NCBI RefSeq assembly: GCF_018350175.1
Contig: NC_058368.1
Coordinates: 63,552,001-63,616,000, forward strand
Length of the DNA: 64,000 bases
Source: Felis catus
Lineage: Eukaryota
Reading direction: 5' to 3'
The notes under the pieces were generated by a model, which saw only the letters and a program-made list of their open reading frames with translations, was not told where the DNA came from and did no database searches. Position numbers and translations under genes: made by a program. Shown here in pieces: positions 1 through 64,000 of the stretch (its first letter is position 1; every line of letters begins with the position of its first letter).

Positions 1-82
1 GCTCTCTGCCCTTCCCCCACTCATGCTCTGTCTCTCTTTCAAAAATAAACGTTAAAGGAATTTTTTTTAATTAAAAAAAAAA
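1..82 (+). mobile_element. CAN-SINE 3' end (cut by window start)
   Basis: CT-rich tract 'ctctgcccttcccccactcatgctctgtctctc' followed by aataaa and an A-rich tail. Confidence 0.85.
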
Positions 83-338
83 GTCATAACAAAAGACATC
101 ACAAAGTTCTCAAAGAAGTGAACAGGCAAAAGGTGGATGTTGATAATTTAGGGAAAATGAGAAACAAGTGGCAAATAAATATAGTGTGTGCTGGTTGGGA
201 GAAATGGCAGAACTAGTGCCAGGCAAGGGCAGTATTGGTGCTTATTTCTATGCCACAATAATCCCAGAGATTTCTACTTGGTGGTGAAGGGAATATTTTC
301 AGAACATTCTTAACATACATCACTACATTTTCTATTTT

Positions 339-825
339 TGTGGCAGACTGTTCATTCCACCTCCAAATCTGTTGTCTCACCCCCCACATCTAGAAACAGG
401 ATCAGCAAAGTTTTACCTGGCTGTGGCTCCCAGGAGTTAACCACCCCACTCTTCTGGGTACTGCGTATATACAGGTACTGGCACACAATAGACACATAGA
501 TCAATGGAACAGAATAGAAAGCCCACCAATGGACCCAGCTAGAGACTATAGGCTCCTTTGCAGTAGGAGTGGCTAAGTGAGTAAGTTCTTGCTAATGATA
601 AGTAAACACAGGTGATAGGTGCAGCTTTCAGGTCACTTCCTTTAAAGCAATGTGCTTATCTTCCTCTATCTCTTTTCCCATCCTTGAGAGGAAATACGGA
701 TCTGGTGCTGGTGAGTCAACTTTGGCTATGCAGAGAAGTAGAATGGAACTCTAGGGTTGAAAGCAACAGAGTGAAGGAGCTTGGATTTCTAGACATCCTT
801 TTGGAGTGGAGCCTTCGACATTAAA
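339..825 (+). mobile_element. Ancient ERVL-class LTR fragment (LTR33-like), interrupted by a ~105-bp insertion
   Basis: Starts TGTGGCAG; 'cccagctagagacta...tttgcagtaggagtggctaagtgagtaagttcttgctaatga' resembles LTR33 consensus. Confidence 0.5.
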
Positions 826-1446
826 TGGGGCTGCGCTGAAACAAAGGCTGACAGGCAAGTAGAAGTGACTCCCAGAGCGGGGATGAGGGAGAGGGGAGTG
901 AAAACAGGAAAAGAGTTAAGTTGGTCACTACTAAAATTGCCAGGTGTTCCATCCCATGAAACCCTCAGAATACCCTCACAAAATGCGTTCCAAAACTGTC
1001 TGCCTTGGGAGGGAAAAGGAGGACTCGTTTTTCTTATTGGTTTTCATTTCCTGCTGAAATTGCTTCTGGGTGTTAACCACCCCACTCTTCTGGGTAGCAG
1101 ATATATATGGGTACAAAAACAGACACAGAGATCAATGGAACAGAATAGAAAACCCAGCAATGGACCCACAACTATATGGTCAGCTAATTTTTGACAAAGC
1201 AGGGAAGAATGTCCAATGGAAAAAAAGACCGGCTCTTCAACAAATGCTGTTGGGAAAACTGGACCACTCTCTTACACCGTACATAAAAATAAATTCAAAA
1301 TGGATGAAAGACCCAAATGTGAGACAGGAAACCATCAAAATCCTAGAGGAGAACACAGGCAGTGCTGTAGCAACTTCATACTGGAAGCTGGAGCATGAGG
1401 TGTCTTCAAGGAGATTAAAATGGTGCACACGAGATGTCCAATAGCA
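826..1446 (-). mobile_element. LTR16-like ERVL LTR, interrupted by an L1 fragment
   Basis: 'ggggagtgaaaacagg...gggtgttaaccaccccactctt' and the end 'cacgagatgtccaatagca' resemble reverse-strand LTR16C; adjoins ERVL internal sequence. Confidence 0.5.
1108..1360 (+). mobile_element. LINE-1 ORF2 fragment (carnivore L1)
   Basis: Translation [38 protein letters not shown]...[29 protein letters not shown] is L1 ORF2p C-terminal region. Confidence 0.93.
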
Positions 1447-2080
1447 CACACACCTCAGATCTGCTGGTGTCCTGCATTAATTGCAATCCATTGTAGAGTT
1501 CCTGTAAAATGATGCCTGGTCATGATCTCAGCACACTTAACATGACAGCATTACTGAAATAAGTGTGGTCCTATTACTGCAGCTAGTCCTGCCTCTGTTT
1601 TGATATTCATCATTTCCTTCTTCCACCACGTTTTCTGGATTTATTGATCTCCTTGTCTCTCAGCTTGCATCTCAGCTGATGTTGGTCACTTGCTTGGTGT
1701 GATTATCCAGGCCTTCACCCCTAAAGACTTTGACCCCTTACTTGCCATATCATATTTGGGTTGCAGTTGCTGTAATTACCATTCATCATGATCAACGGGC
1801 ATAGAGGCACAAAGAGACACCCTAGTGAATTCCCTGGGCTCAATATATACTCTTCACTCACCTCATTTTGTACTAGCAACTCTAGCTCATGGTGATCAGG
1901 ATGAATTACATTCACCATTACAGTAACTCCTTTATCTGCCTCCCCCCCTTGCAAACTTGTCACCTGCACTAAGAAGCCCAAAGTTACCAAGGCTAGTTTT
2001 TGTAACATTCCAGAGGGGAATATTCCCAACAACTCACTTCAGATATGTCCAATGATCAACTTAATGTCCTTCACCTCCAA
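1447..2080 (-). mobile_element. Degenerate ERVL internal region with dUTPase-like remnant
   Basis: ORF 1721-2032(-) 'ADKGVTVMVNVIHPDHHELELLVQNEVSEEYILSPGNSLGCLFVPLCPLIMMNG' resembles the ERV-L dUTPase region; next to the LTR16-like LTR. Confidence 0.6.
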
Positions 2081-2601
2081 ATTTACCCATCATTGACTGT
2101 TCTACAAAAATGGAGCTCACCTTTTTAAGTATTTTTCCGTGATAACTGGTGTAGTACTAAACTTTGTCGATAGAAGGTGCTGAGGACAGACTGCAGGAGA
2201 AAGAGGTGTTCTTTTCTCATCCTGGTGCTCACTTGGCAGGCTCTTCTCCATTGCCCATCTCCCTCCAACTTATAACTGTCTGCAGCTCCCAGAGACAACA
2301 GTTCCATCGAGCAATTTCATAGTGGAATACCTAGGGCAAGACCTAGCCCCATGAATAGCTATCCCTAGCACACCAGGGGGTGGATTTCTGGCAAATTCCA
2401 CTGAGTCAATCCCACAGTGACTTCTCTACCATTCAGTGAGCCGTGCTGACAATTTTAACAAGGCCTGGATCTCAGTCCTTGGGGGGCTTCTTCCGTGAGG
2501 CCCTTATCTAAGCCTATTCCTATATTCTCTGGAGTTCTTGCTCCTAACCAGCCAAATCCTCATTCTTCCAAACCCCTGTTTAGTTAGTGATTCTTGATAT
2601 A

Positions 2602-2720
2602 TTTTTTAAAGATTTTATTTGTTCATGTTTCAAGTAAACTCTACACCAACATGGGGCTCGAACTCAGGCCCCTGAGATCAAGTGTTGAATGTTCTACCAG
2701 CTGAGCCAGCCAGGAGCCTC
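2602..2720 (-). mobile_element. Short/older CAN-SINE
   Basis: 'ggggctcgaactc...gagatcaag...ctgagccagccaggagcc', reverse of the tRNA-derived head. Confidence 0.85.
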
Positions 2721-3374
2721 AGTGGTTCTTGATATTAAACACTTCTTGTTCAAATTACTGCATGTTTTCTCTCTCCCGATTGGACCCAGGCTTACATAAG
2801 CAGACACCACAGTAGATAATGAGAAGAATGAATCTTTCAGGGGTGAGGCCAGGGACCATGGGGAGCAAGTGGACAAATGAGTTCATTTCAGAAGTCAGAA
2901 CCAGAGCCTAACCAAGGAATTTACTTTATTGTCTAGTAAGGAAATCTTTTCAATTCCTGCCAGAAAGAATACATCATAGTGATTGCAGTGTTGCCATTCT
3001 TTGCTTTTAGAATGGTAATTTTTATTGCAGCTCTTCATCTTCATCATTTTGTATTGAGATGTATTGGAGTGCGAGTAACTTGTCTGTAAGATAGTAAATT
3101 GTTAGTCCTTGAAGGTCCGTCTCCAAATCAGATGGACAGAAATGAACACCACTAGGAGATCCGAGATTTTGAAATGGGAACAATAACTAGATGAACTTTG
3201 AGCTGAATTCCCTGGGGAGGGCCTGTGCTTTCTGTTTGGGAAGATTGGTGCATGTGGACACTTGGGCACTGGAGGCCAAAGGCAAGACTTCTGTTTTCCA
3301 ATATTCTTTCTCCATTTTTCCTTTTAATAGTAAAACTCCTCGAGTTTTTGATGAGTATTTGCCCAGCCAGAGAC

Positions 3375-3710
3375 TGTATTTTTTCCAATCTCCTTTGTAG
3401 ATAAGTAAGGTTGGGTTCTTGACAATGGGATGCAAAGGGAAGAAATACATGTGACTTCCCAGTCTTGCTCTTGACATAATTAGGTGTGTGCTCCTCTCTC
3501 TTTTATCCCTTGGTCTTGACTGAAGACTCAGTCTGGTGAGCCAGTTTTGAATAGGTGGTCCAGGGGAGTCCTCTGCTTGCCTTGCATCGCCTGCTTGCCT
3601 CTGGACTAATACTTGAGAGAAAGCTAAAATTATCTTTCTTGTTTTGTTTTTGTGAGCTAATGTATTCTCGGTCTCTTTGTTACATCAGCTTAGCCTGTTC
3701 CCTAACACAA
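3375..3710 (+). mobile_element. LTR33-like ERVL LTR 3' part
   Basis: 'gcctctggact...gagagaaa...ggtctctttgttacatcagc...cctaac' resembles an LTR33/MLT-type 3' end. Confidence 0.4.
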
Positions 3711-4559
3711 TCTTCTTTCTCACATTCCTTTCAAATTAAATGTTATTTTTCTTCTATCTGACATGGAAATTTTACAGTATTTCTTTCCCTTGAGTCTACC
3801 CTCCCCCCATTTTTTTGCAGAGAGAAGAGTTTGCAGAAATCTTTGGCTTCATCTCATTATTCTTTACTGTCACTGCCTGCAGGCAGAGTCCATAATGTAA
3901 ATGTAAAATTGTGTTCAGCATAAGTTCCCTTGAGTATGTAATTATAACGCCTTCCAGGGTGCACCTAAATAAGAAGAATCTGTTTCTCCAGCCCAAGATT
4001 GCTTTTGGTGTCAATCACACAGTGAGATATAGACAGAGGCAATAACTGTAGTAACTAACACCAAATGAGGCAGACCACAATATGAAACATTATGCATTTT
4101 CATTGCTGATAATCTTGGGAGGATTCAGAAAATATAGAGGGCCCTAAGCATGGAATGGGAGAATTCTAATTTATTTTGTAGGTGTGCAAAATATCTCATA
4201 ACCAAATAGTAGTTTTGCTCATCACCAAAAGCACTAAGTGACTTAATTCTGTTTTATACTAAACACAAGTGATGATTAAAACATATCAGTATTTTCTATT
4301 ATCAAAACACTGATCAAATACTGATCAAAGTGTAGATACTAATTTCAGTTACTGTGTAATCTATAACAACTAAATACATACACACATGAAAATCCTTTAG
4401 TATATAGATATACTAAAATATGTTTTTAAAATATATAAGTATATATAAATATATACAAAACCTTTAAAACATACAATATAAGCAATATAAGTAAACAATG
4501 ATTGTTGATGGTCACTTATATTAACTAAATCAAAATATACTCATTTCAAAAATTAAATG

Positions 4560-4767
4560 CTTTTTAAAATGTTTATTTAGAGAGAGAGGGAGAGAGAGAA
4601 TGAGCGAGGGAGGGGCAGAGAGAGAGGGAGAGAGAGAATCCCTACCAAGCTCCACACTGTTGGCACTGAGGCCAACACAGTGCTCGATTTCATGAGCTGT
4701 GAGATCATGACCTGAGCTGAAATCAAGAATTTCATGCTTAACCGATTGAGCCACCCAGGTGCCCCCC
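4560..4767 (-). mobile_element. CAN-SINE
   Basis: T tail, (GA)n, 'gagatcatgacctgagctgaaatc...gagccacccaggtgcccc'. Confidence 0.95.
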
Positions 4768-4981
4768 TAAATTAAACTCTTATATGAAGCAGAGTTTCAT
4801 GCATACATAAAAAAATAATTATGCAATTTATTTACTTCATAAATAAATAATAGATTATTCTGATTGGATTTTAAATACATCATAACACTCAGAGAAGTTT
4901 GGATCTAGAACCTTTGTGTAGGAGAATGTAGTTTTTGAATCATTTAGTAAAATATTCAAGTAATTAAAAATAAATTCTTTT

Positions 4982-5212
4982 GGGGCACCTGGGTGATTCA
5001 GTCGATTAAGCATCCAACTTCAGCTCAGGTCATGATCTCATGGTCAGTGAGTTCAAGCCCCACATCTGGCACTGTGCTGACAGCTCAGAGCCTGGAGCCT
5101 GCTTCAAATTCTGTGTGTGTGTCTCTCTCTCTGCCTCTCCCCTGCCTCTGCTCTGTCTCTCTCTGTCTCTCAAAAAAATGAATAAATGTTAAAAAAAATT
5201 TTAAATAAATAA
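4982..5212 (+). mobile_element. CAN-SINE (SINEC_Fc-like)
   Basis: 'ggggcacctgggtgattcagtcg...ctcaggtcatgatctc', CT tract, A tail. Confidence 0.95.
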
Positions 5213-6623
5213 ATGCTTTCAATTTCTTCAAAAAAGTTTAATTGCTGACATTAACTTGATGACTTTGAAAATATACTTTGAAAGAGTAAAGGAATACAAT
5301 TAATTTTAGAACTAAAAATCAAAAGAGGTAAAAAGTTTAGAGGCAATGCAGTGTTTCCCAAATTTTAATCATTTTTCAATCCCTCTCAATTTCTGGCATA
5401 TCTATATAATACTTAAAAAATATTTACCTAATCATTTTATTTTATTCCATTACATTCCTACTTAAATGTTTATTTTTTAAAATCAGCATTATGGTTTTAC
5501 CTGCTGTAAATATTATGCTTAACACATAATATTATTTTCTAACTACTTAAGTAAAAAAATATTCTTAGGTTGCAATCTAAAGTCATCTCACTTGACCCAC
5601 AAACCACACTTTGGTTGATAATTGATACAGCATTGCACTATATAAAATTCTTCTAGTATCTGGAGCCTAAGTAAAATACAAAGTCTGCTATACTTTAAAA
5701 TCACATTGTGGCAAAAGTGTGTTCATGACCTGACTGCCCAGTATAGTGGTAATGCTAACTATGTCTCTTTTTTTAGGTATTGAGCAAACCGATAAAACTT
5801 AGAACCCATTTTATACTGAAGTATGACTTGGAACAATCTGTGGCATATACTGTTATTAATAAGGTTAACTTCACTATCTAAACAGGCTGCTGTGACCTCA
5901 CATTTACCATAGTTAAAGAGACAGAGGCAAAAGGCAAGGGCTGGCAACGAATTGCATCTCTAAAATTTACTCTGTTCAATAACAAACATGTTATTTAAAA
6001 AAAAAACATTTTTTGTGTAACTTCTCAAGAATGTTTCAGTTTGCTAAAAAAATGAATAATATGCTTTACTATTATCTTTGAAGTAAGAAAGTCATCGTCA
6101 GCATAACATTGAGCAATGTTTTAGGTTTGGGGGATTATGTTTTTGCATATCTGTAAATTGCCAATTTGCAAGCAAGAACTCCCAAAAATTCAGATTCTAT
6201 TTATTGGGTAATAAATAAAGCAATAAGAAAGCCATATCATTCTACAAAATACAATTCACCCTTTTCAATGACTGTGATACATCTTACTGTAGAGCAGTGG
6301 ATTTACATTTGGAGACCAAGTATTTATGACACGATTTTTCTAACATCTAATGTCTGTATTGTTATGAACCAAAATGCTTGCTGGAGTCAAGCTTCGACCT
6401 CATCCAAGCCTTGGATCAAAATGTTCTTGATAACTAGGACACTATACATGCTTTTGGACTAAAGCTGAAATAGTGCCTAAGCCCACTCCAGTTGTTCAGA
6501 GTAGAGTGGAGAGTCCTAGCATGACCATGTGGAGGAAGTGTATGTGCAGAAGTCCCTCCGTGTTCCATCCACCCCATGCTTTCCCAGTGTGCTGAAAAGG
6601 ATCTGTTCACACCACCTTTGGAG

Positions 6624-7207
6624 ATGTATTCCTTTTCTATTGCTGTGTAACAGATCACCACAAATTTAGCAGTTTATAACAACATCTGTTTATTAGCTCA
6701 TGCTCCTATAGGTCAGAAGTCCAGGCACAGCGTGGTGGGGTTCTTCTGCTCAGGCTAAAATTTGGGTGTCAGCTGGCCATGTCCTCATGTGGAGTTAAGG
6801 TTCTTTTCCTGGCTTATTCTTGTTATTGACAGAATTCATCACTGCTGTAGTAGGACTAACATCCTTGTTTCCTTGCTGGCTGTCCGATGGGACTCAGCTC
6901 TAAAGTCCTAGAGGCTGTTCCCATTTCTAAGCATGATGTCCTCCCCATGTTAGCAATGGAGAACTGCCCTTCCAATCTCCACTTCCTCTTCTGCTAGCAA
7001 CCATAGAAAATTCTCTATTTTTAAAGGGCTCATAAGATTGGGTCAAGCTTTCCAGGATGATCCTCCCCATCTCAAGGTTAATGGTGTCATATGTCATAAC
7101 CTAATCACAGGAGTAAAACACATTAAATTTGCAGACTTGGGGATTATGCAGGGTGTGTACACCAGAGGCAGAATACTGGGGAACATCTTAGAATCCTGCC
7201 TGCCACA
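6624..7207 (-). mobile_element. MaLR LTR (MLT1E-like)
   Basis: 'ttctattgctgtgtaacagatcaccacaaatttagcag' through 'gggtgtgtacaccagagg...tcttagaatcctgcctgccaca'. Confidence 0.75.
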
Positions 7208-7910
7208 GAAGCTTTTGTCACTTTCAGCTTGACACATTTCTTTGGGTTATATCCTCACACTCAAGACTTTTTCTTTCTTTCTCTCCCCAAAGAAACTCAG
7301 AAAAACTAAAGTTGTCACTAAATTAGTCTACATGAAATAAAATATACATGAAAGATATGTATTCCTGGGCTTTCAAACATGTTTCAAGGTGACACCAAAT
7401 AAGCTTAGACGCTGTTCATCATTTTCAATGCAAATGTAGCTTCAACTAAACCATCACTTTATGGGGGACCCCTTTTGTGACACTATAGTAACTGATAATA
7501 TAGTTTATATTAATGAGAACATTGTATTAATTCAATATGATTTCTTTCTAACTAATGTCAGACCTACTGTGTAAGCAATTAACCTGTTTATTTCAATACT
7601 AATACTAATTTATTCATGATGGTTTTTTCTACAAATTAAATGTATTTTTTAGGCTCTATGAGATTAGTATGCAAATAGTGAAAATTTCAAGTAATTATTG
7701 GTGATTTGGTTTTGTCCATTCATCCTGAAATGCCTTAATTCTCCCTCCATGTTTGTTTATTACTTGGATTCCTACAGTAATTCTCAACCAAAAGCTTTGA
7801 TTTATCAAAGTATAGATGAAAAGGTACATATGAAGAATACAAATATCTCTGATTTGGAGGTACTTACTAAAACATTAAAATTTATTATTAAATAACAAAT
7901 GGCAATTTTC

Positions 7911-7969
7911 TTTTTTTTTAATTTTTTTAATGTTTATTTTTGAGAGAGAAATAAGGAGTATGAATGGGG

Positions 7970-8016
<47 letters not shown>

Positions 8017-8137
8017 CGAAGCAGGCTCCAGGCCCCAAGCTGCCAGCACAGAGCCCAATGCAGGGCTCAAACCCATGGACCAGACCGTGAGATCATGACC
8101 TGAGCCAAAGTCGGACCCCCAACCGACTGAGCCACCC
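7911..8137 (-). mobile_element. CAN-SINE, slightly 5'-truncated, with (GA)n
   Basis: 13-bp TSD aatggcaattttc at 7898-7910 and 8138-8150. Confidence 0.95.
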
Positions 8138-9274
8138 AATGGCAATTTTCAAAGCATGATTAAGACCAATGATAAAAAATAAAATGGGCAATGTGTACTA
8201 TGGTATAGTGGGAAGAATAATAAAGAATCAGACACTGGGTAAGCTACTTAATTAACTTATCTTTCAGTTTTTTCACTATAAAAGCAGGGTGATCCTCCAA
8301 TTTTTTTGAATTGTGGGAATTGAATGCTTTATAAAAGCTATCATCTGTAATAAATGTTCAATAAATACTTCCTTTCTCTGAAAGTGAATAAGCTAATTTA
8401 ATCAGTTTATTTTAATAAACTTTAAAATGGGTTAAGTCACAACTTAAAGAACACTCTATAGACTTATTTTAATTTGCAAAAATTTATGGATTCAGTTGCT
8501 ATGCCTGAAATAGAGTAACAGTAGTTTAAATAATACTAAGTACTTTTGAGAATTTGAAACAAAGGACATTGAATAGTGGAGTTAGTTAGATGATGAAATC
8601 ACTGAGAGGAGTCAAATAGATGATATGTCAACCCAGAGATGAGCAAAAAGTAGGGCATTCCATCTCCCTGAATCCAGAGAGCAAAGGAAGGATGAAGTGT
8701 TCTTGAAACCCAGAGGACGGAATGATGAAAAATGCAGCCAGAGATGCCATTCAAGGCACCGGGAGAAATTCCTGGTTTCTTCTTTCTAGCAAAACACAGA
8801 TCACATGGGAATATGGAAAACAGTCCACGAAGTTTGAGAATAGCACAAAGGCAGTGCTGTATCTGAGGGCAAGCAGGCCCCTGGACTAGCATTCTAACTG
8901 GTGAAAGTAAGAGACATGTAATTGACCAGCAACTCAGATTTTAGGTAACTCCAGAGAAGCCTGGATCCTGAAAATACTGTGGTGATTAATTCTCTTAATT
9001 GTGTTTTCTCAGAGCTTCAGAACACCACTAACAAAAAGAGCTGTCAAAGATAGAGACTTATTCCCTAAACCCTTTCAGGTTAAGACTGTGGTGGGCACAC
9101 AACTGGTGGCCGCCAGACTGGCAGCCTGAGGAACAATCATCAGGAGAGAAGGCCTTGTCTTCCTGGCCACGAGGCCTGGTGTCAGGCACGGGACCACTAT
9201 TTGTTGCTTTACTTTTGCTCTTTTTCCAGATGTGGGAATTCTGCCTGTCTTCATTGTTGTGATTAAGATTTGGG

Positions 9275-9777
9275 GTATGGAAGAGTGTGTTTTCCAAAGG
9301 CGATCACGATGATATATAGCCCATCCTTCAAGCTTTTGATACAGTGTGATGTTGACACATGTTCATTGAGATGTGTAAGGAGTCTGTATTTTCTCTCTTT
9401 GAATCTAGGAAATCCTGTGACCATGGAAAAAGTGACACTGCGACTTTTGAGGCTGCACATAAAAAGCATACAACTTCCACCTCATCCACCTGACACTCAC
9501 CATTGGAACCAAATCACCATTTACTTGGGGCAGCTAAGTGCCCTTAAGAAGAATCTATGTGTCTGTATCCCTGCCACCATCTCAGTTAAGGGTGACTGAG
9601 TCTCCAGATGATGCCAGCCACCATCCTTCAAGCCTTTTCAGCTGACTCCAAAGGGCACCGAGATGGCATGCCCCCACCAGACCCTTCCAGAATTACGGAC
9701 TTATGAACAAAATGTCATTGTTTTCAACCACAAAGTTTTGGAGTGGTTTGGTAACTCAACAATAGATAACCAGAACA
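9275..9777 (+). mobile_element. MaLR LTR (MLT1G/H-like)
   Basis: Typical MLT1 3' end 'aagttttggagtggtttggtaactcaacaatagataaccagaaca'. Confidence 0.7.
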
Positions 9778-12751
9778 TAGAGTGATTAAACCTACACTTG
9801 AGTCAAATGTTGCCAAACATGACAAATCACATTGGACTAAAAAGAGTGTGCTTCTTAAGAGATCCTGGACATGCCACTTTCCATAGTAGCTGGATTTGAT
9901 TTTGTGTTCTCTGCCTCTGGGGAAGTATAAGTGCATTTTCAATGTGAGTGGGATAATTGTATTTACTATATTAGGCAGAGGAAATGTGGGAATTTTTTGT
10001 GCATGTCTAATATGATGTTATAACTGGATCTTTCCTGTCTCCATTTTGACAGAGGCACCAGTGATCAACATCAAATCACTTAAATGACAGTCTCCAATTT
10101 CATACTGATTTATTCACCACGTGATGCCTAGCATACGTCACTTGTTACTCTGGGTGCTGGGAATGAAGCAATGAACAAAGCAGTTAAAATTTTCTTCCCA
10201 CATGAAGCTTACATACGCGGAATTAGAAAGTAACCATCTCTAAAAACCTGTTCCTTAAGGTCTATAAAAAGGAGTCAGGATATAGTAAAGACGAAATTGG
10301 TCAGGACACTTTATTGGAGAGAGTTGTTTGTGTGTGTGTGAGTTAATCAGGAGCAGCTGGGTTATGTTATGATAACGAATACACACGGATGAGCCAGAGA
10401 TTGGACATGTGTAGGACGTCATGAATATTGTCCAATAAGGGCCAGAAAATCTCAGCAGAAAAAGAATGAAGGTGAACATACATAGTATGAGTGTGGAACA
10501 AAATGATAGAAGATCATTAGGGAGTCATCTGCCTGATCAAGGGCGGTGTAGCAGAGAGATCGTGTATTAAGGAGTCTCTGAAGAGAGGAAGGGCAAGAGC
10601 AGAGTCCAGAGGGATTCACACTTTGTTCCCTCTGCCTCCATCCTCCCTTCCCATGGCATGCCTCTAGAGAGAGCAGATCCAAGCTTGGGAAAAAGGAATG
10701 TTCGATGGTGAATCAAGTTAAAGATTTTGCTTACGAGTTTGTACTGGATGTCCAATTTTTAAATTGAAACTGTGTTTACTACTGATATTAACTGAACAAC
10801 TTTTATTTTTTGCAAGTGAGTGATCACAAAAATCATGGACCTGTCCAAATATTCTTTCAAGGTAAGGGGATATTACCAGAACTGAGTAAATCTTGAAGCT
10901 AAGGTAAGAGACATAACTTAATTGTCACCGCGATCACAATCCTTATGTCATGCTTGTTCAACACAACCAGGTTACATCTATGGGGTAAAGGGTTTGTTTC
11001 TCCTGGGTAGACAATGCATAGATCTCCACTTTTACTACTCTGTTACTGGTAAGAGAATTCCATTTCCTTAGGGGAATAAGTTAACTGGAGATCATTCCAC
11101 CTATCTGTAATCATAAAGTAGACATCTGAGAATCTCAGGTGAGAATGATGGGTAGGTAGCAGGATCAGCATTTGACCCAAGAGTCTGTGTGACTCTTGTT
11201 TTCATAACTTCAGGGTAAGAGCTGCAGCTTTCTGTTGGGATTACTGATCTGTGGGTGGCCATTTACTTCCACAATGTGGAAAGAGAGAGAGCACAAGCCT
11301 GCTTCAGTATATCACTTTAAACCCAGATCCAGCTTTACCATGAAAAAACCTCACTCATTAAAGCGACTAAACTTCAGTTTTTACTTAAGTAATTTGAGGC
11401 TTCTCTTTCAACACAATTTTGACCAACACGTGTAGTGTATTTGAAGAGGAACCAATATATGCCTCATCATCTGTAGTATGCCTATCAAACAATACTTCTT
11501 AGTCTTTATGGGTCTTGGATCCTTTGAAATATAATGAAATCCAAGGACTTTCCATTAGTTACATATTAGCACAATTAACTCTGTATTGGAATTTGGTTTT
11601 CTTCACATAGATGACAAAGCAACATTTATAAAGAGCTATATCTTCCTCACATTTCTTCAAATATTGAATATGAATTAAAAAATTATCAAATAAGGTAAAA
11701 AGTAAATTCAAGGAGAAGGATGCTCTGCTTGGCCGGGAGGCAAACTTGACACGGTGGAGTGGTTTTTGATTCATTCCGCTATGGCAAGCAATCCTTGCTG
11801 CTCTCTACCTCTGACCACACAGAAGACCCCTTCAGTGTGGCTTGCAGTGCTTATAGGTGTTTGTAAGTTTCTGTTTATAGTGAAGTTTTCAGGACTCTGT
11901 CATTTTAATCCATAGCCTGAAGAATTTTCTCAGCGCTGGACTATCTCCAGGGTTAACTGCTTTCAGTATCCCTTTCCAGAGTGGCAACTTGTACCTAACC
12001 ATAAGGTGTTTTGTTTTTTTTTTTCGTCAGTATCTTCAATGCCACATCAAGGCCTCCAGTCAAAGGATTTACCTTATTCATGTGGCTGAAAATATCTGTC
12101 GAATGACCCTATTCATGAGTCAACTCTTCCCTGTCAAATGGAGCTGGAATTTGGGTTGATTATATCCTCCTAATAGTGAAACTTCTACATAAGGTTCATT
12201 TAAGTATATGAAGACTTGTCTTTTGGAAAATCAACAATTACATACTACCTTCCTTGTTATGACAAAATCTCTCGAAAGGTAGCAATTCAAGGCCCCATTT
12301 CAGTTGTCGACTGATCTTAAACATGCCAGTGTAGAACGCTGTGATCTTGCATCCCAGTGATGTTTGGCTCTTCTTCATTCACCCACAAAGCTAGATGAAT
12401 TCCAACTACTCACGTGCTTATCTCTGCTTGGAGTAGCAGGAAGTTTCTTCTAATTGAGTTTTCTTTGGCAAAATCATAATCTTGAAGATAATGATGCCAA
12501 ATTGGTAATTCTTTTTTGGGGATCTGTGAACACCTTGAACATAATCCGGGAGCTGCCTGGTTTTATCCTATCTTAAGTTGAAGGAAAAAATAACAACAAC
12601 TAACATTAATTAAATTTAAATTTATCTGAATAAATATTGGTATTGGAACTTGTTTTGATCATGGTTAAGTACATACATACAAAGTGACTTGACTGAATTC
12701 GACAAACCATTTTGATAACATTATCTAATAACTGGTCTTAAGAGGACAGTG

Positions 12752-14277
12752 TTTTTTGTTTTGTTTTATTTATTTTTTTTTTGTTTTTATAATTTATTGT
12801 CAAGTTAGCTAGCCTCCAGTGTAAACAGTGTATTCTTGGCTTCAGGAGTAGATTCCCATGGTTCATCACTTACGTGTAACACCCAGTGCTCATCCCAACA
12901 AGTACCCTCCTCAAAGACCCTCACCCATTTTCCCTACCCCGCCCCAACCCCTCACCCCCATCAACCTTCAGTTTTTTCTCTGTATTTAAGAGTCTCTTAT
13001 GGTTTCCCTCCCTCTCTGTTTGTAACTTACTTTTCCTTCCCTTCCCCTATGGTCTTTTGTTAAGTTTCTCAAATTCTACATATAAGTGAAAACATATGAT
13101 ATCTATCTTTCTCTGACTGACTTATTTCACTTAGCATAATACCCTCCAGTTCTATCCACATTGTCACAAATGGCAAGATTTCATTCTTTTTCATAGCCAA
13201 GTAGTATTCCGTTGTATATATAAACCACATTTTCTTTATCCATTTATCAGTTGATGGACATTTGGGCTCTTTCCATAATTTGGCTATTGTTGATAGTGCT
13301 GCTCTAAACATTGGGGTACATGTGCCCCTATGAATCAGCACTCCTGTACCCTTTGGATAAATTCCTAGTAGTGCTATTGCTAGATTGTAGGGTAGTTCCA
13401 TTTTTAATTTTTTGAGGAAACTCCACGCTGTTTTCCAGAGTGGCTGTACCAGTTTGCATCCAGGGAATGCAAGAGGGTTCCCTTTCCTCCACATCCTCAC
13501 CAACATCTGTTGTTGCCTGTGTTGTTACTTTTAACCACTCTGACCAGTGTGAGGTGGTATCTCAATGTGGTTTTGATTTGTATTTCCCTAATGATGAGTA
13601 ATGTTGAGCATCTTTTCATGTGTCTGTTAGCTATCTGGATGTCTTCTTTGGAAAAGTGTCTATTTATGTCTTCTGCCCATTTCTTAACTGGATTAATTGT
13701 TTTTTGGGTGGTGCGTTTGGTTAGCTCTTTATAGGTTTTTGATACTAACCCTTTATCTGATATGTCATTTGCAAATATTTTCTCCCATTCTGTTGGTTGT
13801 CTTTTAGTTTTGTTGATTGTTTCCTTTGCTGTGCAGAAGCTTTTCATCTTGATGAAGTCCCAATAGTCCATTTTTGCTTTTATCTCCCTTGCCTTTGGAG
13901 ACATGGCAAGTAAGAAGTTGCTGCATCTGAGGTCAAAGAGGTTGTTGCCTGTGTTCTCCACTACGATTTTGATGGTTTCCTGCCTCACATTTAGGTCTTT
14001 CATCCATTTTGAACTTATTTTTGTATATGGTGTAAGAAAGTGGTCCAGTTTCATTCTTCTGCATGTTGCTGTCCAGTTCTCCCAGTACCATTTGCTAAAG
14101 AGAAAGAGACTATCTTTTTTCCATTGGATATTCTTTCCCGCTTTGTTGAAAATTAGTTGGCCATAGATTTATGGGTCCATTTCTGGGTTCTCTATTCTGT
14201 CTCATTGATCTACGTGTCCATTTTTGTGCCAATATCTTATTGTCTTGATGATTACAGCTTTGTAGTACAGGCTAAAG
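12752..14277 (-). mobile_element. 5'-truncated felid LINE-1 (ORF2 C-terminus, 3'UTR, polyA), non-functional
   Basis: ORFs 13497-14054 and 13069-13506 are consecutive ORF2p C-terminal segments in different frames; TSD taagaggaca(g/a)tg at 12739-12751 and 14278-14290. Confidence 0.97.
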
Positions 14278-14326
14278 TAAGAGGACAATGGCTTTAAATC
14301 AGGTACTTCGGAAGATAAAAACAAAA

Positions 14327-14327
<1 letters not shown>

Positions 14328-14372
<45 letters not shown>
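14328..14372. repeat. (TG)n microsatellite
   Basis: Direct reading. Confidence 0.97.
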
Positions 14373-14374
<2 letters not shown>

Positions 14375-14968
14375 CTTTTAACCTCTTGTCCTCATTATTT
14401 CACAGGAAAATCAAATTTCAATTTTTCTATCTTCTTTCATTTTGTTCCCATTTCCTGGAACATCTTTCTCTTTCTCTTGTATTTGTCCAAGCTATATTTA
14501 TTCTTTAAAGCTCTCACAGGTCCCTTCTCTTCAATGATAACTTTCCTGCTGCATGAAGACTTCTTGGAACCCATTGGCATTCATTACAAAGTTTAACACT
14601 CACTCCTACTCTGTAATTTTCATTCCCATGTCACATGTCAGTCCTGCCTCCACAATTAGTGTATAATTTCCATCAGGGTGGAAATCATATCTCTACCGCT
14701 TCTGTGTAACATGAAACAGAGTGTTTTCTACCTTGCCTGCCACGTCTACTTTAATACTTTTTTGTTTTTCTGTTTGAAATTGTATCAGTGGTAAATGTTA
14801 TATGTTACAAAGCTTCACACATGTTGGCTACCCATAAACATCTAGAGTTATTTTTTTCTAAGAATAATTCTTAATGTAAAATCACACCATAAATAAAACA
14901 TGCTCAAATGAGACAGTTTCAAATAGATACATTTAAGAGATAATAAATCAGAACAAAGCTTTGAGATG

Positions 14969-15064
14969 GTGTCTAGTTTCAAACATACTAAATGCATTTG
15001 AATATAGATCTTTACCGTGTCTAGTTTCAAACATACTAAATGCATTTGAATATAGATCTTTACC
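14969..15064. repeat. Perfect 48-bp tandem duplication
   Basis: gtgtctagtttcaaacatactaaatgcatttgaatatagatctttacc twice (14969-15016, 15017-15064). Confidence 0.97.
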
Positions 15065-15210
15065 AACAAATTGATAGTTCTAAGAAACTTTCTGAGGGAA
15101 GATTTTATTTATCATATATTTCAGGCCAGTATTAGAAGACCTAAAAAACTAAGTTTCTAAAAAGGTTGACTGAGTCCACAAAGGAAAAGAGAAGATTGTA
15201 CACTATTCTT

Positions 15211-15438
15211 TTTTTTTTTTTTTAATTTTTTTTTTCAACGTTTATTTATTTTTGGGACAGAGAGAGACAGAGCATGAACGGGGGAGGGGCAGAGAGAGAG
15301 GGAGACACAGAATCGGAAACAGGCTCCAGGCTCTGAGCCATCAGCCCAGAGCCCGATGCGGGGCTCGAACTCACGGACCGCGAGATCGTGACCTGGCTGA
15401 AGTCGGAAGCTTAACCGACTGCGCCACCCAGGCGCCCC
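15211..15438 (-). mobile_element. Young felid SINEC_Fc
   Basis: CpGs retained, long T tail, 14-bp TSD tgtacactattctt (15197-15210, 15439-15452). Confidence 0.97.
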
Positions 15439-15742
15439 TGTACACTATTCTTAAAATCACAGAAAATTCCTTTAAACATCAGAACTCCTCATGTTGCCTG
15501 AAGATAGGTGTGCCTCAAAATAAGAAAAGCTTAAGTTTCCAAACACAGTTTTCATATTTCTTTACTTAAATGATCTATGAAGCCAGGCTCCATCTTCTTT
15601 CAATGCATCCTCCTCTAAAGCCATCACCACTATAAACATGCCAGTGTTCATTTTAATGTTCTCCAAGCACAGCAACTAGGAATTTTTTTCTCAGATGTCT
15701 CCAAATTTCTAAGGTTCATTTTGCTAGTAAAAAATAAGATTA

Positions 15743-15955
15743 GGGGGACGCCTGAGTGGCTCAGTCTTTTGGGCGTCCAACTTTGGCTCAGGTCATGATC
15801 TTGCGGTTTGTAAGCTCGAGTCCCCTGACAGCTCTGAGCTGTCAACACAGAGCCTGGAGCCTGCTTTAGATTCTGTGTCTCCCTCTCTTTCTGCTCCTCC
15901 CCTGCTTATATACTCTGAAAACTAAACAAACATTAAAAAAAAACTAAAAAATAAT
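15743..15955 (+). mobile_element. CAN-SINE
   Basis: 'ggggacgcctgagtggctcag...ctcaggtcatgatc', A-rich tail. Confidence 0.93.
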
Positions 15956-17159
15956 AATAATAAGGTTAGTGGTTGGAAGTATTATATTTATATGTGGATG
16001 ACACCAGAGAGTTTCAGGGTTGTCTTTTGCCACAGGCATCACAGGTGAGAGCCATGGCCTGTCTTTCCTGGTAGAAATTTCTCCAGAGCTGTGGTAATAT
16101 CCTTGTTGGGATTGTTAAACACCCAAGAAAGACTACTAACTGGATGGATTAACATTCCATGGTTGGACCCGTGCCCTAAGGTTGGGCATCTGAAAGTTTA
16201 AGTCTGCTAAATTGACTGTTTTGCCTCTGTTGTTTAGCTTCAGGCACAAGACATGGACCTCCTCATTCAACAGGCCAAGGAAGGCTGGAAATTTTCCCAC
16301 AAGACCAGCCAGGAGACTCCGAACACTGGTGGGAGCCAAGAGGATACATCAGGGTCCCTGGTCCTGAATGAAGCACCACCAGCACTTGGGAAAGTGCTAC
16401 CAGCCACAACAGTCATTAGAACACTCCCACATGCAAGAGGGCCCTGTAGAGCCATATTCCAGAGTGACAACTACTTTTTAAAATCACTAAAATCTTCTCA
16501 AACTTATAAGCATGTCTTTAAAAATAGGTATAATCTGCTTCACTTACGAAAGATGTATTGTTGTTATTTTCTGATTTCTTCCAATTAAGATTTTCAAACA
16601 GCAAAATTCTATGTGACCCATTAGTGTTTATTAGAAATCCTTCAGTCAGCATACGGTTTTCCAGATACTTATCAATATTTTTTTTCTCGAACGATTTCCA
16701 TCTATTTTCCAAATAGAATTTCCTAAAATGTGAGCCACTATATTTTTGTTGGATGAACAAACCACATTAGTGTAAAACAGAAATCATACATATTGTCTAC
16801 ATATTATTTTAAATATTTTTTTCCTTCGTAGACTTGAAGTTTCTCTCAGCTGTTTATTTTTTGTTCTGTGAGGGTTGGAATTAGTCGGGTATTGCCACTT
16901 TTGAACAGTTGGTGGCTCCAACGCTTTGCAACTGTCTTACAAGTATGGCACCAAAATAAGATCGCTCTCTTTCACTGTTCCATGCAGAATTTGAAAACAA
17001 AAGTGCATTTGAGTAAATGTGGTGCATTTAATCAGAAGCTAAAAGTTATATCAGATATGAATTCAGAAGAAAAGTTTTAATCTTAGCATATGATTCAAAC
17101 TATGTAATAATACAAGTAAATACATAGTAGTATATTCACTAAGTACACTTAAAGCATCA

Positions 17160-17472
17160 AAAGTGTTCCACTAGAAATATAATGTAAGCCATATAGGTAA
17201 TTTAAAAATTTATAGCAGCCGCATTTTTAAAAAGAATAAAAATAAATGGGTGAAATTAATATGAGTAATTTATTTTATTTAATCTGACATATCCATATCA
17301 TTATTTCAACATGTAATTAATATAAAAGTTACTAATGAGATATTTTACGTGCTTTTTTCCCCTTCCACACCGATGTATATTTTATACTTACAGCATATCT
17401 CAATTTCGACTACCATATTTCAAGAGCTCAGTAGCTGCATATGGCTAGTGGCTACTGTATTGATGAGTTGAG
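17160..17472. mobile_element. hAT-Charlie DNA transposon fossil (MER33-like)
   Basis: 'tagaaatataatgtaagccatataggtaatttaaaa...gctcagtagctgcatatggctagtggctactgtattg'. Confidence 0.75.
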
Positions 17473-17939
17473 GTCTAAAGTACCTAAGGGTAGCTCTTCT
17501 ATTCAGATTAGATGCAATCTATGAATATCAGGTGGCAATTAATTTTTGTAAATGAAATTCTGTAAAGAAATTCTTATTTTTGCATTAATTTGGTCCTAAG
17601 ATTGGAGCTTTTTTCCTACAGAAAATCATCCAGGAGACTTACCTTACAATTTTGATGAGATAGGAATGAAGCATATGACTTAGCTAGCAGCATATTAGTT
17701 TGTGTTACTGACAATTTTAGAGACTGCATTAGAAAGGATTTTGAGATTTCTCTAGAGCCATTATTGGTCCCTTAATATTTTAGGTAGATTCTAACATTTA
17801 CCCAATGCTTGACTTTGATTTCTGATTCTCCCCTTCCATTATTTCTAGAATCTAGCTTGCCACATTCTTTTATTTGGCCTTTGCAGTCTCCTCAGACTAC
17901 ATTGTGTTTCCTTTCTCAGGCTGCTGTTAACATTCAGAT

Positions 17940-18150
17940 TGTATAAGAGCATGGCCTCTGGAGTCAAACCCGCTGATTTGAGTCCAGGCTTCACCACTAA
18001 CTGGTCATGTGACCTCGGACCAACCAGATACTCCTTGTGCTTCAGTTGACATCTAAAAACTGCAGAAAATTATAATGCCTGGTTCCTGAATTGTGGTGAA
18101 GATTAAATAAGACACGTCGGTCCTTGGCATCTACCACACAGTAAACATCA
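17940..18150 (+). mobile_element. MIR SINE
   Basis: 'aagagcatggcctctggagtcaaac...ggcttcaccactaactggtcatgtgacctcgg'. Confidence 0.75.
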
Positions 18151-20369
18151 ACTTGCACGTGGCTTAGCTCAATCCTTTGGTCCTGTGAAATGTATTGGTG
18201 TTGTCTCTTATCAACTCTATCATATTTAACAAAATAAAATAACTTGATGGTAGACCTTTATTTTTTTATTGTTGAATGAGGAATTTCATTGGAGATGCTT
18301 CCTATTGACACAGATAACTTAATAAAATAAAGTTGTCTGGTCTTCCTCAGATCACCAGATAGGATCTTCTGAATATTTCACAAGGAAAGTGCTGAGGAAG
18401 CACAGTGACTGAAGGTCATGGCTCTAGACATCATTCTGGAAAATATGGCTTCAAACAAAATACAAATTTTCTTATTTCTCCCCTGTGCTGTTTATTCTTT
18501 ATTAAATAGGATCTATTCTGTTGCTAAGGAAGGCAAAAATTCAACTTTTCAAGTGTAATTGTTCTGTACATCTATGCAACATATCTACTGTGTAATTATG
18601 GTGTGCTAGGTGTTATGGTTGTTACATTGGTTTTGCTTAGGGAAAATGAAGCACTTAAAAAGTTTGAGAACAGTAAATTGGTTCTGGGTCTTGGTGAATA
18701 AACTTGACATACTACTTAAACACACAGAAATTAAACACGCTTTTCAAGGTAGTCAAGAACGTTTATTACTTCCTCAACTGTAAACTGAGGTTTAAAAAAA
18801 TGTAGAACATTTGAAAAAAAAGTCATCTCTGCCATCTGTTGTAGTCCAATCCGGGAATAATGATCTATGGAGGAAAAGGAAACAAAAGCCAGTAAGTTGG
18901 TAACAACTCCAAAAACACCTACTAGAAAAGTATTTGTGTACTGATTAGTATCTTGGATTTTTCAATTGATTAAGTTTTTACCATCTGTGGCCACAGCTGT
19001 TAGATCTATTTCTGGACAGTAAGAATGTGGAATAAGTCAGGAACTAGAAATACATTATAAAACATATCATGTGGCATAATTTAAGATGAAATTGTACATT
19101 AAAAATATGCTGTATTTGTGTTTTAATCCTCTATCCATTAAAATATTCATGAATAGATTATATCCCTACATTCAATAAATATTTATTTTGTGCCTGATGT
19201 GTAGATCTTATAACTAACTTTGTTTTCTTGTACGTTCGGATCTCTTTTGTAGTTAACATGTTCTTTGAAGGGACTGACTTTCACGTTGTAGCTCACAGAG
19301 GTCTGTGCAGGATGGATGGCTATGGAAGCCGCAGCTTGGATTAGGCTGAAGGTGATAAGAATGATGAAGAGAAAAATCCCAGAAAATTTCCGAATGGGGA
19401 ATTGATGATATAATGATTGATTATATGGATGCATATGGATGCTAAAAGAGAAAGGAATCTCAGTGACATAATCCAGTAAGATGATAGTGATTTAGTCTGA
19501 AGTGTTGTGATGAAAGGTAGTGAACCTGGGGCCCCTGGATAAGATGGCTTTCTTTTTCTTAATGACAGATTATTATTTGGAAGAGTGGAAAGCTGATGGA
19601 TTCAGTTCCTGTAGATAGAGGTTTCTAGGGAAGTGAAACAGGCAGGCAGTTAAGGATGAACAGACATACTGTAAGCAGAAAACAGGGCCAAGACATTGTT
19701 TGATGGCAAACATTTTGTTAGGAGCCATAAATAGTTGGCCATAGAGCTTTTCACAACAGAACTCTATAGCCTGGGAGGGCATATTATGTGTGCACATTGA
19801 AAGTTTATTTGATCCATGTTTTCTGCTTCTAATTAAAATCTCATAAGAAAAAACTTTTTTTTTAAGAAAAAACTTTTAACATTAACTGTAAAGGTACACA
19901 TGTTTTTACTGTGCAGACACTGCTACAGCTTTTATTTTGACTTTTACAGATTAACCAGAGAGGTAAATAAGAGTGAAAATATTAAAGTGATTTTTCTTTG
20001 ATGAAATTTTAAAAATTACCAGATTTCATTCTGGGCATCACCAGTTGTGAGAATCAGAAATGTAAAGGAAGGCCTAGAGTTCTATGGCCCAAGTTGATTC
20101 TGTTTCTTTATGCTTCAGTGACAATTAGCCAAAACCAACAAATAATCTCAGCTTTCCATATTTCTACTTGTATTTTACTTAATTTCTTTAAGAGTGTGTG
20201 TGTGTTGTTGTGTAAATATGTGTGCCCTCTTAAATGTTTCCCTCTTAAGACTAGAGCAGCTCGAGTTTCCAACACATGTTACCCGGACTTAAAATAAAAT
20301 ATTCATTTTTAAACTTTCTAACTAATATTCTAATCCAATCACATTCCCTTTGTGCTAAATGCCTTGAAG

Positions 20370-20800
20370 ATACAAAAATATACTCTTCCTTGATTCTGTG
20401 CATAAGAACTCCACTCTAGTGGAGGTGATAAATCCAAACATATGAATTATAATACCCAATAATGAGGTGATAAATGCCATACAAGAGGAGCAAATGATGA
20501 GAATTGAGGGCAGGACTCATAGCTTCTCTACAAGGCAAACTGGTTTCACAGTCAATGAGTATAATAGTCTGAGATATGTTTAGGAATTCAGGTTCTTTGA
20601 CCAAATAGTTTGGTCAAAGACACAAACGTGGGAAAAAGAAGTGATTCCATTTTGCTTGAATGAAGTACTTACAAAAGGGAAAAGTGGGAAATAATTCTAA
20701 AGAGGTAGGCTGGGGGTCAGCTCAAGAAGGACCTCGTATGGTAGGTCAGGTAACGGACAGTGGTGTGTCACTGAGGCATTTGATGAGCAAAATGGGTGTT
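20370..20800 (-). mobile_element. LINE-2 fragment
   Basis: 'ataagaactccactctagtggagg...gataaatgccatacaagagg...gaggtaggctggggg' resembles reverse L2 3' region. Confidence 0.5.
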
Positions 20801-21091
20801 AGGGCAATGATAAGAGCACGGGCAGATCAGACAGACCTGTGTCCAGATCTGGTGCTGCTGCTCGCTGGCTTTGTCATCTCATCAGGTTACTCAACCTCTC
20901 TGAGCCTTGATTATTTTTCCTGGGATTATAACTGTACCTACAAGCTATAATGTGGACTAAATTAACAATGAGGTTAAACATCACAGACTCTGACAAATGG
21001 TGGTAAAAAACTGTTATGCTAATAGAAATGCTAATAACTATAATAATAAGATAGGCTTGGTTTTTGCATTATGTGAAATTATTTTAATTTC

Positions 21092-21308
21092 TTTTTTAAG
21101 AATTTTTTTTTTAATGTTTATTTATTTTTGAGACAGAGACAGAGCACGAGCAGGGGAGGGGCAGAGAGGGAGACACAGAATCCGAAGCAGGCTCCAGGCT
21201 CTGAGCTGTCAGCACAGAGACCGACGCAGGGCTCAAACTCACGAGCTGTGAGATTATGACCTGAGCCGAAGTCGGACGCTCAACCAACTGAGCCCACCCA
21301 GGCACCCC
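21092..21308 (-). mobile_element. CAN-SINE (SINEC_Fc-like)
   Basis: Canonical body and T tail. Confidence 0.95.
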
Positions 21309-21627
21309 AGAAACTAATTTCTGAAGTACCCAACTCATGAGGTAAAACCACCCACTGCCATTCTATTGTAGAACTGGACCCTATTTTCTGTTTTATTACA
21401 AAGATTGCCAATTTTGTTTTGAGTTCTATATATTTTGGTGCTGCTTTTATACAGTTGTAAAATATGAAGGCTAAAAAACTATGTGTATATATTTTTTTAA
21501 ATCTACATAAATAGTGGGAATAAGTGTCTTAATTCGTTTGAACAACTAAAATGTTTTCCAGTTTAAATTTTTTTTGCTTACTGTTTTTCAAGAGGACTTG
21601 TTTAAACCTAGTAACACTTAAAAAAAA

Positions 21628-21839
21628 TTTTTTTTTAAGTTTATTTATTTATTTAGAGAGAGAGCGAGAGAGAGCACAAGTGGGTGACGGGCAGAAAGAA
21701 GGAGAGACAGAATCCTGAGCAGGCTCCACACCATCAGTGCAGAACCTGATGTGGGGCTCGAACTCACTAACTGTGAGATCCCGACCTGAGCTGAGATCGG
21801 GAGTCAGATGCTTAATGGACTGAGTCACCCAGGAGCCTC
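21628..21839 (-). mobile_element. CAN-SINE
   Basis: Canonical body and T tail. Confidence 0.95.
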
Positions 21840-21858
21840 TAAACCCAGTAATATTTTT

Positions 21859-21917
21859 TTTAATATGAAATTTATTGTCAAATTGGTTTCCACACAACAC
21901 CCAGTGCTCATCCCAAC
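21859..21917 (-). mobile_element. Very short 5'-truncated felid L1 3' tail
   Basis: 'aatatgaaatttattgtcaaattggtttccacacaacacccagtgctcatcccaac' shares motifs with the L1 tail at 12790-12900; flanked by aatattttt (21850-21858, 21918-21926). Confidence 0.85.
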
Positions 21918-22161
21918 AATATTTTTAAAAGTATATATATACAATTTCATAGCTGACAGAGATATAACAGGCCAATTTAGCTCAGCACCCCCACCACCCC
22001 TCTGGAGAAACATTTTAGAGGCTTGGCGACTGTTCCAAGGCAACAATATCAAAGATGAAGAGAAATTTTGATCAGATATAGTAGCTGATTATTCTCCCTC
22101 CTAATTATCTTGCTTTGTTTTTAGTAATGTGATTAAAAGTGATTTTCAAAGTTAAGTTTAT

Positions 22162-22201
22162 CACAAAATACTGCAAAGAAACACAAAATACTGCAAAGAA
22201 A
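22162..22201. repeat. Perfect 20-bp tandem duplication
   Basis: cacaaaatactgcaaagaaa twice. Confidence 0.95.
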
Positions 22202-22557
22202 TCTTTCTGAGCATTTTCTGGCCATATAATTAGGGAACGTGGAGACATTTTTTGTACTGAAAGCATTATCCAAATTAGCATACGAACAGCACAAAAAGGT
22301 CAGTTACACATTCTTTGGTCCCTTTGGCCCTTTAAAAATAGTTACTGAAATTCACTTCTTGGACTTCCACCATTCGCTGAGATTGACTTGGTTTTGCCTC
22401 TGCTCCGCTACCTTTCTGACAAGCTGCTGGAGGGGAGGGGGTGCTGAGGCCATGCATACGGGGAGGGGGGGGGTGCAGGGGCGTGGCCATAGGGGAAGCC
22501 ACAGGGGGAAGAGCAAACAGAAGGGCTGAGCACATTTTTAATAATATGAAGGGCCTG

Positions 22558-22636
22558 GTGTGCTTACTTAACTGCTGCCCCAATACTTAGGGGCAGTAAG
22601 TTACTGCACGTTATTGGGGAGTGCAGTAAGGCACAC
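22558..22636. repeat. Nested inverted-repeat (multi-hairpin) element
   Basis: Four complementary segment pairs of 6-9 bp within 79 bp; see findings. Confidence 0.7.
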
Positions 22637-25546
22637 TAATTAATTTGGATATAAAGATTTACATTTTGTAAAAATTTACTGAGCTGCAAAATGAGCAGTC
22701 CTTATAAGCTCCCATGAAATATCTGAGAATCTCTTGTGATGAGGATGTTAGGCAAGTGGTAGCTTTCCTTTCAATGCCTTTTCTTCCACCAAACTTTCTG
22801 TGTACTTCTTTTTCTTCCTCAGATGTTGGGGAGTGTAGTTTTCCTTTTTAGGACAGTGTGGAGTTTTATTTATATAAAATATTTATTTTAAGATTACAAC
22901 AGTAAATTTAGAAAATACTTGATACTCTAAAAAGGAAGTAATAAATTGGAAATAACTAGTTAGTATATTTGTATCATCCCTTTTTGTAGGCAATTTTTAG
23001 TACAGCTGCAAACATATTCTTGATGCATTTTCAATCTTAATTTTTTCGTACAACATTCCTCAAGTTATTTGAAACTTTAAGAGTATAATTTTTATTGACT
23101 ACATGATATACCATCATATTGATGATGTGATATATGGATTGTTTTTATTAGTGCTGTGAGTTAATGAGAGTAACTGCATGAGTCTATGTTGTCTATGCCC
23201 TATGATTCCTAATGTCATTCCCCTAGATACAACAGCTTCTCATGAAAAGATATTTGTACTTTGAAAAGTAAATTGCACTTTGAAATATTCAGAAGGACAT
23301 TTGTTAAGTAATTACACAATGAAATCAACTTGCTTCTTGAGCCTTGTGCTTTGTGAAGTCATGGAAGCCATTGTGCACTTTGATCAGGGCGTTCACACCT
23401 CTTTATGGTCTTTTTTTATGTGCATGTCTATCCTTCGGATTTGTGAATTGTTGGAGGGTAGGGGCTGCATGTGATTCAGCTCTTCCTCCCTAGTTTTATA
23501 CTTGGAACAGAGCCTGGCGTATAGTTGCTCTGATGTTTGAATGAATCAATGAGATGCTTCGGGCCACACTGAGTGTTGATGAAGAAGTCAGTGGGGTTTG
23601 GTCTGAGTGAGTGGTTTAGGTAATGCTGTTTGGATTTTGAAGGAACATTCACTGTGTCAAATGTGTGGACAGGGGAAGTACTGGAGATATAGTATGAATG
23701 TTTGTCCAGTTTCTCTCTATGTAACATCTGAGAAGTGAGAATAAGGAATGGAGAATGCAGGCAATGTATTTTGAATTCTGAAATTTGTAATGTGAACTCT
23801 TCTTCTGGGAAAGGCAAAAGCTAATTAGTGAAAGCCAAGACAGGATTTAAAAACATATGTTATTTTATGATTGTGAACAAATCTTAAAATATTATTGGTG
23901 ATTATTTATATTTATTTGGATTAAAAGCAGGCTCATTGAACCTCTGTATTATTGGTATTTCTCTGCAGAATATTTGTGTTTTCCTCTTCATAAAGACTGA
24001 CAGAGATCATTCTATGTTCAATTTCCATGGTTAGTGTGCCATGGACCAAGTAATCAGTATTTTGATTTGCATAGTACATGTTATGCTCAATAGATATTTG
24101 TCAGCATGAATGGAATGATTTACATTTGAAAGTGAGTAATGAATACTGGTTTAGTTTTAACATTATACTTTTATAAGCATAATTATTTTCCTGGATTCCT
24201 AACCAAGTTTTGTAGTCTTAAGACTAATCCAATGGCTATTAGACCAGTAGACAATGTTACTTAAAGTTGGTGGTTTCATTCTAGTGATCTACTCTCAAAT
24301 TTACGAAGAGCAAATATCAAGCACATTATCATTATTAAATTATCACCAGTCAGGTTTCATAATTGTACTCAAGTGGAAAGAATGGGAATATAAACATCTA
24401 CTTCCATTAGTTTTTCTAATGAGGCAGTATACATCTAAGTCTCCTATTATAACTGGTTAGATTTTTAAGATGCGACACCTAACCTTGCAAACGTTGATTC
24501 AGCACACACTTAGATCCTCTGAACAGTGTGGAGAAGCTTGAGGTTTTCTTAGGGAAACAAAGCTTAACCACAGGATAGCTTAGATAATGATATGTAACTG
24601 ATCAGCAAGTAATCATTGGCACAATAATATGCTATAGGAATCCAGAGGTGGCAAAGAATAATTTGAGTGGTGTGGCTGGAAAAGTCTTCACAAAAAATAA
24701 GAAATGAGCTTTTAAAGAAAGAGAAAGAGAGGAGGTTAAAAGTGATATTCAGTTTAATGCTTTTGAGTAGAAATAAGCAAGGCATATTTTGGGTGGGGGG
24801 AGTGATGGATTTCTTTCCCTCTGGCAGAAACAGAGTAAAGTGTATTCACACTATTGAACTTGCATAAGCATTTTGTGGGAATTACTCTGCATCCCAAACG
24901 AAGAGTTCATTTTTGGAAAATGTTCAGAAATCTGCATTCTAATATTCCACGTTAACATGATGCAGGTATTCCCTGAATTAGACTTGAAGAAACACAGGGG
25001 TACTAATTGCTTTGCCATCAATTAGTAATTTTCCTGAATAGAGTATAGACCTGTTGCAAAGTGATTGATCTGGGCCCAGGATGGAAGATGATTTAGATCA
25101 GGAACAGGGTGTAGGTGATGAGTCTTCTCTGGGAAATAATGCAATCAACTGGTAATTTAATGAGAAAAGGTGGGGCAGTTGGAATGAAAAACATGAATGT
25201 GAGAGATAGGTGGATATATTGGCAAGTCTTGTAATTTATTACATGGAGGCATTAGAAGAGAAAGAGGATACGAAACACTCTGAGCCAGCAAGATGATCTT
25301 TATTAATAAAAAGAACAGACTTCAGGGTCTCGTGTTTGTAAATTTAGTAGGAAAAAATCAGTGCATGAAGAAGAGTGTGAACTGGGGGAGAAGACAAAGT
25401 CCTTTTGATAAAATAGAACTTGAGATGCTGGTAGGGTATCCAGATGAAAAAGCAGAGAGAGGAGGGGGTAGATGAGAGAACAAGGGCTACGCGCACTTAG
25501 CTCGCATGCCCGGATCACTTCCCATTGGTGTGAGAACCACCAGATC

Positions 25547-26015
25547 GTCAGTATTCATTTTCCAAGCACTGCTTTAACCAATTGCCACACTAGCCACAAA
25601 CTCTGTGGCTTACAGCAGGTTTCTTTTTTTTTCTTTTTCTTTTTCTCTCACAGTACAAGAGGCCAGAAGTCTGAAATATGATGTCGGCAGGCTTGGTTTC
25701 TTCTAGAGGCTCTGAGGCAGAAACCATCCTATGCCTCTCTGCTAGCTTCAGGGGCTTGTCAGATCCTTGGCGTTCCTTGGGTTGCAACTGGGTCACTCTA
25801 GTCTCTGCCCCCATGTTCACGCTGCCCTTTTCTCTCTGTGTCATTGTCTCTTATAAGGATGGCCCTCACTGGATATAGGGCTCACCCTAACTCCAAGACA
25901 AGTTCATCTCAAGAGCCTTCGTTAAGGCTTTTTACATCCGCAAAGACCCTATTTTCAAATAAAATCACATTCTGAGGTTCTATAGAGAATTTTAGAGGAC
26001 ACTTCAACCCAGCAC
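25547..26015 (-). mobile_element. MaLR LTR (MLT1B/C-like) inserted in an L2 remnant
   Basis: 'gaggccagaagtctgaaat...tgtcggcaggcttggtttcttctagaggctctgagg...tcacattctgagg...ttcaacccagcaca'. Confidence 0.8.
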
Positions 26016-27471
26016 ATCCTCCTAGAGATATGTAGGGAATAAAGAGGGAGCATAAAGGTGGAAGCTTTGGGAGAAACTAAGCGTTAGGAAGTAGGAGAAA
26101 GGGGAGAAACAGGCAAAACAATAGAGAAACAGATACTGGAGAGCCAGGAGGAGGAGGAGGACAGTGAATTGTCAGGAAAGCTGAAGAAGTTAGAGTCTTC
26201 AGAGAGACGGTGTTTGGCAATGTCAGGTTCAGCAGATATATGCATAAAATTGGCCACTAGGTGTTGGATGAGGGTGATTTATGAACATCAGGAGAGCAGT
26301 TACAAGATGATTTGAGAATATGGACAGAAAAAGGAGAGTGAGGAAAAACTAGAATGATATATAGGAAACAGCTCAGATGGAGTTTTTTCCCCCCAAGATA
26401 GAGAGGATCAGAATACAATTTCTCCTCCAGGAGAGGCTGGCAATTATGTAAAGTGTCCCCAGACACATCCAGAGAGAGAATTGTTCTCTCTTCTCACAAA
26501 ATCTGGATCAAGTGAATTCAAAAGTGGTCAGAGCAAGGGATTTCTCCTCTCTGCCTGAGAGCATGAACTGCTTGTACCTTTTCATATGCAAATATAAAGA
26601 ATTAGGCTGAATGCTAATTAAATTGCAAAGACATTTGTAAAGTACTATCACATCTAGGGATAGTTAATAATAGTTAATAGTTAATGCATGGACCTTATTT
26701 ATAGATAGCAATGATCAAACATAAGATAAGAGGAATCTGTAGATGGAAGAATTAAAGATCAATTACGACAATGGTACACAGCATTGAAAGCTGCTGGAAG
26801 AACTTCCTACACGTTAATCAAAGATAATTATCAATTATGAGGCTTTATCATTAGTAGAGTGTCTACACTTTGCATCTTAAAAAGCTGATGATAATTAGTC
26901 TCTAGTTCTTGCTCTAAGTGCTCATTATGTTCAGAGAGGATTGACTCTTTCCTTTAAAAATGACTTTTAGCTCATGACCTTGGGCAACTTAGATTCTTCT
27001 GTCCCTACACAAGTTGAGATAATGCTCATTTTTTCCATTGTTCAAAAAAAATTGATATTTGCATAAATGCTAAATAATATGAAGAAACCATACAATGAAT
27101 ACAGAGAGGGCAAAAGATTTTAGCTTTGAATCGTTGTTTAATTCAGAGGAGCAGATTTATTATGCTAATTACATCTAAGATGTAACTAATAGATCAGGAA
27201 TTAGTGATGAGCATTTTTCCAATGGAGAAGAATAATAATGTCTATTTACTGAGTGATGATATGAACTAAGAATTGTACATAACACTTCACATGTGTTATC
27301 TCAGTTAACCCTCTCAATAACATCATAACATAGTTATTATACTTTCCCCGCATTTTACATAATAAGGAAAGAAAGTGTCAGAGTGATTTAACAACTTGCC
27401 CAAGATGATACAAATGATGAATAATCATTCTGGAGAATATTTGATACATAGTATTAAAATTCATCTGATCA

Positions 27472-27690
27472 GGGGGCGCTTGGATGGCTTAATTGGTTGA
27501 GTGTCCAACCTCAGCTCAGGGCATCATCTCACGGTTGGTGAGTTTGAGCCCCACATAAGGCTCTGAGTTGGTGGTACAGAGTCTGCTTGAGATTCTCTCT
27601 CTCTCTCTCTCTCTCTCTGCCCCTTTCCCAATTGCGTTCTCTCTCTCTCAAAATAAATAAACTTAAAAAATAATTAAAAAGAAAATAATT
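27472..27690 (+). mobile_element. CAN-SINE
   Basis: 'ggggcgcttggatggcttaattggttgag', (CT)n, aataaa tail. Confidence 0.93.
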
Positions 27691-29376
27691 TAAAAAATTC
27701 ATCTGATCTAAAGGTATTAATATTTAAGATATTGTAATATCAAAAGTTGTAGGAAAACAATTAAGAAAATAATTCTTTAACTCTTGATTAAATAATTAAT
27801 TTGGTGGCAACATTAAAATTTAAAGCTATCCACCTCACATTTTTGTCATAGAAAAGTAAATGATAAGAAGTGAAACAGACGTCGGAGAGTTATTGAAAGT
27901 CAAATGCTTGACGATACAATGATCTATACATAATTTTAGTTGGGAAGTTATAACCTGGTTTTCAAAATGTTTGTTGATGCTATTCCATCCTATGGTGATA
28001 TTTGCCACCTTGAAAATAATATAGAAATTTAGCAATTAAGTTGAAGTTAAAAGGTTGACTGCTGCTTAAAAAATAATCAAAGAATTCTGATCAAATTAAT
28101 GCAGGACACAGGAGAATGTCACACTTACAGAGGGCATGTTCATTCACTAAAGGTGCAGGAAACGCAGAACGTGTACTCACTCGGTGCCTAGAGGGTGGAG
28201 GCAAGCGTGCAGGCTCTGTGACCTCACAAGGCTGCTAACCAGGCAGATAAACACTTGTGGCCACTTCTCACGTTAAGCAACCAGCAATAGACAGGTTTAA
28301 AGTTGGGGTTTTTGTTTTGCAATTCCCGAAAACATTATTTAAGCAGGAATGTTATATATTCCATACAGGTAACAACTGAATTTATTTGTTCACGTGATTG
28401 CCTTTCCTTAAGTATTGGTTTAATTAATGGTGGGATTGAACTTTGAATGTGAGTTTTGCTCTATTTGGAAACCACAAATAGTTGGGGCTGTTTTGAATGG
28501 TGCAAAATATAAATATGAAGATGAGAGAAATGTGTACTGTACCTATTTTCATTATAATGTCTTATAATTTACAGATTTACTATATATCACAACTCTGAAG
28601 GGCACTGTTTTCATATTCTTGAATATAGACTAGAAGAAAGTTATTTAAAGGAATTTGGTTTAATAAACTCATCGAGTGTTCCTGGCTTCTTAGTGTCTTT
28701 ACTAGTACTTTCATTCTTGTTTAGAAAGCAACTAATATTTTTATTTCTCACTAAATTCTCTAAAATAAAGAAATAAAATGTCATTCATCAGAAATTGAGA
28801 CAAAACCTATAACATTAAATACAGTTTAAAATACTTTAGAATTTCCATACAGGAACAATTTATTTATATAATGCCTTTTGTGAAAGAGGTATGTTGTTTT
28901 TGCCTTAAAGCATAATTACTAGGAGATAATGCTGTAAGTGCATCTAATGTATTTCAAAATCATGAACAAATGTGATTAGAAGATGAGAATTTTCAAATTG
29001 GAAATATACATTAGCAGTAAATACATATTTTAGAAAGACTTTGCTGGAAAATGTGTTTCTGATTTCCACGTAAATCTCAATGTAGTGTCTGGTTTTGGGT
29101 ATTTTATGGAATTTCGTACTCTGTTATGAGAATCTCTTGCAGGCAGCTTTTTCTCAATCATTGCTCTGAAACGGGGAAGGCGTTGGGGAGAATCCTTCAA
29201 TTTCCTTCTGGTTACTTGGCAGCAGAAATTCCTTACTGACCTCCAATTTGGCTTCCTTTAGCGGGGCAGCTAGGGGAATAGGGCCTTCATTTGGGAGAGG
29301 TAGAAGGTAGGGCAAGAAAAAAAGTCAGGATTGTTTGGCAATACCTAAGTGAAAGCACATGTATCGGGGATTTTCT

Positions 29377-29965
29377 TGTTCTAACCACCTCCTATTGAGC
29401 CCGTACTTTGAGATGGTCCAACACGTGACAATGGACAGGTAAGATTCACAGCAGCTTATTAGTCACATATACTCATAGTCCAGGGGAAGAGAACACCACA
29501 AAGCACTCAGGGCCCCAGAAGTTGTACCTGAGAGCAGAGTGAACCTGTGGGAAGCAGGCTTGACAGACAGGAGGGTGAGGTGACCTTTGGTTCTCCAGGA
29601 AGGACAAAGGGAGATCTGTTAGGTTGAAGATAAGGTGGGATGGAGCTGGTCTGGCTGTCGGGGGAGTTAGCCAGGGTCAGAGCCTTTCTTGCTGGTGGTG
29701 GGTGGGGAGATCATATCTGGCAACAGCAGAACTCATATCTAAGCCTTTGGGACCCTACAAGGCTCAAAGATGTCGAGGCAACACATGAAATTTTAGTCCT
29801 GACGATACCATTCTCACGACTGAAAGTTTCGTGGAGGAACAAAGGAGGAGCAAGTAGTACCTCAGCCATCTACTGAGGAAGGCGCTTTTGGGGTCAGTGT
29901 CAGAGCCACTTTTGGGTCTCTGGACCTCTATAAAGATGAGATCAAGCTGGCTGTACACAAGGAAC
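29377..29965 (-). mobile_element. Ancient solo LTR (ERVL, MER73/74-like; family uncertain)
   Basis: Reverse strand has 'gagtatatgtgactaataagctgc' polyA-signal region and ends ...gttagaaCA. Confidence 0.45.
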
Positions 29966-30034
29966 AGCATTAAGTACCAGTGCCTTATATGGTAGGTTGA
30001 GTCAAGGAGCCAGAAACAGGGACCTGTTTTGTCA

Positions 30035-30248
30035 GAGGCAATAGGGTGTAATGGCTAAGGGAGTGCAGAACTTGGCATACCTGCCTTACATTTGGGCTCT
30101 TATCAGATCTGTGGCTTCTGGAAGGTTATTTAATCTCTTTGTACTTCTGTTTCCCTATTAGTAACGTAACGTAACTATCTCATGGGGTGGTTGAAATGTT
30201 GAATGAAATAATACCTGTAAGCGCTTAATAAGTATTAGCTATTATTAT
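30035..30248 (+). mobile_element. MIR SINE
   Basis: 'aggttatttaatctctttgtacttctgtttccc...acctgtaagcgctt...tattagctattattatt'. Confidence 0.7.
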
Positions 30249-30712
30249 TGATTGGGTATATAAGTCACCCCAACCAGCTTCTGGAGGTGAGCTAACCAGT
30301 GGCCAGTCTTAGCCTAAAGCAGTAGTCAGGGCTGAGGGTATTGTGATATTATCACCTAAATCACACTAGAGTTCTTCATTTCTCTTGACAAGGTCTTGAC
30401 TTGACACATTTTAAATGGCTACTTAGAGGCTTTGCATTTAGAAGATAAAAAGGTGTGTTTTCCATAATGACCATTTAAAGATTCTCCTGTCTAATGGTAT
30501 TTATTGGTCTTTCAAAAGCAAAACATATGCCTATTAGATAAGAGGCATTCGATAAATGTTTATTGAATAACTTTTGAAAAACGAGACATTATCACTATCA
30601 AAATATGGAAATTCCTCTCTAGCTTCATCCGTAATATTTAGAGGTAAATTGAACAAGATTAGTTTTAGTATGGTATGTAGAGGTTGTTCTAGAATGTTCA
30701 TAGAAAAGGCAC

Positions 30713-30760
30713 TTTGGCATTGCATTCTTTTTTTTTTTTTTTTTTTTGGCATTGCATTCT
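30713..30760 (-). mobile_element. Poly(T)-only insertion flanked by a target-site duplication
   Basis: tttggcattgcattct + T run + tttggcattgcattct. Confidence 0.7.
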
Positions 30761-31479
30761 AGTCAGAAGAAGGAAACTCATCCTGAAAGCTTCACAGCAG
30801 AGCCAGCACATACTGTTTGAGCGCCTGGCATAAGGATACTGCTAGGAAAACCCTTTGAAGCCACTTGGCTTAGCCACTGTGGTGGCAATAGGGAGTAAGA
30901 AGTAGAAACAAATATTTATTTTTTTGTAATTGGGCACATTTAATATGGATTAAATATATTTATTTGCTCATTAGCCCCTACTCCATTTCTCTATATCACT
31001 TCCCACCTACTTGTTTTGTTGAAATAAATGGTAAAAACACAGAGAACTTGCTTGCATGTCTCTATAATCCCTATTATGCACAATGGTTTATTTTTTTACA
31101 TTTAATATGTGTTCAATATTTGTTAGTTGATTAGTTTTCACTGAACCATCAATAATTCTCAGTTGTGTTTGCGATTTTACCCTTGCAAGACAAATTGTTT
31201 CAGAAATTCCAAGTGAGTGAATTGGACCAGGTAATCGCTAAGAATTCTTTTAATGCTAATGCTCTATGATGATCAAATCTATCAAGGAGAGACCTTGGTA
31301 GGGAAAAAAGAAGTTTTGGAAAAACCTGGGGATTTATTACCCTTATATTGACACAGAAGGAATTCTAGTAGAATAAAATTCCATAGATGAAAATTATATA
31401 TAATTATTACTGCAAAATCTGATAAATTAGGAAACTGTCTTTGGTGTTACTGAATGTAACCCAATAGGTTCTTTGGCAC

Positions 31480-31715
31480 TGAGTAGCCGAGAGTCTGAGG
31501 TTAATAGCACCTGTTCTGTATTCCCTGTTTGATTCCTGGCTCTGCTCCTTAACAGCCATGTTGGCCTAGGACAAGCCACTTCACCTCTCTGTTTCCTCAC
31601 CTGTAAAACAACAAAAATAGTAACTACTTTACAGGGTTGTCCTAAAGAGTCAATGAATGAATTGGTATCCATAAAAAGCCCTGAGAATATTGTCTGTCAC
31701 CCACTATACACGTCC
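31480..31715 (+). mobile_element. MIR SINE
   Basis: 'gattcctggctctgctccttaacagccatg...cacttcacctctctgtttcctcacctgtaaaa'. Confidence 0.8.
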
Positions 31716-33078
31716 TCATGGTCATTCTTCTTGTTCTTCTCGTAGATACATATATAGCTGACTTCCAAGCCACCTTTCCATGTTTGGTGTCTAGAGATGA
31801 AGGAATTCATGGGGAAGTTCCCCCCCTGCCCCACTCAGGATACATATATAAAGCTTTGCTTGAAGTCCTTGAATTTAAAAGCAGCTATTTTTTTTTTCAA
31901 TTCTCATCTATTAAGAGAGCTTCTCCAAAAAACACACAAAAAACTACTATTCATGCAATTGATGTCAAAAGCCAAGTGAGCACTATTTTACTGAAGAAGT
32001 ATTTCAGCCATTTCCCTGGAATGGTTTTAAAGCAAGCAATCTACTGCTTGAAAGTGCTGCCTTTGATATCAAATGGTCATTAAAAGTCCCATGACACTTA
32101 ACTACTGCTTAAAATTATTCATCTCTATCTCTTGGCAAGGGTTCAAATTTGAGATTAAATTCCCTTTAAGTGGCAGAGGCATTCATAGTCCCCCCTGCCT
32201 GATGCTTTTAAGTAGTTTTGTTTTACTGGAGGAGTACCACCTTCAGATGCTTGTAGATGAAGAGACACTTGTCACTCACAGGCTTAGCACTGAGTCAATC
32301 ACATTCAGAAAATGCACATGACCCATTGGTTTCTGCTTTCTAATGCATTCTTTCTGTAAGTTGTAAATTGACAAAATTCCTTTGTCATTTTTAAATCACT
32401 TAAAGTCTTCATTTTTCTATCTTTCTTTTTAGAATCTCCCCTAAGCACTCTTATCTTAGAAGTTCTTTGAAAAATGTTTTAAAACAATTCCAGAAGTGAT
32501 AAAGCGCAGAGGGCCCATATGGATACAAAGTAATGAAGTAAAATACGATGCTAAAGGTTGATGAGAGAATAAACTGGACTTTACTGTGATGATAAGAACC
32601 TGATAAGGTCTGAATGTAATTCTTACGACTTCTAAATTCTTTCAGAGAATCATAGCTAATGTTACAGAAAAATGTTCTAAAGTAGTAACATAAACCAATT
32701 CTCATGTACACTCTTAAAACCCTATAAATGCTATCAAGTCTTCAATTGGGATCTCAACTGTAAAGTTTTTGCCTTTTGTACTGTACCTAGATCCCATTTT
32801 GCGCAATTTCGATACAAATTCCCATGTACTGAAGACCTTGACTTATAGTCAAATATTTCATCGTACTTCCAGTTGGTGTTCCTCATTTCTTATCTTCTCT
32901 GAGCCTCTTCCCACATTCGCTCTTTTTTTCATCAGACCGTTGTTCCATGGAAAGGCCTGGGAGAACGCGGCCCCCGTTTCGTTTTGCTTCCTTGCTCCAG
33001 GCAGCGCCGCTCTGAGGTCGGCCCCGCGTGGGCCGGCATTGACAGAGGAAAGGCGGGTGCGGCCTGCGGCCGCGCGCA

Positions 33079-33133
33079 GGGGGCGGGGCGTGGGGCGGAA
33101 CCTGAGGCGGGGCGGAACGTGCAGGGGCGGGGC
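33079..33133 (+). promoter_or_regulatory. GPC5: Cluster of Sp/KLF GC boxes (TATA-less core promoter; G-quadruplex-capable)
   Basis: ggggcggggc, ggggcgtgg, ggggcgga, ggcggggcgg, ggggcggggc in tandem ~400 bp upstream of the ATG. Confidence 0.8.
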
Positions 33134-33523
33134 TTGCCCGCAGAGCGCGGCAGGCGAGCGCGTCTCAGGTTGGCTGCTCCTGGCTGAGCCCGCGGCAACC
33201 CCGGCGGCGGCCAGAGCCAGATGCTCGCGGGCTTTGTGGGCTTCAGGCGTTTTCCTCAGTGGTGCAGCGCCAACTCTCTCCCGCCGGATAGGGAGACCTG
33301 GCGGCGCTCTGCTCGAGAACTCGTATCTCAGCCTCCGAGCTCCTCCGGAGAAAGCCAAGTGCCACCAGGTGAAGCCGGTGTCCCAGAACAGCCCCGGAAC
33401 CTCTGCCGCCAGATTGCACCTTTTGAGAACCGCGACCGCCGAGCGTTTTCCAGCGCTTGCAACGCAAGGCGCGCGGGGACAGTTGGGTCCACTACGTGGG
33501 AAGGGGCGACTAGGACACTGATG

Positions 33524-33686
33524 ATGGATGCACAGACCTGGCGCGCGGGATGTTGCTGTCTCCTCCTTCTGGCTCTCGTTGGGTCTACTCGGAGCGAGGG
33601 CGTGCAGAGCTGCGAAGAAGTTCGGAAACTTTTCCAGTGGCGCCTGGTGGGAGCTGTCAAGGGGCTGCCGGATTCGCCGCGGGCAG
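33524..33686 (+). CDS. GPC5: Glypican-5 coding exon 1 (signal peptide and N-terminus), 163 nt, phase-1 donor
   Basis: MDAQTWRAGCCCLLLLALVGSTRSEGVQSCEEVRKLFQWRLVGAVKGLPDSPRA(G) matches the mammalian GPC5 N-terminus; Kozak ATGatgG; donor CAG|gtaagg. Confidence 0.97.
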
Positions 33687-33906
33687 GTAAGGCGCGGCGG
33701 GCAGGCTCTGGGCGGCGCGCCAGCGCTGGGCGGCGCGCCGGGGCGAGGGCCGGGGGCGTCCTGAGCTCAGAGCCCGCGCTCCTCAAGCCTCTGGGGGTGG
33801 CCCTTCGTGGGAAGATGACCTTTCAGGCACTCCGGCCGGGCAAGGTGAATCCGGGGGAGGCCTCGGGGAGGGGTGAGGGGGTGGTAAGCTCGGCGTGAAC
33901 ATCCCG

Positions 33907-33929
33907 AGCGCAGCGCAGCGCAGCGCAGC
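33907..33929. repeat. Short (CAGCG)n pentamer repeat in the CpG island
   Basis: agcgcagcgcagcgcagcgcagc. Confidence 0.85.
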
Positions 33930-36900
33930 TGCGGGGACACCCAGACTACGCCTGCGGCTAAGCTGGGCTCTGGGCGTTTGCCGCCCGCGCTGGTTCCCGT
34001 AGTCTCTGCTGGTGCGTTGCGAGAGGTCAGCAAAGCTGGGGGCAGAGCGGCCTGCGTTTCTGTTCCGAGTGGGAATTTCACCACTGCCCCGCCGGGGGGC
34101 CTCGGTTTGCTGCTGTCTCCGGTGGACCAAGTTGGCTTGGTAGCTCCAAGTTTGCTACTAAAAATACAAACCGGTGTTCTTCTCCTTTGCTGGAGTATGG
34201 GACATTGAGAAGGGCAGCCGTCTCCTCTTTAATTAGGACTCGGACCCTGTACACCTGCACTGGCGTGACCCTTAGCTGCCTCTGTGCCCTGGCACCGAGC
34301 CCTCCTTGGGGAACCTGCACTAAGTACCCAGTGTGTCTCTCAGACGACTGGGTAGTGTCGACGCCTGAAAGACGTGACGGCAACAGGCGATCAAAACTGA
34401 ATGTATCGGGAAGTCACTAAACATGGATGAGACACATACCAGAGATTGAAGAGGAAAGAATACCTTGAGTGTAGCCAGTGTAGAGTCTGCTTCTTGTAAG
34501 GCTGTTTGCCTGCACCTTTACCCCCTGCTCCCCACCCGTACCGCGCAGATTTCCTTCTGATGCTGGGATTTCCAGTTTACCTTTGGTTTGGAAGATCAGG
34601 TCTTAGTTGTCAAATGCAATAGTAGGTGTCTGAAGCTACGATTTTACTGGAGCAATGCACCCTGCCTATGAAGGCAAGACGCAGACGAGTGCCGTGAGTT
34701 TATGGGTTGAATAAAGAATTTATGGAGGATGCTTGGTTCTAAAATACGTCCCCTGGCTATGTTTTCAGGGTGAAGCGACTTGCTCTTAGCGCTATGGATG
34801 GAACTGTAACTATTTTGCTTTATTGCTTTGCTGTTTGTGAACTCAGTTCTCCCCTCATCCTGCAAGGAAAATCTGGGCATTGGGGAACCCTAAGTCCATT
34901 TTAGTTTACATGGCCAGTCTTTTATATTTGAAATATTTCAAGTATTTTTTGAATGCCTGTTCAGTACAAGGTGCTTTTTCTATACTACTTGAAACAAAAT
35001 AGTTGATATTCTCAGCTTAGGGCAGTTCTTTCCTCAAACAATAGTACCCCCTTATAAGCCCATTCTCGTATTTCAGTGCATTCTTCTTATTAAAAAAAAA
35101 AATAAAAAGCTAAACCTCAGGTATCAGTAGCTAATACCGCTGAAGTGGGTCTTTGTGTTGGTGGAGGGGGATAGGGCGAAGGCATTGAGCTTATGAAACC
35201 GTCACCTGCATTATTAGATGTTGTTCCCCAAATGCCTTAATTTTGGCTGATACGTTCAGGAAACGTTGACAGCTCCCCAGTAAAGGCCTTGATTTCACCG
35301 CCCTTCTTAATGTCTCAGTATTCCTGGTACCTGCTGAATGCAACACATTGATTAGCTGTTACATTCCTAGAACTTTGTGTATTTCATGTCTTTTGAAGAG
35401 GAAGTTTCTAGGGTATCAATCACTGGCATACCTTGTAACGGGGATGTGAGGGGAAACTGAAGCTGTGCCTTATAGAGAAGGAAATGGTGTCCTTATTTGC
35501 ATTTGATACATACATATGACCCCCCCCCCCAAAAAAAAAGAGCCAGGATGGCAAGCACCTTCTTTTCTGAGCCATTCTGGATTGTTTCCCCATTGCTAGT
35601 ACATTTCTTCATCTGTGGCTTAATGAGATGGAGGAATCCTAGCAGTACAGATGCCGGGGGCTGTTCAGGATTACACTCTTGAGGACATCAGTGTTGCTGG
35701 TGGGAAGAAGGGCTAAATTCCTTTCATAATTGCATTAAGAAAAGTCACATGAAAGTATTATTTTGAATTAGAATCATCTTGATTAAAACCATTCTTGTCT
35801 CCAAATTGTTAGCCATTGTTTTATTTGAATAGGTAAATGAAATATTAAACTATTTCTTTTGACATTGCTACTTCTCTCCCGCTATAACAAACTCATTCCC
35901 AAACTGAGTAAAGCACACGTACTACATGCTTCATAACTGCTTTTCCTTATTTTTGTATTTATGTATGATCTGTAACGTTTAGCGTGATTGAGTATAACAG
36001 CTGGGTATCCGATTTTCTAACAGCGTCCTCAAGCTCAAGAGAAAACAATAGTTAATGTAAGTAGTCATTTCCGTGTAAGAATACAAATGTTAATATTCCT
36101 TGTAATAAATGTATTTATTTGGCACATGGGCTTTCACTCACTAAAGCTGGTACATTTCAATTTGATACTCGTTTTTTTTGAAAGTTAATCTTTTTTTAGT
36201 GCTTTCTTCATTTACTGTCCACAAGTGGTTAATTCCTGAGATGTCTAGCCCAAATGCCATTTTTATAATAATAGCAGGTAGAACAGCTTTTTAGTTTCTT
36301 CCTATATTTGCGACTTTTACATCTTCTGAAAACTATGTTACCCAATTTGAAATTATTAAAATGGTGAGAACAGCCATTCAAGTTGTTTCTCAGATTCTCC
36401 TCACCTTTGTTCTTTACTCTGCTCCAATTCTTTTAAGCCTATTGAGCTCCTAAGGATGTTGGATGAGAAATGTAAAAAAGGAGAGAAGATGTAAATGTGA
36501 TTAGAATTACAGATTTCCCTGTGTTCTGATTTTATTTCCTAAGTAGTAGACAAGGTGCCCTTTGCTCTTGTTTATTTTATTCAGAAAAAAAAAAACAACA
36601 ACAAACTTAGTGAAAGTGTCTTTTAAAGGTCCTTTGATTTTCATTTTATTTACTGGGGAGGAGGGATAATGCTTTTACATTGAGATTCTCTTCCCACATG
36701 CATTGTTCACACTTGCATTATTTCCCTGTTTTAAGAAGGTATTTCAGAAAGGAGAAGCTTATAAAAAAATCCAAGACTACCTTCAGGTAATTTATATACC
36801 AACTGGTTTTTGAACAGTGGATGTTCATTGGTACAAGGAGTAGTTTGTGAAAGAACTTTTTCTTGGTAACTTTTGGTTATAAATGGGATAATAAAAATAA

Positions 36901-37169
36901 ACTTGATGTGGCAAAATGAAAATTTAATACTACAGGACACTTTAGTGCTGTGTAGTTTTATTTTTTAAACTGCTTTCATCATGATTTAGTCTTATAATTG
37001 TTTCAGGCACAGTGTTGATTCCTTTTCACACGCAAGAGAAACAATCTACCTGGTAACCTCAGAGTTTGAAATTATAGACATTGGGTTTCAAAACTTGGAT
37101 CTCCCACGTGCAGTTAATTGCTTATCCTTGAACCTCTGTTTTGTCATCTACAAGATGGGAATCTTAGTT

Positions 37170-37368
37170 TTTTTTTTTTTTTTAATGTTTATTTATTTAT
37201 TTTGAGAGAGAGTGAACGTGAGTAGGGGAGGGGCAGAGAGAGTCCCAAGCAAGTTCAGCACTGTCAGTGCAGAGCCCGACTTGGGGCTTAATCCCATGAA
37301 CTTTGAGATCATGACCTGAGCCGAAATCATGAGTCTGACGCTTAGCTGACTGAGCCACCCAGGTGCCC
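37170..37368 (-). mobile_element. CAN-SINE inserted in a MIR (~37050-37480)
   Basis: 14-bp TSD tgggaatcttagtt (37156-37169, 37369-37382); MIR core on both sides. Confidence 0.95.
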
Positions 37369-37689
37369 TGGGAATCTTAGTTCTTGAAGAGTTGTTGCAT
37401 ACACGGAATGAAATAATGTGTGTGTGTGTGTGTATAAGATAGCACAACTCCAGGCACATAGGAAGTGCTCACAAAATGTGTTGTTGTCACTACAGTTTTT
37501 TAATTTAGTGTCATGATTTTAACTAGACTTGGGCTTTAAGGGTGAAATTTTAGTTTTAGATCTCTATGTAACAGAAGATGTTTTTTATATTAACTAGGTT
37601 TTTTTTTTTGGCCACAAATGAGTATTTCTAAAATTGGGAAATACCTTTGTTTTTTAAATAAGATTATTCAGCTATTTTATATCTATGCT

Positions 37690-37714
37690 TATTTTTTTAA
37701 GTTTACTTATTTAT

Positions 37715-37761
<47 letters not shown>

Positions 37762-37905
37762 GAGAGAGCACACTAGCACACATGTGGCTGGGGGAGGGGC
37801 AGAGAGAGAGAGGGAGAGAGAATCCCAAGCAGCAGGGCTCCATTGGTGAGATCAGGACCAGAACTGAACTCAAGACACCTAATGGACTGAGCCACCCGGG
37901 CACCC
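37690..37905 (-). mobile_element. CAN-SINE with internal deletion and long (GA)n
   Basis: Canonical head and tail. Confidence 0.92.
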
Positions 37906-38334
37906 TAGGAAATATATTTCTATTCAAAATGGTATTTATTAGGTTATAGTGACTCTCTTGTTTCTTCTCATGAGCTAATGGAAGCTCTAAGAAAGAAACC
38001 TATCTGAAATGATTTTTATTATGTTATGGAAAACATATCTATATCTATGTATCTATATATCTGTATTTGTATCTATATATTTCCATGAACTAATGGAAAG
38101 TCTAGGAAACAAAACTGTGCTACTGCTGGCTGCAGCACCCCACAGCCACGGACTCCACTACCACGGCCACGGCTCTGCTGTCTGCATTCAGGGAGGTGAA
38201 GTAGTGCACACAGGATGGTTTAAGGATTTATATACTAGATGGCTGGTGGCCATAGTCATTCATGGACAGTAATCTGAAATTAAGACTTGTTTCTCATGAA
38301 TTTAACCTTTTTTTGCTGCTTGAACAACATAGTT

Positions 38335-38895
38335 GTGTTGATAAGATTTCCCAAGCCATAGAAGGAACCCAGGCTCTGATGTTGGGGCAGATTATTAATA
38401 TCCGGATTGCCCCGTGTTGAAGCCCATTCACCAAAACCCACCAGAAACCACCCTGTACTCAAACAAATTTGGCTCGTTTTGCTTGCTGCAGCAAGGACTA
38501 TCACTCATTGTAGGAATCGTGGGTGTCATGGGTAAAGGGCAGCCAGGAAGGGGCTTTTTCTAAGATTTGAGCTTGTGCTGGGTGATCTCATGGATGGTTT
38601 AATGGAGCGGGGCAGTTCAGGAATTGGGTGTCTTGATAACTTGCTTAGGCGTTGGGAAGATGAAGGTGGGGGTAGTCGCCATGATTGAAGAAGCAGCAGT
38701 CAGTCTTGTTGATCAAAAGAGGGGGATGTTCAGTCATTTGTGAGGCTGCAGAGTGTCCCTGTGTCTCTGCTTCTCCACCACAGGTCTCAGGTGGCCCTGT
38801 CTCATCACTGCGGGGTGATTCTGTTCATGTTGTCTGTGTTGGCTTGTAAACATGAACTTAGTTCAAGTGTTAGGGCGGCTTGTCACTTTCTCCTC
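38335..38895 (-). mobile_element. Ancient LTR (ERV1/MER-type; family uncertain)
   Basis: 'ctcaaacaaatttgg...ttgctgcagcaagg' and 'gcagcagtcagtcttgttgatcaaaagagggggatgtt' resemble reverse MER89/90-type LTRs. Confidence 0.4.
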
Positions 38896-39285
38896 TGCAA
38901 AATCTAGTGTATGCTTTGATGGTCATGAGAATCACGTGTTTCATGTTTATCTGGGCCTTTAGTGAAGCATAATGGTAGGACAGTGAGTCTGAGTTTCTAC
39001 TTTAAGGCCACAGAGAATGACTGTGCACTGGGGGCTTGAATTGTGCTAATCACACCGTTGTTCATCATAGTCCTCTTACCAGAAAATATGAGTGTTGTGT
39101 GTGTCCCCATCCTTCCTGCCACATTTTAAGTTCCTTTCTGCCAAGTGTCCAACATCCTGTATTTGTATAATTGGCTTTAGGAGGGGCTCAGTTTGGAGAA
39201 CTTAAGAATAACATTTTATAATTTTTCTATCCTCCCCCATCCACTTTCCAGCTTGTCAAGACTTTCTGGAATATGGATTTTTATC

Positions 39286-39287
<2 letters not shown>

Positions 39288-39325
<38 letters not shown>
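39288..39325. repeat. (TG)n microsatellite
   Basis: Direct reading. Confidence 0.97.
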
Positions 39326-39328
<3 letters not shown>

Positions 39329-39953
39329 TTACTTTCTATGTTTGATAAAAGCACCTTCTAAGTCTATAACATTTGTTTTTGTTATTAACTGGTATAACAC
39401 CAAAAGGAAAATTCCAGCAGATGCCTCTCCTAAGCAGAAATGATGCATAAATCAGCGGCCTCTCAGTATAACTTGAAGAAGCCATAAACCTGTTTTGGTA
39501 AAAATGAGGTCATGAGAGACTTTGGTCATATCCTTCATTGCAACAGATTGTCTGTGGGTGTGATATCTGACCTACTTGGTTAAGTAACAATAGCTTTACT
39601 TTTAGTAGAGAATAGTCATTTTCCATATCTACCTTTCTCTTGTAAAAACCTGACCTTCAGCTAGAAGAAAAGACAATAGCAATTGTGTCCTCAGTTCTTC
39701 CTCTTTTCAGCTTTAGAAATTTCAAATTTCACTAATGTCTCTGTTAAAACCATCCTAAATTGATTAGTCATTCTTCTATGAATCACAATAAATAGGACGG
39801 CTTTTTTTTTTTTTTTAAAGTTTATTTATTTATTTATTTATTTAGAGAGAGTGAGCGTGCAAGCAGGGGGAGGGGCAGAGAGAGAGAGAATCCCAAGCTG
39901 ACTCTGAAGATAGTGGTTTGAACTCATGAAGTGCAAGATCATGACCTGAGCTA

Positions 39954-40172
39954 GGGCCCCTGGGTGGCTCAGTCAGTTAGGTGTCCGACTTCGGCTCAGG
40001 TCATGATCTCACGGTCTGTGAGTTCGACCCTGCGTCGGGCTCTGTGCTGACAGCTCAGAGCCTGGAGCCCGTTTCAGATTCTGTGTCTCCCTCTTTCTCT
40101 GCCCCTCCCCTGTTCATGCTCTATCTCTCTCTGTCTCAAAAATAAATAAACATTTAAAAAAAAATTTAAAAA
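39954..40172 (+). mobile_element. Nested SINEC_Fc
   Basis: 19-bp TSD aagatcatgacctgagcta (39935-39953, 40173-40191). Confidence 0.95.
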
Positions 40173-40211
40173 AAGATCATGACCTGAGCTAAAATCAAGA
40201 GTTGAACACTT

Positions 40212-40437
40212 TAAAAAAAAAAAAAATTTTTTTTAACGTTTATTTATTTTTGAGACAGAGAGAGACAGAGCATGAACGGGGGAGGGTCAGAGAGAGAGGG
40301 AGACACAGAATCTGAAACAGGCTCCAGGCTCTGAGCGGTCAGCACAGAGCCCGACGCGAGACTCGAACTCACGGACCGTGAGATCATGACCTGAGCCAAA
40401 GTCGGACGCCCAACCGACTGAGCCACCCAGGTGCCCC
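40212..40437 (-). mobile_element. Nested SINEC_Fc
   Basis: 15-bp TSD aagagttgaacactt (40197-40211, 40438-40452). Confidence 0.95.
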
Positions 40438-40524
40438 AAGAGTTGAACACTTAACCGACTGAGCCACCCAGGTGCCCTGATAGGACAGCTTTTTAAAAAA
40501 GTTATTATATTCTATTCTTTTAAA

Positions 40525-41440
40525 ATTATTTATTTTATTTTTATTCCAATGTAGTTAACATACAGTGTTGTATTAGTTTCAGATGTACAATGTAGCAATT
40601 CAACAATTCCATGTATTACTCAGCGCTCACCAAGATAGTGTTCTCTTAGTCCCCACCTCCCCTTTGGTAACCATCAGTTTGTTCTTTATAGTTAAGAGTC
40701 TGGATCTCATGGGTGGCTCAGTTGGTTGAGCATCTGACTCTTGATTTTGGCTCAGGTCATGATCCCAGGGTTGTGGGATCAAGCCCCATGTTGGGCTCTG
40801 TGCTGAGTATGGAGCTTGTTGGGATTCTCTGTCTCTCCCTTTGCTCCCTCTCCTGTACCCTGTCTCTCTAAAAAAAAAAAAAAAAGAGTTTGTTTCTTGG
40901 TTTCTCTCTCTTTTTTTTTCCTTTGCTCCTTTGTTTCTTAAATTCCACATAAGAGGGAAATCATATGGTATTTGTCTTTCTCTGACTTGCTTATTTCACT
41001 TAGCATAATACCCTGTAGCTCCATCCATGTTGTTGCAAATGGTAAGATTTCATTCATTTTTTTGGCTGAATAATATTCCATTGTGTGTGTGTGTGTGTGT
41101 GTGTGTGTATTACACGCACACACACACACACGCATTCCCTATATATATACCACTTCTTATCCATTCATCTGTTGATGAACACTTAGGCTTCCATAGTTTG
41201 GCTCTTGTAAATAATGCTGTAATAAACATAGGGATGACATATCCCTTTGAGTAGTATTTTTGTATTCTTTGGGTAAATACCCAGTAGTGCAATTACTGGA
41301 TCATAGATAGTTCTATTTTTTATTTTTTGGGGAACCACCACACTGTTTTCCATTGAGGCTGCACCAGTTTGCATTCCCACCAATAGTGTAGGAGGGCTCC
41401 TTTTTCTCCACATCCTTGCCAACACTTATTGTTTCTTTTA
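40525..41440 (-). mobile_element. Carnivore LINE-1 3' end, containing a SINE and a (TG)n
   Basis: ORF2 C-terminal peptide MEYYSAKKMNEILPFATTWMELQGIMLSEISKSEKDKYHMISLLCGI. Confidence 0.92.
40705..40883 (+). mobile_element. CAN-SINE within L1
   Basis: 'gggtggctcagttggttgagcatctgactcttgattttggctcaggtcatgatc', polyA; flanks aagagtctg/aagagtttg. Confidence 0.9.
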
Positions 41441-41477
41441 AAAATTAATTTAAATATTTAAATATTTTAATTTTAAT

Positions 41478-41681
41478 TTTTTAAAATGTTTATTCATTTT
41501 TGAGAGAGAGAGAGAAAGAATGTGAGTAGGGGAGGGGCAGAGAGAGAGGGAGACACAGAATCTGAAGCAGGCTCCAGGCTGTCAACACAGAGCCCAACGG
41601 GGGGGCTCGTACTCACAAACTGTGAGATCATGACCTGAGCTGAAGTCAGATGCTCAACTGACTGAGCCACCCAGGCACCCC
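41478..41681 (-). mobile_element. CAN-SINE
   Basis: Canonical body. Confidence 0.95.
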
Positions 41682-41682
41682 A

Positions 41683-42097
41683 CTTTTTTATTGAACTATA
41701 ATTGACACACAATATCCTGTTAGTTTCAGGTGTACATTATAGTGATTTGGTATTTTTATATATTATGAAATGATCCCCACAATAAGTCTAGTTACCATCT
41801 GTGACCATACAAAATTATTACAGTAGTATTGACTGTATTCCCTATGTTGTACATTACATCCCCATGACTTATTTATTTTATAGCTGAAGAATCTGGATCC
41901 CCTTTACCTCTTTCATCCATCCCCCAACTCCTTCCCACTCTTGTAACCAACAGTTTGTTTCCTATATGCACGAGTCTGCATTCTGTTTGTTTTGTCTGTT
42001 TGTTTGTTTTGTTTTTTAAATTTCACATATATTTGAAATCATATAGTGTTTGTCTTTCTCTGACTTATTTCACTTAGCATAATCCCCTCTAGGTCTT
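41683..42097 (-). mobile_element. Older LINE-1 3'UTR (L1MA/L1_Carn-like)
   Basis: 'ttagtttcaggtgtaca...ataagtctagttaccatctgtgaccatac...tgacttatttcacttagcataat'. Confidence 0.85.
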
Positions 42098-42339
42098 TGA
42101 TTAGCCGTATCAAGTTCACATATGGCCGTTAAGTAAGTTGAATGTATAATGCACTTTTATAGAGAGAGAATGAGATTTTGCACTTTCATGTTTTTATGAA
42201 AGAATGCACATTCTCTTGAAAATTCAAAATACTGGAAAATACATAGAGAGCAAAATTTGCCCCCCAGAAATAACCACCGATAACCTTTTGTATTACCCTT
42301 TTAAACACCCTCATCAGCCATCTGCTCTGGATATAAATA

Positions 42340-42527
42340 TTTTTAAGAGATTCTTGTAAATGTTTATTTATTTATTTTTGAGAGGCTGCAAGGTGGGGGG
42401 AGCAGAGAGGGAAGGGGACAGAGGATCTGAAGCAGGCTCCATGATGACAGCAGTGAGCTCTATGTGGGGCTCAAACTCACAAACCTCGAGATCATGACCT
42501 GTACTCCACACTCATCCGAGGTGCCCC
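42340..42527 (-). mobile_element. CAN-SINE (degenerate)
   Basis: 'gaagcaggctcc...ggggctcaaactcac...gagatcatgacctg...ggtgcccc'. Confidence 0.88.
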
Positions 42528-42811
42528 ATTGTATAAATATTTTTTGAAAGAATGTAGAATCACTTTATTTTTATTAGTTACCATTGTAAGCATATCAGTA
42601 CTTCCCATGCCCTTAAACATCTTTCTAAATATGTACTTTTTTTAGTGACAGTATAGTATTGCACTGTACCATAAATTGAATTCTCCCTTGTTGTAAATAT
42701 AGGTTTCCGATATTCACCACCATAAAGTCACATGGCTAAAGACATGAAAAGTAAATGTGACAAACTCTTACCCCCCTTATGGCTTTGTATATCATCTACA
42801 TTCATTCTAAT

Positions 42812-43048
42812 TAAGGTTGTTCATTGTCAACACCACTAACATTTGGGGCTGGATAATTCTTTGTTGTGTGGGGAATTGGGGACAGTCCTGTATGTTGTGG
42901 GTTGTTTAGAAGCTTTCCTGACCTTCACCCTCTAGATGCCAGTAGCAACGTCCTCCCCCTCTCCCCACAAGTTGTGACACTCCAAAATGTTTCTAGACAT
43001 TGCCAAATGTCCCACGGAAGGCAAAATCATCCTAGTTGAGAACCGTTG
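42812..43048. mobile_element. MER20 (hAT-Charlie)
   Basis: 'tttggggctggataattctttgttgtg...ctagatgccagtagca...aaaatgtttctagacattgccaaatgtccc...gttgagaacc'. Confidence 0.9.
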
Positions 43049-43294
43049 GAATAAACTGTCCAACCTATGGCTTCTTCACGCACATATGTTACATAGCTGG
43101 CCGGTTCAGGTCTCTGCTGAAAAGTCAACTCTTTGGAGAGGTTTTTCTCAAGGTTCACTGAACTATGTTCCCCCAGTTATTATCGTAGAAATCCTTTTGT
43201 TTCTTTCATGGCGCCATATATTTTTTCTTTATTCTGTACTGTTGCTCTGTCACCGCTAGGTTGTGTGTGTGACGAGAATAGAGAACATGTCTAC

Positions 43295-43460
43295 CAAGGC
43301 CAGGTTCATGGGCATCTGACCTTTGCAGTCACACAGGGTCCCACTCTTAGAAGGGCCCCCTGCTTGGTTCAGTGTTCTGCTCTTGCCATCTTGAAGTTTG
43401 AACAAAGGCTCTTGTATTCTAATTTTGCGGGGGCCCTGTAAATGATGATAGCCAGTACTG
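43295..43460 (+). mobile_element. MER53-like hAT DNA transposon
   Basis: 'ttcatgggcatctgacctttgcagtcacacagggtccc...agaagggccc...gccatcttgaa'. Confidence 0.8.
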
Positions 43461-43584
43461 TTGGGTGTCTTATTCAGTGAAGAATATCTGGTGCCTAGAA
43501 CAGTGCCTGACATGGAACAAGAATTGAAATAGTTGTTGAATAAATCGCTACATCCTTTGAACCTCTCTTATTCTTTTTTCTTCT

Positions 43585-43613
43585 TTACGTTTATTTATTT
43601 ATTTTTGGGGTGG

Positions 43614-43677
<64 letters not shown>

Positions 43678-43803
43678 CCCAAGCAGGCTCCATGCTGTGA
43701 GCACAGAGTTGGACTTGGGGCTCGATCCCACAACCTGTGAGATCATGACCTGAGCCGAAATCAAGAGTCACATGCTTACTTGACTGAGCCACCCAGGTGC
43801 CTC
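43585..43803 (-). mobile_element. CAN-SINE with long (GA)n
   Basis: Canonical body. Confidence 0.95.
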
Positions 43804-43937
43804 AAACCTGTCTGATTCTTAAGTTAAACTCTAGAAGTCAGTCCACAGATGGATGGTCACTCCATCCAAGATTCTGCTATCTCTATATAATATTTATGAA
43901 GTTTTCTGGTGTTGTGTAAATGGGTTAAAGATTGACC

Positions 43938-44440
43938 CCTGTGTTTTTTACTTCATCACATCAGATTGGAACCATCAGCCCAAGGCCCTCCAGTGCCAAA
44001 CTCAAAATTTTACATATCCATTTGCTTTAAATAGAGCTCAGATAAGCATATTTTTAGTCCATTAGAGCTTGCTTGTTTTGCATACTCCACAAAACTGCAC
44101 CCAACATCTGCTAGCCACAGCTAAAATAAACTCGGGGGCTGTAACAGACCCCAAGCCACTGCTGCCCTTTGAAACTCTCTGACTCAGAGACTTCCCATTT
44201 GCTGCTGTGTAGTATCACAGAGCTATGTGAGCCCCTTCTCCTGTTCCCCTCTCTCCTGGGAGTTCCCTTGCCCCCTTCTGCTTCTGGGTGGTAGCCCTGC
44301 TCTGCTGTCTCTGGAAGTCTTGTACTGTGAGGGACATCCCTTCACATGCAGAGATTCAAAGTGCCACTTAGTGTCTACTACTATCATCTGGAGGTCCTGC
44401 CTTTGAATCAGTCAGCCCTGAAATCCTCAAACACACCATG
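43938..44440 (+). mobile_element. ERVL-class solo LTR (MER54/LTR53-like; family uncertain)
   Basis: 'gtgccaaactcaaaattttacatatcca...ctgcacccaacatctgctagcca...gaccccaagccactgctgccctt'. Confidence 0.55.
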
Positions 44441-46448
44441 TACAGATCAATACTTAGTTATTTCTAATGTAAGAGAGGGACTCAAAGCAGTAATACCAAT
44501 TTTAAGTATATTCCTCTGCTAGACTATAGGCTATTTGAGAGTGAGATCTGTGATTGATGTGTCTTAATGTTCTGTGATTAGCCTAAAATTCATAAATAAA
44601 TTTTGACTTGTAGAATTAATCTCATATGGTACTTACATACCAGACTCAATTCATTGTGTTTACTTACGTGTTCTATGCTTAATGTTAATAGAATAAGAAA
44701 TGTAGAATAAGAAATGTAGAAGGTGAAGTTTTTAAAAAATATACTGACCTGGGCTCAGTTGGGTTGTTGATTAAGTTATTTTCGAGGAGTTAATATTTTC
44801 TTATGTACCTCTGCCATAACTTTCTATAAAGTGACCCAGCCCTTTTAAATTTAAATTTAAAGGAGTTTTTATTTGCATTATCCAACATTTTTGAAAACAG
44901 AGTAAATGATTGCCAAACAAATGTCCAGAAGAAGGTTTCCTCAAATGTCCTGCAAAGAAAGGAAGATTATTTAATATTTAAGAAATTAATTTACGCAGTT
45001 TTTATATCATGTAGACAGTGACTGATGTGACTTAGAGCATTAACTCATCTATTTTTGGGAGAATGGAGAAAAATAAATGTGCCTAAATATAATTTATATT
45101 TGACTCTGGATTGGTTGGTTTGTGTTTCATTTAATTTCTTTTTCTTTCTTTTTTCTGTTTTTTTGTTTGTTTTCCTTTCTGTGAGGAATTAATAGTAAGG
45201 AACTAGAAAATGATTTCAGTTTTTCTATCTCCCACCCTCCCACCCTTGTTAATTCCATGTTGGCAGTAAAGCACATCTCACTTGTCTGTGGAATTATTCC
45301 TGAGCTGGGAAGATTGTTTATTAAAAGATCCCAGCTTGGGGTCCAGACTCCATGCAGACCAAGTAGAGAGACCATAGCCTTTCAGAACAAGCAAACGAAT
45401 AATTGCTGCTAAACCACAAAACCATATATGGTAGCAGGTATAATCTGTCTCCAAAGTATTTCCAACAATTCCTGTTTTAGAAATACCTAGTCATTAGATC
45501 TCTTTTACTATCTTAGAAAAAAAATTTTTTTTCTGTATCAAGTGTAGTTCGTTATTTATTTAGGATGTGTCACAAGAGGTATTAGGAAATTGTACCTAAA
45601 TAGAAGGATTATTTAAGTCATTGCTAATGAGACATGCACACTTTGGTATGGTTCAGCTGTGAACTTAAATATGTTTCAAATGCAGTCATATTTAGAACCT
45701 AGTAAACATTTCTTGTTTTATAATTTGTTTATTACTCTTATTAGGGTAATGGGTTTGAATTACTAATTTTCTTCTTCTGTGCTGTGATAACCACATTTAT
45801 TTTAGCTTTTATAAATCTTTATAGGCAATATAATTAATCTTTGCAGCTATCTTTTTAGAGCTCATAGGCTTTTCTTTTCTTTGTCTTACAGTTTCAAGGG
45901 ATGTTAGTTCACGATTTTTTCAATATTCTTTTTGGGAGAGGGTAAGAACTGAGAAGGAGTCCGATAACACGCACAGACTTTGCTTTCAGTTGATCAAAGG
46001 AATGTAAACATTATTTCTGGATGTCCTTGTTCATTACATATATATTCTTTAAATGGAATATTGTCAATATTAAATTACCTGTTCAGATTTATTTACTTTT
46101 TGAACAACTCTCTTATTTAGTAAGGTTGTAGCAAGTTACATTTGGCTCATTTTCTTTTGATCATTGAAAATGTCTGTGTTTAATGAGCTGAAACTGAAGT
46201 AGGTCAATAAAATGAAGAGATTAACGGTCTGTTCTCACCAGGCTTAGAATACATTCCACTCTGGGGGGAAAAGTCATTTTTAACAAAGTTTTTTTTTTTT
46301 TTTATCAACTTAAAAGGTAAAGGAAATAGGAATAACATTGAAAGAGTGAGGAATTCATGAGCTATTTGTCAGGTAAAAGGTATGAGGATACCTTTTGTAT
46401 AGTTAAGAGCTTTAGTTACAAAACAAAACTACATTTTACTTAAAAAAG

Positions 46449-46641
46449 GTGTTTATTTATTTTAAGAGAGAGAGAGAAAGTGAGTTTGGGGGACGGGCAG
46501 AGAGAGAGGGAGAGAGAGAAACTCAAGCAGGCTCTGCACCATCAGCACAGATTGTGGGCTCAATCTCCTGAACAGTGATATCATGACCTGAGCCGATATT
46601 AAAAATTGAACGCTTAACCAACTGAACCACCCAGGCACCTC
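46449..46641 (-). mobile_element. CAN-SINE
   Basis: Canonical body. Confidence 0.92.
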
Positions 46642-48494
46642 TTCTTTTTACTTTTATAAGTTTAGGGGCACAAATAAGCTTCAGGTTATTAACTATTTAA
46701 TATTCTACTCATCTTTGGAGATGTCTTAATGCAAAACAAGGAAAAATAGTTGGTATGACAAAGCATTGAAATGTTGGCATGGGAAAAACAAACAGGAAAA
46801 AACAGACATTTTAACTTATAATTTATCCCATATTACTGTCACATATTTTAGTGAATAACAATGAACTTTCAGTTTTGAAATAAATTAGTCTTGACTCTAT
46901 CACTTACTAGCTATGGGACCTTTAGCAAACAACTCAACTTCTCAGAAAATGGTTTTCCTTCCCTTTCAGTGGGTTTTGAGGGCCACATGGTATGGGGAAA
47001 AAACTAAACAGTACTAGTCTGTACAAAATGCTACATAGTTAATTTTATTACAGATATTCTTTTTTGAGACATTTAAGTAATTCTTTATGCTGGATCAGGG
47101 AACAGGCAAAGAAATCATAATAGAAATCCCTTTCTCTTCATGGTAATAAAATACCAAACTGTCAAATATTTTTCTGTCCTCACTCATGCTCATAGTATTA
47201 ATCCTGTATTCTTGGAGACATAGTCTATGTTTTCCTTCCTTATTTTAGCTAATAAATTATTATTTATACTTTAATCCTACAGTGAAATCGGGTTTATTCC
47301 TGTTGTGTGGTTTAAGAGCAAAAGACTAGTCTTTTACAAACCATTGTCATTTAAATTAATTGAATTAAGATTAAGAGGAAAGTACTTTTCCTGGATGTAT
47401 GCTGAGTGAATGTGAACAGGGGTAGTTTCTACCATATATAATTGACTTCAACAAGTAAGTAGGAGTTCATTCTTTGCTGCGTTTTATCACATTTTTGCTT
47501 GTCGTAGTTCCAGTGGGTCTTTGTGTGTCCCTGTGTTGGGCGTAAGTTTTCTGCCATGTGAAAGACACAAAGGTACAGTGTGCTGAAGTCTGCCCCTTCA
47601 GGTAGACGCCCCACTCTGCTTTGTGTCTGGACGAATTCTTGCCTCTGGCAGTCCGTGGGAAGGAATTCCTGGGGAGACACCCGGCAGGTGGGCTGTGGCC
47701 GTCTCACCTTGCAGAGTCACTGCAGACTGCCTGCGTCCCTTTATCTAAGCACACAGCTCATAACTCTCTTGGGATTCTGGCAAATAACGTTATTGTCCTG
47801 CCCCCTAAGAGGCAGTACCAGCTTCTCCACAGTTACTAGCTAGGGAGAACCGCAGTATCTCTTACAGTCTTCCTATACCCTCCCCTTTACAAATATTTTC
47901 TTAAACAATCCTATTTGACATTACCAATCTATCTCCTTACAGGATCCTATATGACAAAACTTTATATACTTTAAATATTTAAGCCTAGAGCTTTCAGAGG
48001 ATATTTGATTTGTAATTAAAACATGTAGAAACATAAATCTGTTCTGGAGTTAATTTATAAATGTTTTTGGAAGTTCCAATCAGTGATGATTTCTCCACTC
48101 ACATCCAGTTGCCTTGTGATCAGGCTTTTATTAATTGTTTCTTTCCCTCCCTTCACCTCTTTTATGAGGAATGTTGGTGGTGCTGAACTCTTTAGGGTTC
48201 AGTTAGAAATGTGACACCCCATATTAACACTTAATTTTTTAAATTCCAGCCCAGTCCACCAACTCAACCAGTTGCCAGATTCTCTAGATTCTCCTTCACA
48301 AACGCCCCTATAATTTCTCCACCCTTGTGGCCACTACCGTGCTTTTATCTAGTGCCTTTTCATGTCTGGATCACCCAGTTGGCTGACATTGGCTCCTGGT
48401 TCATAGCAGTCCACTTCCCAATTGCTTTCCAACTGATTTCCCACTAAAACTCAAATCTGATCTTTAGGTTTTTGTTTGTTTGTTTGTTTGTTTT

Positions 48495-48704
48495 TTTACT
48501 TTATTTATTTTGAGAGAGAAAGAGAAAGGGTCTGAGTGAGTGGGGGAGAGGCAGAGAGACAGAGAGAGACAGAGGGAGAGAGAGAATCCCAAGCAGGCTC
48601 TGGGCAGAGCCTCATGCGGGGCTCAATCTCACAAACCATGAGATCCTGACTGGAGCCAAAATCAAGAATCAGATGCTTAACTGACTGAGTCACCCAGGTG
48701 CCCC
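48495..48704 (-). mobile_element. CAN-SINE inserted in an L2 remnant (~48240-48755)
   Basis: Canonical body; L2-like 'caaatctgatc...ttaaatccttcagtgatttccctttgcc' on the flanks. Confidence 0.92.
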
Positions 48705-48849
48705 TCATCTTTATTTCTTGTGTTAAATCCTTCAGTGATTTCCCTTTGCCTTTCTTAAAAAAAAAAAAAAAAGAAAGAAAGAAACATTACATTTGAATAT
48801 ATAACCTGTGTGTGTAATCAAAAAAATAAACATCATAGGGAAATAAATG

Positions 48850-49660
48850 GGGTAAAAAAAACCCTATGGCATTTCATTTCTAATGCACAGCTACAGAAAG
48901 GTTAGCATCCTTAATCACAAATGAGCTCTTATAAATTGGTAACAAAGACACTAATATTTCCAGGGAAATGAAAAAAGAACATAAAGAGGAAATTCAAATG
49001 ATATAAATGACTAATAAGGATATGGGTGATGCTTGAGCTCAACATTAACAAAGGAAAACTAATTTCTTATGAATATCACATTGTCAAAATTAAAAATAGT
49101 GACATCTAATGCTCCTGTGATTGGAGGAAATAGAGTACTCTCATCTACAAATACTGAGCAGGAAGACTGATGAAGACTGGCTGTACATTCAGGGCGAATT
49201 CTGCAGTTATCACTCAAAATTTGAATTTTGGTTGCCCTTTGCCTGGCGATTCCAATTTATAGGAAAGTATTCCTACAAACTAATTGGATATATTTAAACA
49301 TATATATATATATATATATTATATATATTATAATATATATATATAATATATTATATATGTATATTTTCATTGCACAGAAAAAACTTGCAGGTAATGTAAA
49401 TGTCTGTTAATATCTATTGAATGATAAATTATGGATAACCATGTGGACACTTAAACCAGGAGAGGAAGGCTATCCAACCAACATTAGGACAAATGACTTA
49501 CAGCATTTATGAAAGGAAAAAGCAAACTATAGCCTGATGTGCCTGCAGCCTCCAAAATACGTATATTTGAGTTATCACTTTATGTATGAATGTACCCCAA
49601 AACAAAGTACACAAAGTGCCAGCAATAGTAGATAACCTTGAGTAAAATTAGGGGGAAAAC
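48850..49660 (+). mobile_element. Ancient L1M (L1ME-like) 3' region, broken at the inverted repeat
   Basis: 'gttagcatccttaat...gagctcttataaat', 'ccctttgcctggcgattcca', 'taaatgtctgttaata...taaattatgga'. Confidence 0.65.
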
Positions 49661-50145
49661 AGAAGCACGGAGGTATGGCTGAGAGGGAACACCAGGTCTG
49701 TGCTCAGCTGGGGGCTGGGCAGGTTACGGGGGGGGGGGGCGGGGGGGTCGGTGAGCGGTCTGAGAGGATTCCATGCTTGCCAGCTGGCCTGTGACTGTTT
49801 CATGGGTGCTGACAGAAGCCAAGAGACTCACGGAGCAGCAAGTAAGCAGCATGAGCGTGACGACGGTCACCCTGCTCCTCCGGGGGCTCGACATGGATGC
49901 CCGCACATGTTGCACCACAGGGGAGGACTGTGGGTCATGGAGGGCAAGTGGCTTTCCCACTTCTAGAGCAAGCTGAACCGATCCTGCTCTTTGCCCTGGG
50001 AGAAGACTGTCCCTCGAGGCTGTTAGTTGCAAACACAACCCTGAGAAATGGCCCAGGTAAAGGGTAGTCGGGGCCTTGCAGTTTTGGCATACTCAGTAAA
50101 AACACACAGGACGTCAGGGAAGGTGGATTACCTCTCCCAACAGGG
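49652..50145 (-). repeat. Left arm of long inverted repeat (LTR40-like solo LTR plus L2 flank)
   Basis: Reverse complement of 51375-51843; mirrored ORFs appear in the track. Confidence 0.97.
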
Positions 50146-51374
50146 AGGCAAGTTAGGGAGAGTGGAGATCAAGAGACTGAAACTAGAAAAGCAGGCAGGA
50201 ATTCTATCACTGAGAAATTTAAATGCAATATGTGGGAGTTTGAGCTTTTGCCGTAAGCATTGGGAAGATGTTCTAAGATGTGTATCAAACACTGCTGGGA
50301 TTGTGTGTATAAATTGAACAGCTTTCCTAGGACCTTCTCCTTTTCCTTCGCCCATCTAGCTCATCCTTATAATTAGTACAAACACTGCCAATTCTATCAG
50401 GTGATCCTCTTCCTGGAGTTTTTTAATTTGGAGCCAAGAGAGTTGGGTCAGTTTCTCCCTTTGGAGGGAAGATATATGGCAGTCATATTTTCTGCTATCT
50501 GAAGAAGGCTGCTGTGCAGCAGGAAAAAACTAAAGCCACAGAGTAAGAGATTTGTAAACATTCTAGTCTTGATTTTCCTTTCTTTAGCCCATCTTGTTCC
50601 CTGCCCCTCCTTTGTCTTCAATGTCCTTTGGGATGTCTCAATATGCTTCCAATGCATGCCTATTTCAGTTTAGGACAGTTTTAGTTAGGCTTCTTGAATC
50701 TTGAATCTGAAAGTGTCAACTAGTTTAGAAGGGTAGTGTTCTAAATCCTAGAGATTTCTCTCTAGGAACACTACCTTGGAAGCAGTATGCAACATGGCTT
50801 CCAACAAAGAGAAAACTGGAAACAAGACCAATAGACTGTCACAATAGTTAAGAGAGAAATGATGTTCCATTTGTCCTTACAGACATGGCCGTGATTAGGT
50901 CCTCTGATTCAGGGATACCTTTAGAAATAATTCTTGGCTCCGAAGTTAGTTTAGAGCACCTTAGTAGTTCCAAGGATGATCTGTGAGGAACCATTTTACA
51001 TATGGTAGCTCAGGATCAAAAACTGACCTTTCCAAATGGGGAGAAAGCCTATGACACCAAAGAAGAAGGGGCCAGATCACGAAGTGTGTGATGGGCTACA
51101 GGAAAGTCAGGATCATTAGGATAAAGGACAGTGGGATTGACTGTTTTCATTGCTGCCCTTGGACTCAAGCCCAGGAGCCCTGAAACATTATTACACGGAG
51201 AAGGTCATGATAGAAGAGTTGCAAGGGCTTCACCTCAGTGCTCCTGTGTAAATCACATACACAATCACATACTTACCACAGGGTAATTAAAAATTCTAAT
51301 TCATTAAAAAGTCATCTTTGTCAAGAATTCAAAAGACATAGAAATTTGTGAAGTGTATTTCTCTTATATTTTCC

Positions 51375-51843
51375 CCCTGTTGGGAGAGGTAATCCACCTT
51401 CCCTGATGTCCTGTACTGCAAGGCCCCGACTACCCTTTACCTGGGCCATTTCTCAGGGTTGTGTTTGCAACTAACAGCCTCGAGGGACAGTCTTCTCCCA
51501 GGGCAAAGAGCAGGATCGGTTCAGCTTGCTCTAGAAGTGGGAAAGCCACTTGCCCTCCATGACCCACAGTCCTCCCCTGTGGTGCAACATGTGCGGGCGT
51601 CCATGTCGAGCCCCCGGAGGAGCAGGGTGACCGTTGTCACGCTCATGCTGCTTACTTGCTGCTCCGTGAGTCTCTTGGCTTCTGTCAGCACCCATGAAAC
51701 AGTCACAGGCCAGCTGGCAAGCATGGAATCCTCTCAGACCGCTCACCACCCCCCCCCCCCCCCTCCGGTAACCTGCCCAGCCCCCAGCTGAGCACAGACC
51801 TGGTGTTCCCTCTCAGCCATACCTCCGTGCTTCTGTTTTCCCC
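51375..51843 (+). repeat. Right arm of long inverted repeat; LTR40-like ERVL LTR at ~51378-51770
   Basis: Starts TGTTGGGAG; 'gccatttctcagggttgtgtttgca', 'ttctgtcagcacccatgaaac' and 'tctcagacc' match LTR40-family motifs. Confidence 0.95.
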
Positions 51844-52312
51844 AATGAAACACACCTTTTCATGTTTTCATACTTCTTACCTTCTCTTCCTTCAGTCTTG
51901 TCTGACCAGTCTTAGTTCAAGTTTGTTTTGCTACTCATCAGCTTTGTGAACTTAGGTAAATTTAACCATAATAAACTCAATTTCTTATTTATAAACTAGT
52001 AATATGTTGTATCTTATGTTTTTTTGTTTGTTGGTAAAGAGACTATAAACCACCTACTTAAAAGTCTCCTGATTCCCTCTCTTATCTCTCCAAGAAAAGG
52101 AAATCATTTCTTCCCCTGTGCTCTCACAGAAATTAATATATACTTCTTTCATAGCACTTTGTCACATTAATTAAATTTTTTACAAATGTGTTTCCCCCTA
52201 GACTGAGCCCTGAAGGGACAAAACTACGTTCAGCCCTTCTTGGTATCCTTAATAACTACCATAATGTCTTGTATGGAACAGGTGTTTAATCAATATTTGA
52301 TGAATTCATTTG
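51790..52312 (+). mobile_element. LINE-2 3' end with an internal MIR-like piece
   Basis: 'tttccccctagactgagccctgaaggg...aggtgtttaatcaatatttgatgaatt' is an L2 terminus. Confidence 0.65.
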
Positions 52313-52878
52313 ATTTATTAATCAAAATAAAGAGCAGGAAATTACTGTGTAATTTAGCACAGGTGGAAGGAAGACTCAGCGTCTCCTAAATAGTCCTCTG
52401 AGAAGGGATGCTCCAAGCCATTCGCGCGACTGGGCTGCCTACCCCTGCCCACAGCATAGAAATGTATACATTTATCGGTCCTTGAGACGCTGTTTTTATG
52501 AGTTCTGCTTAAGTTGACCTCAAATTTAGTAACTGGCAAACCCAAACTGTGTTTTGCTGTGTACTATTTCTAGTAGCTGTCTAATTAGTGTTCTTAGCAA
52601 AAGTGCCTGACTAGCTTGGGAGAAATGCTGCATCCCAAGCACGGATCTTGAAGAGGCATAATACATATTAGCAGATTAAAGCTCTGAGAAACACTACCCT
52701 TGAGAGAATCTATTTATTTGATTTTTAAGAAAAAAATTTATTATATTTTCATAGGGAAGAGGGTTTTTTGACTTAGCTCACTTTTTATCATTCCCCTGGG
52801 ACATTTTTTAACTTAATACCACTTAGAGAAGCCCTTCTTGAAAAAGTGGATGGAGTGGATGGAGAAGACAGATTTGTT

Positions 52879-53033
52879 GGGGTGCCTGGGTGGCTCATTC
52901 GGTTTGGAGCCCAACTTTGGCTCAGGTCATGATCTCACAGTTCATGAGTTTGTGCCCTGTATCGGGCTTTCTGCTGTCAGCTTGGAGCCTGCTTTGGATC
53001 CTCTGTCCCCCTCTGTTTGCCCTTCCTCTGCTG

Positions 53034-53118
<85 letters not shown>

Positions 53119-53130
53119 ACTTAAAAAAAA
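52879..53130 (+). mobile_element. CAN-SINE with (CT)n and (AAAT)n
   Basis: 16-bp TSD agaagacagatttgtt (52863-52878, 53131-53146). Confidence 0.97.
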
Positions 53131-53289
53131 AGAAGACAGATTTGTTAGATACCCAGTTTTTAAAGTAGCTTTCAGAGTAGACGACACTCTGAAAGAAGGA
53201 AGGTGTAACAGTGGGCATGTCAACACGGAGGCGGCTGTGGTTGATCACGGTGGTAACGCACAATAGATGGTCAGCAGCATGGACCCAAA

Positions 53290-54045
53290 TATCACTTGAA
53301 AGAGTGGCGCAGATGAAGATTTGGAGATCGTTAGGCGCATAGGTGAATCTCCAGGAGTGGAAGATCACTCAGGGTCAAAACTGAGAGGCAAAACCTGGGG
53401 CAACACAAGTAATTAGAAACAAGGAGAAAGAAGCTAATCCAGTGGTATTCTGAAAGGCAAGGAAATTGGGGAGTAAATCATGTCAGATCCCACAAAGAGG
53501 TCAAGAGTGATTAGAAATGGATGGCTATCTCTTGGATTTGACAACTCGGAGTTCACCAGTTATCCAGATGTTTTCATTTACCAAGAAGGGCTGAGGTCAG
53601 AATTGAGACTACAGGATTGATGGGTGGATGAAGTGGAAATAATCAAAGCAGACCACTCTTTCCAGAGGGTTACTTCTGCAGAGAGAAAAAGCTTGAGTAT
53701 AATTGGTCATTGTTGTGTATATGTTTGTTTTATAGGTTACACGCTTCACGAACATGTCTACCCTTAAGAAAGGGATGGATGAGCCTAGAAGAGGTGACCG
53801 ATTAAGGCAGGCATTAGTCACATGGGCCTTTTTGGCTGTTAAGGACTTTGAACTTCATCCCAAGATCAATAGAAAGCCATGGGAAATTTTACAGCCTAAG
53901 TGTTACGATTTGCGTTTTTAAAAGACCCTTCTTGTCTATAGGGTATCCACTTAAAACTTCTATTCTAGGTGCAAGTGGTCGTAGTACAGATGGCAAGAAG
54001 TAAATTTAAAATTATTTAAGAGGTAGAATCAATATGATTTTGACT
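53290..54045 (-). mobile_element. LINE-2 fragments
   Basis: 'ttaaggactttgaacttcatcc...aagccatggga', 'ttggatttgacaac', 'gaggtagaatcaatatgattt'. Confidence 0.6.
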
Positions 54046-54983
54046 TCTTTGTTTTATTTCTTTTGCAACAAGAATCAACTAAGGTACTTCCCTTGTATAT
54101 TTTTAAGTTGTACATCCTGCTGAAATCAGTCCCGAAAGACAAGAAGACCATACTGACCTTGAATTCATGGCTGTTTGAATAACCTTAATTATACTGCATG
54201 TTGTGTGTGGCTATTCATATGACATATGCTTCTTACTGCATCGTTAATGTATTCTTATGCTGTAGGGCCCTTCTAACTGAGTGAGTTATACAACTCCTGG
54301 AGGAGCTAATAATTTGAACCAGAAGAGGTCAAGCCATTCAGTGTCTTAATTGTTTTCTGTTACCTATAGGTTTCTATTTTATGTATTTATATCATCACTC
54401 TTCCAATACTAGTTTAAATCAATGCACACAGGTCCATATGTTCTGAACATAAGAGTCGGAAAAACAGTATGAATCCAGTATGAAAAATAAGATTATGAAA
54501 AATAACATGAAATCAGATATAAGGTTAAGATGTGAAATACATATATTTTAACAAAATGAGGCATCAGCACCTGTGAGCTGGGCTGAACATTTTGGCTCTG
54601 AGTTTCCTATTAGCCATGATAAAGAATGATGCAATTAGTTGCATGGCTTAGAGCAGTTATTAGAGAGAAAGAACAAGTAATGTGTAAGATGTTTTCCACA
54701 GGTCCTCCTAGAATAGATTATGCAATCATATAAATAATTTAGGCCAGTAAGCAAGATGTCTTTAACTGAAGAGAAGACCTATGTGGAATATTTGAACTGT
54801 GGTCTGCCTGGGCGGGAAGAGACCATATAGAGGAGACTCTTGCCTTTAATAAGGAATAAAAAAGTATCCGACAATAAAGTGTTAGATTGCAATTAAGATA
54901 GTGTTAGAATACAAGAAATGATCAGGTCAAATTTTAAAGATGCAAATGATTTTCCTGGCGATCATTACCTATGGAATGATTTT

Positions 54984-55178
54984 TTTTTTCTTTAGAGAGA
55001 GAGAGAGCAAATGGAAAGAGGCAGAGGGAGAGAGAGAGAAGGAAAGAGAGAGAATCTTAAGCAGGCTCCACACTCAGTCTGGAGCCCGATGTGTGGCTCG
55101 ATGCCATGACCCTGGGATCATGACCTGAACTGAAATCAAGAGTCAGATGCTCAACTGACTGAACCACCCAGGGGCCCC
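54984..55178 (-). mobile_element. CAN-SINE
   Basis: 17-bp TSD acctatggaatgatttt (54967-54983, 55179-55195). Confidence 0.96.
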
Positions 55179-56429
55179 ACCTATGGAATGATTTTAACAA
55201 GATATAGCAAGTCAGTCTAGCATGCTTATGTAAACAAACCTGGAATTTATGAATTTAAGGAGTATGACCCCCAAGAAAATGCCACTGTCAGTTGTGTAAT
55301 TACAAGACCTTCTTGGGACAAGAAGGACTTCTTTCAGTGGGGTTTATGACAGGAATAGATCATAAAACACAGTGAGCAAAGACTAGCAGAATACAGCTTT
55401 TTCTAGAGACATGGACCAGGTGTTTAGTTACCCCTGCTGGCCATGACTGACACCCCAAGGTTTAGGAGATGCTGGACTTATTGTGGGGGCTGCAGTCTGA
55501 TAAGCACTGGGGAGAAGAAATTTGTTGAAAGTGGAATAAACACTAGGAATATGCCTTAGTTACTAGAATTTAAGTATGAGAGTAAATCAGGACGAGGAAA
55601 GATCTCAAAAGTGTTAAACTGATACAGAATAAATTTTATGGATTTAATTGAACCCTTGACTATGATTCAGTTGATACTAGAATCTGGAGCAAGACGGAGC
55701 CTGTGGGTGGAAATAGGGTGTCTCAGTTGAATCAAGAGCAGGCATCTAAATAGATTGCCAATTTTAAAATGCAGTGTTTATTTTTCATTTGAATGGGATG
55801 TTCCATTATCATGACTGCGTGAGAAGAGAAAAGCAAATATCATTTATTCATAGCCTGCTGTACGCCAGGTACTTGCTAGGATTTTTAATCCATTATTTGA
55901 TTAATTTTAATGTATCTGGATACAATAGAACTTTTCTCTGAGAAATGTAACCAATTTTCAAAATACCATTTATCTATTTTCTTTCTCTGGATTTCAGTGT
56001 TTGGGTTAATACTATTTTAGGTATAGAATCTGCTACTCCATAACTTACCCATTTCCTGGGTGAAATTAGTGTGTTTATTTGCTATATTATTTAATCTCTA
56101 GGAAGAACTTCCTGTTCCTCACTTTTATTCTCTCTATATTCAAAAAATTCAGAAGCTTTTTTCTTTTTGTTGTTAATACTAAATTTTAAGTAGTTCTGAA
56201 GAAACAAAAGCTTATTTGTATATAAAGCTTTTTAGGCACATTTTTTCATGTGCTTGACTGATTTTGAGTTTGTTTTAGAAAAAATTCTTATCTGTAGTAT
56301 GTTCAGTAATCACCTAGTTTACGCACATGTATTTTACTCAAAACAATTTTAGTTATTCTTCAAGTAGTAGACTACTACAGAATGATGAGTGGTTTTCTTT
56401 TCATTCTTTCTTTTCCTGTTTGTCTTAGA

Positions 56430-57070
56430 CAAACACTAATTAGTAGCTGGAGGTACTTGTCCTCAAGTAGCTGACAGTTTAGAAGGAAGATGACATGGAA
56501 TAAAATCATGATGAAATATTTTACATCCTATAGTAGTGAATTGAACAGGGTTGAATAGAGGTCAAAGCAGGGATTGGCTCATCCTGATAGGGACCCTCAG
56601 AGAAACATGAGTTGAATACTGGAAGATGAGAAAGAAGGTTTTTAGTAGAAAGAATTGAGAAGGAGAGGGGTCAAGGGCCTTGTAGCCTGATGTAAAGGTG
56701 TAAAGGCATGGAAATGATGGAAGAAGAACATTATGTGTTCAGAGGATTCCAAGTAATTTAGTATGACTGGAGTTGATGGTGGGATGATGAAGCAAAGTGG
56801 GAGATGAGGCCAAGGTCACTGGCTCTCCCATTGTAGCGTGCAGATCAGAACTTGGAGTGTCCCTTAGCAATTTGCCTCCTTCCCATTGATGATCTGAATG
56901 CGGAGATCTATAGCTCTTTTGTTTTTTGTTTTGTTTTTTGAGAAACACTGTTTTGAAGAGTAGGGACACATGGAGGAATTTTAGACTGGGATGGGACAAT
57001 TGTACTTTGTTAGATTGATCATCCTGGCAACAGTATGAAAGGTGATATGAAACAATGCAAGATTAGAGGA
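56430..57070 (-). mobile_element. LINE-2 fragment
   Basis: 'gtcctcaagtagctgacagtttag...gtgggagatgaggccaagg...gatcatcctggcaacagtatg'. Confidence 0.6.
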
Positions 57071-57414
57071 CTACCTTCTTTAGGGATCAGGCTTAAATGC
57101 TACAACGGGGATCACCGTATATATAAAAGTAAAGACTTTTATTATTATTATTAATTATTATTTTTATTATTTATTATTTACGTAACTTTCTGTAGTTGAA
57201 CATTCCAGGGCTGCAGGGTGTCTCTGACATATTAGACAGTGGCTGCTAAGATTCTTCTGGGAATTGTCAGTGGAAAGGAGGAGGACAATGGCGACGAGAG
57301 AAGTCTAGCATACATATTTTTAAAGAGATTCTTTGAGATTGTGTTTTTTAAAATAAATTTTTAGTATATGTGCTGCTGAAATGAGCACTAAAATAAATTT
57401 TTAATGTTTATTTA

Positions 57415-57629
57415 AAAAAAAATTTTTTTTAATGTTTATTTTTGAGACAGGGAGAGACAGAGCAGGAACGGGGGAGGGGCAGAGAGAGAGGGAGACACAG
57501 AATCGGAAACAGGCTCCAGGCTCTGAGCTGTCAGCCCAGAGCCCGACGCGGGGCTCGAACTCACGGACCGCGAGATCATGACCTGAGCCGAAGTCGGACG
57601 CTTAACCGACTGAGCCACCCAGGCGCCCC
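57415..57629 (-). mobile_element. Young SINEC_Fc inserted in the tail of the next SINE
   Basis: CpG-rich near-consensus body; atgtttattt on both sides. Confidence 0.95.
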
Positions 57630-57630
57630 T

Positions 57631-57840
57631 ATGTTTATTTATTTTTAAGAGAGAGAGAGAGAGACAGACAGAGCATGAGAGGGGGAGGGACAGAGAGAAA
57701 GTGAGACCCAGAATCTGAAGCAGGCTCCAAACTCTGAGCTGTCAGCATGGAGCCCGACCTGGGGCTCAGCCTCATAAACCGTGAGATCATGACCTGAGCT
57801 GAAGTTAGACGCTTAACTGACTGAGTCACCCAGGCGCCCC
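57631..57840 (-). mobile_element. CAN-SINE
   Basis: Canonical body. Confidence 0.95.
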
Positions 57841-58224
57841 TGAGATTGTATTTATATACCTTTGGCCTGAATGTAGTCACATGGCCACACCTCAGGCCCA
57901 GGCATAGCCACGCTGATGATCAAGTGTGCCCTTGGGAAGACAGATCAGGCTCCAGGCCTTAATAGTTTACATAGTGCTGTCTGAATGGTGAATTTCAAGG
58001 TCATATCTGTTGGGCACATGATCTGGTCTACAGCACATACAGATGGACCCTGGTGACATCTCACTGCATTAGGAGGGGCCCAGCTGGAGGCTCAGGACAG
58101 GGACACTCTTGCCTGAATTGTAGTACTGTCCCTAAGGAAGTAGCTGGGAGAAAGCCAGAATGTGAAACAAAAAGGAATAAAAGGAAATAATGAAATGAGT
58201 GGGGAACCTAAAGCTAGGGAAAGT

Positions 58225-58628
58225 GTGATGGTTGATTTTATGTATTAATTGGACTGGACCACAGGATGTCCAGTTAGCTGGACATTTGTGGGTGTCTCTG
58301 TGATGATGTGATGATGTTTCCAGAAGACACTAGCATCTAAATTGATGTTCCAGAGCAAAGCAGATGCCTGTCCCCCCTCACCCCCTAGCAAGTGTGGGTG
58401 GGCATCATCCAACCCATTGAGGATCCTAATGGAACAAAAACACCTGGAGGGAGTTTGGATTCTCTCTCTGCCTGACTGCACGAGGGTTCTTGGGCTGGGA
58501 CTTAACACCACTGATACTCTTGGTTGCCAGGCCTTTGGACTCTGACTGCAATTTATTCCACCAGCTTTCCTGACTCTCCAGCTTGCAGCCAGCAGACTCT
58601 GTAACTGCTCAGCCTCCGTATCACATGC
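58225..58628 (+). mobile_element. ERVL LTR (MLT2-like)
   Basis: 'tgtgatggttgattttatgt...gtgggcatcatccaacccattgagg...caggcctttggactc...tctccagcttgcag'. Confidence 0.85.
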
Positions 58629-58629
58629 T

Positions 58630-59218
58630 TCAGCTTACACTGCTGTGTCACAGACCGCCCCAAAAGTCAGTGGTATACAACAACCATTGTGCTCACAGAT
58701 TCTATGGGTCAAGGATCTGAGCAGAGAATGGCATGTTTCTGCATGTTATCTGGGATCTTAGCTGGGGACATTTGAAAGAAAGCTGGGGGTGACTCAATGG
58801 CTGGGGACTGGAATCATCTGCAGGTGACCTTACATGTCTGGTGGTTAGGCTAGTTGAATGATGGGACCTCAGCTGGGCATTGCCCGGAAATATCTACACA
58901 TGGGCATTCCATGTGATCCCTACAAGTGGGGTGGTTTGAGGGTCCTCACAGTATGCTGACAGGGTTCTAAGAGCAAGTGTTTTGGGAGTTAGGACATGGA
59001 AACTGCCAGTTTCGTAAATTCTGGGTCTAGAAACCAGCACAGATTCACTTCATACATATAATCTGGATTCTGTGATTGCATGACAAACATATATATATGT
59101 CAAGCAGATATATGTGTGTATGTATATATATATATGTTTGTCAAGCAAATATATATATATCTATTCATATACATATTCAAATATATTCAGTTATATATTC
59201 AAATATATCTATGTATAT

Positions 59219-59295
<77 letters not shown>

Positions 59296-59425
59296 TATAC
59301 TTATTTATTTATTTATTTATTTGTCAAGCAATCACAGAATCCAGACTCAAGCAGTGGGGACATAGATCTTACCTCTTAATGGGAAGAGTGTTAGAGAATT
59401 TTGGAGCCATGTTTTAAAACTGCCA
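58630..59425 (-). mobile_element. MaLR LTR (MLT1F/G-like) interrupted by an AT-rich microsatellite
   Basis: 'gctcacagattctatgggtcaagga...ggctggggactggaatcatctg...gccatgttttaaaactgcca'. Confidence 0.75.
59088..59320. repeat. Compound (TA)n/(CA)n/(TTTA)n microsatellite
   Basis: Direct reading. Confidence 0.95.
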
Positions 59426-59942
59426 GAGAGATACATGGAAACACCTAGAACTCAATTTCCCTGCATAATAAAAATGGAGGAAATATTTTGGTTTGTTGAA
59501 AGATAATAAAGAAGGAAGACTAAGTAGGCAGAACCGCATGGCAGGATGGCTGAGGGATAGAGAGATAAGAATGTTTAATATATATTTGTGGTGGTACCTC
59601 TGCTCTGAAAACTTCTTAAGTCTTTAGTACATTGTATCACACAGATACGACTGCTTTCTCTGTCTCTGTGTATGTGTGTATTGATGTGATGAAGAGCTAG
59701 GGAAATGAAGGAGAGGAATTGATGGGATTGGGTTATTATGATTTGGTGCAGGAGGGGGAGAGAGAAAGGGTCAGCTTTAGGAGGTAAAATGCAGGCCAGG
59801 GGATGTTTTGTGTGTCCACTAATTAGTTTGGACTTCAACAGTGCTGTAGCAATTGGCACTCCCATGTGAAACGAGAAGTCAATTGCTCCTATAGTCATTT
59901 GCCATTTTTTTGGTCACTGTTGTCCAGAACTGTACCCTGGTT

Positions 59943-59945
<3 letters not shown>

Positions 59946-59991
<46 letters not shown>
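59946..59991. repeat. (GT)n microsatellite
   Basis: Direct reading. Confidence 0.97.
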
Positions 59992-59993
<2 letters not shown>

Positions 59994-60508
59994 CTGGGAT
60001 TGACCCAGTATTGAACTTCTGATTATCTTAAACTAATCAATATAATTCATGTTTGGTCACAGTAATTATTCAGGTATGGATACAGCGCAGCCAAAGGCAA
60101 TAAAATATGAATGAAGTTTGCTTGGACTTCTGAGAGAGAGAGAGAGGCTTATTCTTCTATAAGGACTACCTGAAGTTACATTTTTTCTTCTCCTGAGTGA
60201 TGGGGACTGAATCACAGCAGCCATTCTTTTACTTGAGGCTAAAGTGTCTGGGGGTGTTCCTTATGGGGAAAACTGAGGATGAAGCAAAACCTATGGAGGA
60301 TAGAGTGGAGAGACAGAGAGGAAGCAAGTCTTCTGTGAAATTGTTTAAGCAGACCTGTTAAAGTTCCCTAAAATTATATTTAATTTATACTTTTAGTCTT
60401 TTGTACCAATTGAATCCCCTATGAGTTTTTGCCAATTTGAGTTGGATTTATTTATTTTTGTTCACAAATATCTGTGTGACACAGTTCACTTTTTATTTTA
60501 TTTAAACA

Positions 60509-60891
60509 ATTTTTTTAATGTTTATTTATTTTTGAGAGAGACAGAGTGTGAGCAGAGGAGGGGCAGAGAGAAAGGGAGACACAGAATCCGAAGCAGGCTC
60601 CAGGCTCTGAGCTGTCAGCACAGAGCCTGATGTGGGCTGAACCCACAAACTGCAAGATCATGACTGAGCCACAGATGCCTCTAAAGTTTATTTATTTTGG
60701 GGAGAGAGAGAGAGAACATGTAAGCATGCACTCACATGTGTGTGAGTAGGAGAGGGGCAGAGAGAATGGGAGAGAGAATCCCAAGCAGGCTCTGTGCTGT
60801 CAGCACAGGCTCGAACCCACGAACTGCAAGATCATGACCTGAGCTGAAATCAGGAGTCTGACGCTTAACCAGTGAGCCACCCACGCACCCC
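60509..60891 (-). mobile_element. Two tandem CAN-SINEs (~60509-60680, ~60686-60891)
   Basis: Two bodies; ctaaagtttattt / ctagagtttattt flank the second. Confidence 0.92.
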
Positions 60892-61245
60892 TAGAGTTTA
60901 TTTTTAATGCATTGTTTATTTCTAGGCATACAGAAAAGCCCTGGTTAGTGGGTTGGGAGGGTTTTGAGTGTCAGTTACCATTCTGTACCCAAATCCACTC
61001 TGCCTGCTCACCCACAATATCTAAGTCTGGCTTATGTCACTAGGGACTTTTCCATGGTAATGTAGTCAGTATTCCTGAGATCTTTCTATTTAACTTATTG
61101 ATCAAACCATCTGTTCTTGCTATCCCCTTTATTAGAGTATTAGTGTGGGCACTTTGGCTGCAAGAAGCACAGACTAATTTGTTCTGTTTCAAAAAATAAT
61201 TTATTAGCCTTTAGATGTATCTCATGAAATCCCAAATTTATAGGG

Positions 61246-61304
61246 GATATGATATGATATTATATGATATGATATGATATGATATGATATGATATGATAT
61301 GATA
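61246..61304. repeat. (GATAT)n pentanucleotide microsatellite
   Basis: Direct reading, one interrupted unit. Confidence 0.95.
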
Positions 61305-63365
61305 GGAAGGATTTGGGCCCCAGAAAAGGACTAAAGCAGGAACTATAGAGAGCTAACAGTTTTCTTTCATTTCTCTACACTGCACGTTCTGCCCTTTTTC
61401 CTCCATGGTGAGATAGAATGGGCCCTTCACTCCGAAATTATATATAAACCAGCTCTGTTCGTGAACAGACTAGACTTTTTCTGTGTTCCAATTCTACATT
61501 CTCAGATGAAACAATCTAGTTGCTTCTGTTTGAGTCACATACTCACATTCAGTTCAACAGACTCTAATCAGATGTGATGTCCTATGACACACACGTGCTC
61601 TCAGGGGCCTCCCTCATGGAGGTATTGATGGAGCAGTTCTCAGAGGAAAGAGATTATTTTGAGGTGGGCTGATCCCACGGGAATCGTATGCTGAGAAGTC
61701 ATTTTGGCCTGAGCTACATTTATGAATGAGAATTTCTTCCTCCCTTTTCCTAACCCCACCACTGGCAAGGTCTTGAGCCCATATCCATCAGTGGTTGCAA
61801 ATAGAGAAGTAATGCTTAATTTTTTGGGCCAGGTGATTCTGAATCTCTGCTTCAGCCTGGCTTGGAGGGGCTGTAATGCATGGGGCTGGTTTCCTTGAGA
61901 GAAATAGTGCAGATAGTCTTTTTAGGTGAGCTGGTGAAAGAGCAGTAGGAAAATTTGGGGGCTCTTTTAAAACTGAGGGGGTGAGGCTGCAACTCATTTT
62001 GTTTCACACTCAAGTAGCAGGCTGTGTATATATGCTAACAATATATAGGCCTTCTGTCTCCTGAGCTGGTTAACGTGTTGCAGAACGTTGACTTCTAATT
62101 CATGACTCAAGTGTGAGAAAGCATTCTGTTTAGCATACCTTTCTCTGCTTTATAGACATAGAATATATACATCCATATTAGAAATGCTTGTTTTTGGTTA
62201 TAAAAGTAAAGATTTAAGTGTGTGATTTTGTGTAAATATTGATAAACTATGGCTAGAAACACAGCTCTGAGTGTATCATCTGTTGAAGGATCAACGATGC
62301 CATTTATATATATGGGAGACAGCATTACTGTTCTACCTGTGAATATTATGTTGACCCTATTTGTCTAAATTTGTAGATTGCCAAATGTTACTTATTTTAT
62401 ATTGAATCTAGAACCAAAAAAAACCCCCTCATAATAGCCAAAATAATACTCTTGTGATAGCCAAAATACTTAATACTCTTCTGAAAAAAATTTTGTTTTT
62501 ATATTTAAATGAATAATATCAATATATACTTTTATAGGACAGTGCCTGTATTCCATAAAATGGATGAATCTATAAGTTCCAGCGATACATTATTATGAGG
62601 AATATTTGTAAAAAGGTACAGTAATAACAAATGCCATTTTAAAAGGTTTATTGAACCAGTTTTTAATGTCCTCAGTGATATGCTTATCCTGAATCTATAT
62701 TTAAAACTATCTCATTAATTTTAAGCCGTGAAAGTGCCTTCTTAGGTTTCTTAGAAAATATTTATGTGCAGGTAAGGGGAAAAGGGAGGAGACTAATGCT
62801 TTATTGAAGATCTTTTGTTCCAGACACTGTGCTAGTTGTGTACAACACCCTGGGACACGAGGCAAAGGTGGTCGTTATCCTGTTGGGACTTGAAGTCTCT
62901 GGAGAAAGAAAGAAATAAAATATAATCAATTAAATGCACAAAAGCGAATGTTTGGGTAAGCACCAGGGTGCAGGCCAATACAAGGGACTGTTAGCGCTTC
63001 AGTCATCAACAGGAAATGGACAGGAATGGACAGCAAAACTGTTAAGTCTTAGCACAACAGCTTTCAGTGTGTTTAAATGACCTTGTAACTATTTATCAGG
63101 AATAGGACCCCATATGCAATGTGATTGTTCCTGTAGTCACTGTCTAATTAGAGTCAAGAAAACAACCAAAATGGTAGCCCAGATGATTACAGATCTTAGG
63201 AAAATACAGACTTTCTGGAATGTGGCCACTTTCCCCAACAGAACTAATCTGTCCCTTCCTGAAAGCAAGATGTGGTGCCATCATCTTTTCCTTTTCCCCT
63301 CCCCCACCTCCTGTCTTTCTACCTCATTGACAACTCCTTCTCTGTGAAGGTTCTTTTGAAACGCT

Positions 63366-64000
63366 TCTTTCGGATTTTCCATGTATAATATCATATCATC
63401 TGCAAAAAGTGAAAGCTTAACTTCATCTTTGCCAATTTTGATGCCTTTGATTTCCTTTTGTTGTCTGATTGCTGATGCTAGAACTTCCAACACTATGTTA
63501 AACAACAGCGGTGAAAGTGGACATCCCTGTCGTGTTCCTGATCTCAGGGAAAAAGTTCTCAGTTTTTCCCCATTGAGGATGATGTTAGCTGTGGGCTTTT
63601 CATAAATGGCTTTTATGATGTTTAAGTATGTTCCTTCTATCCCGACTTTCTCGAGGGTTTTTATTAAGAAACGTTGCTGAATTTTGTCAAATGCCTTTTC
63701 TGCATCGATTGACAGGATCATATGGTTCTTTTCTTTTATTAATGAGATGCTAGAACTGATACATGAATTTAGCAAAGTTGCAGCATACAAAATCAATGTA
63801 CAGAAATCAGTTGCATTCTTATACACTAATAATGAAGCAACAGAAAGACAAATAAAGAAACTGATCCTATTCACAATTGCACCAAGAAGCATAAAATACC
63901 TAGGGATAAATCTAACCAAAGATGTAAAAGATCTGTATGCTGAAAACTATAGAGAGCTTATGAAGGAAATTGAAGAAGATATAAAGAAATGGAAAAACAT
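63366..64000 (+). mobile_element. Young felid LINE-1 with 5' inversion (inverted 63366-63749; sense body from 63748), extends past the window
   Basis: Minus segment encodes RT motifs ([11 protein letters not shown]...[13 protein letters not shown]...[14 protein letters not shown]); plus segment resumes at [29 protein letters not shown]. Confidence 0.95.

Follow-up and report, generated by a model that had tools for sequence, protein, structure and literature searches.

The near-identical inverted repeat characterized here, which lies downstream of a glypican exon in the cat, best fits the footprint of an inversion, beyond being a substrate for one. Self-BLAST of the whole 64-kb stretch of DNA that was analyzed (hereafter, the window) yielded a single match between positions 49652-50145 and 51843-51375, spanning 494 columns with 93.9% identity including gaps, and these arms (49652-50145/51375-51843) were the longest of the 160 inverted pairs in the window. 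Judging from the letters at its junctions, the repeat was likely born together with an inversion of its spacer, and we lean, with less assurance, toward arms that are old and GC-biased. The joint reading, in which a two-switch inversion at the origin was followed by old GC-biased conversion, is put forward tentatively, at slightly below an even chance. The repeat and its surroundings comprise the following features.

33521 to 33686, plus strand: coding part of glypican exon 1, located within a CpG island; the inverted repeat lies 16 kb downstream.

49650 to 49659, minus strand: 10-mer with the minus-strand reading T4C5T at the outer junction of the left arm, the sole minus-strand copy in 64 kb and, by its letters, putatively one half of the empty target site.

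49652 to 50145, minus strand: left arm, 494 bp, 58.9% GC, 16 CpG, which from the junction letters would be the newer copy.

49728 to 49749, plus strand: G-tract with a G-quadruplex consensus, containing four arm differences and mirrored by a C-tract at 51749-51763.

50083 to 50105, plus strand: 23 nt present in the left arm only and missing from the right arm in both self-BLAST and global alignment.

50146 to 51374, no strand assigned: spacer, 1229 bp, 40.4% GC, 6 CpG, apparently inverted relative to the pre-duplication order, as suggested by the junctions and a presumed LINE resemblance.

50146 to 50270, minus strand: left end of the spacer, 42% GC, presumably part of a minus-strand L2-like LINE.

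51369 to 51378, plus strand: right end of the spacer with the first arm bases, carrying the same 10-mer in its sole plus-strand copy in 64 kb; it would be the second half of the empty site and reach 4 nt into the start of the arm.

51375 to 51843, plus strand: right arm, 469 bp, 59.5% GC, 13 CpG, which by the same letters would occupy the original position.

51378 to 51750, plus strand: LTR-like part of the arm, beginning with TG, mirrored at ~49750-50142 on the minus strand and presumably LTR40-like (ERV3, HERVL40); neither arm has a polyadenylation signal (AATAAA or ATTAAA) in the LTR orientation, a loss expected in a decayed copy.

51765 to 51843, plus strand: tail of the arm outside the LTR-like part, 62% GC across 51770-51835, which we assume to be L2-like.

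51836 to 51843, plus strand: outer end of the arm, with an 8-nt microhomology (T4C4) to the target site.

51844 to 52310, plus strand: right flank, 35% GC in two measured pieces, presumably plus-strand L2-like pieces parted by a MIR-like insert.

The 55-aa product of the exon (33521-33685) matched the start of the Pfam Glypican family with an E value of 0.0022 and a score of 17.3 bits, below the cut-off of 26.4. We take this exon to belong to GPC5 and exon 2 to lie outside the window, a crude motif scan of which revealed no convincing exon 2; an Atlas search gave no usable match. Of the earlier placement of the repeat in intron 1 of GPC5, the glypican exon was thus recovered at this sub-threshold level, and the name GPC5 itself is presumptive. 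In the CpG island (32600-34400) that holds this exon, a pair of in-frame ATGs is found at 33521; just inside the glypican intron lies a GC-rich repeat of 18 bp (33694-33738). No effect of the inverted repeat on the glypican gene was in evidence, and the locus is most likely neutral.

The arms were shown to exceed ~99% identity, with five substitutions in ~469 aligned bases plus three indels. Three of the five substitutions were transitions, at 49862, 49898 and 50113 in the global alignment, each of which is a CpG in one arm; the same alignment placed the other two, at 49728 and 49731, together with 1-nt indels at 49740 and 49749, in or beside the G-tract. The blocks identical between the arms measured 76, 112, 35, 184 and 32 bp, the longest being 184 bp. 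These alignments bore out the preliminary description, which had listed three CpG transitions, the 23-nt indel and differences in the G-tract. It had further claimed that such arms are too alike for two independently aged insertions and require duplication and/or conversion; this necessity stood, and the claim was changed in that the junctions point to an inversion of the spacer at birth. As a source, a DNA transposon bearing long terminal repeats was ruled out, the outer ends having no flanking direct repeat. Elsewhere in the window, perfect tandem duplications of 48 bp (14969-15064), 20 bp (22162-22201) and 14 bp (44689-44721) were observed, as were two SINE-like copies arranged head to tail at 57444-57841 with a period of 211 and 83% matches.

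The junction letters carry the case for an inversion. The right end of the spacer together with the arm start shared 10 nt with the left outer junction and 8 nt with its right counterpart, and the left end of the spacer shared only 3-4 nt with either outer junction; among 20,000 random pairs, anchored matches of at least 10 nt occurred in 0.03% and those of at least 8 nt in 0.2%. Since the 10-mer occurs once per strand and at both junctions, the right end of the spacer would most likely have adjoined the left flank at one time. Both new junctions carried microhomology, of 8 nt and 4 nt, jointly amounting to the window-unique 10-nt match, and two switches at these microhomologies yield the present sequence without leftover letters. 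The margin of inversion over no inversion was two letters, corresponding to roughly 7- to 14-fold.

In the mechanism that we propose, the ancestral order would have been left flank, reversed spacer, single arm and right flank. At a G5A4 site, synthesis would have switched away from its template and resumed on the opposite strand ~1.7 kb off, primed by the 8-nt microhomology, whereupon the arm and then the spacer would have been copied backwards, with a return at the arm start via the 4-nt microhomology; a single event could in this manner give both the new left arm and the inverted spacer, and the present orientation of the spacer is probably already the derived one. One event would be more economical than an insertion followed by a flip, the letters at this locus fitting both equally. 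The inner arm end lies within 4 nt of the LTR-like start, a coincidence that the template-switch model counts as chance. An interrupted (AT)n tract was also noted at 49288-49364, 290 bp left of the inverted repeat. Such tracts can be breakage-prone, and this one is a possible trigger for a template switch.

Presumed repeat families would point in the same direction as the junctions. One L2-like LINE presumably extends, with the LTR interposed, from the left end of the spacer through the arm tail to the right flank, and because it is collinear only with the spacer turned round, it would support the inversion of the spacer. When this continuity was sought within the window, nhmmer gave a best E value of 0.3, local alignments of the LINE pieces stood at the null level for five of the six, and the best p value among 24 targeted alignments was 0.027, which was reached for both orientation alternatives; the segment at 52149-52317 aligned weakly to two other sites in the window. 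A Pfam search for the LINE continuity was negative, and Rfam over 51780-52450 gave five matches, all at chance level. Long runs of positive GC skew at 19000-30000 and 53000-62000 are probably LINE-rich.

Two other origins for the arms were weighed against the two-switch inversion. A templated insertion without inversion, in which the right arm would be the new copy in a T4C4 site and the orientation of the spacer would be ancestral, is also consistent with the letters, given that an 8-nt direct repeat bounds the right arm (51369-51376 and 51836-51843, with 12 of 14 letters matching). The left outer junction, however, shows the longer match (10 nt); the 8-mer is common to both arms and hence no mark of the right arm as new; the second overlap is only 2 nt, leaving two matching letters to chance; and the presumed LINE continuity enters the right flank. 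We regard this insertion as quite unlikely. The LTR-like part itself starts with TG at 51378 and its 3' end enters the C-tract, the best candidate for a 5-bp target duplication matching at four of five positions; LTR40 is placed under ERV3 in the available text of PMC5753468. If the LTR had inserted twice, independently and in opposite orientations, and one copy had later overwritten the other along a tract reaching ~95 bp beyond the LTR end, the position of the inner arm ends within 4 nt of the LTR-like start would be accounted for, but a rare old family would have had to insert twice within 1.3 kb when no further copy was detectable in the 64 kb, and the 10-nt link between the spacer end and the left outer junction would stay unexplained. 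Such a double insertion is accordingly rated as very improbable.

The composition of the arms bears on what followed the inversion. Their GC contents (58.9% and 59.5%) were far above those of the flanks (35.4% and 36.1%) and the spacer (40.4%), and none of 8115 unmasked 390-bp windows outside the CpG island reached the GC level of the arm (maximum 0.531). In line with the remark in the preliminary description that the arms retain many CpGs, their observed/expected CpG ratios were 0.39 and 0.33 (16 and 13 CpGs), versus 0.12 in the spacer and 0.19 in the unmasked background. All three substitutions outside the G-tract were CpG transitions, for which the probability would be ~4e-4 if substitutions were uniform, and the TpG+CpA observed/expected ratio was 1.4 in the arms versus 1.14-1.17 nearby. 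These transitions and the TpG/CpA excess ruled out a CpG-island-like protection of the arms; the arm CpGs are therefore mutable, not simply protected.

The best GC change points were 49651 and 50074 for the left arm, 51373 and 51830 for the right arm, with support intervals including all four arm ends. Steps at the arm ends are mostly expected even without conversion, as an LTR edge or the border of a pasted copy, and the only informative step is the one that the original copy shows at its outer end. At this end, the non-LTR tail had 41 G or C letters of 66, compared with 20 of 57 in the adjoining right flank and 167 of 453 across three nearby LINE-like pieces that belong to neither arm (p 1.4e-4 for the latter comparison). 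Since the GC of the tail was matched by 110 of 10,026 unmasked 70-bp windows and an equally large step was found at 88 of 16,541 positions, this step favors conversion in a suggestive manner only.

We further modeled the composition by forward simulation of random sequences (30 settings of 60 runs each, with rates chosen by us and an old methylated element assumed), setting as the target a GC content of at least 0.555 together with a CpG observed/expected ratio of at least 0.36. In 12 settings, recent duplication or unbiased conversion never reached the target (0 of 60 runs per setting), and a mid-age duplication did so in one of six settings (2% of runs). With an old duplication, the target was reached in five of six settings at a bias of 0.8 (7-58% of runs) and in one of six at the published bias of 0.7 (18%). 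Biased conversion was thus the sole tested model that fitted, but under these assumptions it would need a GC-rich start or a strong bias.

Taken with the composition, these assumption-laden simulations suggest that GC-rich arms with mutating CpGs belong to an older, conversion-maintained repeat rather than to a fresh copy. Following the two-switch event, the arms, 1.2 kb apart, would have repeatedly corrected one another by gene conversion biased to G/C, which would hold them ~99% identical outside the indel and rich in GC and CpG as their surroundings decayed. The available text of a study of primate X palindromes gives an equilibrium GC of 60.9% for their arms, to which the arms described here (~59%) come close (PMC8981503). 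Two statements in the same text count against the conversion reading, namely, that 29 My of biased conversion lifts GC by merely 0.7-0.9 points and that GC-rich DNA is proposed to be more apt to form repeats (PMC8981503).

The latter proposal favors instead a recent two-switch origin (about 1-3 My or less) from an already GC-rich piece, with little or no conversion and with arms now drifting apart. Under assumed rates, the three substitutions outside the G-tract correspond to 1.0-2.3 My (95% range 0.2-6.7) since the duplication or the last homogenization, and a single organism appeared among the sequencing-run matches listed, where the best matches filled the list; both points would suit a young repeat. 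Against this, the simulation leads one to expect that decay had brought an old methylated element down to a GC content of ~0.42-0.49 and a CpG observed/expected ratio of ~0.2 before a recent copying, and the arm has its GC step at the outer end; we consider a recent origin unlikely, though its chance is not negligible. The same sequencing matches bear on an assembly or amplification artefact, that is, a chimeric inverted copy. Among the matches listed, at least 20 runs from 10 studies, all of that one organism, carried 0.92-0.93 of 336 words, where the expected loss is 6.2-7.6% of the words for a missing arm and, for two arms that collapsed into a single allele, 4.4-5.6% plus ordinary variation. 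The word share is compatible with one arm or two, and so fits a missing arm as well as two collapsed arms with variation. Amplification chimeras also use microhomology, a further point for the artefact. The preliminary description had, reasonably, cited the arm-specific differences against a misassembly; the CpG transitions and the 23-nt indel follow a mutational and not an error pattern, and a chimera would not account for the outer-end step in GC, making an artefact hardly credible.

That the arms could form a long double-stranded stem in the pre-mRNA, as had been supposed beforehand, was supported by folding, in which a 468-bp duplex of -1081 kcal/mol with a longest helix of 333 bp was predicted within one transcript. 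Two inverted pairs in the same intron, which we take to be SINEs, were predicted at -389 and -326 kcal/mol. Selection for such a stem, through editing, splicing or transcript-level control of the glypican, might keep the arms alike, and the predicted duplex far exceeds those of the SINE pairs. Any inverted duplication, however, folds in this way, and the predicted duplex is thus no evidence of use; moreover, the arm differences are plain CpG transitions and not compensatory pairs, and Rfam at gathering scores gave no match in the 64-kb window, which also counts against selection. We accordingly hold stem selection to be very unlikely. As a separate observation, two young SINE-like copies at 39934-40451 (~39954-40174 on the plus strand and ~40218-40437 on the minus strand), presumably SINEs as well, are placed tail to tail within an older element that is likewise SINE-like; their own target duplications are unswapped, such that this pair has not flipped, and their duplex was predicted at -389 kcal/mol.

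The human GPC5 gene presumably starts on chromosome 13 at a coordinate with the leading digits 9139-9144. In the available text and supplements of a human inversion catalogue, there was no occurrence of the term GPC5 and no chromosome-13 row whose coordinates began with those digits (PMC13629690). Whether the spacer still toggles can be approached by analogy with human inversions, of which the sources cited here are represented by the parts available. In one set of inversions by homologous recombination, three had a single origin, among them the two smallest, with repeats of 654 and 755 bp (10.1101/501981, PMC6748972). HsInv0193, with 418-bp LTR repeats, is regarded as recurrent (PMC13504282), and recurrence has been documented for repeat-flanked inversions generally (PMC3961182). 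Inversions can be mediated by human repeats in the size class of these arms: for repeats of 800 bp or less, 8 of 16 pre-selected candidates were polymorphic, in 70 of 612 rows of Table S1 (PMC13629690). On these analogies, present-day toggling of the spacer is conceivable but, in our estimation, rather doubtful.

In openly readable papers and the main texts of preprints, the topic of GPC5 with inverted repeats and inversions yielded unrelated work, and that of inversions with inverted repeats in felids yielded none; within this literature the locus was undescribed. If the reading of an inversion followed by conversion holds, one small alignable locus joins a self-flanking inversion to the GC-biased conversion that preserves it, and CpG-rich, GC-rich old intronic repeats need not be regulatory. 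Old repeat pieces seem to cross the arm boundaries, so that converted and unconverted parts could be compared in felids for the bias and the limits of the conversion tracts. In its most far-reaching form, which we consider improbable, a gene-free autosomal repeat of 0.5 kb would have been born by inversion tens of My ago and kept by conversion alone across carnivores at a GC equilibrium of ~60%, its spacer toggling within and between species. Such a locus would be a minimal self-maintaining palindrome offering a direct reading of the conversion bias, and it would reveal the smallest repeat that sustains concerted evolution without selection on a gene.

The locus would be a new example of known processes, and is a candidate member of the classes of converted palindromes and recurrent inversions. 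With regard to its conversion, the nearest parallels are the primate X palindromes with GC-biased arm-to-arm conversion and, as cited in the same study, the FLNA-EMD repeat of Caceres 2007 (PMC8981503). With respect to its origin, MMBIR/FoSTeS (PMC2621351), four-point template switches (PMC7954356) and the staggered-break inversions of Drosophila (PMC1885836) are described, in the parts of these sources available, as likewise leaving an inverted duplicate of a once-unique sequence beside an inverted segment, with two junctions of short microhomology, as found here. The four-point events of apes copy up to 128 nt (PMC7954356), whereas ~1.7 kb would have been copied here, a size lying between those of the known template-switch and breakpoint-duplication inversions. 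The microhomology of MMBIR is quoted as 2-5 bp (PMC2621351), compared with 8 and 4 nt here for a copying direction that the junction letters suggest.

Inverted SINEs that serve as ADAR substrates share with this locus a long intronic duplex, which is here predicted from sequence only. As in the small inversions of humans, the repeats provide a substrate for non-allelic homologous recombination, and HsInv0193 (418-bp LTR repeats with a 618-bp spacer), HsInv0061 (654 bp) and HsInv0062 (668 bp) are of the same geometry and size class in the available material (PMC13629690); the cat locus is known from one orientation in one assembly. Finally, the primate X palindromes, as far as the available text describes them, resemble it in having near-identical inverted arms with GC contents above those of the flanks and spacer (PMC8981503). 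Their contrast in GC is 4-5 points and their conversion was established from multi-species alignments (PMC8981503), whereas the repeat described here shows a contrast of ~20 points over a gene-free and presumably autosomal 0.5 kb, where it is composition that points to conversion.
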